NCBI GenBank assembly: GCA_964480435.1
Contig: CAYZSS010000004.1
Coordinates: 1-32,000, forward strand
Direction: 5' to 3'
Origin: an uncultured archaeon
GTDB lineage: Archaea; Iainarchaeota; Iainarchaeia; Iainarchaeales; 0-14-0-20-30-16
DNA: 32,000 bases
Positions 1 through 32,000 of this stretch are shown piece after piece. A model generated the notes under the pieces. The model did no database searches and was not told where the DNA came from. It saw nothing but the letters and a program-made list of their open reading frames with translations. The position numbers were made by a program, and so were the translations under genes. How positions within the stretch are numbered: position 1 is the stretch's first letter; the number at the start of each line of letters is the position of its first letter.

Positions 1-2436
1 TGTGATGATGGAAATAATAATGAAAATGATAACTGCTCTAATGACTGTAAATTGCTTGATAATTTTAAACCTGACTTATATGTCGGTCAAATTTATCATG
101 AAGTAATAAGCGAAGACTGTGTAAATACTTTTTATTTTAATATTTGTAATAAAGGGGACGGGAAACTAGTTTCTGATTTTGATGTTTCTGTTTTAGCAAA
201 TCAAAAGATTTTAGTAGTTCCGTACTTGGTAAGTATTTTTGGGGCTATTGATTCAGGTGCCTGCGTTTCTTTTAATTCAGCAATGCTTAATATTTTTGCA
301 TTTGGTATTGGGTTAGATGAAAATGTAATGGTAAATATAAATTTAGATTTTAATAATGTAATTTTAGAAGAAAAAGAAAATAATAACTCTAAATCTGGAG
401 AAATTTTTTCAGGTGATGGTTATTATAATAATGGGCAAAAGTGTAGCAAAACTTGTTATGATTCTGATAGCTCTATTGTAGGTTATGAACCAAATTCAGC
501 ATTACTTTTTGGTACTATTTATTTAGCGAATTTATTTGAAAACAGTTTATTTAACAGTAATGATTTCTGTGATGAATTTGGATTAATATTAACTGAACAA
601 ACCTGTCTTACTTCTGGTCTTTCTGATAAAAAAAATCTGGCTTGTTATCTGTTTTATCCTCCAAAGAAATGTGAAAATATGGCTTGTGCTGATTTAAATT
701 CAGAAGAAAGTCAAAGCTATTTAGCGTGTGATCAAAATGAAGGTAATAATAGCCCCTTATCATTTTCATCAATAAATTTTACTTACTATGATAATAAAAT
801 AACACAATACGCGTCTTATTGTGCTGATGACCGTTATTTGTCAAAATATAGTTGTAAAAATAATTTTATTCCTCAAAAGGATGAATATGATTGTTTAAAT
901 AATTATAATGGTTTGTGTCTTGAAGGCAGGTGTGTTCCCGGGGAACTTCAAACTAACTGTGAAGAATCAACAATAGACTATTTTCACAATGGTTATGTGG
1001 ATTTACAATATTTAATAGTTACTAGTCCAGTTACAAAAACAATATCTGATACTAGATCCGATATTTGTAATGGTGAACAAATATTAATGGAAGCCAGATG
1101 TGATTCTAACAATTTAACAGGTTATACTTATTTAGATTATAACTGTGCCCAAGATGGTGCATCCTGCTACAATGGTGCCTGTGTTTATCCTGATGAATCA
1201 TTAAAAGATTGTAATTTTTATGGCTCTGTTTTAATTGGTACAGGGTATGACCCTTTTACATATAAGTTCGGTTACTCAATTAATGCTTTTGGAGTATATA
1301 ACGGTTTTAAAGATGTGTGCCAAAATAACACTTTAATTGAGACAATGTGTACTGGAAATAATTTGAGTTTTTCACCTGTTGATTGTAAGGAATATGGTGA
1401 AAATTATATTTGTAAACAAGGGGCCTGCATCGAATCTGATGAAAATAATATTTCTTGTGAATATCTGTTTTCAGATATATTATATACAGATGCTTTAGGT
1501 AACCAAACCACTTATGATATAAATTCCTGCCTAAATGATTCTACTTTGATATCAAGATCTTGTGGATATAATGCAGATAATAAACCTGTTGTAGTTGAAA
1601 ATAATATTTTTTGTAATGGGGGACAAAAATGCGACTCTGGGGCCTGTATAACCCCCTATCAAGAATTTTGTGAAGATGATGATGGTTTAGATTATTTTAA
1701 TAAGGGCTCAATTTCTTGGGCTGGAATCGGTGATACCTATCTTTCAGGCGAATTTGATTTTTGTAGTAATAATCAATCTCTAACGGAAAGAACTTGTAAT
1801 GGCAACGTCCCTGATTATGAAACCATTGATTGTAATAGTTTTGGAGATAAGTATGTTTGTAGTAGTGGAAAGTGTTTAGAAGAAACAGGCCCTTACTGTG
1901 AGGAGCAAGGAAATACACTAACATATGAATCTTATTATGTATTATACCCTAAATATGATATTTGTGATGGTATGAGTTTTGCAGGGTATATAGCCACTTC
2001 TTATTCATCTATTCTTAGAGATTATTTTTGTACTAACTCTCTGGATTCTGCCTTTGATTTAGAATATGTATTATGTGATGGAATTTGTGGTTTTAAATTC
2101 GCAAACCAAGATGGAAATCTGATTTTTTTAGGCTCAGAATGCATTTTACAAAGTCAACTACCTAATAGTGATTATTATTATTATCCAATAGCGATTACTA
2201 GTCTTACTGCTTATCTGCAATATGTTGCGGAAAATGGGGAGATTTCTTTAGAAGATTATTTAATCCAGGAAGTGTATCCTGGTATGGCTTATTGGTTTAA
2301 CAAGGACTTGGCTGGAGAAGTTAATGTATGTATTATGCCTTTGTTAAGTAATGGTGTTGAACTTTCTGAACTAAAGACAGCAATACTAAACACAAAACCA
2401 GATTATATTGATGTTTGTAATCTGCCCGGAGATTAA
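1..2436 (+). CDS. Secreted cysteine-rich repeat surface protein (adhesin-like); 5' end lies outside the window
   Basis: Frame 1 is open from nt 1 (CDDGNNNENDNCSNDCKL...), so the TTG at 52 used by the ORF track is not a real start. Stop is TAA 2434-2436. nt 1-54 look like the tail of a CDDGN-type Cys-rich repeat. nt 67-390 resemble a CARDB-type beta-sandwich (PDLYV ... NNVILEEKENNNS ending). nt 553-2100 hold about 7 tandem Cys-rich modules. No C-terminal TM segment. Confidence 0.85.
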   Translation, partial: CDDGNNNENDNCSNDCKLLDNFKPDLYVGQIYHEVISEDCVNTFYFNICNKGDGKLVSDFDVSVLANQKILVVPYLVSIFGAIDSGACVSFNSAMLNIFAFGIGLDENVMVNINLDFNNVILEEKENNNSKSGEIFSGDGYYNNGQKCSKTCYDSDSSIVGYEPNSALLFGTIYLANLFENSLFNSNDFCDEFGLILTEQTCLTSGLSDKKNLACYLFYPPKKCENMACADLNSEESQSYLACDQNEGNNSPLSFSSINFTYYDNKITQYASYCADDRYLSKYSCKNNFIPQKDEYDCLNNYNGLCLEGRCVPGELQTNCEESTIDYFHNGYVDLQYLIVTSPVTKTISDTRSDICNGEQILMEARCDSNNLTGYTYLDYNCAQDGASCYNGACVYPDESLKDCNFYGSVLIGTGYDPFTYKFGYSINAFGVYNGFKDVCQNNTLIETMCTGNNLSFSPVDCKEYGENYICKQGACIESDENNISCEYLFSDILYTDALGNQTTYDINSCLNDSTLISRSCGYNADNKPVVVENNIFCNGGQKCDSGACITPYQEFCEDDDGLDYFNKGSISWAGIGDTYLSGEFDFCSNNQSLTERTCNGNVPDYETIDCNSFGDKYVCSSGKCLEETGPYCEEQGNTLTYESYYVLYPKYDICDGMSFAGYIATSYSSILRDYFCTNSLDSAFDLEYVLCDGICGFKFANQDGNLIFLGSECILQSQLPNSDYYYYPIAITSLTAYLQYVAENGEISLEDYLIQEVYPGMAYWFNKDLAGEVNVCIMPLLSNGVELSELKTAILNTKPDYIDVCNLPGD
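553..2100 (+). repeat. About 7 tandem Cys-rich protein modules (coding repeat, diverged at DNA level)
   Basis: The pattern D-x-C-x(4,5)-L-x-E-x2-C-x(8,15)-C-x(4,6)-C-x2-G-x-C recurs. Examples: SDICNGEQILMEARCDSNNLTGYTYLDYNCAQDGASCYNGACV; KDVCQNNTLIETMCTGNNLSFSPVDCKEYGENYICKQGACI; FDFCSNNQSLTERTCNGNVPDYETIDCNSFGDKYVCSSGKCL. Modules are separated by CE(E/D)xD...Y...G spacer segments. The first and last copies are degenerate. Confidence 0.75.
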
Positions 2437-2442
2437 AAAACA

Positions 2443-2450
2443 TTTATATT
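2443..2450 (+). promoter_or_regulatory. TATA-like box for the pilin-like operon (leaderless start at 2473)
   Basis: TTTATATT is centred about 26 nt upstream of ATG 2473. The same spacing recurs at five other first genes in this window. Confidence 0.5.
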
Positions 2451-2472
2451 GTTTTATCCCCTTTTATAAAAG

Positions 2473-3006
2473 ATGATACTAAAGAATTCTAAGGGACAGG
2501 AAAGTATAGTTTTTGAAGTTCTAATTGCAGTAATCCTTATGACTTTTGTTTTTATTATTGGGGGTTATGCAATGACCTCTTTAAACCAAACAAAATGTTC
2601 TAAAGAAGTAGATTCTACAATGAGTCAACTAGCGGTAGCAATAGAAAAAGCAGGATCAGTAAGTATTGGGTCCTATTATTACACTTTTTCAGAAAGCTCG
2701 TGTTTTAGAGACAATAATACAACCTATATTCTAAAAGAAGAAACTTCAGCGCTTTGCTCATCCTATTGCCCCGGATCGACCCAATGTTATTTATTAAAAT
2801 ATAATAATTCTAGTGACCCGGTAAGCACAGTGAGATATAAATGTGTAAATATCTCAAGATATGTGACTTTTAATGGGGGTAGCTGTACAAACCCTCCGGA
2901 TGCGGGCTATGAAACCTTGCCAGGATTAACTTTTTCATCGGGAAATTATATATTTGAATCTTACTCTCTGGGTAACCCTGAAATTTGTATTTATATAAAA
3001 AAGTGA
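2473..3006 (+). CDS. Type IV pilin-like protein (class III signal peptide), Cys-rich extracellular domain
   Basis: The N-terminus MILKNSKG|QESIVFEVLIAVILMTFVFIIGGYAM has basic residues, then Gly, then about 25 hydrophobic aa. Gln follows the Gly, as in EppA-type archaeal pilins. The remainder is N/S/T-rich with 8 Cys. Confidence 0.6.
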   Translation: MILKNSKGQESIVFEVLIAVILMTFVFIIGGYAMTSLNQTKCSKEVDSTMSQLAVAIEKAGSVSIGSYYYTFSESSCFRDNNTTYILKEETSALCSSYCPGSTQCYLLKYNNSSDPVSTVRYKCVNISRYVTFNGGSCTNPPDAGYETLPGLTFSSGNYIFESYSLGNPEICIYIKK

Positions 3007-3010
3007 TTTT

Positions 3011-3661
3011 ATGCTTGACTTTATAATATCTAAGATTGGAATGCTGCTTTTTGCACTGGCTGTGGCATCTGTCCTAATATTCTTTTCTTTAGGTATGAAA
3101 GAAATGTTTGTTGCTGAGCAAGGGCGAGAAATAGCAGCATCAATTATAACTCAAGCAAAAGGTCTGTCAGAAATTGATGCGCTTTGTACATCCTTAAGGC
3201 TGACTATTCCACGTTATATTGATGTTTATGGGTCAACAGAAACATTTTCTTTATCTGCAATAAATTATACTTTTAAAATTACAAAAGTACCTCTTGTCGA
3301 TGGAGAAACAAATACAATTGTTTTTAGCATGTATAAAAAACAAGGCAAAAAAGAAGGAAAACTTTTTGCAGTAAATAGTTTTAATACAACCTCAGAAATA
3401 AGATTTGTTGATTCAATATGGCAAATTATAGGCGATACTAATTTAGAGTGGGATCCAACCAGTGCACTTTCAAATGTAATTTATATTGTAAAAAATCAGG
3501 AAGCAGGGGAAGAAATTATTTATTTTGTTAGATGTGGATATGATAAGACAAAAGCACAACCATACCAATTATGTTATGATGCTCTTGATAGTTTAAAAAC
3601 TAATAAGGGGGTTTACTGTGTTCCAACAAAAAAAGACGAAACAGATACTACAGGGCCATAA
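3011..3661 (+). CDS. Pilin-like or N-terminally anchored extracellular protein
   Basis: ATG lies 4 nt after the previous stop. The N-terminus MLDFIISKIG|MLLFALAVASVLIFFSLGM is a single hydrophobic helix after K-I-G. The rest is soluble with 4 Cys. The pilin call rests only on the N-terminus and operon context. Confidence 0.45.
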   Translation: MLDFIISKIGMLLFALAVASVLIFFSLGMKEMFVAEQGREIAASIITQAKGLSEIDALCTSLRLTIPRYIDVYGSTETFSLSAINYTFKITKVPLVDGETNTIVFSMYKKQGKKEGKLFAVNSFNTTSEIRFVDSIWQIIGDTNLEWDPTSALSNVIYIVKNQEAGEEIIYFVRCGYDKTKAQPYQLCYDALDSLKTNKGVYCVPTKKDETDTTGP

Positions 3662-4361
3662 AAAACAAAAAGGGTTTATAGGAAGACACAAAGTTTCTGA
3701 AACGAAACTTTTGTCAGGCCCTAAAGCTTTTTGCGATAAGCAAAAAGGCTTTATAGGTGCAATTGGGGATGACCTTCCTAGCTTGGTGCCGATATTTTTT
3801 TCTCTGCTTATTTTCTTTGGGACGTTGTCATATGTTTTTATTACTTTAAATGAAAAAAATACTTATCTTGAAAAATATTTCGAATCAATTTCAGTATCTA
3901 AAGAAGCACTTGGCAGTAGTTTCTTTTCAGGATATGCTGAGTTTGAAGAGAGGGTGGCTAGTATCAATACTACTGAAAACTATATTGTGGGTTTAATTTA
4001 TGATCCAAATCTGCTTGGAAATGAAGGGGGCGGAACAGTAGATACTTTAGACCGCGAGAATTTCATAAAAAGTTGTCAGATTGGAAATAATGAAGAATAT
4101 ATTATTCCATATCTTAATCCAGATCCTTATATTGGGCCTGATGTTTACTATACTGGTAAAGGCGCAGATCAAGATCTTTGTGATTCCAATGTTGTGCATT
4201 TTTTTATTCCTAATGATGTTCAATATTTAAATAATCCTACTGATGTAATTGATGCAAAATTTATTTTTAAGAATCAAACCCCTTTCATATATTTTTATCC
4301 TGTTGCTCTGTCTACTAGTGAAGGTGTTATAACTGCATACTTGTATGTGCTGGTTTGGTGA
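3618..4361 (+). CDS. Pilin-like or N-terminally anchored extracellular protein; start codon ambiguous
   Basis: The stop at 4359-4361 is firm. There is no in-frame ATG near the 5' end. Candidate starts are GTG 3618 (44-nt overlap with the upstream gene), TTG 3711, and TTG 3783 or GTG 3786. From TTG 3711 the N-terminus reads LSGPKAFCDKQKG|FIGAIGDDLPSLVPIFFSLLIFFGTLSYVFITL, which is class III-like. From 3783 it starts directly with the hydrophobic helix. nt 3662-3782 look non-coding (hairpins, duplicated TATA-like 17-mer). Confidence 0.55.
   Translation: MFQQKKTKQILQGHKKQKGFIGRHKVSETKLLSGPKAFCDKQKGFIGAIGDDLPSLVPIFFSLLIFFGTLSYVFITLNEKNTYLEKYFESISVSKEALGSSFFSGYAEFEERVASINTTENYIVGLIYDPNLLGNEGGGTVDTLDRENFIKSCQIGNNEEYIIPYLNPDPYIGPDVYYTGKGADQDLCDSNVVHFFIPNDVQYLNNPTDVIDAKFIFKNQTPFIYFYPVALSTSEGVITAYLYVLVW
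3666..3757 (+). promoter_or_regulatory. Duplicated BRE/TATA-like 17-mer flanking two hairpins at the gene 2 / gene 3 junction
   Basis: Direct repeat CAAAAAGGGTTTATAGG (3666-3682) and CAAAAAGGCTTTATAGG (3741-3757), 1 mismatch, 75 nt apart. Hairpin 1: 3685-3697 pairs with 3704-3715 (12 bp, one bulged C at 3689, loop TGAAAC). Hairpin 2: 3725-3734 pairs with 3740-3750 (10 bp, one bulged G, loop GATAA). Confidence 0.45.
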
Positions 4362-4365
4362 ATTT

Positions 4366-5268
4366 ATGAAAAATAAAAAAGTTTTTTCAAAAGGAGTATC
4401 AAGTAGCATAGCCACGAAGATACGGTCTTTTTGGGCCACTCACCCTTTTCTTAAAAGGGCAGAAGGGCAGGCAGCAGTAACAGATGCATTATTTTTCTTA
4501 ACAATTATTTCAGTTGTTAGTGTTCTTCTTTTTACAAGTGCAATGAGTTATGGAAAAGGGTTAATGGAAAGTAGTACAGAATATTATGAAAATACTTTTA
4601 CTGTTTCAGCACTGAAAACTCTTTATGCTGTTGCTGTTCCTTTGGAACCAGATAAATATGACATCTTGGATAGTAACTATAATGATAATTTATTTACTGT
4701 TTTGAAAAAAGATTACTTTATTTCTTCAGTAAATGCAGCGGCAGATCCTGCACAGGAAGCTATGCTTGATATAAATACTCAAAAAAAGTTAATGGAATCT
4801 TTAAAAAAAATTATGGCTCCTCTTGATAAAAGTAAAAATTATTTATTTTATATAAACATTCCTGAAGATGTGTCTGGAAAACAAAAAATGATATTTGTTG
4901 GCTTAGTTACTTTTAGAGATAAATATGACTCTTATACTGGCCCAAACCCAAAAACAACTTATCTTTGTGGGCCTAATCCTGGAAAACCTAGTACCTTAGC
5001 ACTTGATGATATACAACTATATTTGAAAAAACATAGTTTAGGGCAAAGATTTGCAGAAGGAAGGCTGAGTTTATTAGTAAAAAGTGGTGTAGACGATAAA
5101 TTAATTATTGCACATACTGGTCTTATTTCATGGACTGCCTCTCCTGATTTTGATCCTAATGATAATCCATATGATGAGAAAATAGGCGAATTATTAAATG
5201 AAAGATGTTGTAAATATGTTGATGTAAGTGATGCAATAGATTGTAGTAGTGTTTCTCAACCAGACTAA
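4366..5268 (+). CDS. Type IV pilin-like protein with long leader (class III signal-like)
   Basis: GGTGA (4357-4361) sits 4 nt upstream of ATG 4366. The alternative ATG 4345 would overlap the upstream gene. The N-terminal region reads ...HPFLKRAEG|QAAVTDALFFLTIISVVSVLLFTSAM (Gly-Gln followed by a hydrophobic helix). The leader of about 37 aa is unusually long. The C-terminal domain is soluble and ends with a Cys-containing tail. Confidence 0.5.
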   Translation: MKNKKVFSKGVSSSIATKIRSFWATHPFLKRAEGQAAVTDALFFLTIISVVSVLLFTSAMSYGKGLMESSTEYYENTFTVSALKTLYAVAVPLEPDKYDILDSNYNDNLFTVLKKDYFISSVNAAADPAQEAMLDINTQKKLMESLKKIMAPLDKSKNYLFYINIPEDVSGKQKMIFVGLVTFRDKYDSYTGPNPKTTYLCGPNPGKPSTLALDDIQLYLKKHSLGQRFAEGRLSLLVKSGVDDKLIIAHTGLISWTASPDFDPNDNPYDEKIGELLNERCCKYVDVSDAIDCSSVSQPD

Positions 5269-5327
5269 CAATTATTTTTTGTCAAGAAACCATTTTTCAA
5301 AGAAATTTTCTTTCAAAAAGGAAAAAT

Positions 5328-5364
5328 GTTTCAGGAGCTGAAACAAATTCCTTTTTTGGAATTT
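5328..5364. terminator. Tandem hairpins with a T6 run between convergent genes (bidirectional terminator candidate)
   Basis: GTTTCAG (5328-5334) / GAG / CTGAAAC (5338-5344) is followed directly by AAATTCC (5345-5351) / TTTTTT / GGAATTT (5358-5364). The second hairpin overlaps the stop codon of the minus-strand gene. Confidence 0.5.
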
Positions 5365-6436
5365 ATTTCTTCTCAACTTTCTTTTTTTCAGTAGGAAGAT
5401 CAAGATTTAAGTTTAAGTCAAGATCTTGAAGATCGGCATTGTTTATTTTTCCTTTTCCACCAAAGTTAGATAAATCTAAATTTAAATCAAACCCCGCACT
5501 TGTTGGAGTAGTTGTTTTTTCTTCAGTATTTTCTTTTTTTATTTTTTCTTCAGCTGGTTTTTCTTCATCTTTTGGAGCCATCATTTTTTTAACTTCTTCA
5601 TCTCTGGCAAGTTGAGCAAAAATATTATCTACTACCTGGTTTATTTCTTCTCTTTTGTCAGGCTCTCTGTTGTGTCTATCTCTGAATCTTCCAACCTCTT
5701 CTTTAGTAAGTCTCTCAATTTCTTCTCTTGGTTTATTTAATTCGGTTTTATCTTTTACTTGAGTATATATTACATCAACAATATTATCTTGCACAGTCCC
5801 GGATGAATTGGATTTTTCAGATTCTATTGATTTTAATCTTTCTCTGTAATGTCTTGAACCATCATCAGTTGTATTTTGTACACTGCTACTTGCTTCTTCT
5901 GGTTTATTTGTATCTCTATAAAATCTTCTAAGTCTTCTGGGAACTTGAGTAATATCTTTGTCTTTATTATTTTGAGTATTTTCTGGTTTTTTTTCAGTTA
6001 TAGCAGGTATGTTGGTTGTAGGTTGTACAGTTTTTCCTATTTCAGGGACAACAGGTTTTGTTTCTATATTATCTGGTTTTTGTTGCTCTTTAGCTACTTC
6101 GACTTCTGTTGTTTTTGGCACCTGTTCCTTCATTTTCATAATCAAATTATCAACCTCACTAAAATCATTTTCTTCTTTTTTTTCAGAAATTGCATCCAGA
6201 TTTGCTGCTGAGTCTTCCACTTCTTCTTTTATAGTCATTTTTTCTGGCTCTTTTGTAATTTCTTTTGGGTTATTTTTTTTACTATAAAGGATATTAACTA
6301 CTTCTTTTGCTATTTTTTGTGAGTATCCCTCAGAAGTAACGGCATTAATAATTTCTTCTTTAGAATAAATATCCTTGTATTTTCCAAGGAGTTCAATTAA
6401 TTTATCTATTTCTTTTGAGACCACGTTAACACCCAA
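5363..6436 (-). CDS. Lys/Glu-rich low-complexity (probably disordered) protein with a small helical N-terminal domain
   Basis: 357-codon ORF. The three plus-strand ORFs overlapping it are F/L/S-rich antisense artefacts. The N-terminal 55 aa (KEIDKLIELLGKYKDIYSKEEIINAVTSEGYSQKIAKEVVNILY) look like a 3-helix bundle. The middle is E/K/T/P-rich. The C-terminus has DLNLDL-type repeats (FDLNLDLSNF, DLQDLDLNLNLDLP) and a KKK tail. The start is non-ATG: TTG 6436 or GTG 6424. Confidence 0.7.
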   Translation of the reverse strand: MGVNVVSKEIDKLIELLGKYKDIYSKEEIINAVTSEGYSQKIAKEVVNILYSKKNNPKEITKEPEKMTIKEEVEDSAANLDAISEKKEENDFSEVDNLIMKMKEQVPKTTEVEVAKEQQKPDNIETKPVVPEIGKTVQPTTNIPAITEKKPENTQNNKDKDITQVPRRLRRFYRDTNKPEEASSSVQNTTDDGSRHYRERLKSIESEKSNSSGTVQDNIVDVIYTQVKDKTELNKPREEIERLTKEEVGRFRDRHNREPDKREEINQVVDNIFAQLARDEEVKKMMAPKDEEKPAEEKIKKENTEEKTTTPTSAGFDLNLDLSNFGGKGKINNADLQDLDLNLNLDLPTEKKKVEKK

Positions 6437-6450
6437 ATACCTTAAAAGCT

Positions 6451-6479
6451 ATATATAAATAATAGTTAACTATTTAAAG
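6451..6479. promoter_or_regulatory. Divergent promoter region with two TATA-like boxes flanking a 10-bp palindrome
   Basis: ATATATAAAT (6451-6460) reads TTTATATA on the minus strand. TATTTAAA lies at 6471-6478 on the plus strand. The perfect palindrome TAGTTAACTA (6463-6472) lies between them. Confidence 0.4.
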
Positions 6480-6506
6480 AATATTTGTGTCTTTATATTG
6501 GTATTT

Positions 6507-6998
6507 ATGGCAATTACATTTTCAGGGGTATTTTTTTCTGTTTTATATTGGCTAATTTCTGCGGCTGTGCTGTTTTTTATTATTTTATTTTTAGGCCATT
6601 TTTACCAACCTTTTAAAAAGAAGGTAAACATTACTGAAGTTTATTCATTGTTTTTATTTTCTGCAATAGTAGATTATATCCTTTTCATAATAATCTATTT
6701 ACTTCCTTTGATTTTTGGAGTTAGGTCTGATTTGGTGGGGCTCTATGATGTGTGGTACATGTATGTTTATGTTGTTTTTATAATTCTATTAAAATTGTTG
6801 CTTTATTCAGTACTGTTTACTTTGATAATACAACCAGTAATACTTTTAAGCTTATTTTTGTATGAAAAGTTTATTAAAAAGAATAGCGAAATTCTTTCAA
6901 AATTTTATGTTTCTGTAATAATTTCGTTTTTGGTAACTTTTATTTTATTTTTGTTTCCTTGGATTCTTGGGGGATTTATTGCAATGGTATTTTTTTAG
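6507..6998 (+). CDS. Small polytopic membrane protein (about 5 TM segments), function unknown
   Basis: The protein is almost entirely hydrophobic (F/I/L/V-rich) with short basic loops (QPFKKKVN, EKFIKKNSE). I prefer ATG 6507 over the TTG 6498 of the track. Its TAG stop (6996-6998) lies inside the SD of the next gene. Confidence 0.75.
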   Translation: MAITFSGVFFSVLYWLISAAVLFFIILFLGHFYQPFKKKVNITEVYSLFLFSAIVDYILFIIIYLLPLIFGVRSDLVGLYDVWYMYVYVVFIILLKLLLYSVLFTLIIQPVILLSLFLYEKFIKKNSEILSKFYVSVIISFLVTFILFLFPWILGGFIAMVFF

Positions 6999-7007
6999 GT
7001 GACTGCT

Positions 7008-10000
7008 ATGGATAGAAAACTTTTGTTCATGTATTTTATTATTTTTAATATGCTTTTTTCTACTATGGCTTTTGCATATAGTCCCACAACTGTAGATAGT
7101 AGTGTGGCCTGTAGAAATGAAAAATTAAGCCCTGAAGAAATAAACATTCTTTGGGATAACTATCTCAGAACAGGGTTTACTCCAACAAATATTTATTCAG
7201 GAACCCCTGAAGAACTGAAAGCAGAAGAAAAAACAAAAATAAAAGAAGAACCAAAAGCTGGTGAAGAAGGGTTAATACCAAGTATAATGAATATGGCTGG
7301 TGATAAGGCCATTGCAACTGTTGATATAGATACTGGAAAAAAAGTATCCGAAGATGCTCTTTGTTTTACTAAAGTAATTTCTGGTGATTATGCCTATGGT
7401 GGGATTTTATCAGATTCCCTAAGAGTAGGGCGATGTACAGAAGATACTCCTGGTTGTTCTGTATCAGGAGAGGGTTTACAATTTAAAAATACTGAAGGTG
7501 CATTAAAAATTTACTGGGAAGGAGTAAAAGCTATTATTGGTCTTGGTGAGGAAAAAACACAGCCAGGCTCTTATCTTGCAGGTCCAGTAAATACTGAACA
7601 ACTTAAAGAACAAGAAGAAGTAGTATCTGCGTTTGGTACGTCTGAAGCTGTTGAAAGTGCAGATGGTACTGCTGCAGAAAGTGATTTGGCCAGCACAGGT
7701 GCCGCGAGTAATGAATTAGAATTAATGAAAGTAAATCACGAAGCACAACCTAATGCAATGAGTAGCCTTTGGGTTGATGATATGTCTGCAGAGTTTTTGA
7801 TGTTATGTAATAATCAAGATTCAGGAAACAGATGTAGAGTATTATTGTATTCTTTTTTTGATAAATATTACAATTCTTATTATTCTGGTGGTTTAGTGGT
7901 AGTTGCGGGTGGCCCGGTTGCGTGGGGTGCAACAAAAAAACTTTTTGGAGGTATTTCTGCATTTAAATATGGTGGAAAAATAACTACTGGAATAAAAAAA
8001 GTGACGGATCCAGTAAAAGAGTTTATGACCAATACCTGGTATAAGCTAACTGAAAAAGATTTCAAATATTTTTCATCTAATGTGTTAGGAAAAACACAGG
8101 CAGCACTAAAGCACGGTGGAATTGGTGATGGATTAAAAGTTCTTGGAGATAATGTTTATGAAGCAAATACAAGCAAGGCTATTGCTGCTGCTCAAAAAGA
8201 GCTGGTTCCTAAACTGACGACTACTGAGTCAAAAGAAGCAATAGGGGCAGTTTTAGAAGCAAGAGCATCAGCAGCAGAATATGGTAAGGGATATTTAAAT
8301 AGTCTTAAGAATGCAGCCCCTGAATATAAATTAAAGGCTGCAATGCAAGCAGGAGAAAATGCTCCTGCTCTTTTAGGGGCGGAAATGAACAAAGCATTTT
8401 TAGAAAAAAATTATGCTGGTTGGATGTATGATTCTGCTGGCGCAAAGGCTATTAGTTCTGTACCCATTACTGATAAAGTTGCAGCAGAAGGTTTTTTAAA
8501 AGGAAATTTAGACCCTGCAAAAATATATAAAATGGTCCCTGGGCAAAGTCAAGGAAACCATGTAATTGGCAATTTAAAAAATTTTATGCAAAACCACGCG
8601 GGCTCAGATTTCATAGTAGATATTGGTGGTAATCCAGTAATACTTAATGCTGGTACTGTTGATGGTATAGTAGCACAAGCAGGAAAAGAAGGTATTACTG
8701 AACTGGAAATAAAGGCTGGTAGTAGATTAAATATTGATTTTGCTGAGTTTGGGGGTTATGATGGTTTTAGCAAAAAGTTTGCTAAAGATTATTTTGATGA
8801 TGTTTCAAAAAAATATAGTGTTGCCGCAACAAATTATCAAGCAGTAACAGAGGCCTTACAAAGTGCAAAGAAAATCCCTACAAGAAGCCCAAATGCAATG
8901 AAATTCATGATGAATGTTATGAATGGAAAAGGTGGAGCAGCGGGGAGTTTTATATTAAAATATGAAACAATACCAGCATTATATTGGCTTGCAAAAACTA
9001 GTGATTCAAGTCCAATAAAAGCATATATGATAAAAGACCAAGATATTACAAATGTAAAAGCATACACAGGGCCTGACGCAATTTATGCAGGTGCTTATAT
9101 TGATGTTTTCGCAAAAGAAGGTAGTGATAACGGGGATCTATTTAACAAAGCCCTGAAATATACTTTGTTCCCTTTAGATTTATTTAGTAAAGTAGCTCCA
9201 ACAGCAACAGGGTATCTTAAATCATTTTTCGGTCACCAATTTAGGGATACTCCGGGGGATGTAATTATTTATAATGAGGCCTTAAAGTGTACAACTGCCT
9301 CTTGTTTTATTTCATTAACTGGTAGTAAAAAAATAGTAAATGCAGGTGAAGTAAATTTAAGGACAGATAGTTTGCTTATGAGTGGAAAATCATTACAAGG
9401 GACAAAAAATTATTTTGTAGAATTCCCTGATTCTGATGTTTACAAAAAAACAGGTCTTACTTTAGGGGCCTTTGTTCATGGTATGAATGTAGTGGGAAAG
9501 CAGGGGGAAATAAACCTAGCATCTGCTGCAGCAAAGAAGGAAGATTGTTTAACTAAGTCAAAAGAATTAACTATTGCTGGGGTGCCTGTGGGAAGTATAA
9601 TGGCTTCAGATGCTGATCCTGCAAAACTTGCGATGCCAATAGGTATTTTTGAGAATACAATTGGGTTTGTGCTTCCTGGTCTTCCGGGATTGGGAGTTGG
9701 TATTGCTGTAAGTCTACTAATACAGGATGATATTCAGGAACAAATTGGAGAATGTGTAGACACTATTGATGGGTATTATGTAACTTATTCTTTAATACCG
9801 TATAAACCTGAAGAAGACAATGGTATTATGTCAAAAATTAAAGAAACAGTTTCAGAAGGAAAAGAGCAAAAACCGTCTATGCTTACCGATACAGCTATAG
9901 GGAAAGTTGCTGATAAAATAAAAGACCAATTTAGTTCAATAATACAAGATAAAACACATGAAGGTATTCAGATAAACTTGGATACAAAAGGAAAAACAAG

Positions 10001-11384
10001 CCAATCTGTATCTCTTGAGGATGTATTTTTGATTTGGGAAGGGCCAAATGCAAGCCAAACAAATCTGAAATACAAGGACACCGGAAAACTTGCATTAGTA
10101 GATAAGGACGGAAATGCAGCAATTATGGATTTTGATAAAGGTACTTTTACTATTAATGGAGAAACTATAAGTAATCCAGATATTGTTAGATTAATGGAAA
10201 AAGATAATCTTGGGCCATTTATTGCAATGCCTGTGGTAGTAACTGTAATTCCTGCAATAAGTTCGGGAGATATGTTCGAAGCAAAGACAAATGGGGACTT
10301 TGTTGTAAAAGACCCTGGGATGCTAGATTGTATAAGGCAAGGAGTATTTGAACAAACTGGGCAGGAAATGACTGGTAGTTCTTTGTTTGAGCATATGGGA
10401 CCTGTGACCCAGATGTTATTGGAAAATGGGCAAACTGTAGCTCCAACTTTAATAGGTTCAAGCAGTTATTTTGAAATTTTGGGAGGATCTACGGGTCGTG
10501 TTACTTTGTATAATTCAACGCTTACTGTTACAAAAGATAGATCAATAATTGTTAGGAATGCAAAAGAAACTAATCAATATGATAAAGTGGTGGGAATTGC
10601 ATTTGAAAAAGGGTCAATACTTTACAAACCAGAAACAAATGAATTTATTATGTGGATAAAGATTATGGCAGAAATGGATGGAAAGTTTGTTTCTAGTATG
10701 ACTCCAACACACACAACACAAATAAATGAAGAAACTGGTTGTGAAGAAGATGCTTTTGATTTGAAATTAGCTCCTTTGCAAGGGGATGTTACTGCAGCAG
10801 AGGATGTAGACAAGATGAATACCGCTTTAGAAAAAGCAGGGCCATTCCAATACTTTAAAACTCCAGAGTACACTATTATGTTTTATGCGCAGATGGTGGA
10901 TGGTGTTTGTAAAAGATTTATGAAAGTGATGGATAAAGACGGCAATGTAATAAGCGATTCAGAGATAACAAGTATAACAGCAACTCCTGATGGTTATGAA
11001 ATTACAACAGCAGATGGTAAAACACACGATATAGGCTTTTCTGCTGAAAATGGGCAGCCTATGCTGACCTTTGATGGACAAAAATCTCCTTTAACAATAG
11101 CACAAGGAAAAGATGGTGCTTTCTTTTATGACCCTAGTACAGGAAAATGGTATGTTGATAATGCCCAATTACTGCCTATAGATGATGACTTTAAGAGATT
11201 AGGGTCAAACACAGTGGGGAATTCTAATACTCCTGGAGGTAACCCAATAGAAGGTGGATTAAACCCATCAAGTGGTTCAGGCTCAAGTTGGGATATTCCA
11301 TTAACTGATGATTGGTTATTATACGGCTTAGTAATGTTATTTAGTGGAATGTTTGTGTATTTGATTTCAAGAAAGGACGAATAA
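7008..11384 (+). CDS. 1458-aa orphan envelope protein: Sec signal peptide, two internal Gly-rich hydrophobic segments, C-terminal TM anchor
   Basis: AGGTGA (6997-7002) sits 5 nt upstream of ATG 7008. The signal peptide is MDRKLLFMYFIIFNMLFSTMAFA|YS. Internal hydrophobic stretches are GGLVVVAGGPVAWGA (nt 7887-7931) and IGFVLPGLPGLGVGIAVSLLI (nt 9660-9723). The C-terminus is WLLYGLVMLFSGMFVYLISRKDE. Composition is A/G/K-rich, unlike the N/S/T-rich beta-type surface proteins elsewhere in the window. I recognise no domain. Confidence 0.8.
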   Translation: MDRKLLFMYFIIFNMLFSTMAFAYSPTTVDSSVACRNEKLSPEEINILWDNYLRTGFTPTNIYSGTPEELKAEEKTKIKEEPKAGEEGLIPSIMNMAGDKAIATVDIDTGKKVSEDALCFTKVISGDYAYGGILSDSLRVGRCTEDTPGCSVSGEGLQFKNTEGALKIYWEGVKAIIGLGEEKTQPGSYLAGPVNTEQLKEQEEVVSAFGTSEAVESADGTAAESDLASTGAASNELELMKVNHEAQPNAMSSLWVDDMSAEFLMLCNNQDSGNRCRVLLYSFFDKYYNSYYSGGLVVVAGGPVAWGATKKLFGGISAFKYGGKITTGIKKVTDPVKEFMTNTWYKLTEKDFKYFSSNVLGKTQAALKHGGIGDGLKVLGDNVYEANTSKAIAAAQKELVPKLTTTESKEAIGAVLEARASAAEYGKGYLNSLKNAAPEYKLKAAMQAGENAPALLGAEMNKAFLEKNYAGWMYDSAGAKAISSVPITDKVAAEGFLKGNLDPAKIYKMVPGQSQGNHVIGNLKNFMQNHAGSDFIVDIGGNPVILNAGTVDGIVAQAGKEGITELEIKAGSRLNIDFAEFGGYDGFSKKFAKDYFDDVSKKYSVAATNYQAVTEALQSAKKIPTRSPNAMKFMMNVMNGKGGAAGSFILKYETIPALYWLAKTSDSSPIKAYMIKDQDITNVKAYTGPDAIYAGAYIDVFAKEGSDNGDLFNKALKYTLFPLDLFSKVAPTATGYLKSFFGHQFRDTPGDVIIYNEALKCTTASCFISLTGSKKIVNAGEVNLRTDSLLMSGKSLQGTKNYFVEFPDSDVYKKTGLTLGAFVHGMNVVGKQGEINLASAAAKKEDCLTKSKELTIAGVPVGSIMASDADPAKLAMPIGIFENTIGFVLPGLPGLGVGIAVSLLIQDDIQEQIGECVDTIDGYYVTYSLIPYKPEEDNGIMSKIKETVSEGKEQKPSMLTDTAIGKVADKIKDQFSSIIQDKTHEGIQINLDTKGKTSQSVSLEDVFLIWEGPNASQTNLKYKDTGKLALVDKDGNAAIMDFDKGTFTINGETISNPDIVRLMEKDNLGPFIAMPVVVTVIPAISSGDMFEAKTNGDFVVKDPGMLDCIRQGVFEQTGQEMTGSSLFEHMGPVTQMLLENGQTVAPTLIGSSSYFEILGGSTGRVTLYNSTLTVTKDRSIIVRNAKETNQYDKVVGIAFEKGSILYKPETNEFIMWIKIMAEMDGKFVSSMTPTHTTQINEETGCEEDAFDLKLAPLQGDVTAAEDVDKMNTALEKAGPFQYFKTPEYTIMFYAQMVDGVCKRFMKVMDKDGNVISDSEITSITATPDGYEITTADGKTHDIGFSAENGQPMLTFDGQKSPLTIAQGKDGAFFYDPSTGKWYVDNAQLLPIDDDFKRLGSNTVGNSNTPGGNPIEGGLNPSSGSGSSWDIPLTDDWLLYGLVMLFSGMFVYLISRKDE

Positions 11385-11402
11385 AGGGGCATAAGGGATA
11401 AT

Positions 11403-11783
11403 ATGAAATCTATAACGCGATTTAAAGAAAAAGTAAAAACTTGGCGTGCTGAAAGAGTAGAAAAAAAAAGTCTAAAACGAGCCCAGGCTTTACAAAGATT
11501 AGATGAGTTAGGTAAGTTGCTTGATTATTGCTCAGAAGCACCTGTATGTAGAAGAATAAGTGCAAATTCTAAGCTTATTTCTGAAGCAGAAACTCTAAGT
11601 AAAAAATTGTGGTGGATGGGATTAAGAAAAGAAGCCAGACAAGCACATGGAATTGCAGTTACAGGTGCAATATTTTATTGGGTAAACAATTTGGGGAACC
11701 ATCCTATAAATTTTTCTTATGAGCAACAAGAAGAAATTTTAAAATTTCTTTTGCATAAGGGGCCAAGACCACACGGCTTATAG
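11403..11783 (+). CDS. Hypothetical basic helical protein (126 aa)
   Basis: The ORF starts 18 nt after the 1458-aa gene, with a G-rich SD-like AAGGGA upstream. There is no signal peptide. It mixes CGN and AGA arginine codons. No recognisable motif. Confidence 0.55.
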   Translation: MKSITRFKEKVKTWRAERVEKKSLKRAQALQRLDELGKLLDYCSEAPVCRRISANSKLISEAETLSKKLWWMGLRKEARQAHGIAVTGAIFYWVNNLGNHPINFSYEQQEEILKFLLHKGPRPHGL

Positions 11784-11799
11784 TAATATTTCTGTTAGT

Positions 11800-12492
11800 C
11801 TAAATAATATTTGGGCCATTATACTCTTTTTCTTTTGATTCTTTTAACTGGTCACTAACTGCGTTTCCCAGTTCTTTGGATTCTTCCAATAGTGGTTTTG
11901 TGTCTATATTTAAATCATACATTTTGTTTAGTACTACTATTGCCTTGGCTGCAGCATCATAATTTTTTCTTGCTGTAAAAGGCACTAAAATTAAATAAAT
12001 TGGGAACTCTTTCTCAAGAATAAAGAATTGTGCTCCTATTCCAGCAGTAATCCCTTCTTTGATTTTTTGTATTTTGTAAGTATCTAAATATTCTAAATTC
12101 TTTTTATTGTTGGCAACACCATAAACAGCTCCATTCTTGTTGTCAATAATTCCACCAATGGAAACAATTCTTGCCATTTTTGCTTTCTTTGCCCAGTTTA
12201 AAACAATGTTACAATATGACTTCAGGTCCTCTTTCTGAATTACTTGGTCTGAAATAATACAGATTAACTTATGCTTGTGTGATGCGTACGCCCTTATTGG
12301 CTGTTGTGGCAAGCCATTCTCAATCTTTACTATTGGAGTAGTGTTTTCGTGGTCAAAATGGCCTAAATACTCCATTTTTAGTTTTTCTATTAAATATTTT
12401 GTAGTAATAGAACTTACCAAGTCAGCGGAAGGGAATCCTTCGACTAAAGTATAGCCTTTATATGTTTTTTGAGATTTAAAGAACAAACCCAT
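11800..12492 (-). CDS. PAC2-family (proteasome assembly chaperone-like) protein
   Basis: The layout matches what I remember of PF09754/COG1938 proteins. It has an N-terminal LVEGFPSADLVSSITTKYLIEKL segment, a central IRAY...LICIISDQ segment and NWAKKAKMARIVSIGGI. This is a motif-level match only. Confidence 0.6.
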   Translation of the reverse strand: MGLFFKSQKTYKGYTLVEGFPSADLVSSITTKYLIEKLKMEYLGHFDHENTTPIVKIENGLPQQPIRAYASHKHKLICIISDQVIQKEDLKSYCNIVLNWAKKAKMARIVSIGGIIDNKNGAVYGVANNKKNLEYLDTYKIQKIKEGITAGIGAQFFILEKEFPIYLILVPFTARKNYDAAAKAIVVLNKMYDLNIDTKPLLEESKELGNAVSDQLKESKEKEYNGPNII

Positions 12493-12587
12493 GTAATCAC
12501 AGTAAATAATGAAGTTCTCTATTTATAATGTTTTTGCTCACAAATAGGTATATAAATATTATCTTATCAAGAGATATATACTAATTA

Positions 12588-13202
12588 ATGAGTGTGATAC
12601 CGATGACTTTTTCAAAATTATTCAAAAATATAGTTAATAAAGTTAAGAAAAAAACTAAAGATGGCGATTATGATTACAAGAAGATATATTCTGAAAAGCT
12701 AATTGCTCTAAGAAAAAAGAGAGCAAGTGTAGTTAAACTGGATAAACCAACTAATGTAGTTAGAGCCAGAGAGCTAGGATATAAGGCAAAAGAAGGTGTC
12801 TTTGTTGCTATGGCAAAGGTAAGAAAAGGAACTGGTGGGTTCTCCAGAGTAAATAAAGGAAGAAAGCCAAAAAGAACAGGATATCTGAAATTAACAAGAA
12901 AAATCTCAATACAAAGAATTGCTGAGCAAAGAGTTGCCAGAAAATTCCCTAATTGTGAAGTTCTAAATAGCTACTGGGTAGGGGAAGATGGAAAGGACAA
13001 GTACTACGAAGTAATTGTTGTTGAAAGAAACCACCCTGTAATACTAGCAGATAAAAAGTACTCTGATATAGTTCTTCAAACTAATAGAGTATTTAGAGGC
13101 TTAACTTCTGCCGGTAAGAAAGGAAGATGTCTAGATAAGAAAGGAAACGGAACAGAGAAGAATAGACCATCCATCAGAGCAAAAGGAAGAAAAGCGAAAT
13201 AG
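12588..13202 (+). CDS. rpl15e: 50S ribosomal protein L15e
   Basis: Strong family signatures: RARELGYKAKEG, GRKPKR, IAEQRVARKFPNCEVLNSYWVGEDGKDKYYEVI, FRGLTSAGKKGR, NRPSIRA. The start could instead be ATG 12603. TATA-like boxes lie at 12548-12557 and 12573-12581. Confidence 0.95.
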   Translation: MSVIPMTFSKLFKNIVNKVKKKTKDGDYDYKKIYSEKLIALRKKRASVVKLDKPTNVVRARELGYKAKEGVFVAMAKVRKGTGGFSRVNKGRKPKRTGYLKLTRKISIQRIAEQRVARKFPNCEVLNSYWVGEDGKDKYYEVIVVERNHPVILADKKYSDIVLQTNRVFRGLTSAGKKGRCLDKKGNGTEKNRPSIRAKGRKAK

Positions 13203-13258
13203 AGCCTTTTCTTTTTCTATTTTTTATTATTTTTTCTTAATTTTTAATACTCTTTTTG
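13203..13258 (+). terminator. Oligo-T rich terminator region after rpl15e
   Basis: Six T4-T6 runs occur within 56 nt immediately after the stop codon. Archaeal termination is typically signalled by oligo-T tracts. Confidence 0.45.
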
Positions 13259-13304
13259 TAAAAGGCTAGGCAGAAATAAAAACTTTGACATCTTTATTCT
13301 TATT

Positions 13305-13838
13305 ATGATTCGGGATTTTTTAGATCTGTCCTTGAAAGGGAAAAAAGAGGCTGTAATCTATTTCTCTGATAAATATAAGGGGCTTTCTAAAGAAGACCTC
13401 TTTGTGGTGGATGTGTCTAAAAACAAAGAAGAAATAAGAAAAATAAATAGTTATAACTGTTATATAGCTGCAAAAGTAAGTTCTCTAAAAGACGTGTTCT
13501 TTTGTTTGGATAAGAAGTTTGATTTTATAATTAATCCTTTTGAATATAACAAACTGTTTTTTGATAACTCTACAATTACTATGATGAAACAAGCGAAAAT
13601 TTATCCTTTGATTTTTATGTCTGATTATTTGAAGTTATCAAAAGGTCAGCAAATAGGGTTTTTGAAAAATGCTTTTTTATTAATTAAGTTAGCAAAAAAA
13701 CAATCCTTGCCAGTATTTATTTCATCTGGTGCAAAAATAGAAAAAGAAATAATTCCCAATAACCAATATTTGTATCCTTTATTTAATTTTAATTTAGAAC
13801 AAGTGGATAATTTTTTTGAAATCTTGTCTAGGAAGTGA
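13305..13838 (+). CDS. rnp3: RNase P protein component 3 (Rpp30-like), short form
   Basis: It lies between rpl15e and the Pop5 gene. The C-terminal half matches the remembered Rpp30 pattern (DFIINPFE..., PLIFMSDYL, LIKLAKKQSLPVFISSGAK). At 177 aa it is shorter than typical archaeal Rpp30. Confidence 0.65.
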   Translation: MIRDFLDLSLKGKKEAVIYFSDKYKGLSKEDLFVVDVSKNKEEIRKINSYNCYIAAKVSSLKDVFFCLDKKFDFIINPFEYNKLFFDNSTITMMKQAKIYPLIFMSDYLKLSKGQQIGFLKNAFLLIKLAKKQSLPVFISSGAKIEKEIIPNNQYLYPLFNFNLEQVDNFFEILSRK

Positions 13839-13842
13839 ATAC

Positions 13843-14181
13843 ATGAAAAGAAAACTAAATGCTTTGCCATTGTCATTAAGAGAAAGAAAAAGATATCTTC
13901 TGTTTTCAATGAATACAGTTACTGATTTTGAAAAAATTATTAATACTTATTTGCGTTCATTTTTTGGGACTTATTTTTTAGCTCAGATGGAATTAAAAAT
14001 AATAAAATCTTTTTTAAAAAAAGATCAAACTTTGTTTATTTTAAAGACATCAAGAGGAGAACATGAAAAAGTAATTGCTGCTTTGGAATTGTTTAAAGAA
14101 TCAGAAGGAAAGTATTTGAATTTAAAACTAGAAAAAGTAAGTGGCACAATAAAAACCTTGAAGGATTTCTTAGAAAAATGA
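13843..14181 (+). CDS. rnp2: RNase P protein component 2 (Pop5)
   Basis: The N-terminus MKRKLNALPLSLRERKRYLLF matches the Pop5 signature (LPxxLRxKxRY). I prefer ATG 13843, 4 nt after the Rpp30 stop and preceded by AGTGA, over ATG 13816. Confidence 0.8.
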   Translation: MKRKLNALPLSLRERKRYLLFSMNTVTDFEKIINTYLRSFFGTYFLAQMELKIIKSFLKKDQTLFILKTSRGEHEKVIAALELFKESEGKYLNLKLEKVSGTIKTLKDFLEK

Positions 14182-14190
14182 GGAACTAGT

Positions 14191-15114
14191 ATGTTAAGAA
14201 AAGGCCCTGCAGGAAAACCAAGAAAAAAAGATGTGCATTTTGTTTTTAAAGCGCACGCCCCTGGAGAAGTTTATGAAACAAGGATTCCAGATGCAAAAAC
14301 TTATATAGTTGAAGAAGTAAGGGGGGAAATTCGTCCGCGTACTGAAAAAGATATAAGCAAGTCTGCACCTGCCGAAGTATTTGGACGTACAAGACGTGAA
14401 TTTTTGCTTGGCTTGGTTCGTAGCGGAAAAATAGTAAAAGTTGGAGAAACTTTTAAACTAAGGGAAATGCCAAAATATAGACTGCTTGCTTGGAAGGTAA
14501 GAAAAGCAGAGGAAAAGTTAGGTGCAGAACCAAGTTTAAATTATGTTAAAAACTTTTTTGTTTCTGAGGCTAATTTTATCCGAGAAAGGCACCGTTTAAT
14601 ACGAAAGACAATTAAAGAATCTTTAAAAAATGGCGGTGTAGATGCACAGTATGGTACATTTCATTCTTTATTGTCTCGTGAATTAAAAAGGGAAGGCATT
14701 AATAGTAGTAGAGATATAGCCCCAGTAGTTTTTGATTTGGACGGGTTTGTGTTAAGAAAGCTTTTGGCTGGGGCAATACCAACAGATTTAGAATATAAAA
14801 AAGGATATATCTCTCGATTATGTGCGACCCTTAACATTCTTGAGGCAATTCTAGGAAAACATGACAGTATGGTTACTGATGCAGACAATCGAGTTTTTAT
14901 GTTAGTACAAACAACTATGCTAAATAGATGTAGCGAAGAACAAATAAATAATTTGCTGAACTTAAGATTGCCAAGAGAAATTCATGAAGAACTTTGTAGA
15001 ATAAATGGCTTGCCTCCAAATCCAACAAGAGCAGAATTAGAAGCATTTCTAAATAAGTATTCTGAGCATTGGAGAAGATTACAAAGAGCAGAAGAAAGAA
15101 ATAGAACAAAGTAG
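14191..15114 (+). CDS. Hypothetical R/K-rich helical protein (307 aa), atypical arginine codon usage
   Basis: GAGGA lies 6 nt upstream of the ATG. There is no TM segment or signal peptide. Many CGN Arg codons are present (CGT CCG CGT at 14332-14340; CGT at 14386 and 14395), whereas rpl15e uses AGA for every Arg I read. No recognised motif. Confidence 0.7.
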   Translation: MLRKGPAGKPRKKDVHFVFKAHAPGEVYETRIPDAKTYIVEEVRGEIRPRTEKDISKSAPAEVFGRTRREFLLGLVRSGKIVKVGETFKLREMPKYRLLAWKVRKAEEKLGAEPSLNYVKNFFVSEANFIRERHRLIRKTIKESLKNGGVDAQYGTFHSLLSRELKREGINSSRDIAPVVFDLDGFVLRKLLAGAIPTDLEYKKGYISRLCATLNILEAILGKHDSMVTDADNRVFMLVQTTMLNRCSEEQINNLLNLRLPREIHEELCRINGLPPNPTRAELEAFLNKYSEHWRRLQRAEERNRTK

Positions 15115-15150
15115 TAATTATATTATTTATTATTTATTTTTTTTGAGTTG

Positions 15151-15951
15151 ATGTTTATGGTTAAAAGAAAGAAGTTAGGTTTGGCTCTTGGTGGAGGGGC
15201 AGCAAAAGGTTTTGCACATATTGGTGTTTTCTCTGTATTTGAGGAGGAAGGAATACCAATTGATTATATTTGTGGCTCAAGTATAGGTGCTTTAATAGGT
15301 GGGCATTATTCTTTACACAAAAATATTGACCTTCTTAAATCAGATGCATTTTCATTTCTTAAAGAAAATAATTTGGCTGTTTATGATTTTATAAAACCGG
15401 GATATAAAGCGAAGATAAATAATATAGAGCTTTTTATGGAGTCTGTTTACAAAAGCAAAAGATTTTCTGATACTTTAATACCTTTTTCTTGTACAGCGGT
15501 AAATATAGAAAACGGAACTGTTCTTGATATTTCTGAGGGTCGGTTAATTGATGCTATTTTTGCTAGTATGAGTATTCCCGGGTTATTCCCTCCAAGATTC
15601 TTTTGGGGTGCCTGGTTGGTTGATGGTGGGCTATTAAATAACCTGCCGGTTGATATTGTTTCAAAGAAAGGGTATGATGTTGTTGTTGGTGTTGATTTAG
15701 GGGATATAGATGCATTAAAAAAAATTGAATCAAAACCAACAAGAGTTGATTGTTTGAAAAGAGCGGTAGTAATTATGGTTGAGGAAATCACAAGCCGTAT
15801 AAAAAATTCAGTAGAAGATGCAATAATTATAAATCCAAAAATAATTGCATCAGGTCTTAAATTTGACTATGCGGCATCAAAAAAACAGATGAAAGAAGGG
15901 GAGACCGCCGCAAGAAAAGTAGTTGATGAAATAAAAAAACAACTGAAGTGA
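15151..15951 (+). CDS. Patatin-like phospholipase (RssA-type)
   Basis: It has a Gly-rich oxyanion motif (LALGGGAAKG), the nucleophile elbow GSSIG (G-x-S-x-G) and the catalytic Asp motif VDGGLLNNLP. There is no signal peptide. I prefer ATG 15151 over TTG 15148. Confidence 0.9.
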   Translation: MFMVKRKKLGLALGGGAAKGFAHIGVFSVFEEEGIPIDYICGSSIGALIGGHYSLHKNIDLLKSDAFSFLKENNLAVYDFIKPGYKAKINNIELFMESVYKSKRFSDTLIPFSCTAVNIENGTVLDISEGRLIDAIFASMSIPGLFPPRFFWGAWLVDGGLLNNLPVDIVSKKGYDVVVGVDLGDIDALKKIESKPTRVDCLKRAVVIMVEEITSRIKNSVEDAIIINPKIIASGLKFDYAASKKQMKEGETAARKVVDEIKKQLK

Positions 15952-15955
15952 TTTT

Positions 15956-16492
15956 ATGCAATTCTTTAAGAAAATAAAAAACTTGGCATACAATAAAAAG
16001 AAAAATAATTTTGTCTTGACTTTATCTTCTAAACTCATTTTTTTCTTGGGTTTGTTCCTAATTTCTTTTGTTCTATTATATGTTTTATTTGTTTATTCTG
16101 GACTTTACAATAATCTTTCCGGATTTTTTGCACAAACCGTTTACAACCATTTTTCTTATAACTCTGATATTACTCTTGCCGGAACAACTATTGATTTTAA
16201 GGCTTTTGAAATAAATATTACTTCTGTTTGTTCAGGGGTTTATGAATTAATTGTATTTCTTGCATTGATTTTTGCCTGCTTTGAAATTAAACTGTGGAAA
16301 CGTGTGGTAGGGGCATTATTTTATTTTGTTTTCTTTGTTGTTTTTAATTTTATTAGAATGATAACTGTCATTTATTCTTTTGCATATTTTGATTTATTTT
16401 CTGTTGATTTGTTGCACACTCTGTTATTTAAATTTGGTTTTTTTATTATTACTTTTTTATTCTTTTTATATTTTTTAATTATTGCGGACTAA
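15956..16492 (+). CDS. Archaeosortase/exosortase-family protein, minimal (178 aa)
   Basis: Polytopic membrane protein with the family's three signature residues in order and context: ITSVCSGVYEL (Cys in CSG), NFIRMITV (Arg) and DLLHTLLFKFG (His). AAGTGA lies 4 nt upstream of the ATG. Confidence 0.75.
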   Translation: MQFFKKIKNLAYNKKKNNFVLTLSSKLIFFLGLFLISFVLLYVLFVYSGLYNNLSGFFAQTVYNHFSYNSDITLAGTTIDFKAFEINITSVCSGVYELIVFLALIFACFEIKLWKRVVGALFYFVFFVVFNFIRMITVIYSFAYFDLFSVDLLHTLLFKFGFFIITFLFFLYFLIIAD

Positions 16493-17007
16493 AGAAAAAG
16501 AAAGGAAATTTGAAATACTGCAATAATTAAAATAATTTTTAGTAAAGGGTATTTATTGAATATAATTAATATGAAAGTAAATATTTTCAGAGGAATAAAT
16601 ATTACTGTGTTGAGTATGAATAGAGGGACAAGTAATAAAACATTTTTACTTGAAATGTTTTTGTAGATGCCAATTATTTTTTTATCTACGTTGTCAACAT
16701 CTTTTCTGCTTGGCACAGAGTGATAAATAATAGTTAAAGCAAGCCATAAAACTAATCCAAAAACATAAAAAGCGGGCTTTATTTTTAATGTAAAATATAT
16801 AATTGTTAATGCAATTACATTGCTTAAAATAAAAGGGGTTAATGCAATAATAATTGTTTTCCAATTGTTTACATCTAAATGTTGTACATATGCTTCTTTT
16901 AATCCAAATTTTATCTTTGTAACTTTTACCCCTAGTAGAACGCAGGCAATAAAATGTGTTAACTCGTGTATTATTACTCCTGGATAAAATAAAAGCTCTA
17001 ATATCAT
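16489..17007 (-). CDS. Membrane HExxH zinc metallopeptidase-like protein (DUF3267-like)
   Basis: The N-terminal segment YPGVIIHELTHFIACVLLG contains HELTH at the start of a TM helix. About 4 further TM segments follow. The 3' end overlaps the archaeosortase gene by 4 nt (convergent). Confidence 0.55.
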   Translation of the reverse strand: MILELLFYPGVIIHELTHFIACVLLGVKVTKIKFGLKEAYVQHLDVNNWKTIIIALTPFILSNVIALTIIYFTLKIKPAFYVFGLVLWLALTIIYHSVPSRKDVDNVDKKIIGIYKNISSKNVLLLVPLFILNTVIFIPLKIFTFILIIFNKYPLLKIILIIAVFQISFLFL

Positions 17008-17036
17008 TTTAATTCTCTTTTTAATTTAAAATTATT

Positions 17037-17681
17037 CTATAAATATCTTTTTCTTTTTTCAATTTCGTCCAATTTTTCTGCAATTTTCTCTTTGGTGTTT
17101 TCTAAATAACCTGTAAAAATGTATTCCCAGGTTTTTTCAGAAAAGTCTGCTAATATAGTTCCTTTTAGAACAGCGAGATCTGTTGCAAAATCTTCTAGTT
17201 TGTTAGAATTAAAAGAGAGCCCAAAATCAAGGAATATAGGTCCATTATCATCAAAGCAATTTGCTTTTGGCAAATTGTTTGAGGACCTAACGCAGTTTGT
17301 GGAACAAACCGGCGTTTTGTTAAAAAAAATGTTTTGCGCTGTTAGGTCTCCGTGTATAATTCCTGCTTGATGAAGTTTTGCTATTTCTTTTCCTACTAAT
17401 AATAACGCATTTTTGTCTTCTGAATGTTCTCTGAGAGGTTTTCCATCAATTTTTGATAAATAAAGTGTGTAATTTTCTAAATCTTCTTTAATTACTTCTG
17501 GGCAGGCAACCCCTGCTTCTTTAACTTTTCGTAAAATTCGTGCTTCTGATTTGGTTCTTTGTTTTAAAATTAGGGTATTTAATTGTTTATTTCTATATCT
17601 TTTTTCTATCCTTTGTTTTATGATGGTTTCATTATCAAGAAATACTTTTGCTTCTGCTCCCTCATAAATAAGATTAGCCAT
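17037..17681 (-). CDS. bud32: KEOPS complex kinase Bud32 (Kae1-associated kinase)
   Basis: Signatures: IYEGAEAKVF, RTKSEARILRKVKEAGVACPEV, GIIHGDLTAQNIFF, LDFGLS and ATDLAVL. It is stand-alone and not fused to Kae1. Confidence 0.9.
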   Translation of the reverse strand: MANLIYEGAEAKVFLDNETIIKQRIEKRYRNKQLNTLILKQRTKSEARILRKVKEAGVACPEVIKEDLENYTLYLSKIDGKPLREHSEDKNALLLVGKEIAKLHQAGIIHGDLTAQNIFFNKTPVCSTNCVRSSNNLPKANCFDDNGPIFLDFGLSFNSNKLEDFATDLAVLKGTILADFSEKTWEYIFTGYLENTKEKIAEKLDEIEKRKRYL

Positions 17682-17686
17682 ACTAA

Positions 17687-18193
17687 TTAGTCAGGACATA
17701 AGATATATAAAAGGTCATTATGTTGAGTAATATCCTTTTCCATGTTTTCTAATGGTCCAAGCATGTTAGTATAATAATTTCCAAGTTCTTCTTTATTTGC
17801 TTCTAGCATTTCTTTTATCGATTTTAGCTTTAATTTCCCTTTGTTGGTGGCTGTTTTTAGGGCGGTTGCCTCTCCCGAGTCACAATCAATACTAATTAGG
17901 TTAGGGGTTTCTGATATGAAAATTACTGTGTTTTTGTTTGCAAGGTATGTTTCCCAGTAATCTGCTTCAATTTGTATTGCTGTTTTTATAATTCCGCTTT
18001 TTGAATCTTTTTCACTTAAAAGATATGTCTGATATTCAGTTAATTGTGTATCATTGGCATAGTCAGTGATGTTAAATTTTGCTCGTGATTTATCTATAAA
18101 GTAGTTAGGATCGCTCTGAAAGCTAGCATAATAAAAGTATCCTGCTACTACAATTGCAATGAAAATAATCAATATTAAAAGTTTTTTACCCAT
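17687..18193 (-). CDS. Hypothetical membrane-anchored extracellular protein (168 aa)
   Basis: It has an N-terminal signal anchor (MGKKLLILIIFIAIVVAGYFYYA) and a soluble domain with two Cys. It ends 5 nt upstream of bud32 on the same strand. Confidence 0.65.
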   Translation of the reverse strand: MGKKLLILIIFIAIVVAGYFYYASFQSDPNYFIDKSRAKFNITDYANDTQLTEYQTYLLSEKDSKSGIIKTAIQIEADYWETYLANKNTVIFISETPNLISIDCDSGEATALKTATNKGKLKLKSIKEMLEANKEELGNYYTNMLGPLENMEKDITQHNDLLYILCPD

Positions 18194-18306
18194 TTAGACC
18201 ACTAAAAATATACTATGGTATAATATATAAACATTGCGATATAATATAATAAAAGACTCTAATTTTTTTAGAATCAATATTTTCACATAGGAGGATGGTG
18301 AGAGTC

Positions 18307-18762
18307 ATGGCGCGAATGCATTCAGGATCAAAAGGCAAATCGGGCTCAACCAAACCTGACGGTAAAGTTAAAGCTGATTGGGTAAAGTTAAAGCCTAAAG
18401 AAATAGAAGAAATCATAGTAAATTATGCAAAAGATGGGTTGTCCCCTTCAGTAATAGGAATAAAAATGAGGGATCAGCATGGTATTCCATCAGTTAGCGA
18501 TATAGCTGGGAAGACAGTAACTCAAATTTTAGATATTCATAAACTAAGACCTGTATTACCTGAAGATCTAGGAAATTTAATACGATCCGCAGTAATTTTA
18601 CTAAAACATATTAAAAATAATAAAAAAGATATGACTGCTAAAAGAGGTTATCAATTAACAGTTTCAAAAATAAGAAGACTAGCTATTTATTATAAAAATG
18701 AGGGCTTGTTGCCAAAGGACTGGAAATACACCGCAGAAAAGGCAGCATTGTTGGTTAGGTGA
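18307..18762 (+). CDS. rps15: 30S ribosomal protein S15 (uS15, S13e family)
   Basis: MARMHSGSKGKSGSTKP is the archaeal S15 N-terminal signature. GGTGA (18297-18301) lies 5 nt upstream of ATG 18307. The track start at 18295 has no comparable spacing to an SD. Confidence 0.92.
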   Translation: MARMHSGSKGKSGSTKPDGKVKADWVKLKPKEIEEIIVNYAKDGLSPSVIGIKMRDQHGIPSVSDIAGKTVTQILDIHKLRPVLPEDLGNLIRSAVILLKHIKNNKKDMTAKRGYQLTVSKIRRLAIYYKNEGLLPKDWKYTAEKAALLVR

Positions 18763-18767
18763 TAATT

Positions 18768-19352
18768 ATGGCTGGAAAACAAAGAGCAGTAGTTGATAAA
18801 TGGAAAAAAAAGAAAGAGTACTCTATTATCGCCCCAAAACTTATTGGGAGCGTAGAAATGGGCCAAACTGTGGCTGATAAAGATGAAAAAGTAATTGGTA
18901 GAGTAACTAAAGTAAATTTAGGACAAATTACAAATCAGTTCCAAAAGAAAAAATATGATTTGTATGTAAGAGTAACTGATGTTCAGGGTTCTAGTGCAAA
19001 TACAGAATTATTTGCTCTTGAACTAAAAAATAATTTCTCAAGAAGGTTGGTAGGAAGAAGATGTAATAAACTAGACCTTGTTCAATATCTTGATAGTAAA
19101 GATGGCCAAAGAGTAAAAGTAAAGGCTCTTTGTGTTACAAAAAGAAAAATAGAAAAAATAAAGGAAAAAGATATTGGAAGAGAGATGAGAAAACAAATTG
19201 GGCTGTTAGTTGCAAAAAACAGTTTTGACGACTTCTTTGATTTAGTAGTAAATAAAGATATAGAAAGAGAACTGTCTGCAAAAGTAAGAAATATTGCTGA
19301 ACTGAGAGGTTGCGCAATAGTTCTTATAAAGAAAATAACAAAAAGGAAGTAA
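18768..19352 (+). CDS. rps3ae: 30S ribosomal protein S3Ae (eS1)
   Basis: VVDKWKKKKEYSIIAPKLIG matches the S3Ae N-terminal signature. GGTGA (18758-18762) overlaps the rps15 stop and lies 5 nt upstream of ATG 18768. Confidence 0.9.
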   Translation: MAGKQRAVVDKWKKKKEYSIIAPKLIGSVEMGQTVADKDEKVIGRVTKVNLGQITNQFQKKKYDLYVRVTDVQGSSANTELFALELKNNFSRRLVGRRCNKLDLVQYLDSKDGQRVKVKALCVTKRKIEKIKEKDIGREMRKQIGLLVAKNSFDDFFDLVVNKDIERELSAKVRNIAELRGCAIVLIKKITKRK

Positions 19353-19389
19353 ATCTCCTTTTTTCATTTTTATTTTTCGGGGTGTTTTT

Positions 19390-19656
19390 ATGGTCCAAGA
19401 AGTTGGTGAAATTTTAGAAATTTTGACTCTTTTACTTTCTGATTATGCTGTGCCAAGAAACATAAAGGCGGTCCTTGAAGACACAAAAAAAATAGTCACG
19501 GAAAAAGAAAATGATGTGGTTGCTTTATCTGATGTGGTTTACAAATTGCAAGATATTTGTGATGATATTAACTTACCTATTTCTGTTAAACCTGATCTTT
19601 GGATGCTTTTAAGTAAATTGGAAGGCTTAAAAGAAGATAAGAAAAAGAAGAAGTAA
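19390..19656 (+). CDS. UPF0147 family protein
   Basis: An 88-aa helical protein with LLSDYAVPRNIK ... DDINLP ... DLWMLLSKLEG. This matches the remembered UPF0147 pattern (D-x-x-VPRNI(R/K), D-x-N-(M/L)-P, W...LE). Confidence 0.8.
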   Translation: MVQEVGEILEILTLLLSDYAVPRNIKAVLEDTKKIVTEKENDVVALSDVVYKLQDICDDINLPISVKPDLWMLLSKLEGLKEDKKKKK

Positions 19657-19713
19657 AAAATCTAAATTTATTTTTTTATTATTAATTTAAATCTTATTTT
19701 TACTTTGTAAATA

Positions 19714-20988
19714 CTATTCATACCTTAATGCTTCTACTGGTTTAAGTTTAGATGCTGATATTGCTGGTAAAAGGCCTGCAATAATACCTATTAAAGTAGA
19801 AATAATTATTGCATAAATAATTAAGTCTAAACTTACTGTACCACTAAATGTCATTCTGCCTAGGTTGATATATCCTGCCATTAAACTAGATACCATCCAA
19901 CCCAATATAATTCCAATAAAGCCCCCCAGGAGCCCAAATAATCCTGACTCTAGTAAAAATAGTTTTATTATTTCAAAATTTGTTGCCCCCAGTGCTTTTA
20001 GTATCCCTATTTCTTTTGTTTTTTCTAAAACTGAAGTGAACATGCTGTTCGCTACTCCGATGGCTCCAACAATTAAAGATATAAGTGCGATACCTCCTAA
20101 AAATAAACTAAGGGTATCTGTCATAGTACTAATTCTTTCTTGCATTGCCTTTGTAGAACTAATTGAAAAATCATATTCTTTCTTTCCATACACTCCTCTG
20201 CTTATTGCAAGTGATTTTGTTAAGGTTGTTATTATTGAATCAATAATATCTGCATCTGAAACTTGTGCTAATATTCTTGCATATTCATTTTTATTTGTCT
20301 CTGTACTTATTAACCAAAATCCACTGTTTGTGGCATACACAGCATTAGATTTTGTTCCATCATCAGTAGTTATTCCTACTACATTAAAAATGCTTTCTTC
20401 TAGTGTTATTTGTTGTCCTATTGTGATAGGTTTTTTGAAAGTATTATTTGCTAAGTTATAAGAAATAATTATATTTTTTGTATCTGTGTTTGTTAAAAAT
20501 CTGCCTTGGTCTAAGGCTACATCATAAAGCATAGAAAAATATTGCGGGTCTACTCCAGTAACAGATACTGTTAGTTTTTCTGAACCACTTTGCATTTCAA
20601 ACCTTTCTGAATTTTGACCCGCAGCATATAATATGTCTGGGTTTCCCCTGATTATAGTTAGATCTTTATTTGTGAGGATTGGGTCTTCTTCGTCATCAGC
20701 TAATACTTTACTACTCCCTATGTCCATTTCTCCTCCTGGACCTTCTGGTTTACCAGTGCCCATAAAATCTGCTTTGGAAAATCCGGGTGAGAGGGTAATT
20801 ATGTCCGCTCCAAATTTTGACATTTGCATATTCATGCTTTCTGTTGCATTTTGACTAATAGATACAATAGCAATTACTGCTGCAACCCCAATAACAATTC
20901 CTAAAAGGGTAAGCCAGGATCGCAGCTTTCGATTTGTTATGTTATTCCATGCTAATTTTATTATATCTATTAATCTCATAAGTGTCAC
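19714..20988 (-). CDS. ABC transporter permease, MacB/FtsX family
   Basis: N-terminus LAWNNITNRKLRSWLTLLGIVIGVAAVIAIVSI, a large extracytoplasmic domain, then a C-terminal FtsX-type 3-TM bundle (EIGILKALGATNFEIIKLFLLESG...). The start is GTG 20988 or, better supported by an upstream AGTGA, ATG 20979. Confidence 0.9.
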   Translation of the reverse strand: MTLMRLIDIIKLAWNNITNRKLRSWLTLLGIVIGVAAVIAIVSISQNATESMNMQMSKFGADIITLSPGFSKADFMGTGKPEGPGGEMDIGSSKVLADDEEDPILTNKDLTIIRGNPDILYAAGQNSERFEMQSGSEKLTVSVTGVDPQYFSMLYDVALDQGRFLTNTDTKNIIISYNLANNTFKKPITIGQQITLEESIFNVVGITTDDGTKSNAVYATNSGFWLISTETNKNEYARILAQVSDADIIDSIITTLTKSLAISRGVYGKKEYDFSISSTKAMQERISTMTDTLSLFLGGIALISLIVGAIGVANSMFTSVLEKTKEIGILKALGATNFEIIKLFLLESGLFGLLGGFIGIILGWMVSSLMAGYINLGRMTFSGTVSLDLIIYAIIISTLIGIIAGLLPAISASKLKPVEALRYE

Positions 20989-20992
20989 TTAC

Positions 20993-22276
20993 CTAATTTT
21001 TATTTTTCATTTTTTTGTATTTTTTGAATCCAAAATATGCACCAACAAGCGCTGCTAAAATTATGATGTACCAATAGATCGATAGTCCACTGTTTTTTGT
21101 TGTAGCCATTGCACCAAATTTTGTGGCCGTGCTTTTTGCATCAGAAAGTAAAGTTACCTCTTTTGTAATTATTTGTCTTTTTCCAGTAGTATCTGTGTAA
21201 TGTATTTCAATAGTAATTGCGTCACTTATTGTGTTGTGAGGAGCATTAATATCTAAAGGAATTTGCATTTTATCAGTTGGTGTTTTTCCCGTAGTAGTTG
21301 GTTTTTGAAAATTCATATCTACCGACATAGTTTCAAAGCTCGCAATTGTAAAGTCTCCTTTTTCAATTGTGCCTAATATTGCTGAGTCTGCTCCTGCTGT
21401 TTTTATGTTTTGTTGTTTAGGTATTTTTATTATTGTTGATTGTGCATCATTCATACCAATATTTGCAATACTTAAAGTAATCTGGGTGCTTGATGCTTTT
21501 TCAGCACTTATATCAAAATCGGTTTCTCCTCCAACAATAACTCCGACAGTTGATTGTTCACTGCTTGTTCCTGCGCTATCCTGAAAGCTTATTGTTATAT
21601 CTAATGGGTAAACACCTGGAACAATATCTTTGTCCGTTGCAATTGGAAAAGTAATGACTGTTGTTTTATCTTGATCAATGAAGTCTATGTGTTTTGTGTT
21701 ATTTGTCCCTAAAGGTAAAATTAAATTGCTTGATTCAGCCCAATTTAAATCAATGTTTGATACTTTTTGACCACTAATGTTGGTAATTGCAAAGTTTAAA
21801 TCAGTAATGCTTCCGGGGTTAATTATATTTGGAAAAACTTCTAAATCAAAATTTGTGTTTTTGCTTGAAACTGTAATAGTTATATTTTGTTGCTCTGAAA
21901 CTATTTCGCCATCTCTTTCATAATTTATATTTAAAAAAACTGGGTAATATCCTTCTAATGTTGTGTCCTTTGCTTTAATTTTAAATGCAAGAGTTTGTTC
22001 AGCATTTGGGCTAAGAGAAGCTAGTGTATCCTCAATATCCAATGGTTCAAAATTTGTACCTGCATCTAAGGTTGCTTTTAAATTAGTAATGTAAAAAATT
22101 GACCCTGCGTCTTTTACTGTAACTCCTATATTAACAATATCACCTGGCGCAATAGTTGCAGGTAGTATGTTTGTGCCCGTAATTTCTAATAAGTAATATG
22201 GCTCTGAAACTGCAAATCCATAACTTGAAATTACAACTGTTATTAACAATAATAAAAATATATTTTTGAAATTCAT
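20993..22276 (-). CDS. CARDB/COG1361-like surface protein with signal peptide and C-terminal TM anchor
   Basis: Signal peptide MNFKNIFLLLLITVVISSYGFA. Beta-sandwich signatures repeat (APGDIVNIGVTVKDAGS, NPGSITDLNFAITNISG, VPGVYPLDITISF). C-terminus LSIYWYIIILAALVGAYFGFKKYKKMKNKN. GGAGG lies 7 nt upstream of the ATG. The gene is embedded between the ABC ATPase and permease genes. Confidence 0.75.
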   Translation of the reverse strand: MNFKNIFLLLLITVVISSYGFAVSEPYYLLEITGTNILPATIAPGDIVNIGVTVKDAGSIFYITNLKATLDAGTNFEPLDIEDTLASLSPNAEQTLAFKIKAKDTTLEGYYPVFLNINYERDGEIVSEQQNITITVSSKNTNFDLEVFPNIINPGSITDLNFAITNISGQKVSNIDLNWAESSNLILPLGTNNTKHIDFIDQDKTTVITFPIATDKDIVPGVYPLDITISFQDSAGTSSEQSTVGVIVGGETDFDISAEKASSTQITLSIANIGMNDAQSTIIKIPKQQNIKTAGADSAILGTIEKGDFTIASFETMSVDMNFQKPTTTGKTPTDKMQIPLDINAPHNTISDAITIEIHYTDTTGKRQIITKEVTLLSDAKSTATKFGAMATTKNSGLSIYWYIIILAALVGAYFGFKKYKKMKNKN

Positions 22277-22278
22277 GT

Positions 22279-22989
22279 CTATGCCTCCTTAAAATATTTT
22301 TTTGTATTTCCATCAAAAGTTATTTGTCCATCTTTAAGATGTATTGTTCTGTTTGTCCATTTTGCGATTTCTTTTTCGTGTGTTACTATAATAACTGTTT
22401 TTTTGTGTTTTTTGTTTAAGTCTGTTAATAATGCAATTATTTCTTGGCTAGATTTGCTGTCAAGATTTCCTGTTGGCTCGTCTGCGAAAATAATCTGTGG
22501 ATCTGAAACTAATGCTCTTGCAATTGCAACTCTTTGTCTTTCCCCCCCTGATAATTCTTTTGGCTTGTGTTTATATCTGTGATTTAATCCTACTTTTGAA
22601 ATTATGTCCTTTACTTTGTTATTAATTTCTGCACTGTCATATTCGTGTATTCTTAAAGGAAGGGCTATGTTTTCAAATACTGATAGAGTTGGATACAAAT
22701 TAAAAGTCTGAAATACAAAGCCAATGGTTTTTCCTCTTAGACGTGATAATTTTGATTCAGATAATTTAGTAATATTCTTTCCAGCTAAAATAATGTCTCC
22801 ACTGGTGGGCTTGTCTAATGCACTCATAATTGATAAAAGCGTGGATTTTCCAGATCCTGATGCTCCTACAATAGAAATAAATTCTTCTGAGTTTATTTTT
22901 AGACTTACGTTTTTAACAACAGGTATTGAACCGGCCCCAATGTTATACGTTTTTACAATGTTTTTTAATTCTAATACAGGAATATCCAT
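22279..22989 (-). CDS. ABC transporter ATP-binding protein (MacB/LolD-like)
   Basis: Walker A GASGSGKST, signature LSGGERQRVAIARAL, Walker B IIFADEPTGNLD, H-loop IVTHE. The TATA-like ATATATAT (23011-23018) is centred about 26 nt upstream of the ATG, implying a leaderless start. Confidence 0.95.
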   Translation of the reverse strand: MDIPVLELKNIVKTYNIGAGSIPVVKNVSLKINSEEFISIVGASGSGKSTLLSIMSALDKPTSGDIILAGKNITKLSESKLSRLRGKTIGFVFQTFNLYPTLSVFENIALPLRIHEYDSAEINNKVKDIISKVGLNHRYKHKPKELSGGERQRVAIARALVSDPQIIFADEPTGNLDSKSSQEIIALLTDLNKKHKKTVIIVTHEKEIAKWTNRTIHLKDGQITFDGNTKKYFKEA

Positions 22990-23010
22990 TAGTAATAAAG
23001 ATGTGTAACG

Positions 23011-23091
23011 ATATATATGCGTTATTGTAACTATGTTTCATAATGTGAAACTGTGCCTTTGTTTATTGTAATTCTCAAATTAGTTTATAAA
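23011..23091. promoter_or_regulatory. Divergent promoter pair with candidate operator sites between the ABC operon and the wHTH gene
   Basis: TATA-like boxes lie at 23011-23018 (minus gene) and 23084-23091 (TTTATAAA, plus gene). Between them is the inverted repeat GTTTCA (23035-23040) / TAATG / TGAAAC (23046-23051). The direct repeat TTATTGTAA occurs at 23022-23030 and 23063-23071. Confidence 0.45.
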
Positions 23092-23113
23092 TTTGTCTAA
23101 CTTATATGTGCTT

Positions 23114-23647
23114 ATGGATTTGATAAAAAATAAAATGTTTATTACAGTAATAGTAATAGTTGTTGCCTTTTTATTTCTTATATTTTTGTATGGAATGTAT
23201 CAGGATGTAAACAAAATAACTGCTACGATGGACAATAATGATATAAATAAACCTGCAAATTTTAATCCACCTCCGGACCGTGGTTTTTTTAACCTTAGAT
23301 TTCTATTTTTTCCAATCATGGGTTTTTTAGGAATGGTTGGGGGGTCGTTGTTATATTATTTTATGGCCCAAAGACTAGGGAAAAATAAACAGTTACAAAA
23401 AAAGAATGTAAATAGGTTGCTGAATTTACTAAGTAAAGAAGAACGGTTAGTTTTAGAAAAACTTATTGCCTCTCATGGTTCAGCATATCAATATGAATTA
23501 TCCAGAATGCCAGGTGTAAATAAAGTAAAAATGCACAGGGTGTTAAATAATTTAGAAGCAAAAGAAATAATAAAAAAAGAAAATTATGGGAAGATAAACA
23601 AGATTGTTTTAGATAAGGATATTTATTCTTTATTTATTGAGCAATAG
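23114..23647 (+). CDS. Membrane-associated winged-helix transcriptional regulator (COG2512-like)
   Basis: Two TM helices (MFITVIVIVVAFLFLIFLYGMY; FFPIMGFLGMVGGSLLYYFMA) precede a C-terminal wHTH (LSKEERLVLEKLIASHGSAYQYELSRMPGVNKVKMHRVLNNLEAKEIIKK). ATG 23114 lies about 26 nt downstream of the TATA centre. The track start TTG 23093 would sit inside the TATA box. Confidence 0.7.
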   Translation: MDLIKNKMFITVIVIVVAFLFLIFLYGMYQDVNKITATMDNNDINKPANFNPPPDRGFFNLRFLFFPIMGFLGMVGGSLLYYFMAQRLGKNKQLQKKNVNRLLNLLSKEERLVLEKLIASHGSAYQYELSRMPGVNKVKMHRVLNNLEAKEIIKKENYGKINKIVLDKDIYSLFIEQ

Positions 23648-23656
23648 AAAAATTAT

Positions 23657-23679
23657 AGGCAGATATTTAAATTCTGCCT
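23657..23679 (+). promoter_or_regulatory. 7-bp inverted repeat enclosing the mgtE TATA-like box
   Basis: AGGCAGA (23657-23663) / TATTTAAAT / TCTGCCT (23673-23679). The loop is itself TATA-like and is centred about 26 nt upstream of ATG 23693. Confidence 0.45.
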
Positions 23680-23692
23680 TTCTATTTCTTTA

Positions 23693-24940
23693 ATGCAGAT
23701 TAGTTACAATAATTACATTGACAAGATTATCAATAGTAGAACTAACTGTGCTGAATTTATGAAAGTTCCTGTTAATATTCAGGCACGCGTATTTTTGTTT
23801 TTACCACAACACATTCAAAAAAATATTTTACAAAACATATCAGAAATTCATTTGTTAAAACTTCTTAAATACCCCGCTCCTGATGATGTGACTGACATAA
23901 TACAGAAACTGTCTTATTTTAAAAGAAAGAAAATATTGGATAAACTAGAAACTGAACTAAGAGAAAAAGTATCTTATTTACTAAAATACCCTGAGGATAC
24001 TGCAGCAGGAATGATGGATTTAAACTATGTTTTGGCATCAGTGGATTTAAAGTTTAAGGACCTGGCAAATATTGTTGAAAAACACAAAAATAAAACAGGA
24101 AAAGACCCGGTTGTTTTGGTTGAAGAAAATGGTGTTCTGCTTGGGGAATTATCTGCCACATCTTTTATTTTGAATTCTCCTAGTAAAGAAATAAAAAACA
24201 ATATTACCAAAATTCCTGTTGTAAAATATAATGAAAAACATTCAAAAGTTTTTAAATTATTTGAACATAATAAAAATAACAAAATTGTTGTTTTAGATAG
24301 CGACAATTCTATAATGGGTATAATTTATGCACACGATATTTATAAGTTAGTAAAAAAACAAAGAACAAAGGACATGTATGACTTTGCAGGACTAAAACAA
24401 GAAGAAGATATTTTTGATAGTTTTTATCTAAAATTTAAAAATAGGTGCTTTTGGTTAGTTATAAATCTTTTTACAGCATTTCTTGCATCTCTGGTTGTAG
24501 CAATATTTAGAGATGTAATTTCAGCAGTAGTGATGCTTGCAGCATATATGCCTATTGTTGCTGGTATGGGTGGTAATGCAGGCACCCAGACCCTGGCAGT
24601 AACTGTAAGGGGATTAGCCCTGCATAATTTAAAAACTAAGGCGCTTTCAAGAATTTATTTTAATGAATTAGTGTCTGCTTTTTTAATTGGGCTAGTAGTA
24701 GGGGCATTTGCAATTGTTTTGGCATATGTCTTGAATGCGAGTTTAATTTTTGGAGTAATTGTAGCAGTATCTGTGTTGGCTAATTTATTAGTAGCAGCAA
24801 CGGTTGGATTTTTTATCCCTGTGCTTTTGAAAAAATTAGGGAAAGATCCTGCAACATCATCAAGTATTTTTATTACTACTTTTACTGATGTTCTTGGATT
24901 CTTTGTATTCTTGGGCTTGGCCACTTTAATTTTCTTGTGA
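23693..24940 (+). CDS. mgtE: Magnesium transporter MgtE
   Basis: MgtE N-domain, then a CBS pair (VLVEENGVLLGELS; VVLDSDNSIMGIIYAHDI), then a TM domain with the signature PIVAGMGGNAGTQTLAVTVRGLAL. Confidence 0.92.
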   Translation: MQISYNNYIDKIINSRTNCAEFMKVPVNIQARVFLFLPQHIQKNILQNISEIHLLKLLKYPAPDDVTDIIQKLSYFKRKKILDKLETELREKVSYLLKYPEDTAAGMMDLNYVLASVDLKFKDLANIVEKHKNKTGKDPVVLVEENGVLLGELSATSFILNSPSKEIKNNITKIPVVKYNEKHSKVFKLFEHNKNNKIVVLDSDNSIMGIIYAHDIYKLVKKQRTKDMYDFAGLKQEEDIFDSFYLKFKNRCFWLVINLFTAFLASLVVAIFRDVISAVVMLAAYMPIVAGMGGNAGTQTLAVTVRGLALHNLKTKALSRIYFNELVSAFLIGLVVGAFAIVLAYVLNASLIFGVIVAVSVLANLLVAATVGFFIPVLLKKLGKDPATSSSIFITTFTDVLGFFVFLGLATLIFL

Positions 24941-25981
24941 TTGTGGCATAGTAATATTTTGTGAATTATTTAGGTATCCACCCTTTCTAAATACTAGGTA
25001 TCCCAAAATTAATACTATTGCAAATATTAATCCAATAGTAACTGCTCTATTTTCTAAACTAAACAAAGCAGTAGATTTGCCTAGTATCCCACTTAAACTA
25101 TTTGTCATTGTGGCAGCTAAATTTGTATCTGTGTTGTCACTTGTATTGTTTGCTAAATTAGTCTGTTCTGGTATTATTACTACTGGTTTTTGGAAAGCAA
25201 AATATTCTGCTCCCAATTCAAACTTTTTATTTGTGTGGGTATCAACTAAAATAAAATTAAAAGTAGTGTCTACGCAGTTGCTGTTATTATCATAATTTGC
25301 ATAAAAATCTAACTTGTATTCGAAAGTAGGTGCTAGGTTTACATAGGAGTAATCATCTGTGATGTAAAAACAATTACTGTCTCCTTCAAAAATAGGAACA
25401 AAATCTGAGTTTCCACCAGTATTTGCTACGATTACTGAAAATTGTTCTTTTACATTATTTGGGCCCAATGCAACAACACTGTTTTCCCAATTTATTACTA
25501 CTGGGTTTGGAGCTGAGTTGTAGTAGTTTGATTTAATATCATAATTGTCTTTATCATTTGCCTTTATTGTAATTGTTGCAGTTTCTGATTTTGAAGTAAA
25601 CTGGTTCTTAGCAAGAACATTAATTTCTAGTTTATATTCTTTATTTTCTAGGTCTTCAGGAACTGCTATGTTAATTACCTTATAATGTGAATACTTGGTT
25701 GTAATTGTTTGAGGATTTGTAACAACTGTAAAAGGGCTATTAAAAGAATAAATAAATTCAACATCTGTTGTAGTTTTTAAATCAATATAAAGCTTAATTA
25801 TAGCTGTGGACCCTTTTTCTAGGCTTAAATATGTTTGCTCTGGGGTTACACTAAAGCTGAAATCTTTTGCTTCTTGGGCAAGCTTTTTGTCCATGTCATA
25901 GGTAGTGTATGGGAAAACCAAACTGCCTAATAAAAATACCCCGAATAAAATACCCATAATAAAAGCTAGTTTCTTAACCAT
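24926..25981 (-). CDS. Surface protein with N-terminal signal/anchor and C-terminal TM anchor (351 aa)
   Basis: N-terminus MVKKLAFIMGILFGVFLLGSLVFP. The body is beta-rich and N/T/S-rich. C-terminal TM segment VTIGLIFAIVLILGYLVFRKGG. The TATA-like GTATATAA (26003-26010) is centred about 26 nt upstream of the ATG. The 3' end overlaps mgtE by 15 nt (convergent). Confidence 0.75.
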   Translation of the reverse strand: MVKKLAFIMGILFGVFLLGSLVFPYTTYDMDKKLAQEAKDFSFSVTPEQTYLSLEKGSTAIIKLYIDLKTTTDVEFIYSFNSPFTVVTNPQTITTKYSHYKVINIAVPEDLENKEYKLEINVLAKNQFTSKSETATITIKANDKDNYDIKSNYYNSAPNPVVINWENSVVALGPNNVKEQFSVIVANTGGNSDFVPIFEGDSNCFYITDDYSYVNLAPTFEYKLDFYANYDNNSNCVDTTFNFILVDTHTNKKFELGAEYFAFQKPVVIIPEQTNLANNTSDNTDTNLAATMTNSLSGILGKSTALFSLENRAVTIGLIFAIVLILGYLVFRKGGYLNNSQNITMPQSQEN

Positions 25982-26000
25982 ATTAATTACTTAACTCACT

Positions 26001-26089
26001 AAGTATATAAACATATCTTTTTACTTAGCTGTAGAAAACCATTTATATAAATATCCTTTTTATTTTATACGTACTTAATATATATAAGA
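26001..26089. promoter_or_regulatory. Divergent leaderless promoters for the 351-aa gene and the giant ORF
   Basis: TATA-like boxes at 26003-26010 (minus gene) and about 26079-26086 (plus gene) are each centred about 26 nt from the respective ATG (25981 and 26109). A third TATA-like element, TTTATATAAA, lies at 26042-26051. Confidence 0.45.
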
Positions 26090-26108
26090 TTTAATCACTT
26101 GGCTAGGG

Positions 26109-29100
26109 ATGACTATGGGTTTAGGCGAATTTTTTGGGAAAATAAATGAAAAAATGAATTCTGGTTATAACAAAATTGTGGAATTTTTGGATGCAAAAGG
26201 GATTCCTGCCCAAAAATATACTGATTTTTTGGAAGAAAAAGGTATACCTGCTATGTGGTTTACCTTGCTGATGATCCTGGTAATAATTTCTGTGATTGTC
26301 TTGTTGGTTACAATAATTTTTACCCCTAGTACAAACCTAACAATTAGTATTATGACTAATGATGGTTTTTCCCCTGATTCTGTATTTTTAAATATTACTA
26401 AAGTGGCAGATGGGCAAGTAATAATTTCTGAGCAAGTTAAAGATGGTACTGAAATAAAAATAAAAGGTGTTGGTGTTGGAGATTCATTATATTTTTCAGG
26501 TACTTTAGAAGGTTATTCTTATGACTCCCCAAACAATGTATCGATTTCTGAAAAAAACTTAACTGTAACTTTGATATTTAATAAAGAAGAACAAACTGGG
26601 AGTGTTAGTTTTAAAGTAATAAATAAAGAAGAACAAACAAGTGTAGCGAATGCTTTGATTTCGTTTTCTGATTCTGGGGATACATTGTCTTCTGGCCCCA
26701 CTGATGAGTATGGTGCCTTTAAATTAATTTTACCTATGAAAAAAATAAATGTTACTGTTGATAAAGATGGTTATGAGCCTTATAGTAAAACAATAGACCT
26801 GCTAGAGGGAAATGATTATATTATTGAATTAGTTCCTAAGGAATTTGACCCTAATGCTGAAGGAAATTTTAAGTTTATTGTAAAAGATACATCGCTTAAT
26901 TCTCTGAATAATGTAAGTATTGATGTTTATAATCTAAAGACTAATTCAAAAATTGGAACTGCGTTAACAAATACAGATGGTATAGGGATATTCAATACAA
27001 AAAAAGGAACTTCTATAAGATTTGTTGCAAAAAAAGAAGGTTATGAAACATTTGATTCAAATATTGAAGGTATTTCCCGAACTTTAGTTACTGATGAAGA
27101 ACTAATATCTCTATCTATGTTTGCTGGTGGTAGTAAGCTAAAAGTAATAGTAAAAGATGAGTTAGGAGTTACTTTAGATAATGTTTATGTTGCTCTTTAC
27201 ACTTCCATGCTTTTGGAGCAAATGCAGGAAACAACGGATATAGGTGGCGTGGCAGAATTTTCTGGGTTGGACTATACAATCTTAAAATATGCTTCTGTTT
27301 ACAAAGAAGGTTATTACCCCCAAACACAAACAATTGATGGATCTGGAGAAATAACTTTCACTCTTGAAAAAGTAGATTTGTCAAAAGCTGCTATTGTTGA
27401 TGTGTTTTGTGTTGATTCTGATAAAAAACCAGTAGGAGATGCATTTTTGGAACTTAGTTATGATGAAAATTCAGAATTATTTCCTTTAGCATATCCTAAT
27501 CCAACAACATCAGTAACTGGTTATTTTACATTTAATTTTAAACCTGATGTTGTTTTGTATGCTTCTGCAAGTACTGAAGAAGGTTATGGATCTGCATCAT
27601 TATTACTAAAACAAGGAAGAAATAGATTAGATATTTCTATGACAAAAACCGGAAGTAAATTTACTATGTATCTTTATGATAAAGATGGAAATCCACTATC
27701 AAATGCTCATGTAATGCTTTTTGATAAACAAGGAAATTTAGTTTTTGATGGTTATACAGATGCAACTGGGAAAATAGAGGCTGATGCATTAGGAAATAAA
27801 GAACTTGATATGTATGTCACTGATGAGAATGGAAACAATTATTCAATGACAATAAATCCAAAAGATAAAATGCAAATAAAATTAGATGCAGCAAAAAATA
27901 CTGATAATTTATTTGTGGCTTTATCAAAAGTGACTGATTTGGAAGGCAATGAAGTTTCTGCTTTGCAAAAAGGAAAAACATATTTTTTATTATTTAATAT
28001 TTTTTGGCCTGCTGGATTTTATAATGGTGGGCTCCATGTAAGAGTTGGAAAAGATAGCGATAAATTTGCTGCATCTCAAGATGTTGGGATTATTGGCTAT
28101 GATGGTATTGCAGATAGTGTAAAATACGGGATAATGTTCTCTCCTCTGCCATTGCCTGGAGATTATTCTACAGATTACTACTCTACTGGTAGTGCTGGGC
28201 AATTTAATAAATGGATGGAGTTGTATTTTTCTGCGCCTAGTGGAAATAGTACTGTAAAAGTAAGAATAAAATCAAAAGCAAATACTGACATAAATTCTTT
28301 TGAAGTAAGATATAGGGCTTGGACTGATGAAGCCGGGACAATAAGCAGAATGCCTGTTGATAATATTTTGGGGCAAGAAGAAAATACAAAAACAAAATAT
28401 GGTTTATATGCTGATGCTTATATGAAAGAAATTAGCTTAATGTCAGGTTCTTTAAACTGCCAATATGATGTTTGTGTATCGTATAAAATAATTGATGATC
28501 AATACACATACGACATTGCAAAATTTAATTCGGTTTTAGATTATTATTATGCTTTAGATGTGGAATTAACCTCAACTTCAGAACAAAATTTATCTTTGTC
28601 TGTTCAAACAGAAGACAATCCAAAATTATATTTGAATAACGTGGATATGGATGCAACAACTTTTAATCCCGGAACAGAAAATAATACAAAACTTAATACC
28701 TCTTTTGACTTGGGGGCAATGGAAAATAAAACAATAAGAGTTTACTTTAATCCTTTTAAAGAAGGGCTTACAAAAATTGATGTGAAAACTATAACTCCAA
28801 AAGGAGTAATTGAGAAAACAATCCCAGTGAATATTTTTCCAAAGAAAGAAATGCAAGTAATATTAAGTAGTGATTTTATTCCAACTGGCCAAGATTTTTT
28901 TGTAATTGTAAAAGAATCAAATGGAGACTATATTCCAAATGCACAAATTACAATTTCTGATAATAAAACAAAACAAAACAAAATGTTTATTGAGGGTACC
29001 GGCCAAATAGATTTAGGAAAAGAAGGAAAATACACAATAAAAAATAGCCTAGATAGCGCATTTTATTTGATGTCAGTAAGTGCCCCAGGTTATTTACCAA

Positions 29101-32000
29101 AAGAAATGGAGTTTTTAGTTGGAAATGTTGGTGCTTTATTTGTAAAAGGAGAAAATGAAATAATTGTTCCAAAAACTGCTAAACAGGCAACAATAAAAAT
29201 ACCTGTGCAAAATAAATCAAAGCTTCCAATAGACTCGATGCAAATTAATGTTATAAGTTCTACTTTATCAACTAATTTTGCTTTTAATGCAAGAATGGTA
29301 ACTCCGGCAATACCTGCGAATTCTTTGGCTGATATGTCTGTCTCTGTAAATTATAGCGGGGCAGAAGATATGGAAAATGGGGTTGTAGAATTAGAAATTC
29401 TTGGTGTGCAAAATAGTAAAGATATTGTAAGAGTAAGAACAAAAGTATTTGTATATTATAATAAAGAAATAAAAAATGTAAATTGTTTGTGGGTAAGTAA
29501 AGAGTCATTAGTTTATAGTTTGCCTGCAATACAAAATGCAAAAGAAGAAGATTCTTTAGTAGTAAAAAATAACTGTGAATATGATTTGAAAGTAATGCCG
29601 TCTCTTGTTTCAGAAGACTCTGCAAATTATGGTCTGCAAATGCAAATTTTGGGGTTTGATATTAAAAAGGGTGAAGAAAAAGTAGTAAACCTTTCACTTA
29701 TAAATCAAAATCCATCTGTGCAAGCAGATGAAACAAAAATATTATCATTATATTTTGCAACAGACTATTTTACAAAAAATATCCCTGTGAGTGTAACAAT
29801 TTGGAACGCATCAGGTTCATTGTCAATCTTAACTGCTGGACAGATTTTTATTTCTGCATTTAAAGAATTGCAGAGCCAATATGTGCCTGTAATTATTCAA
29901 AATGTTGGACGATTACCAATTTATAATATTCAATTGGCAGCATCTAATAATAAGTATCAAGTACAGTCTGCTCAGCAGTATCCTGATTTGATTAGTAGTT
30001 CTGTAAATTCTAATTCTTCAGGAATTACTAAAGACTATTACGCAAATTTACAAAACGCACAAAGTCAATATAACAGTGTTTATAACAGCCCTTCAATTGG
30101 GTCTAATTTATCTGCTAGTCAAGGAATTAATTTTATACCCGCAACAATTCAGGTTTTGGCTCCTGGGCAGTCTACTATGCTTCAAGGATATATAAATATG
30201 CCATCATCTTCAAAGCAAACAGAAATGTATTATTTGCTTAATGCTAAAGGTACAGTTCAGGGACTTAATCAACCAATAACTGCACAATCAATGTTGGTAA
30301 TACATGTTTCACCTGATAAGTGTGTTACTCTGAAACAAGAAACAAAATTAACTTATATTAGTGATATACTTGGTAAGGATTTAGCAAGAACATTTACTTT
30401 GATAAATAATTGTGCTGAGCCAGTAAATATAACTGGAATAAATGAAAGCGATTTGTTTGGAAATAAAGTTGTTTTGAGTGCACCAAATGGTAGTACAATT
30501 AATCTTGGGCAAGAAAAAGAATTTATTTTAACAATTACTGCAAGTAAAGAAATCTCAAGAGATAATTCAGTATTTGTAAAAGCACAATTGGGGACAAGTA
30601 ATGCTCCATTCAATATACCATTAATTGTTAATTTAAGGTTTGGTGGGGGAGCATCAACATCTGCTGGAGAAGCAAATGTAAGTGAAGAAAAAAGAATAAA
30701 AAATTGTACAACAAATGAAGAAGTATCTGTATTCTATCCAAGAATGTCTAATGCGGATTGTTCCACCATGGGGTATTGTGATGGGGAATCAATGTCTAAA
30801 TTTTTAATTGCAAAATTAAAATTTTATCTGGATGTATATAATAAAAAATTAGCAACAATAAATAACAAATTAATAAATACAAATTGTAAACTTGGTTCAA
30901 CAGCTTGTTCATTTGAAGACTTTGGTTTAGAACCATTAGAAATGGACGTTTATTTTGCGAATGATAAACTAACGGAAGAACAAATGAAACTGGATTTTAA
31001 GAAAATGAATATGGGGCTGTTAGAAACAGCTATAACAGACAAAGTTGTTTTAACTGATGTTACCTCTACTTGGGCAAAAAGATTGTATTTAGATAAACAA
31101 TTAGACGGCTGTGGAAAATATAAAATAAGAATTACTGGTGCAGTAATGGTAATTAATAATGATTCAATACAAAGAGATAGTTACAACATGTATATCGAGG
31201 TTTTAAGTAAAGAAAAAACCCCGCAGTGTGATATTAAAGTACAAAACGCCTTGAACTTTTTGCCAAAAGATGCACAAACAAAAAAAGATAATCCTTATGG
31301 ATTAAGAATAGGTTACGTTGATTATGCGTCAAGTAATTTAGAAAAAATAGCAGCAAAAGTTTCAACAAGTTTGTTTAGTGTGGATAGGTATATGAAATCA
31401 AAACCAAATACTATTTTCTTGAAAACAGATTCTGTTGCAGAAGGAAATTTAGTTGAATTTAGTATTGCAAAAACAGGAACAGATGTGGTGACTACTGTAA
31501 AAATAAATAAAAATTTGGACCTTTCAAATGTTGCAATTATTGATGATATAGTAAAAGCAATTATGGGCTTTATAAATGGAAATTTTGATGGCTGTATGAA
31601 TCTTACTTCTGATGGAGTTCCTAATTCAGCACAGGTGAAGTCCGGAACAGGTGGAATAACAGGGACTAAAAAAGATGCAAAAGAAGTATACTCAGGGGAT
31701 ATAAAAATAGGTGTTTGTGATAAACTGCCTCTGGGAAAAGGAAAATGGTCTTGTACTATAAATTTAGAATCACAATCTTTGGGTAGATTAAATTTGGCTT
31801 TGACTTACCCTGAAGGAACTGGGTTTGAAGCTTATATTGACTCTCCTGGCCAAAAATCAAAATCAGTGGATTTGAAAAAAAATGGCAATAAATATGAGGG
31901 TAGCTCAAAAATTACTGTTGAGATTAGTGATCCTTTCTTGGTTAATTCAGGGGCAAATAATGATAGTGTTGGTTTGTTCTACTATGCCGAAAAAGATGGT
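26109..32000 (+). CDS. Giant membrane-anchored surface protein, at least 1964 aa; 3' end outside the window (absent from the ORF track)
   Basis: I translated 26109-32000 by hand. ATG 26109 opens a frame with no stop through nt 32000 (5892 nt, 1964 codons). The 48-aa cytoplasmic tail contains the duplication FLDAKGIPA/FLEEKGIPA. A TM helix (MWFTLLMILVIISVIVLLVTIIF) lies at nt 26253-26321. Six tandem carboxypeptidase-regulatory-like domains follow, then further beta-sandwich-like segments and Cys-containing regions. All minus-strand track ORFs in this span are antisense artefacts. Confidence 0.9.
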   Translation, partial: MTMGLGEFFGKINEKMNSGYNKIVEFLDAKGIPAQKYTDFLEEKGIPAMWFTLLMILVIISVIVLLVTIIFTPSTNLTISIMTNDGFSPDSVFLNITKVADGQVIISEQVKDGTEIKIKGVGVGDSLYFSGTLEGYSYDSPNNVSISEKNLTVTLIFNKEEQTGSVSFKVINKEEQTSVANALISFSDSGDTLSSGPTDEYGAFKLILPMKKINVTVDKDGYEPYSKTIDLLEGNDYIIELVPKEFDPNAEGNFKFIVKDTSLNSLNNVSIDVYNLKTNSKIGTALTNTDGIGIFNTKKGTSIRFVAKKEGYETFDSNIEGISRTLVTDEELISLSMFAGGSKLKVIVKDELGVTLDNVYVALYTSMLLEQMQETTDIGGVAEFSGLDYTILKYASVYKEGYYPQTQTIDGSGEITFTLEKVDLSKAAIVDVFCVDSDKKPVGDAFLELSYDENSELFPLAYPNPTTSVTGYFTFNFKPDVVLYASASTEEGYGSASLLLKQGRNRLDISMTKTGSKFTMYLYDKDGNPLSNAHVMLFDKQGNLVFDGYTDATGKIEADALGNKELDMYVTDENGNNYSMTINPKDKMQIKLDAAKNTDNLFVALSKVTDLEGNEVSALQKGKTYFLLFNIFWPAGFYNGGLHVRVGKDSDKFAASQDVGIIGYDGIADSVKYGIMFSPLPLPGDYSTDYYSTGSAGQFNKWMELYFSAPSGNSTVKVRIKSKANTDINSFEVRYRAWTDEAGTISRMPVDNILGQEENTKTKYGLYADAYMKEISLMSGSLNCQYDVCVSYKIIDDQYTYDIAKFNSVLDYYYALDVELTSTSEQNLSLSVQTEDNPKLYLNNVDMDATTFNPGTENNTKLNTSFDLGAMENKTIRVYFNPFKEGLTKIDVKTITPKGVIEKTIPVNIFPKKEMQVILSSDFIPTGQDFFVIVKESNGDYIPNAQITISDNKTKQNKMFIEGTGQIDLGKEGKYTIKNSLDSAFYLMSVSAPGYLPKEMEFLVGNVGALFVKGENEIIVPKTAKQATIKIPVQNKSKLPIDSMQINVISSTLSTNFAFNARMVTPAIPANSLADMSVSVNYSGAEDMENGVVELEILGVQNSKDIVRVRTKVFVYYNKEIKNVNCLWVSKESLVYSLPAIQNAKEEDSLVVKNNCEYDLKVMPSLVSEDSANYGLQMQILGFDIKKGEEKVVNLSLINQNPSVQADETKILSLYFATDYFTKNIPVSVTIWNASGSLSILTAGQIFISAFKELQSQYVPVIIQNVGRLPIYNIQLAASNNKYQVQSAQQYPDLISSSVNSNSSGITKDYYANLQNAQSQYNSVYNSPSIGSNLSASQGINFIPATIQVLAPGQSTMLQGYINMPSSSKQTEMYYLLNAKGTVQGLNQPITAQSMLVIHVSPDKCVTLKQETKLTYISDILGKDLARTFTLINNCAEPVNITGINESDLFGNKVVLSAPNGSTINLGQEKEFILTITASKEISRDNSVFVKAQLGTSNAPFNIPLIVNLRFGGGASTSAGEANVSEEKRIKNCTTNEEVSVFYPRMSNADCSTMGYCDGESMSKFLIAKLKFYLDVYNKKLATINNKLINTNCKLGSTACSFEDFGLEPLEMDVYFANDKLTEEQMKLDFKKMNMGLLETAITDKVVLTDVTSTWAKRLYLDKQLDGCGKYKIRITGAVMVINNDSIQRDSYNMYIEVLSKEKTPQCDIKVQNALNFLPKDAQTKKDNPYGLRIGYVDYASSNLEKIAAKVSTSLFSVDRYMKSKPNTIFLKTDSVAEGNLVEFSIAKTGTDVVTTVKINKNLDLSNVAIIDDIVKAIMGFINGNFDGCMNLTSDGVPNSAQVKSGTGGITGTKKDAKEVYSGDIKIGVCDKLPLGKGKWSCTINLESQSLGRLNLALTYPEGTGFEAYIDSPGQKSKSVDLKKNGNKYEGSSKITVEISDPFLVNSGANNDSVGLFYYAEKDG
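26337..27885 (+). repeat. Six tandem domains of about 86-90 aa, carboxypeptidase-regulatory-like / PEGA-like beta-sandwiches (coding repeat)
   Basis: Each unit has a V-x-V-x-D...(N/D)(A/V)-x-(V/I)...TD-x-x-G-x-(F/A)...(E/D)GY-x-(P/T) pattern. An example is NVSIDVYNLKTNSKIGTALTNTDGIGIFNTKKGTSIRFVAKKEGYETF. The (E/D)GY codons recur at 26508, 26766, 27036, 27306 and 27579 (spacing 258-273 nt). A seventh, isolated copy lies at about 28851-29120. Confidence 0.7.

Follow-up and report, generated by a model that had tools for sequence, protein, structure and literature searches.

In the archaeal type IV pilus arrangement called 'system 2', the ATPase is long, the platform is encoded by a single gene, and some pilins carry a class III signal peptide while others lack it (10.64898/2026.04.22.720090). 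An example of this system, or euryarchaeal clade 2, is the PilB4-type locus of Haloferax volcanii (PMC4858521; 10.64898/2026.04.22.720090). In M. maripaludis, the pilus loci are split, minor pilins are essential and Gln is found at +1 (PMC3875500). Regarding DPANN archaea, 'dark-matter' pilin islands have been described beside FlaI/TadC, where small unannotated secreted proteins were generally predicted to be diverse pilins (PMC6393860).

The window (the whole stretch of 32,000 nucleotides analysed here) carries at 2473-5268 four small genes, P1 to P4, which quite probably form a fixed cassette of accessory, minor-pilin-like subunits, as part of a type IV pilus system confined to DPANN archaea of the Iainarchaeota/Micrarchaeota type. 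Relatives of this locus resemble system 2 / clade 2 in their 760-aa ATPase with a long N-terminal extension, their single large platform gene, their several pilins with and without class III signals (P2 being without) and a large S-layer-like or adhesin-like protein nearby; the ATPase extension, platform count and mix of pilin signals agree with membership of that group. Unlike system 2, the pilin families are unrecognised by Pfam/NCBIfam and the cassette of the window's clade is detached from the ATPase and platform.

The Epd pili and EppA of M. maripaludis (PMC3875500) offer a second comparison, having in common the Gln at +1 after Lys-Gly, the need for several minor pilins beside a separately encoded major pilin, and the distribution of pilus genes over several loci, the closest sequenced relative also possessing an EppA-like peptidase and PF04021 pilins. 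However, the DUF361 QxSxE pattern is missing from P1 and P4 (no PF04021 match), which are also much larger, and the Epd-like locus of the relative, which holds the homologue of the window's Cys-rich protein, is a system separate from the cassette.

Similar to the bacterial sets (GspH/I/J/K, FimU-PilV/W/X with PilY1 and ComGD-GG), four accessory pilin-like genes close, at its 3' end, an operon of ATPase, platform and major pilin, with one large, possibly exposed subunit (P4) and one member with a nonstandard N-terminus. In contrast to those sets, there is no PilY1-type protein and no detected homology in sequence or fold, as GspH/I/J/K, PilV/W/X and ComGD-GG gave no Pfam, PDB profile or Foldseek match; a tip-complex role of P1-P4 is only an analogy. 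As in the DPANN islands (PMC6393860), unannotated small secreted proteins adjoin type IV pilus core genes, but the prediction made there was general and defined neither the four families, with their cleavage motifs and fixed order, nor the cassette in its stand-alone form.

Gene Layout

Direct reading bore out the four small genes, their positions and the preceding 36-nt spacer with a TATA-like element, as given in the sequence-only reading (Table 1). This element lies at about -27 relative to the P1 ATG, a placement that fits a leaderless archaeal transcript and makes it a putative promoter. The same reading was right that no ATPase, platform or peptidase is encoded inside the window, and a major pilin is likewise absent from it.

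Table 1. Features of the cassette and its surroundings in the window (a slash marks the proposed cut).
Feature	Position (nt)	Strand	Description
Upstream Cys-rich ORF	1..2436	+	Open from nt 1, stop at 2436; translation gives the C-terminal 811 aa, the gene running off the 5' end; DUF4215-like, CARDB and repeated Cys modules
Spacer	2437..2472	+	36 nt; TATA-like TTTATAT at 2443-2449, read directly
P1	2473..3006	+	177 aa; class III-signal pilin-like (SKG/QESIVFEVLIAVILM)
P2	3011..3661	+	216 aa; pilin-like or accessory; 4-nt gap after P1
P3	3618..4361	+	247 aa from GTG, 216 aa from TTG 3711; class III-type (KG/FIGAIGDDLPSLVPIFF)
P4	4366..5268 or 4345..5268	+	300 aa with a 4-nt gap, or 307 aa with a 17-nt overlap; class III-signal pilin-like (RAEG/QAAVTDALFFL); biggest of the four subunits
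Lys/Glu-rich (KE) cytoplasmic protein	5363..6436	-	Divergent neighbour; in 37/37 loci with enough downstream DNA
Small polytopic membrane protein	6498..6998	+	Conserved upstream of the ~1,500-aa protein; HMM family in 37 ORFs across loci
Secreted protein of ~1,460 aa (~1,500-aa family)	6999..11384	+	Sec-type signal and C-terminal anchor; in 27/30 loci with at least 4 kb downstream
Exosortase/archaeosortase-family protein	15956..16492	+	TIGR04178, 37 bits (cut-off 23), E 2.7e-9

N-Terminal Signals

The leaders of P1, P3 and P4 vary among orthologues, and conservation begins exactly at +1 (Q, F/Y and Q, respectively) after [KR][GA]. Among 41 orthologues of P1, position -2 is K/R in 40, while -1 is G/A and +1 is Q in all of them. 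In P4, QAAVTDAL is invariant in 42/42 sequences, -1 being G in 32 and A in 10, with leaders of 4 to 34 aa, and the Gln at +1 that had been pointed out for P1 and P4 is conserved across the orthologues of both. The 43 orthologues of P3 have G at -1 and F/Y at +1 in 42 cases each, and G3, G6, D7, D8, P10, S11 and L12 are invariant, giving a GxxGDDxPSL motif ahead of the membrane helix, with ten residues (FIGAIGDDLP) between the Gly and the hydrophobic segment. The leader of P3 contains a duplicated KQKGFIG, a duplication also present in locus L015.

P2 begins with M[LI][G/E/D]F[IT]LSK[IL]NLLILV, being hydrophobic from residue 2 with a helix from Met1, and has invariant Ser7-Lys8 and four invariant Cys; directly before Phe, 17 sequences have G, 16 have E and 9 have D. 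The cut 'SKIG/' suggested for this protein finds no support, as the Gly position is Asn in 37/42 orthologues and Met1 is the start of the protein. A conserved Gly/Ala and a prepilin cleavage site are both absent from P2. Consequently, P2 lies outside the basic-Gly-hydrophobic pattern that the sequence-only reading had assigned to all four, which stands for P1 and P4 and takes a variant form in P3, where ten residues precede the helix.

The combination of [KR][GA], a conserved hydrophobic helix and a variable leader, typical of class III signals, is found in P1, P4 and the PilA-like genes, and in a variant form in P3. When a FlaFind-type regular expression was applied, [KRDE][GA][ALIFQMVED][ILMVTAS]x3 (an own version of the pattern part, without the TM predictor), P4 alone matched (EGQAAV), P1 departing at +2 (Glu) and P3 at +3 (Gly), with P2 having no site.

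Families and Folds

The AlphaFold models of P1 and P4 have an N-terminal helix of about 57 residues followed by a beta-sheet: the P1 model (AF2, pLDDT 79) comprises a helix at 6-62 and then seven strands, and the P4 model (AF2, pLDDT 75, pTM 0.69) a helix at 32-88 and an alpha/beta head. A Foldseek comparison with the PDB matched no pilin to either model. Neither Pfam, NCBIfam nor PDB sequences gave a match for the five pilin-like families (P1-P4 and PilA-like), and the curated pilin models (PF04021 Class_IIIsignal, PF07790 Pilin_N and the NCBIfam pilins) found, with E values of up to 1 allowed, neither P1-P4 nor any of 34 PilA-like relatives, PF04021 matching the small pilins of a separate Epd-like locus (L058). 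By hhalign, PilA and P1 align with 97% probability (E 1.5e-11), and this profile alignment makes P1 paralogous to the PilA-like proteins, the candidate major pilins of relatives. P2 and P3 have no homology to other pilin-like families detectable by hhalign, P2 being also without Pfam or PDB relatives.

Gene Order in Relatives and Proposed Mode of Action

P1-P2-P3-P4 are colinear in 43/43 related loci (Iainarchaeota, AR10 and 'Micrarchaeota'), thus the four-gene arrangement is not due to chance. The operon of relatives runs T2SSE ATPase, TadC-like platform, PilA-like pilins and, distally, P1-P4, the ATPase and platform being directly upstream in 12 of the 19 loci with at least 6.5 kb of upstream DNA and PilA-like genes lying upstream of the cassette in 18 of 31. 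The ATPase, of about 760 aa, has its T2SSE core at about 295-650 (T2SSE E 1.6e-16), with A. fulgidus GspE (1e-30), CpaF and FlaI as best PDB matches and FlaI and TadA as best NCBIfam ones, ComGA being weak. The platform is encoded by one gene of about 780 aa, where a full-length sub-threshold T2SSF match is seen at the same place in 9 of the 10 members tested (E 3e-5 to 5e-3). Regarding the peptidase, the closest sequenced relative has Peptidase_A24 and Arc_PepC, with EppA scoring best in NCBIfam (E 5e-15, under the equivalog cut-off), as well as PF04021 pilins and T2SSE/T2SSF. The ATPase/platform/PilA-like operon of relatives, the sites in P1, P3 and P4 and the models of P1 and P4 support the connection of the four genes to a type IV pilus.

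As accessory pilins, P1, P3 and P4 would be cut by an EppA/PibD-type peptidase, and their mature forms would join the uncleaved P2 in the membrane via the N-terminal helices, where conserved buried charges (Lys in P2 and PilA, Asp/Glu in P1, P3 and P4) may provide specific pairing. This complex would then prime or cap a filament made mainly of PilA-like subunits, paralleling the bacterial minor pilins and EpdA-C of M. maripaludis. The exposed subunit is probably P4, since other lineages have modular versions of it with additional C-terminal modules. The cassette of the window's clade has turned into a stand-alone operon; genes for the ATPase, platform, major pilin and peptidase must lie at other sites.

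Downstream Neighbours

The synteny of the cassette is tighter with the block of KE protein, membrane protein and ~1,500-aa protein (37/37 and 27/30 loci) than with the ATPase (12/19), and for this reason its role could be related to the envelope instead of the filament tip. The large protein truly syntenic with the cassette is the ~1,500-aa protein at 6999-11384, not the Cys-rich one. Its relatives end in LLNLPS[LMI]PE followed by a TM segment and a basic tail, and it is by sequence a candidate S-layer-like protein or archaeosortase substrate, with no Pfam or PDB match. No Pfam match was found for the small membrane protein, and some orthologues of the KE protein end in a zinc ribbon. An exosortase/archaeosortase gene, divergently oriented, adjoins the pilus ATPase in L010, L021, L023, L037 and L053.

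It is possible, though unlikely, that P1-P4 are FlaF/FlaG-like parts that anchor in or cross the envelope, linking the pilus base to the ~1,500-aa S-layer-like protein or opening a passage through it. Besides the tighter linkage, this is favoured by P2, which has no cleavage site, as is the case of FlaF and FlaG, by the archaeosortase gene and sortase-type C-terminal signal flanking the operon, and by the proposal that, where pilus loci encode S-layer-like proteins, these prime the wall for the filament (10.64898/2026.04.22.720090). However, prepilin-type sites such as those of P1, P3 and P4 are absent from FlaF and FlaG, P1 is paralogous to PilA-like pilins, and the external modules gained by P4 in other lineages suggest exposure rather than a basal position.

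The Cys-Rich Protein Upstream of P1

The upstream protein has 51 Cys in 811 aa, with four Cys-rich units of about 80 aa each, and its CARDB match is barely above the cut-off (22.9 against 22.7 bits, E 1e-4, Pfam). Its sole homologue, P0176, is a protein of 1,038 aa with DUF4215 and CARDB (Pfam) and a class III-like N-terminus. As the 811 aa align end to end with P0176 residues 195-1038, the complete protein is probably of about 1,000 aa; therefore, among the attributes previously given to it, Cys-rich stands, CARDB-containing stands by that narrow match, and 'giant' was overstated. The gene is a breakpoint in 5/5 independent assemblies. P0176 is located in genome STB_43 on a separate contig, within an Epd-like pilus locus with its own pilin sets and an EppA-like peptidase. 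A homologue of the Cys-rich protein adjoins P1-P4 in 0/44 related loci, and in the nearest relatives Cdc48 occupies the position upstream of P1. Most likely, a second, Epd-like pilus locus ends with the Cys-rich gene and has come to adjoin the cassette in this lineage only, and the 36-nt junction is a lineage-specific juxtaposition, despite its operon-like look.

The sequence-only reading had combined the Cys-rich protein and P1-P4 into one five-gene module, in which the minor pilins present the adhesin at the tip, as FimU/PilVWX do PilY1. In five independent assemblies, the Cys-rich gene and P1 share a strand with 36 nt between them, P0176 has a class III-like N-terminus and lies in a pilus locus, and the enlarged P4 protein P0135 has at its end a Cys-rich stretch with weak similarity to one repeat unit of the adhesin (E 0.014, single comparison). 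Nevertheless, the module is improbable, as P1-P4 are linked in 43/43 loci and the Cys-rich gene joins them in none of the 44 related loci, its STB_43 homologue belonging to another contig and another pilus locus; the spacer holds a TATA-like element of its own; and the P0135 similarity is not significant and was missed by an HMM of the repeat units. Moreover, Pfam detected no PilY1/PilC beta-propeller or DUF2341 domain in the Cys-rich protein, only CARDB, plus DUF4215 in P0176.

A wider form of the accessory-pilin reading, rather doubtful as a whole, would take P1-P4 as an archaeal equivalent, in function but not in ancestry, of the bacterial priming/tip complex of four minor pilins, conserved across Iainarchaeota/Micrarchaeota, with P4 as a modular tip subunit bearing possible adhesive domains and the cassette coupled here to a pilin-signal Cys-rich adhesin from the second, Epd-like system. 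If true, adhesins would be exchangeable between the pilus systems of an episymbiont, offering a direct handle on host attachment.

Pseudopilus and Membrane-Anchor Alternatives

A short pseudopilus for secretion or DNA uptake, instead of an adhesive pilus, would be analogous in gene order to comGA-GG, since the order in relatives (ATPase, platform, major pilin, four minor pilins) is the ComG layout, and DPANN archaea depend on nucleotides from outside. This is very unlikely, as no ComEC/ComEA-like or secretin-like gene was present in any locus examined, and the ATPase is of the FlaI/TadA/afGspE type, with a weak ComGA match. That P1-P4 are ordinary proteins, secreted or held in the membrane by a signal anchor, with a chance N-terminal likeness and no pilus role, would agree with the missing family and fold matches to known pilins and with a FlaFind pattern found in 1/4, but is close to refuted by synteny, given the operon linkage to the T2SSE ATPase and TadC-like platform in 12 genomes, the [KR][GA]/Q that stays invariant behind variable leaders among some 40 orthologues per family, and the homology of P1 to PilA-like genes.

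Relevance for Annotation

DPANN archaea are thought to be attached to hosts, and their contact molecules are mostly unannotated 'hypothetical' proteins. The accessory-pilin reading defines five pilin-like families that public models miss, with their order, their ATPase/platform link, their large surface-protein neighbour and their cleavage motifs. The most promising targets are P4, the ~1,500-aa protein and the Cys-rich protein. Motifs and gene order together provide a rule by which about 230 protein clusters can be annotated. The P4 family has 229 cluster representatives in 1.84 billion proteins. In other lineages, proteins at the P4 position reach 434-623 aa, with enlarged P4 proteins at the cassette position in L059 and L060.

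The four-gene cassette and its prepilin-type signals

The window has a low GC content (~31%), carries housekeeping genes of archaeal type (L15e, an RNase P subunit and PAC2) and belongs to a DPANN lineage, kingdom Nanobdellati. The gene layout described by the sequence-only reading is largely correct, as the reading frame of a Cys-rich protein is followed by a spacer with a TATA-like element and then by four tightly packed genes for small pilin-like proteins, P1-P4 (the cassette), all on the plus strand. The placement of this element fits a putative leaderless archaeal promoter.

Coordinates of the features in the window and in related loci
Feature	Location (nt)	Strand	Remarks
Cys-rich protein ORF	1-2436	+	open from nt 1
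Spacer	between 2436 and P1		36 nt; TTTATAT ~27 nt 5' of P1 ATG
P1	2473-3006	+	177 aa; predicted N-terminal helix 2473-2560
P2	3011-3661	+	216 aa; predicted N-terminal helix 3011-3090
P3	3618-4361	+	247 aa from GTG, alternative start TTG 3711 possible; predicted N-terminal helix 3740-3830
P3 leader duplication	3618-3760	+	KKQKGFIG...DKQKGFIG
P4	4345 or 4366-5268	+	307 or 300 aa; predicted N-terminal helix 4465-4540
Downstream block	5363-11384		Lys/Glu-rich, small membrane and ~1,500-aa protein genes
Lys/Glu-rich protein	5363-6436	-	divergent from P4
~1,500-aa secreted protein	6999-11384	+	degenerate C-terminal WDIPLTDD
Exosortase/archaeosortase-family gene	15956-16492		TIGR04178, E 2.7e-9
MacB/FtsX-type ABC transporter and secreted proteins	19714-22989 and 24926-25981	-	
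Surface protein	26109-32000		at least 1,963 aa; runs past 3' end
P3 leader duplication, L015	3750-3960		closest relative
Epd-like locus L058	JAQTTP010000001.1, 828-13117 and 19006-22750		neighbourhood of P0176, MAG STB_43
Enlarged P4, L059	163-1953		
Enlarged P4, L060	2998-4869		

The aligned N-termini of orthologues were counted position by position for each family, including the PilA-like proteins, candidate major pilins encoded upstream of P1 in relatives.

Residues around the predicted cleavage site in orthologues
Family	-2 K/R	-1 G/A	+1	Following sequence
PilA-like	32/34	34/34	Q 32/34	Q[AE]FxVFKLLIAA
P1	40/41	41/41	Q 41/41	QESAPFELLIAVILM
P3	40/43	43/43	F/Y 42/43	invariant G..GDD.PSL, then helix
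P4	38/42	42/42	Q 42/42	invariant QAAVTDAL

In these four families, the leaders range from ~4 to >30 residues and are unconserved, and conservation starts exactly at +1, which is the pattern expected of prepilin-type processing. A Gly with Gln next to it at +1 matches the EppA substrates of M. maripaludis (PMC3875500). The P2 N-terminus begins at the start codon, with the pattern M[LI]xF[IT]LSK[IL]NLLILV, and the residue preceding Phe is Gly, Glu or Asp in 17, 16 and 9 sequences, respectively. The cut once proposed after SKIG is not supported, as its Gly is Asn in 37/42 orthologues; since the site residues are unconserved, P2 is pilin-like but lacks a class III site, a kind of protein also described for archaeal 'system 2' loci (10.64898/2026.04.22.720090). 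A FlaFind-type check, using our own version of the regular expression, matches P4 but not P1, P2 or P3. The interpretation of the four genes as pilins is supported for P1, P3 and P4, and for P2 it is the gene context that supports it. The cleavage motif in the P3 leader is tandemly duplicated, giving two possible cut sites, and the P3 leader of L015, the closest relative, shows a comparable repeat.

Conservation and pilus context

The homologues of P4 lead to contigs with the same four families in the same order. In a wider survey, where one genome per species was scanned with the P4 motif, 44 loci were obtained and annotated by HMMs built from the first loci found; they derive from 'Candidatus Iainarchaeum', Diapherotrites, archaeon GW2011_AR10 and 'Micrarchaeota' MAGs. 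P1-P4 are all present and colinear in 43/43 loci, being directly preceded by an ATPase and a platform gene in 12 of the 19 loci with at least 6.5 kb of upstream DNA and by PilA-like genes in 18 of the 31 with at least 1.5 kb. Downstream, a divergent Lys/Glu-rich gene (37/37 loci) and a ~1,500-aa secreted protein (27/30) are found, the latter with a gene for a small polytopic membrane protein ahead of it in most loci, and the whole block is present in the window.

The ATPase of the relatives (~760 aa) matches T2SSE (E 1.6e-16), its closest solved structures being A. fulgidus GspE (1e-30), CpaF and FlaI. The T2SSF profile is covered nearly full length, at the same position, in 9/10 members tested of the platform protein (~780 aa), with matches falling just under the cut-off. 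Usually two PilA-like genes (145-195 aa) come directly after the platform gene. These data indicate that P1-P4 are a conserved gene set belonging to a type IV pilus system. In cassette-only loci, the upstream genes encode a seryl-tRNA synthetase and a Cas4-like nuclease, by which a peptidase at that position was rejected. Among all ORFs of the window, a scan for further [KR][GA]-plus-hydrophobic N-termini gave no major-pilin candidate.

The layout of the relatives fits archaeal 'system 2'/clade 2, with its long ATPase, single platform gene, large surface protein and pilins both with and without class III signals. Minor-pilin operons standing alone, distant from the ATPase, are described in M. 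maripaludis (PMC3875500), and DPANN 'dark-matter' pilin islands adjoining FlaI/TadC have received a general mention (PMC6393860); no description of the fixed four-family cassette was found in the literature searched.

Family relations and structure models

Profile-profile comparison identifies P1 as a paralogue of the PilA-like family (97% probability, E 1.5e-11); the match between P4 and PilA is marginal (E 2e-4), and P2 and P3 show no relation to the other families compared. No pilin family in Pfam or NCBIfam matches P1-P4 or the 34 PilA-like relatives, PDB sequence-profile searches with all five families gave nothing meaningful, and DUF7318 was discarded for P4 as a weak match (E 0.17). The P4 family comprises just 229 cluster representatives among 1.84 billion.

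The AF2 models of P1 (pLDDT 79.2; helix 6-62, then seven strands) and P4 (pLDDT 74.7, pTM 0.69; helix 32-88, then a mixed head) have the pilin 'lollipop' layout, the helix spanning residues ~-3 to +54 as counted from the predicted cut. A Foldseek search against the PDB finds no pilin for either model.

Charged residues are conserved in the N-terminal helices: Lys at +7 of PilA (22/34) and position 8 of P2 (42/42), Glu at +2 (39/41) and +7 (37/41) of P1, and Asp at +6 of P4 (42/42) and +7/+8 of P3 (43/43). Such opposite charges would suit a heteromeric complex in which particular helices pair with each other, suggesting salt bridges between the Lys-bearing subunits (P2, PilA-like) and the Asp/Glu-bearing ones (P1, P3, P4). 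Other lineages have a longer P4 (434-623 aa), which has gained an internal insert and an extension, partly Cys-rich, at the C-terminus but keeps its cassette position (L059, L060, P0093, P0103, P0110 and P0133), as would be expected of an exposed, modular pilin.

The Cys-rich protein and the Epd-like locus

The Cys-rich protein has 51 Cys per 811 aa, four repeat units of ~80 aa each and a CARDB match barely above the cut-off; no PilY1-type domain is present. Its single homologue among 5.8 billion proteins, P0176 (1,038 aa, DUF4215 and CARDB), shares 29% identity at 100% coverage. The alignment pairs residue 1 of the window copy with P0176 residue 195 and extends to both C-termini, indicating that ~195 residues are missing from the window copy, so that the protein counts as large but not as 'giant'. 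The P0176 N-terminus, MNVSSKG followed by FISVFFVLLVLV, is compatible with a predicted class III signal.

P0176 and the closest complete cassette locus, L014, are from the same MAG, STB_43, on different contigs. The P0176 neighbourhood, L058, contains four small pilins (~60 aa, KG|Q), three of which match PF04021, two of those under the curated cut-off; a peptidase (A24 and Arc_PepC) with EppA as best match; several larger KG|Q proteins; and a 798-aa paralogue of P0176, followed in tandem by P0176 itself, both being Cys-rich, with DUF4215/CARDB and an N-terminus of class III-like type. Cdc48 is encoded on the opposite strand, and ~6 kb further on lie the gene of a T2SSE ATPase (537 aa) and two T2SSF (TadC) genes. 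The MAG with L058 is from the Iainarchaeota, and its Epd-like pilus locus is complete.

It had been proposed that the Cys-rich gene and P1-P4 form an adhesin-presenting five-gene module. Its conservation is not supported, as a homologue of the Cys-rich protein is absent from all related cassette loci of the 44-locus survey and the three closest (L011, L014 and L015) have a Cdc48 ATPase gene upstream of P1. The junction is real, since it is common to five assemblies, and is lineage-specific. The Cys-rich protein is probably pilus-associated and, judged by its relatives, seems to belong with the other, Epd-like system. One enlarged-P4 extension resembles one of its repeat units in pairwise BLAST, though not significantly (E 4e-4 uncorrected, 0.014 with composition correction), and a four-unit HMM of the repeats does not match the Cys-rich C-terminus of enlarged P4, leaving a putative shared module unproven.

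All five contigs carrying the cassette genes end inside the Cys-rich gene; in L001-L005, five independent assemblies, the breaks all lie within ~80 nt of a common point, in its DUF4215-like region (window nt 1). This region is shared by the tandem paralogue of the relative, which makes a near-identical repeat a possible cause of the break. Protein-based and exact-DNA scans of metagenome contigs gave nothing upstream of nt 1.

Neighbouring genes

The ~1,500-aa protein has a Sec-type signal, and its relatives end in LLNLPS[LMI]PE, a TM segment and a basic tail. An archaeosortase-family gene, also found in the window, is divergent beside the pilus ATPase in L010, L021, L023, L037 and L053, suggesting that a putative sortase-substrate pair flanks the pilus operon. 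Identity with the Micrarchaeum S-layer protein was rejected, as the latter is 101 kDa with TIGR01564/TIGR01567, not found here.

The Lys/Glu-rich protein has a conserved N-terminal PRRL[KR]RF[HY]R motif, and a double CxxC zinc ribbon forms the C-terminus of some orthologues but is missing from the window copy. The MacB/FtsX-type transporter consists of a permease and an ABC-type ATPase, the latter inferred from its Walker A sequence; a 427-aa secreted protein with a C-terminal anchor is encoded alongside and a similar 351-aa protein nearby, neither having a Pfam family. The surface protein at the 3' end has a membrane helix at its N-terminus and, in addition, CarboxypepD_reg, Big_1 and bMG3-like domains.

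What the first reader, a model, noticed from the sequence alone, without database searches (positions are those of the whole stretch)
6507..11783. Operon of a small polytopic membrane protein, a 1458-aa orphan envelope protein with embedded Gly-rich hydrophobic segments, and a small basic protein
Seen in sequence:
- The stop codon of the 5-TM gene (TAG 6996-6998) lies inside the AGGTGA Shine-Dalgarno of the giant gene (ATG 7008), which indicates tight translational coupling.
- The giant protein has a clear Sec signal peptide (AFA|YS) and a C-terminal TM anchor with an SRKDE tail.
- It has two internal hydrophobic, Gly/Pro-rich stretches: GGLVVVAGGPVAWGA at 7887-7931 and IGFVLPGLPGLGVGIAVSLLI at 9660-9723.
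- Its A/G/K-rich composition differs from the N/S/T-rich beta-repeat surface proteins nearby.
- A 126-aa basic helical protein follows 18 nt downstream.
- I recognise no domain in any of the three proteins.

Inference: this is a dedicated membrane complex of unknown function. A large ectodomain with membrane-insertable segments, next to the pilin-like locus, could act in membrane contact with or perturbation of a host cell. That role is speculative.
Basis: partly seen in the sequence, partly recalled or inferred. Interest (0 to 1): 0.65.

Follow-up and report, generated by a model that had tools for sequence, protein, structure and literature searches.

The report
Pilus-locus giant surface protein of DPANN archaea
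The 1458-residue protein is not an orphan: it belongs to an unannotated family of giant, membrane-anchored surface proteins that, together with a small membrane partner, sits in a conserved type IV pilus-like gene cluster of two phyla of tiny, largely host-associated archaea, which makes it a candidate cell-surface or host-contact component whose function is still untested.

Summary
Three parts of the framing do not hold.

1. The giant protein is not an orphan. An exhaustive HMMER search found 195 cluster representatives. Those that carry a source name are all Diapherotrites/Iainarchaeota or Micrarchaeota and all "hypothetical".
2. The 126-aa basic protein has no relative in any related locus. 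It lies in a variable slot and is not part of a conserved unit.
3. Two of the three hydrophobic stretches I examined are not membrane segments.

The conserved unit is larger than the finding: four ordered prepilin-like genes, a divergent Lys/Glu-rich gene, the ~165-aa polytopic membrane gene, then the giant gene. In relatives this block lies beside or in line with pilus ATPase (T2SSE) and platform (T2SSF) genes.

Every full-length family member has a Sec-type signal peptide and about 10 invariant cysteines. Nearly all also carry a previously undescribed C-terminal signal, F-N-L-P-S-L-P-E + TM + R-x-R. An archaeosortase-family gene lies 4.6 kb downstream in the window.

AlphaFold models show a helical middle region and a confident all-beta C-terminal region. 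Neither has a convincing structural relative.

Best reading: a sortase-type-anchored envelope protein that works with an Epd/Tad-like pilus system. A membrane-active role is not excluded but is weakly supported.

The parts
2473..3006 (+). Prepilin-like gene A (177 aa). N-terminus is ...NSKG|QESIVFEVLIAVILMTFVFIIGG.
   Evidence: Class III-type N-terminus read from the translation. Orthologues lie in the same position in L001, L003 and L008-L012, and in distant loci L015, L018 and L020 (hmmsearch E 2e-12 to 1.5e-17). No Pfam or NCBIfam pilin model matches.
3011..3661 (+). Pilin-locus gene B (216 aa). It has an N-terminal hydrophobic helix but no obvious prepilin cleavage site.
   Evidence: Translation. 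Orthologues occupy the second position in relatives (E 4.5e-9 to 4.7e-7 in distant loci).
3618..4361 (+). Prepilin-like gene C (up to 247 aa). It carries the conserved motif KG|FIGAIGDDLPSLVP followed by a hydrophobic helix.
   Evidence: The motif is conserved in L001 and L003. Orthologues occupy the third position (E 7e-18 to 4e-11). The true start codon is uncertain.
4345..5268 (+). Prepilin-like gene D (up to 307 aa). It carries the conserved motif GQ|AAVTDALFFLTII.
   Evidence: The motif is conserved in L001 and L003. Orthologues occupy the fourth position (E 8e-18 to 7e-9). An AGGTG lies upstream.
5363..6436 (-). Divergently oriented Lys/Glu-rich protein (357 aa) with no TM segment, presumably cytoplasmic.
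   Evidence: 45% identical in L001. A gene of similar size and orientation sits between the pilin genes and the TM-giant pair in the window, L001, L003, L004, L006, L015, L018 and L020. No family match. Function unknown.
6507..6998 (+). Small polytopic (~5-TM) membrane protein, the conserved partner of the giant gene.
   Evidence: Hydropathy analysis. An orthologue lies directly upstream of the giant gene in 12 of 15 loci. Conserved features are Y-x-x-P, a basic residue in TM3 and a C-terminal FPW. There is no conserved Cys/His/Ser set, so no sign of a catalytic site. A TTTAAA box lies about 30 nt upstream of the ATG.
6997..7002 (+). AGGTGA Shine-Dalgarno-like motif overlapping the upstream stop codon.
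   Evidence: Read directly from the sequence. Such motifs occur before only about five genes in this window, mostly ones that closely follow an upstream same-strand gene.
7008..11384 (+). Giant surface protein (1458 aa): signal peptide, Cys-containing ectodomain and C-terminal sorting-type anchor.
   Evidence: Family of 195 representatives. 73 columns are invariant among 11 genome-derived members, including C35, C143, C150, C761, C766, C847, C916, C1108, C1245 and C1301. No Pfam, NCBIfam or PDB sequence match.
7008..7076 (+). Sec-type signal peptide (residues 1-23, ...MAFA|YS).
   Evidence: Charged n-region, hydrophobic core and an A-x-A-like site. Nearly all full-length family members show the same kind of N-terminus. 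The cleavage site was not checked with a dedicated predictor.
8034..8876 (+). Mainly alpha-helical region (about residues 343-623) with a small alpha/beta insert.
   Evidence: AlphaFold2 N-half model: block pLDDT 75-92 here, against a model mean of 60. The best Foldseek hits are IpaD/SipD and Hbl/MakB/SmhB helical bundles, but they are not significant (E 0.09-2, probability <=0.15).
9546..9755 (+). Conserved hydrophobic, Gly/Ala-rich loop bracketed by invariant Cys847 and Cys916.
   Evidence: Found in 75 family members. Median loop length is 60 aa, with a 24-aa uncharged stretch, a median best 19-residue hydropathy of 1.37, and G+A of 22% against 15% overall. It is modelled as two helices with block pLDDT about 57. 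A disulfide between the two cysteines is inferred, not shown.
9957..11207 (+). Confidently modelled all-beta C-terminal ectodomain (about residues 984-1400).
   Evidence: Block pLDDT is 75-97 across this span and about 88-97 over residues ~1030-1390. Only weak beta-propeller-like Foldseek hits in PDB and BFVD, with E >=1e-4, TM <=0.15 and rmsd about 20 A. No internal sequence repeats by hhalign. This is the part retained by the most distant family members.
11289..11381 (+). C-terminal tripartite signal: W-D-I-P-L-T-D (family consensus F-N-L-P-S-L-P-E), a hydrophobic helix, then a basic tail.
   Evidence: The Pro equivalent to P1431 is present in 92 of 94 members, and the motif in 86 of 94. Among 1266 ORFs in all held loci, only the giant proteins combine this motif with a C-terminal hydrophobic helix in the expected arrangement.
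11403..11783 (+). 126-aa basic ORF. It is lineage-specific and probably not part of the system.
   Evidence: No homologue in any related locus, the metagenome scan, phages, or Pfam, NCBIfam and PHROGs. The slot downstream of the giant gene is variable: a 41-aa ORF in L001, an MNT/HEPN-like pair in L004, and DUF473 in L015 and L018.
15956..16492 (+). Exosortase/archaeosortase-family protein (178 aa), the candidate processing enzyme for the C-terminal signal.
   Evidence: TIGR04178 scores 37.2 bits against a cutoff of 23. There are weak hits to archaeosortase D and pacearchaeosortase. Cys (VCSG), Arg (IRM) and His (LHT) are present. An orthologue lies at the same relative position in L001. The link to the giant protein is inferred.

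Best explanation
The 5-TM gene and the giant gene are a co-transcribed, co-conserved pair. They form the distal end of a conserved type IV filament (Epd/Tad-like) gene block in Iainarchaeota (Diapherotrites) and Micrarchaeota.

Proposed mechanism:
1. The giant protein is exported by Sec and folds outside the cell into a disulfide-stabilised ectodomain of about 1400 residues. The layout is a Cys-containing N-terminal part, a helical middle and an all-beta C-terminal part.
2. It is held at the membrane by a C-terminal tripartite signal (consensus NLPSLPE + TM + basic tail).
3. That signal is most likely recognised by the archaeosortase-family enzyme encoded nearby. The enzyme would replace the helix with another anchor, as ArtA does for PGF-CTERM proteins.
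4. At the surface it works with the four ordered pilin-like proteins and the pilus ATPase and platform. Its role there would be an envelope-spanning scaffold or base, or an adhesin presented with the filament.
5. The small polytopic protein is its membrane docking or assembly partner.

Shown: family membership, protein architecture, synteny and the C-terminal motif. Inferred: sortase processing, physical association with the pilus, and the role of the 5-TM partner.
For: Operon structure:
- The stop codon overlaps the SD motif, and SD-like motifs in this window occur mostly before genes that closely follow an upstream same-strand gene.
- The TM partner lies directly upstream of the giant gene in 12 of 15 loci.

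Synteny over 16-54% protein identity:
- Four orthologous pilin-like genes keep a fixed order, followed by the divergent gene, the TM gene and the giant gene.
- T2SSE plus two T2SSF genes lie just beyond in L003, L006, L010, L011, L015 and L018.
- T2SSE and T2SSF lie directly upstream in the same orientation in L018 and L020.

Extracellular, anchored architecture:
- A signal peptide is present in nearly all full-length members.
- Ten cysteines are invariant.
- The NLPSLPE-type motif, helix and R-x-R tail are present in 86-92 of 94 members.

Candidate enzyme:
- An archaeosortase-family gene with Cys, Arg and His lies 4.6 kb downstream, and also in L001.

Precedent:
- Large signal-peptide proteins with a single C-terminal TM and conserved cysteines have been noted in archaeal type IV pilus loci, and large adhesin-like proteins and extra membrane proteins in Epd-type loci (PMC4858521).
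Against: - No experiment or expression data exist for any family member.
- The conserved block also contains PAC2, a gene with no obvious pilus role. Part of the synteny may therefore be inherited gene order in small genomes.
- In the window and its closest relatives, the ATPase and platform genes are not nearby.
- The pilin-like genes match no curated pilin model. They are called pilin-like from their N-terminal motifs and context only.
- No curated C-terminal sorting model matches the signal.
- The archaeosortase gene was seen only next to the window and L001 copies.
- No other protein with the same signal was found in the roughly 300 kb held, so enzyme-substrate pairing is unproven.
Confidence: 0.55

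Rival explanations
1. The giant protein is a general envelope building block: either the main S-layer protein of Iainarchaeota, or a membrane-anchored stalk that holds a separate S-layer sheet (a SlaB-like role). On this reading its position next to pilus genes is inherited gene order rather than functional coupling.
For: - Size, signal peptide, acidic pI (4.9; family median 5.1) and a Gly/Ser-rich linker before a C-terminal anchor.
- A sortase-type C-terminal signal, as on the Haloferax S-layer glycoprotein (PMC6098224).
- The characterised Micrarchaeota S-layer protein has no predicted C-terminal anchor, and its authors suggest a second, anchored subunit may exist (bioRxiv 10.1101/2021.04.28.441871).
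- PAC2 inside the conserved block shows that unrelated genes can be syntenic here.
Against: - No match to S_layer_N, S_layer_C or the TIGR S-layer models in 33 members.
- Micrarchaeota already have a different, highly abundant S-layer protein of the PF05123 type.
- There are 13 cysteines, 10 of them invariant, and a long helical region. Classic S-layer proteins are described as nearly free of sulfur-containing residues.
- The window protein has 3 N-glycosylation sequons where about 9.5 are expected from its composition.
- The tight pairing with a dedicated small membrane protein and the fixed order after four pilin-like genes hold across two phyla.
Confidence: 0.2
2. The giant protein is a membrane-active host-contact device. 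It is anchored in the DPANN cell, and its conserved Cys-bracketed hydrophobic loop (residues 847-916) and helical bundle insert into or perturb the host membrane, in the manner of an internal fusion loop or a translocator or tip protein.
For: - The hydrophobic Gly/Ala/aromatic-rich loop between two invariant cysteines is conserved in 75 members. Its best 19-residue window has a favourable interfacial score, median -4.5 kcal/mol.
- The best, though non-significant, structural neighbours of the helical region are T3SS tip proteins and ClyA-family pore-forming toxins.
- The overall layout (signal peptide, large ectodomain, internal hydrophobic segment, C-terminal anchor) resembles membrane-fusion proteins (my own knowledge).
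- Cytoplasmic connections between DPANN cells and their hosts are reported, but the proteins responsible on the DPANN side are unknown (PMC11329633).
Against: - The structural hits have E 0.09-2 and probability <=0.15, so they are no better than generic helical-bundle similarity.
- No hit to fusogens or pore formers in PDB or BFVD for the C-terminal half that contains the loop.
- The loop carries conserved Glu and Gln and is only moderately hydrophobic, which fits a buried or interface helix pair equally well.
- The other two hydrophobic stretches are not membrane segments.
- Whether Iainarchaeota are host-attached at all is not established here.
Confidence: 0.08
3. One reading: the three genes (5-TM protein, giant protein and 126-aa basic protein) form one dedicated membrane complex.
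For: All three lie on the same strand with gaps of 9 and 18 nt.
Against: - The 126-aa ORF has no homologue in any related locus, including relatives whose giant protein is 54% identical.
- It has no match in the metagenome, phage or family searches.
- It has no hydrophobic segment.
- It lies in a slot that holds different genes in each lineage.
Confidence: 0.04

Closest known systems
'S-layer-like' and other large secreted proteins predicted in archaeal type IV pilus loci (e.g. arCOG05471; Makarova, Koonin and Albers 2016, PMC4858521)
   Same: A large protein with a signal peptide, a single C-terminal TM helix and conserved cysteines. It is encoded with pilin-like genes, TadC-like platform genes and a secretion ATPase. 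Extra small membrane proteins occur in the same loci.
   Different: That survey held no mention of DPANN, Diapherotrites or Iainarchaeum. The present family has its own conserved C-terminal motif and a dedicated 5-TM partner. Those proteins are themselves only computational predictions.
Haloferax volcanii S-layer glycoprotein with PGF-CTERM, processed by archaeosortase ArtA (PMC6098224)
   Same: A Sec-exported large surface protein with a C-terminal tripartite signal (short motif, hydrophobic helix, basic tail). An archaeosortase-family enzyme with Cys, Arg and His is encoded in the genome.
   Different: The motif is NLPSLPE-like, not PGF. The enzyme is a short (178 aa) homologue that passes only the general family signature and is not ArtA. 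The protein matches no S-layer family. Processing is not shown.
Bacterial minor-pilin operon with PilY1 (fimU-pilVWXY1 of Pseudomonas aeruginosa)
   Same: Gene logic: four ordered minor-pilin-type genes are followed by a gene for a Sec-exported non-pilin protein of more than 1000 residues. Weak beta-propeller-like structural signals appear in the C-terminal region (the PilY1 facts are from my own knowledge and PMC4858521).
   Different: No match to PilY1/PilC, DUF2341 or vWA models. The protein has a C-terminal membrane anchor, which PilY1 lacks. A divergent gene and a 5-TM gene intervene. The similarity is one of organisation only.
Sulfolobus SlaB, the membrane-anchored stalk subunit of a two-component S-layer
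   Same: A large exported protein held by a C-terminal TM helix that could support an outer lattice (suggested for Micrarchaeota).
   Different: No homology was tested or detected. SlaB is not encoded in pilus loci, and SlaB keeps its helix because Sulfolobales lack archaeosortases.

Membership tests
Archaeal type IV pilus-locus large surface ('S-layer-like') proteins | N-terminal secretion signal and a single C-terminal TM helix | tested here: met
   Hydropathy and sequence in the window. The same architecture is seen in nearly all full-length family members.
Archaeal type IV pilus-locus large surface ('S-layer-like') proteins | Several conserved cysteines | tested here: met
   Ten cysteines are invariant in 11 genome-derived members. 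C847, C916 and C1108 are invariant in 33 diverse members.
Archaeal type IV pilus-locus large surface ('S-layer-like') proteins | Encoded in a locus with pilins, TadC/T2SSF and a secretion ATPase | tested here: met
   The pilin-like genes are adjacent in the window. T2SSE and T2SSF are adjacent in L003, L006, L010, L011, L015, L018 and L020. They are absent from the window itself.
Archaeal type IV pilus-locus large surface ('S-layer-like') proteins | Sequence homology to the described arCOGs (e.g. arCOG05471) | not tested
Archaeosortase/exosortase substrates | C-terminal tripartite signal: conserved short motif, hydrophobic helix, basic cluster | tested here: met
   The consensus is F-N-L-P-S-L-P-E-N, then about 16 hydrophobic residues, then R-x-R. 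The Pro is present in 92 of 94 members and the motif in 86 of 94.
Archaeosortase/exosortase substrates | A cognate exosortase/archaeosortase encoded in the same genome | tested here: met
   Window 15956-16492 scores 37.2 bits on TIGR04178 against a cutoff of 23 and has Cys, Arg and His. An orthologue is present in L001. Other genomes could not be checked.
Archaeosortase/exosortase substrates | Match to a curated C-terminal sorting-domain model (PGF-CTERM, PEP-CTERM and others) | tested here: not met
   NCBIfam gave only a sub-threshold hit of the hydrophobic helix to an LPxTATN model (E 0.12, 12.7 bits against a cutoff of 32).
Archaeosortase/exosortase substrates | Co-occurrence of enzyme and signal across genomes; cleavage of the C-terminal helix | not testable with these tools
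   Only about 300 kb of neighbourhoods is held, and within it only the giant proteins carry the signal. No proteomic data.
Canonical archaeal S-layer protein families (PF05123, PF05124, TIGR01564, TIGR01567) | Match to an S-layer domain model | tested here: not met
   No hit in the window protein or in 33 family members at E<=0.1.
PilY1/PilC-type pilus tip adhesins | PilY1/PilC beta-propeller, DUF2341 or vWA domain | tested here: not met
   No Pfam hit in the window protein or in 33 members. Foldseek gave only generic weak propeller-like hits, and no PilY1 structure was among the top 50.
PilY1/PilC-type pilus tip adhesins | Encoded downstream of a set of minor pilin genes | tested here: met
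   Four ordered pilin-like genes lie upstream in all lineages examined. This is a resemblance in organisation, not evidence of homology.
ClyA-family pore-forming toxins / T3SS tip proteins | Significant structural similarity of the helical bundle and a hydrophobic head element | tested here: inconclusive
   The best Foldseek E-values are 0.09-2 with probability <=0.15, on a model whose mean pLDDT is 60. The beta-containing insert in the helical region is not hydrophobic.
Membrane fusogens (viral class I-III, fusexins) | Structural similarity to a known fusogen fold | tested here: not met
   No fusogen hit was significant in PDB or BFVD for the half that contains the hydrophobic loop. One coronavirus spike chain appeared at rank 32 with E 9e-3 and probability 0.15.

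The most novel reading that the evidence does not exclude
A type IV filament-like machine shared by Iainarchaeota and Micrarchaeota presents a giant, sortase-anchored protein. Its conserved disulfide-bracketed hydrophobic loop and helical bundle engage or breach the membrane of another cell. That would make it the DPANN-side device for host attachment or cytoplasmic connection.
Probability: 0.08. Interest if true: 0.9.

Novelty: new variant of a known kind. Interest (0 to 1): 0.5.

Why it matters
How DPANN archaea attach to other cells and exchange material with them is an open question, and the proteins on the DPANN side are essentially unknown. This analysis turns an apparent orphan into a defined, testable seven-gene module shared by two DPANN phyla: four ordered pilin-like genes, a Lys/Glu-rich gene, a small membrane gene and a giant anchored protein.

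It also gives a specific candidate surface component with a new C-terminal sorting-type motif. Cultivated Micrarchaeota co-cultures exist, so the family can be examined by proteomics, antibodies and cryo-ET.

Even under the ordinary reading (an envelope or pilus-associated scaffold), three things would be added:
- an unannotated protein family with two large regions that have no convincing structural relative;
- a likely new archaeosortase signal class;
- a DPANN example of the large surface proteins long predicted, but never characterised, in archaeal pilus loci.

Tried and rejected
- **Word-seeded protein searches** returned only four proteins. The exhaustive HMMER search was what revealed the family.
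- **Family and sequence-level structure searches** found nothing: Pfam, NCBIfam and PHROGs on the three proteins; Pfam on distant members and on all 33 aligned members; PDB sequence searches with two profiles.
- **Foldseek** on both AlphaFold halves against PDB, and on the C-terminal half against viral structures, gave no convincing neighbour.
- **Internal repeats** in the C-terminal beta region were not detected by hhalign (best probability 46% over 27 columns).
- **The 5-TM partner as a novel sorting enzyme or protease.** I considered this and rejected it for lack of any conserved Cys, His or Ser set.
- **Identity with the characterised Micrarchaeota S-layer protein.** Rejected, because that protein is a different family (PF05123).
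- **The 126-aa ORF as a mobile or viral insertion.** No evidence either way.
- **Literature searches** for this family, for pili in Iainarchaeota or Micrarchaeota, and for archaeosortases in these phyla found no description of it. Haft et al. 2012 on archaeosortase classes was not available.
- **One alignment of 71 full-length proteins** failed in the tool.

Full report
**Source organism.** The window is archaeal: it encodes ribosomal proteins L15e, S15/S13 and S3Ae, PAC2 and Rpp14. GC content is about 31%. The closest relatives of the central protein come from 'Candidatus ainarchaeum', Diapherotrites and Iainarchaeum genomes assembled from metagenomes. The window therefore comes from a DPANN archaeon of the Iainarchaeota (Diapherotrites) lineage.

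**Checking the observation.** All the sequence statements hold.
- The 163-aa ORF (6507-6998) has about five hydrophobic helices.
- Its TAG stop (6996-6998) lies inside AGGTGA (6997-7002), 5 nt before ATG 7008. An in-frame GTG at 6999 is the mechanical ORF start, but homologues begin at the equivalent of the ATG.
- The giant ORF encodes 1458 residues (157.6 kDa, pI 4.9). It has the N-terminus MDRKLLFMYFIIFNMLFSTMAFA|YS and a C-terminal hydrophobic helix followed by SRKDE.
- The two Gly/Pro-rich hydrophobic stretches are at residues 294-308 and 885-905, matching the quoted coordinates.
- A+G+K is 26%, against 16-21% in the neighbouring N/S/T-rich surface proteins.
- The 126-aa ORF begins 18 nt after the stop and is basic.
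- None of the three proteins matches a Pfam or NCBIfam family.
- SD-like motifs precede only about five genes in this window, mostly ones that closely follow an upstream gene on the same strand. A TTTAAA box sits about 30 nt before the 5-TM gene's ATG. Both fit co-transcription of the 5-TM and giant genes.

**Not an orphan.** Word-seeded searches returned only four proteins. An exhaustive HMMER search with a profile of residues 250-1400 found much more:
- 195 representatives of 50%-identity clusters at E<=1e-3, and 103 at E<=1e-30.
- Roughly 70 are full-length proteins of 1430-1730 residues.
- A more distant set of 1200-1680 residues shares mainly the C-terminal ~400 positions.

Every source name recovered is 'hypothetical protein' from Candidatus Diapherotrites or Candidatus Micrarchaeota. 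A scan of species-representative genomes found the gene in ten further genomes. Those with a taxon name are Iainarchaeota/Diapherotrites, including the closed genome of Ca. Forterrea multitransposorum.

**What is co-conserved.** I called ORFs in the related loci and compared them with the window genes, and used the gene calls returned with the contigs.
- The 126-aa ORF has no counterpart anywhere. The slot after the giant gene holds a 41-aa ORF in L001, a nucleotidyltransferase/HEPN-like pair in L004, an unrelated reverse gene in L003, and DUF473 in L015 and L018.
- It also has no relatives in a metagenome scan, phage genomes or PHROGs. It should not be counted as part of the system.
- In contrast, a 160-180-aa polytopic membrane protein lies directly upstream of the giant gene in 12 of 15 loci. 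It has a conserved C-terminal FPW motif but no conserved Cys/His/Ser set that would suggest an enzyme.
- Upstream of that pair, in the same order in every lineage, are a divergently oriented Lys/Glu-rich gene and four genes whose products have prepilin-like N-termini: KG|QESIVFEVLIAV..., KG|FIGAIGDDLPSLVP..., GQ|AAVTDALFFL..., and one with only an N-terminal helix.
- Profiles of these four families recover one orthologue each, in the same order, in loci that hold the most distant members of the giant family (E 1e-7 to 1e-18).

**Link to pilus machinery.** The block is tied to type IV filament assembly genes.
- In L003, L006, L010, L011, L015 and L018, a T2SSE ATPase and two half-size T2SSF platform genes lie just beyond the giant gene, after PAC2.
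- In L018 and L020, a T2SSE and a long T2SSF-like gene lie directly upstream of the pilin-like genes in the same orientation. The sequence ATPase, platform, small genes, four pilin-like genes, divergent gene(s), small TM gene, giant gene reads as one locus.
- An ATPase with two TadC-like platform proteins is the Epd/Tad-like arrangement. In the Micrarchaeote Mia14, two pilus systems of this general kind were annotated, but no protein like the giant one was listed with them (PMC5498576).
- In the window and its nearest relatives, the ATPase and platform genes are not within the held DNA.

**Architecture of the giant protein.**
- Nearly all full-length members start with a Sec-type signal peptide.
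- Ten cysteines are invariant among eleven genome-derived members, which points to an extracellular, disulfide-bonded protein.
- The C-terminus is a conserved tripartite signal: consensus F-N-L-P-S-L-P-E-N, about 16 hydrophobic residues, then R-x-R. The central proline is present in 92 of 94 sequences and the motif in 86 of 94. The window version is W-D-I-P-L-T-D.
- This is the form of sortase-type sorting signals (PEP-CTERM, PGF-CTERM), but it matches no curated model.
- An exosortase/archaeosortase-family protein is encoded 4.6 kb downstream in the window. It scores above the family signature cutoff and has Cys, Arg and His residues in hydrophobic context, as expected of the catalytic triad. 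L001 has the same gene in the same place.
- Within the held DNA, only the giant proteins carry the signal. Whether this is a one-substrate system cannot be decided from that.

**Structure models.** I modelled the protein in two halves with 33-sequence alignments.
- *C-terminal half (residues 740-1435):* mean pLDDT 79.8. Residues ~1030-1390 have block means of about 88-97 and are almost entirely beta strands punctuated by two helices.
- *N-terminal half (residues 24-770):* weak overall (mean pLDDT 60). It contains a well-modelled, mainly helical region at about residues 343-623.
- *Foldseek:* for the C-terminal half, only weak, generic beta-propeller-like neighbours in PDB and BFVD (E >=1e-4, TM <=0.15, rmsd about 20 A). 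For the helical region, non-significant hits to T3SS tip proteins and ClyA-family toxins (E 0.09-2). I treat these as 'no convincing structural relative'.
- No internal sequence repeats were detected in the beta region.

**The hydrophobic segments.**
- *Segment 294-308* is not conserved as hydrophobic. The best 19-residue hydropathy is 0.47-1.28 in relatives, which carry Asp or Glu there, and it is modelled with very low confidence. It is not a membrane segment.
- *Stretch 1068-1086*, which I noticed in the hydropathy scan, is modelled as beta strands in blocks with mean pLDDT above 90. It is hydrophobic only in the window protein, so it is protein core.
- *Segment 885-905* is more interesting. 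It lies in a loop bracketed by Cys847 and Cys916, which are invariant even in the 33-member alignment that spans both phyla. In 75 members the loop has a median length of 60 residues, a 24-residue uncharged Gly/Ala/aromatic-rich stretch, and a median best hydropathy of 1.37. It is modelled as two helices at block pLDDT about 57.
- That hydropathy is below what a constitutive TM helix usually shows, and the loop has conserved Glu and Gln. A single extra TM helix would also put the Cys-containing beta region on the wrong side of the membrane. The loop may be a buried helix pair, an oligomer interface, or a membrane-interacting element. The data do not decide.

**Comparison with what is known.**
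- A survey of archaeal type IV pilus loci describes large 'S-layer-like' proteins with a signal peptide, a single C-terminal TM helix and conserved cysteines. For Epd-type loci it also describes large adhesin-like proteins and additional membrane proteins (PMC4858521). The present protein fits that general class. The class is itself only predicted, that survey did not mention DPANN, Diapherotrites or Iainarchaeum, and homology could not be tested here.
- The gene logic also parallels bacterial fimU-pilVWX-pilY1, but no PilY1, DUF2341 or vWA domain is detectable, and PilY1 has no membrane anchor.
- It is not the known Micrarchaeota S-layer protein. That protein belongs to PF05123 and lacks a C-terminal anchor.
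- The Haloferax S-layer glycoprotein and ArtA supply the precedent for replacing a C-terminal helix with a lipid anchor (PMC6098224).

**Most likely mechanism, and how sure I am.** I put 0.55 on the following, with steps 3-5 inferred rather than shown:
1. The 5-TM and giant genes are co-transcribed.
2. The giant protein is Sec-exported and disulfide-bonded.
3. It is anchored through a new sortase-type signal, probably processed by the nearby archaeosortase homologue.
4. It acts at the surface with the pilin-like proteins and the pilus motor, as an envelope-spanning scaffold or base, or as an adhesin.
5. The 5-TM protein acts as its membrane partner.

The main rival is a general S-layer or stalk protein whose synteny is only inherited gene order (0.2). 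Conserved PAC2 in the block shows this is possible. The conserved cysteines, the low sequon count (3 against about 9.5 expected), the missing S-layer domains and the dedicated partner count against it. A membrane-active host-contact role (0.08) is the most novel reading not excluded.

**Novelty and verdict.** No curated family or paper I could find describes this protein family, its C-terminal motif or the seven-gene module. The general kind, a large anchored surface protein in an archaeal pilus locus, has been predicted before. I therefore class it as a new variant of a known kind and of moderate interest: a well-defined, testable candidate for the DPANN cell-surface or host-contact apparatus rather than a demonstrated new mechanism.

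Noticed in passing
window 26088-32000 (+), runs off the end of the window: A second giant ORF (more than 1960 aa, incomplete) with an N-terminal hydrophobic anchor and CarboxypepD_reg, MG3-like and Big_1-like beta domains. L018 has a 2507-aa protein of the same kind next to its pilus locus.
   Followed up: partly
window 11800-12492 (-); L003, L006, L010, L011, L015, L018: A PAC2-family gene is conserved between the giant gene and the T2SSF-T2SSF-T2SSE genes. In several loci it is on the same strand as, and directly after, the pilus assembly genes. This suggests either co-transcription with them or very stable gene order. DUF473 joins it in L015 and L018.
   Followed up: no
window 15148-16492 (+): A patatin-like phospholipase gene sits immediately upstream of the archaeosortase-family gene, with a 4-nt gap. 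The same pairing occurs in L001 and L002. A lipase next to a lipid-anchoring enzyme may be meaningful.
   Followed up: no
L015 16278-17825, L018 16595-18130, L020 1-1943: The pilus ATPase (T2SSE) carries 4Fe-4S ferredoxin domains in L015 and L018. In L020 it carries an intein with a LAGLIDADG domain.
   Followed up: no
window 52-2436 (+): A 794-aa protein with 6% cysteine and an N-terminal CARDB domain lies directly upstream of the four pilin-like genes. It has no C-terminal anchor. It is absent from this position in L001, where CDC48 lies upstream.
   Followed up: partly
L004 6138-6939 (-): The variable slot downstream of the giant gene holds a nucleotidyltransferase-like gene (GSFAKG...DIDILV motif) and a small HEPN-like gene in this close relative. 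The slot appears to be an insertion hot spot.
   Followed up: partly
L003 2293-2502, L018 5849-5998, L020 4923-5123: Small ORFs of 49-69 aa with a prepilin-like N-terminus (e.g. KAQG|DWSSVYLLIVFAIAALLL in L003) precede the four larger pilin-like genes in some relatives and could encode the major pilin. A pattern scan found no equivalent small ORF in the window.
   Followed up: partly
window 24926-25981 (-): A 351-aa protein with a signal-peptide-like N-terminus and a C-terminal hydrophobic helix followed by RK. It has no family match and does not carry the NLPSLPE-type motif.
   Followed up: no
L003 5182-6234 (-): In L003 the divergent Lys/Glu-rich gene ends in a double Cys-x-x-Cys zinc-ribbon-like motif that the window orthologue lacks. 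This hints at a cytoplasmic regulatory or scaffold role.
   Followed up: no

Follow-up and report, generated by a model that had tools for sequence, protein, structure and literature searches.

Gene content and host

The window, by which we mean the whole 32,000-nucleotide stretch of DNA analyzed here, contains archaeal ribosomal-protein, RNase P and proteasome-assembly genes (L15e, S3Ae, S13/S15, Pop5 and PAC2), and its right-hand end is occupied by a single long reading frame. The closest relatives are labelled Ca. Iainarchaeum or Diapherotrites, one of them being syntenic. Judged from these sequences, the host is a small DPANN archaeon, Iainarchaeota-like and close to Candidatus Iainarchaeum. 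At the left edge, ORF 1-2436 is also cut by the window boundary, as the initial annotation had pointed out in proposing that giant surface genes cross both edges. That frame is Cys-rich with a CARDB match, but BLAST finds no similarity between it and the family of the right-hand gene, so the two are not paralogs.

A 10.4-kb gene interrupted by the window end

The right-hand frame is open on the forward strand from 26109 to nucleotide 32000, giving 1,964 stop-free codons on translation, as the initial annotation had reported. At this DNA composition the probability that the frame would stay open by chance is ~1e-73, and the other two forward frames contain 188 and 230 stops over the same span. 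When a codon-usage model, trained on 13 further genes from the window, was scored in windows of 450 nucleotides, the frame ranked first in 37 of 37, supporting coding potential over the whole span. GC3 is 0.18 versus a GC1 of 0.41. Alignment with relatives is colinear from residue 3 to ~1,916 with zero frame breaks.

Several routes to the missing end of the gene gave little. An exact look-up of the upstream neighbor returned no match, a look-up with MgtE returned matching contigs of 2.7 kb only, a metagenome scan found no match, nor did a protein search with the end region, and a search of the species-representative genomes found only relatives at 65%, 66% and 29% identity. A profile search with the whole family recovered the full product, P0012 (3,457 amino acids), which matches the window part at 100% identity. 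The corresponding contig, L010, overlaps the window by 7,004 nucleotides with 0 mismatches (both contigs perhaps derive from the same reads) and continues the gene to a clean stop, with the gene ending at window-equivalent nucleotide 36,488. The window region is thus the 5' 57% of one real 10.4-kb gene, comprising the first 1,962 of 3,457 codons (26115-32000, forward strand).

Frames of this length invite the suspicion of an artefact of assembly or a pseudogene in decay: giant genes frequently break assemblies, and two close relatives of this gene end at contig edges. A frameshift or split frame, and a collapse of repeats, had also been raised as concerns in the initial annotation. None of these finds support here. 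The two contigs agree across their overlap and lead to a stop after 3,457 codons, the coding signal is uniform, and homology to complete relatives is colinear. Repeat collapse is unlikely because the only DNA repeat of at least 25 nucleotides in 26000-32000 is a single chance pair. We therefore regard an artefact or pseudogene as having almost no chance of being correct.

Start codon and upstream region

Translation probably begins at ATG 26115 rather than at the first in-frame ATG, 26109, which had been annotated as a leaderless start. Relatives begin with 'MG(L/V)GEFF', corresponding to the second methionine of the window frame, which is why we prefer the downstream codon. The Shine-Dalgarno-like sequence GGGATGA (26106-26112, forward strand) ends 2 nucleotides before ATG 26115, and two relatives, L003 and L007, have GGTGAT 3-4 nucleotides ahead of their 'MG..' or 'MP..' starts; a leaderless start is thus not supported. 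GGGATGA itself includes the in-frame ATG 26109. The TATA-like box described in the initial annotation is present: ATATATAA at 26080-26087 on the forward strand, a putative promoter element lying in the 133-nucleotide divergent intergenic region 25982-26114. In a comparison of upstream regions, the surrounding sequence was conserved in L003, the relative at 66% identity.

Conserved tail and membrane anchor

The protein opens with a 46-residue tail (26115-26252, forward strand) containing an internal duplication, FLDAKGIPAQKY / FLEEKGIPAMWF. Family comparison shows this tail to be the best-conserved piece of the protein, and no Pfam model for it exists. It is followed by one strong transmembrane helix, a signal anchor (26253-26324, forward strand; Kyte-Doolittle 3.47 over 19 residues), which corresponds to residues 53-71 when numbered from 26109 and agrees with the annotated helix after a tail of ~48 residues. 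Tail and helix together occur in 1,062 cluster representatives, at the N terminus in every one. The tail is presumably cytoplasmic, as originally annotated, with the remainder displayed outside the cell. An extracellular location of the body is favored by the presence of just one transmembrane helix, at the N terminus, by Cys pairs that the family conserves, and by beta-sandwiches modeled with confidence.

A beta-sandwich body

The anchor leads into a body of ~2,000 residues, built of beta-sandwich domains and a module rich in Cys. It starts with about six tandem CarboxypepD_reg-like beta-sandwich units of ~86-91 residues (26331-27896, forward strand). The Pfam model PF13620 matches with 76.3 bits against a cut-off of 32.3, in three significant stretches; of the six repeats initially counted, only three are individually significant, and the others are recognized by spacing and motif. 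The (E/D)GY codons listed for these repeats (26508, 26766, 27036, 27306 and 27579) are exact; the motif ends five of the units, and another copy lies at 27747. A bMG3/Big_1-like match covers residues 515-580, with bMG3 scoring 37.8 and 32.6 bits (cut-off 34.9). We considered an alpha-2-macroglobulin-like identity and rejected it, as there is one marginal MG-like stretch and no thioester motif (for CxEQ, 0 of the 41 Cys residues in the full protein precede xEQ).

The next region, 27876-29144 on the forward strand, is modeled by AlphaFold as four beta-sandwich domains with a mean pLDDT of 87.9. The first, large and conserved, has a Cys-x4-Cys pair as well as invariant His, Arg, Asp and Lys. The last (28881-29129, forward strand) is a seventh CarboxypepD_reg-like unit, detected at residues 923-985 by a repeat HMM and by Pfam in relatives, just where a seventh repeat had been proposed. 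This module is present in 90 of the 95 long family members. Foldseek searches with the model returned generic tandem-Ig arrays only, among them those of an archaeal S-layer protein, of integrin and of adhesins, including bacterial ones. For residues 588-1010, described as aromatic-rich, we considered a lectin or enzyme fold and set it aside given the confident model of four beta-sandwiches with its generic Ig-array matches.

Further beta-sandwich-like segments probably fill 29142-30554 (forward strand), where the only Pfam match is a weak Cep192/PapD-like one. This part has invariant Cys pairs 30 residues apart (residues 1124/1154 and 1403/1433) and a Q/S/N-rich low-complexity stretch. The several N-x-C-x-x-P-(V/L) motifs attributed to it do not bear inspection, as the strict N-x-C-x-x-P motif occurs in the window protein just once.

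The remainder of the window (30678-32000, forward strand) encodes a Cys-rich mixed alpha/beta module that is cut by the window end. Alignment gives the conserved motifs C..C....YCD, GCGKY and T..C...I(E/Q)N, and the annotated Cys-containing regions near 30700-31750 correspond to Cys codons at 30705-31752 that are kept across the family. AlphaFold models the module with pLDDT ~70-88, Foldseek gives no convincing match to a known fold, and 68 of the 95 long family members have it.

Hydrophobic segments beyond the window

Past the window the order is a hydrophobic Gly/Ala/Cys module, P/T linkers, a Cys-free helical spacer of ~400 residues, and then enzymes. Two hydrophobic segments, residues 2072-2157 and 2779-2803 (the latter with a Kyte-Doolittle value of 1.63), might lie within a membrane, giving the protein a different topology. 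The first is conserved in the family as '..AC(M/L)..GPxGW..DCG(I/L)P' and precedes the enzymes. These two segments, together with weak Foldseek matches to diphtheria toxin, might indicate a membrane-inserting delivery device, in which the N-terminal helix stays anchored in the archaeal membrane while the conserved Gly/Ala/Cys module and a Gly-zipper helix insert into a partner membrane and the C-terminal enzymes reach the Gram-negative periplasm. We consider such a device improbable, as a whole and in this detail: the hydropathy is marginal (1.1-1.6), the Gly-zipper motif in relatives is usually too polar for a transmembrane helix, and members without enzymes keep the same modules. The hydropathy in relatives likewise makes the Gly-zipper helix unlikely as a general second transmembrane segment. 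The toxin matches carry no weight and were disregarded, since the AlphaFold pLDDT of the underlying part is <50.

An enzymatic tip at the C terminus

The C-terminal part of P0012 consists, in order, of an SLT (GH23) lytic transglycosylase domain, an SGNH/GDSL esterase domain and a small Cys domain, ending in ...AYAPC without a transmembrane helix. Both enzymatic domains clear the Pfam cut-offs: SLT (PF01464) with 47.9 bits versus 21.3, and Lipase_GDSL_2 with 49.2 bits versus 32.9. The SLT motifs are intact (AILKSE2914SGFN; GLGQI, 2929-2933; AAYNMG, 3021-3026), MltE/EmtA matches by sequence over the stretch that holds them, and NCBIfam lytic-transglycosylase models match weakly. Of the SGNH blocks (I, GDS; II, G; III, GxND; V, DxxH), the putative esterase shows GDS3136L, CAVGGKQT, GGINDL and H3280, and solved SGNH hydrolases match it by sequence. 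Block V departs from DxxH, since in the alignment to 3p94 the Asp normally found three residues before the catalytic His is Gly. E2914 (SLT) and S3136 (SGNH) are the candidate catalytic residues. No cell-wall-binding domain (LysM, PG_binding or SH3b) was detected.

Murein is not made by archaea, and for this reason the tip is predicted to act on a bacterial cell wall, with chitin-like glycans also possible substrates of GH23 domains. A possible role of the SGNH domain is to strip off O-acetyl groups that would otherwise hinder lytic transglycosylases, although it has no specific match to Ape1, whose de-O-acetylation is known to let lytic transglycosylases act (PMC7083599).

A common body with exchangeable tips

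Relatives at ~29-30% identity share the body and vary in the tip. P0002 ends in DUF2272+SLT, the L006 protein in glucosaminidase+Amidase_2, and P0006, at 25% identity, in NlpC/P60. P0003 (~29% identity) has the same SLT+GDSL pair as the window protein, and single-sequence searches suggest this pair in P0091 as well. Within the sub-clade of the window protein every tip is murein-specific, with the type of enzyme varying, and SLT, NlpC/P60 and Amidase_2 recur in a blind family sample. That sample of 34 proteins shows that the hydrolase tip is not family-wide: only ~4 of the 34 carry a recognizable murein hydrolase, so the conserved body must do something independent of the tip. Proteins of 2.2-3.4 kaa in at least 1,062 clusters share the N-terminal tail, most of them without a recognizable hydrolase, which makes the tail an easy marker for these giants. 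A look-up of clusters yielded hardly any taxonomic names.

The distribution of the body raises the alternative that these are structural surface proteins, whether components of a cell coat, S-layer-like or general adhesins. The beta-sandwich body is common to all 34 sampled relatives, most of them lacking a recognizable hydrolase, an archaeal S-layer protein is among its fold matches, as are adhesins of bacteria, and paralogous giants occur in arrays of two or three, as would be expected of major envelope components. The tip would then have a secondary use, trimming glycans from the environment or salvaging amino sugars from dead bacterial walls, and living cells would be spared. Both the structural role and this accessory use of the tip seem to us rather unlikely. 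An S-layer protein would not usually combine an N-terminal signal anchor with a cytoplasmic tail this strongly conserved; neither a lattice-forming signal nor one for C-terminal anchoring is seen; and a murein-specific tip of varying type is better suited to conflict or host interaction than to housekeeping.

Predicted function

The most likely function, to which we assign a probability of roughly 60%, is that of a tethered protein for bacterial wall degradation or attachment, as predicted from its domains. The stalk would keep the enzymes tens of nanometers off the archaeal membrane, where they could breach the wall of a bacterium in contact with the cell, whether to attach, to feed or to kill; the esterase may clear O-acetyl groups ahead of the lytic transglycosylase. 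The original description as an anchored giant adhesin or S-layer-like protein was right about one giant gene with an N-terminal anchor, a mostly beta-sandwich body and a genome rich in surface genes. Its adhesin or S-layer label is incomplete because the defining part, the SLT and SGNH/GDSL tip that relatives replace with other murein hydrolases, sits past the window end. The case illustrates how recovering the end of a gene cut by a window can wholly recast its meaning.

DPANN archaea are generally viewed as dependent on other cells, and Iainarchaeota are not known to have a bacterial partner. Enzymes predicted to be tethered and murein-directed, in an Iainarchaeota-like genome, point to bacteria as partners or prey. 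A bolder proposal, which we offer tentatively and think possible at best, is that tail, stalk, Gly/Cys module and exchangeable tip form a dedicated archaeon-to-bacterium contact apparatus, that Iainarchaeota-like DPANN archaea live on or prey on bacteria rather than archaea, and that the tail is a new sorting or anchoring signal common to over a thousand clusters of giants. In relatives, a set of three genes, with products of roughly 380, 165 and 1,460 residues, recurs beside the giant gene, and genes resembling those of type IV pilins are found in the neighborhood of giant genes; the set and the pilin-like genes may be part of such an apparatus. The full-length sequence supplies reagents in the form of an SLT-SGNH fragment and the two candidate residues, E2914 and S3136.

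Comparison with known systems

An N-terminal signal anchor, a conserved cytoplasmic tail and C-terminal enzymes are unexpected for an archaeal S-layer protein. Unlike such a protein, the product described here has its 46-residue tail before the sole strong hydrophobic helix, with no Sec-type signal peptide evident, and an enzymatic C terminus without a transmembrane helix. Bacterial polymorphic toxins and contact-dependent effectors are similar in joining a conserved body to C-terminal enzymatic cassettes that are interchangeable among homologs, but the giant gene has no adjacent immunity-like gene, being followed downstream by an RNA polymerase operon, and its product is membrane-anchored and lacks a secretion-system signal. 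Murein hydrolases would not call for an immunity gene in an archaeon.

Giant 'Archaeovorins' of Omnitrophota, some with SLT domains, have been proposed to mediate prey adhesion and wall digestion (bioRxiv 10.1101/2023.11.21.568195). They share with the window protein very large size, surface location (predicted here), ultra-small cells and, in some, the SLT domain, but are bacterial, at least 10x larger, and have many transmembrane regions, SecA-like domains and other domain content. Killing of bacteria has been demonstrated for peptidoglycan hydrolases that archaea secrete (Strock et al. 2025, PMC12352652). These resemble the window protein in targeting a bacterial-only polymer (predicted here), in patchy distribution and in domain shuffling. 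They are small, secreted and modular, with a catalytic and a wall-binding domain (M23 was tested; PMC12352652), whereas the window protein has an N-terminal anchor, a stalk of ~2,800 residues and no recognized wall-binding domain.

The nearest counterparts are the large DPANN lytic-transglycosylase proteins proposed to bind or degrade bacterial walls (PMC8204110, PMC9723730, PMC10936187). Among these, fam00969 (Castelle 2021) comprises proteins of up to ~3,000 amino acids that include a murein lytic transglycosylase domain and were described as restricted to Pacearchaeota and Woesearchaeota (PMC8204110). The likeness, as judged from the published description, lies in a DPANN genome, a scale of ~3,000 amino acids (here 3,457) and the presence of an SLT/GH23 domain although the organism has no murein of its own. 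The window protein differs in its Iainarchaeota-like host, the pairing of SLT with an SGNH esterase, the exchangeable tip and a wider family that is mostly tipless. The kind of protein is already known, and with the window protein as a further member, a trait described from Pace- and Woesearchaeota now reaches a further lineage.

A complete giant gene at the right edge of the window

An uninterrupted frame from ATG 26109 to nucleotide 32000 had been described in the initial annotation, and translation bears this out, with 1,964 codons free of stops against 188 and 230 stops in the other two forward frames of 26109-32000. Given the composition of the window (about 30% G+C), the chance of such an open stretch is ~1e-73. 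The ORF listing leaves out frames that run off the source sequence, which explains why the frame was missing from the ORF track. When codon usage was modelled from 13 other window genes, this frame came first in 37 of 37 sliding windows of 450 nucleotides, and its GC content by codon position 1, 2 and 3 is 0.41, 0.34 and 0.18. A search of 26000-32000 for DNA repeats found none of note, and an overlapping assembly contig, L010 (ENA ERZ27248961, k141_64815), matches the window over 7,004 nucleotides with 0 mismatches and no frameshift. Because the frame is open, tops the codon-usage ranking and lacks notable repeats, it withstands the two objections raised beforehand, a split ORF hidden by sequencing or assembly error and coding statistics that fail over part of the span; we regard an artefact as extremely improbable.

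Searching with a profile built from the family alignment recovered the full product (P0012; 3,457 aa), which agrees with all 1,962 residues encoded in the window (100% identity). L010, whose base 1 is window base 24,997, contains the whole gene; this position and the mismatch-free overlap place the gene at 26115 to window-equivalent 36,488. The giant protein and its relatives P0001-P0003 start 'MG(L/V)G/MAIG…', corresponding to the second Met of the window frame. GGTGAT lies 3-4 nucleotides before the giant-gene start on L003 and L007, two contigs with relatives, and GGGATGA occurs at window 26106-26112. These shared N-termini and upstream motifs make ATG 26115, preceded by a leader, the likeliest start. 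The TATA-like box reported upstream is present (ATATATAA at 26080-26087) and conserved in L003; the leaderless start proposed with it is not supported, given GGGATGA.

Architecture of the giant protein

Counted from ATG 26115, the protein opens with a 46-residue tail (aa 1-46; 26115-26252) that contains an internal duplication (FLDAKGIPAQKY / FLEEKGIPAMWF) and is better conserved than any other part of the family, followed by the only strong TM helix (aa 47-70; KD 3.47). About six CarboxypepD_reg-like units of 86-91 residues occupy aa 73-594, five of them ending in (E/D)GY; the CarboxypepD_reg score there is 76 bits, with three units individually significant, and a single bMG3/Big_1-like match covers aa 515-580. 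An AlphaFold model of aa 588-1010, built on a 14-sequence alignment (mean pLDDT 87.9), has four beta-sandwiches. The first has invariant residues (His, Arg, Asp and Lys) and a C-x4-C pair, and the last is the seventh CarboxypepD_reg-like unit that had been proposed. Foldseek returned only generic tandem-Ig arrays for this segment, all with low TM-scores (PrgB, integrin alpha legs, HYDIN, Haloferax S-layer protein, alpha-2-macroglobulins and AgI/II adhesins). Beta-sandwich-like segments continue through aa 1010-1480, with invariant Cys pairs 30 residues apart and a Q/S/N-rich stretch; several N-x-C-x-x-P motifs had been claimed, and the strict motif occurs once. A Cys-rich alpha/beta module (aa 1522-1974) was modelled with moderate confidence, and a fold search with it gave no convincing match.

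Beyond the window lie a Gly/Ala/Cys-rich hydrophobic module (aa 2072-2157), a P/T/G/E linker (about aa 2225-2300), a Cys-free A/E/K/Q/L-rich region of roughly 400 residues found only in this protein (aa 2300-2700), a second linker (P/A/T) and a Gly-zipper-like helix (aa 2776-2801; KD 1.63). The C-terminal enzyme part, or tip, comprises a Cys-rich SLT domain (PF01464, 47.9 bits; AILKSE2914SGFN, GLGQI, AAYNMG) and an SGNH/GDSL domain (PF13472, 49.2 bits; GDS3136L, GGINDL, H3280), the latter with Gly at the expected position of the catalytic Asp and hence an incomplete triad. A short P/T linker and a 125-residue Cys-containing domain end the protein.

A conserved tail and exchangeable tips

Relatives at 25-30% identity are colinear with the giant protein from residue 1 to about 1,800-2,200, and their C-termini differ. 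The tip is DUF2272+SLT in P0002, SLT+GDSL in P0003, NlpC/P60 in P0006, and a weak glucosaminidase match plus Amidase_2 in a complete 2,930-residue protein on contig L006; no hydrolase tip was found in P0004, P0005, P0007 or P0008.

A profile of the tail and TM helix, searched against 1.84 billion representatives, matched 1,062 proteins at E ≤ 1e-3 (487 at E ≤ 1e-10), always at the extreme N-terminus. By length, the 150 matches listed form a short group, probably contig fragments, and a group of 2,200-3,400 residues. The aa 600-800 module is present in 90 of 95 long representatives and the Cys-rich core in 68 of the 95. Among 34 evenly spaced full-length members, all have CarboxypepD_reg repeats, and enzymes are few (SLT in 2; NlpC/P60, Amidase_2 and GDSL in 1 each). 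The common body ends at the Gly-zipper-like motif; enzyme-free members end about 90-100 residues past it, and the window's sub-clade has an extra enzyme cassette of 250-800 residues after it. The scarcity of hydrolases and the position of the cassette past the common body indicate that the hydrolase tip is an elaboration of this sub-clade, added to a giant scaffold that is itself widespread.

The tail consensus is ..YxxLEDKYYxxLDxLxxKGIPVYxxxDFLExKGIPAFP, followed by the TM helix. It is common to paralogous giants whose genes form arrays of two or three, occurring at window 26115-26252, from 18925 and 26606 on L007, and from 19933 and 26929 on contig L008. No Pfam or NCBIfam model exists for the tail, which may act as a signal for sorting or anchoring.

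Source organism and gene neighbourhood

The window is archaeal, since it encodes L15e, S13/S15, S3Ae, RNase P Pop5 and PAC2; further genes specify a patatin, a RIO-type kinase, a MacB/FtsX ABC transporter and MgtE, and no tRNA genes were found in it. Candidatus Iainarchaeum is the annotated source of the closest relative, P0001 (66-67% identity), whose locus is syntenic with the window (Pop5, patatin, S15, S3Ae, UPF0147, MgtE); other relatives are annotated Candidatus Diapherotrites. From these annotations and this synteny, the source is judged to be an Iainarchaeota-like DPANN archaeon. Downstream of the giant gene, L010 carries the RNA polymerase operon and genes for L7Ae, S12 and S7. An AT-rich intergenic region of 281 nucleotides (L010 11493-11773; window-equivalent 36489-36769) separates the giant stop from the Rpb5/RpoH gene heading that operon, which puts the giant gene at a core-genome location and not in an obvious mobile island.

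Divergent from the giant gene, a 351-residue protein (24926-25981, minus strand) has an N-terminal signal-like helix, a C-terminal TM anchor and no Pfam match; on L003, the strand opposite to the giant gene encodes a homolog (35% identity) ~2 kb upstream of that gene. A 427-residue protein (20993-22276, minus strand) with a signal peptide and C-terminal TM anchor, likewise unmatched in Pfam, is encoded between the ABC ATPase and MacB/FtsX permease genes and could serve this transporter as a surface component.

Upstream of the giant gene, at a distance of 15 kb, a gene trio encodes a charged 357-residue protein (5363-6436, minus strand), a 166-residue multi-TM protein (6498-6998, plus strand) and a 1,461-residue protein (6999-11384, plus strand) whose N-terminus is signal-like and which has three more hydrophobic segments; Pfam gave no match to any of the trio. 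On L006 a matching trio (379 residues, minus; 165, plus; 1,462, plus) lies directly 3' of the giant gene. The large proteins are homologous (29% identity over full length), and the 379-residue protein matches its window counterpart weakly over about 100 residues. Genes on the P0002 contig (380 residues, minus; 164, plus; 1,483, plus) resemble the trio in size and orientation.

Four consecutive small ORFs occupy 2473-5268 (plus strand). Clear class-III signal peptides of the type IV pilin-like kind are present in at least two, such as MILKNSKGQ/ESIVFEVLIAV and RAEGQ/AAVTDALFFLTII, and the remaining two have hydrophobic segments at the N-terminus. L007 encodes homologs of two of the four upstream of its giant gene, and a T2SSE-type ATPase as well; pilin-like genes also lie between giant paralogs on L007 and L008. 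The left edge of the window had likewise been thought to cut a giant surface gene. A gene is indeed cut: the ORF open from base 1 (1-2436, plus strand; 811 residues) is the C-terminal part of one starting left of the window. It is very Cys-rich, with one CARDB match just above threshold, and has no similarity to the giant family.

Proposed function

The giant protein has one N-terminal anchor, an extended body of beta-sandwiches and intact SLT motifs, and its homologs exchange murein-specific tips. The tail would face the cytoplasm, with the rest of the protein outside the cell. Because archaea have no murein, the substrate of the tip would be the bacterial wall, and a tether holding the enzymes at the archaeal surface would make their action dependent on contact. 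We give a tethered wall-degrading or attachment protein a probability of roughly 0.6; the initial reading as an anchored giant adhesin or S-layer-like protein is sound in its observation, with small corrections, and supported in part in its interpretation.

The SLT+SGNH pair is seen again in P0003 (about 29% identity) and is suggested in a further relative, P0091, by single-sequence searches. In bacteria, lytic transglycosylases are blocked by O-acetylation of MurNAc, a modification that the esterase Ape1 takes off (PMC7083599); this makes a de-O-acetylase role for the SGNH domain plausible by analogy; Ape1 was absent among the sequence matches of this domain.

The main caveats to wall degradation are that no wall-binding domain was found in the giant protein, that the SGNH triad is incomplete, that the topology of the two hydrophobic segments is putative and that most family members have no enzymes. 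A mainly structural coat or adhesin seems an unlikely reading, and a membrane-inserting delivery device appears more doubtful still.

Comparison with known archaeal murein-acting proteins

The tethered wall-acting protein favoured here fits a known kind of archaeal/DPANN murein-acting protein. Castelle et al. 2021 (PMC8204110) reported the large lytic-transglycosylase family fam00969, compared here by description, as Pace- and Woesearchaeota-specific, with bacterial walls as its proposed target; similar genes were reported by Vigneron et al. 2022 (PMC9723730) and in an oxygen-deficient-zone survey (PMC10936187). Strock et al. 2025 (PMC12352652) described modular peptidoglycan hydrolases in about 5% of archaeal genomes, and two haloarchaeal M23 enzymes that kill a bacterium. 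The theme is already known; the complete architecture, family marker and cassette exchange make the bacterial-partner hypothesis directly testable. Unlike the large DPANN lytic-transglycosylase proteins, the giant protein belongs to an Iainarchaeota-like lineage, pairs SLT with an SGNH domain, bears a tip that is exchangeable among relatives and has a scaffold defined by an undescribed N-terminal tail.
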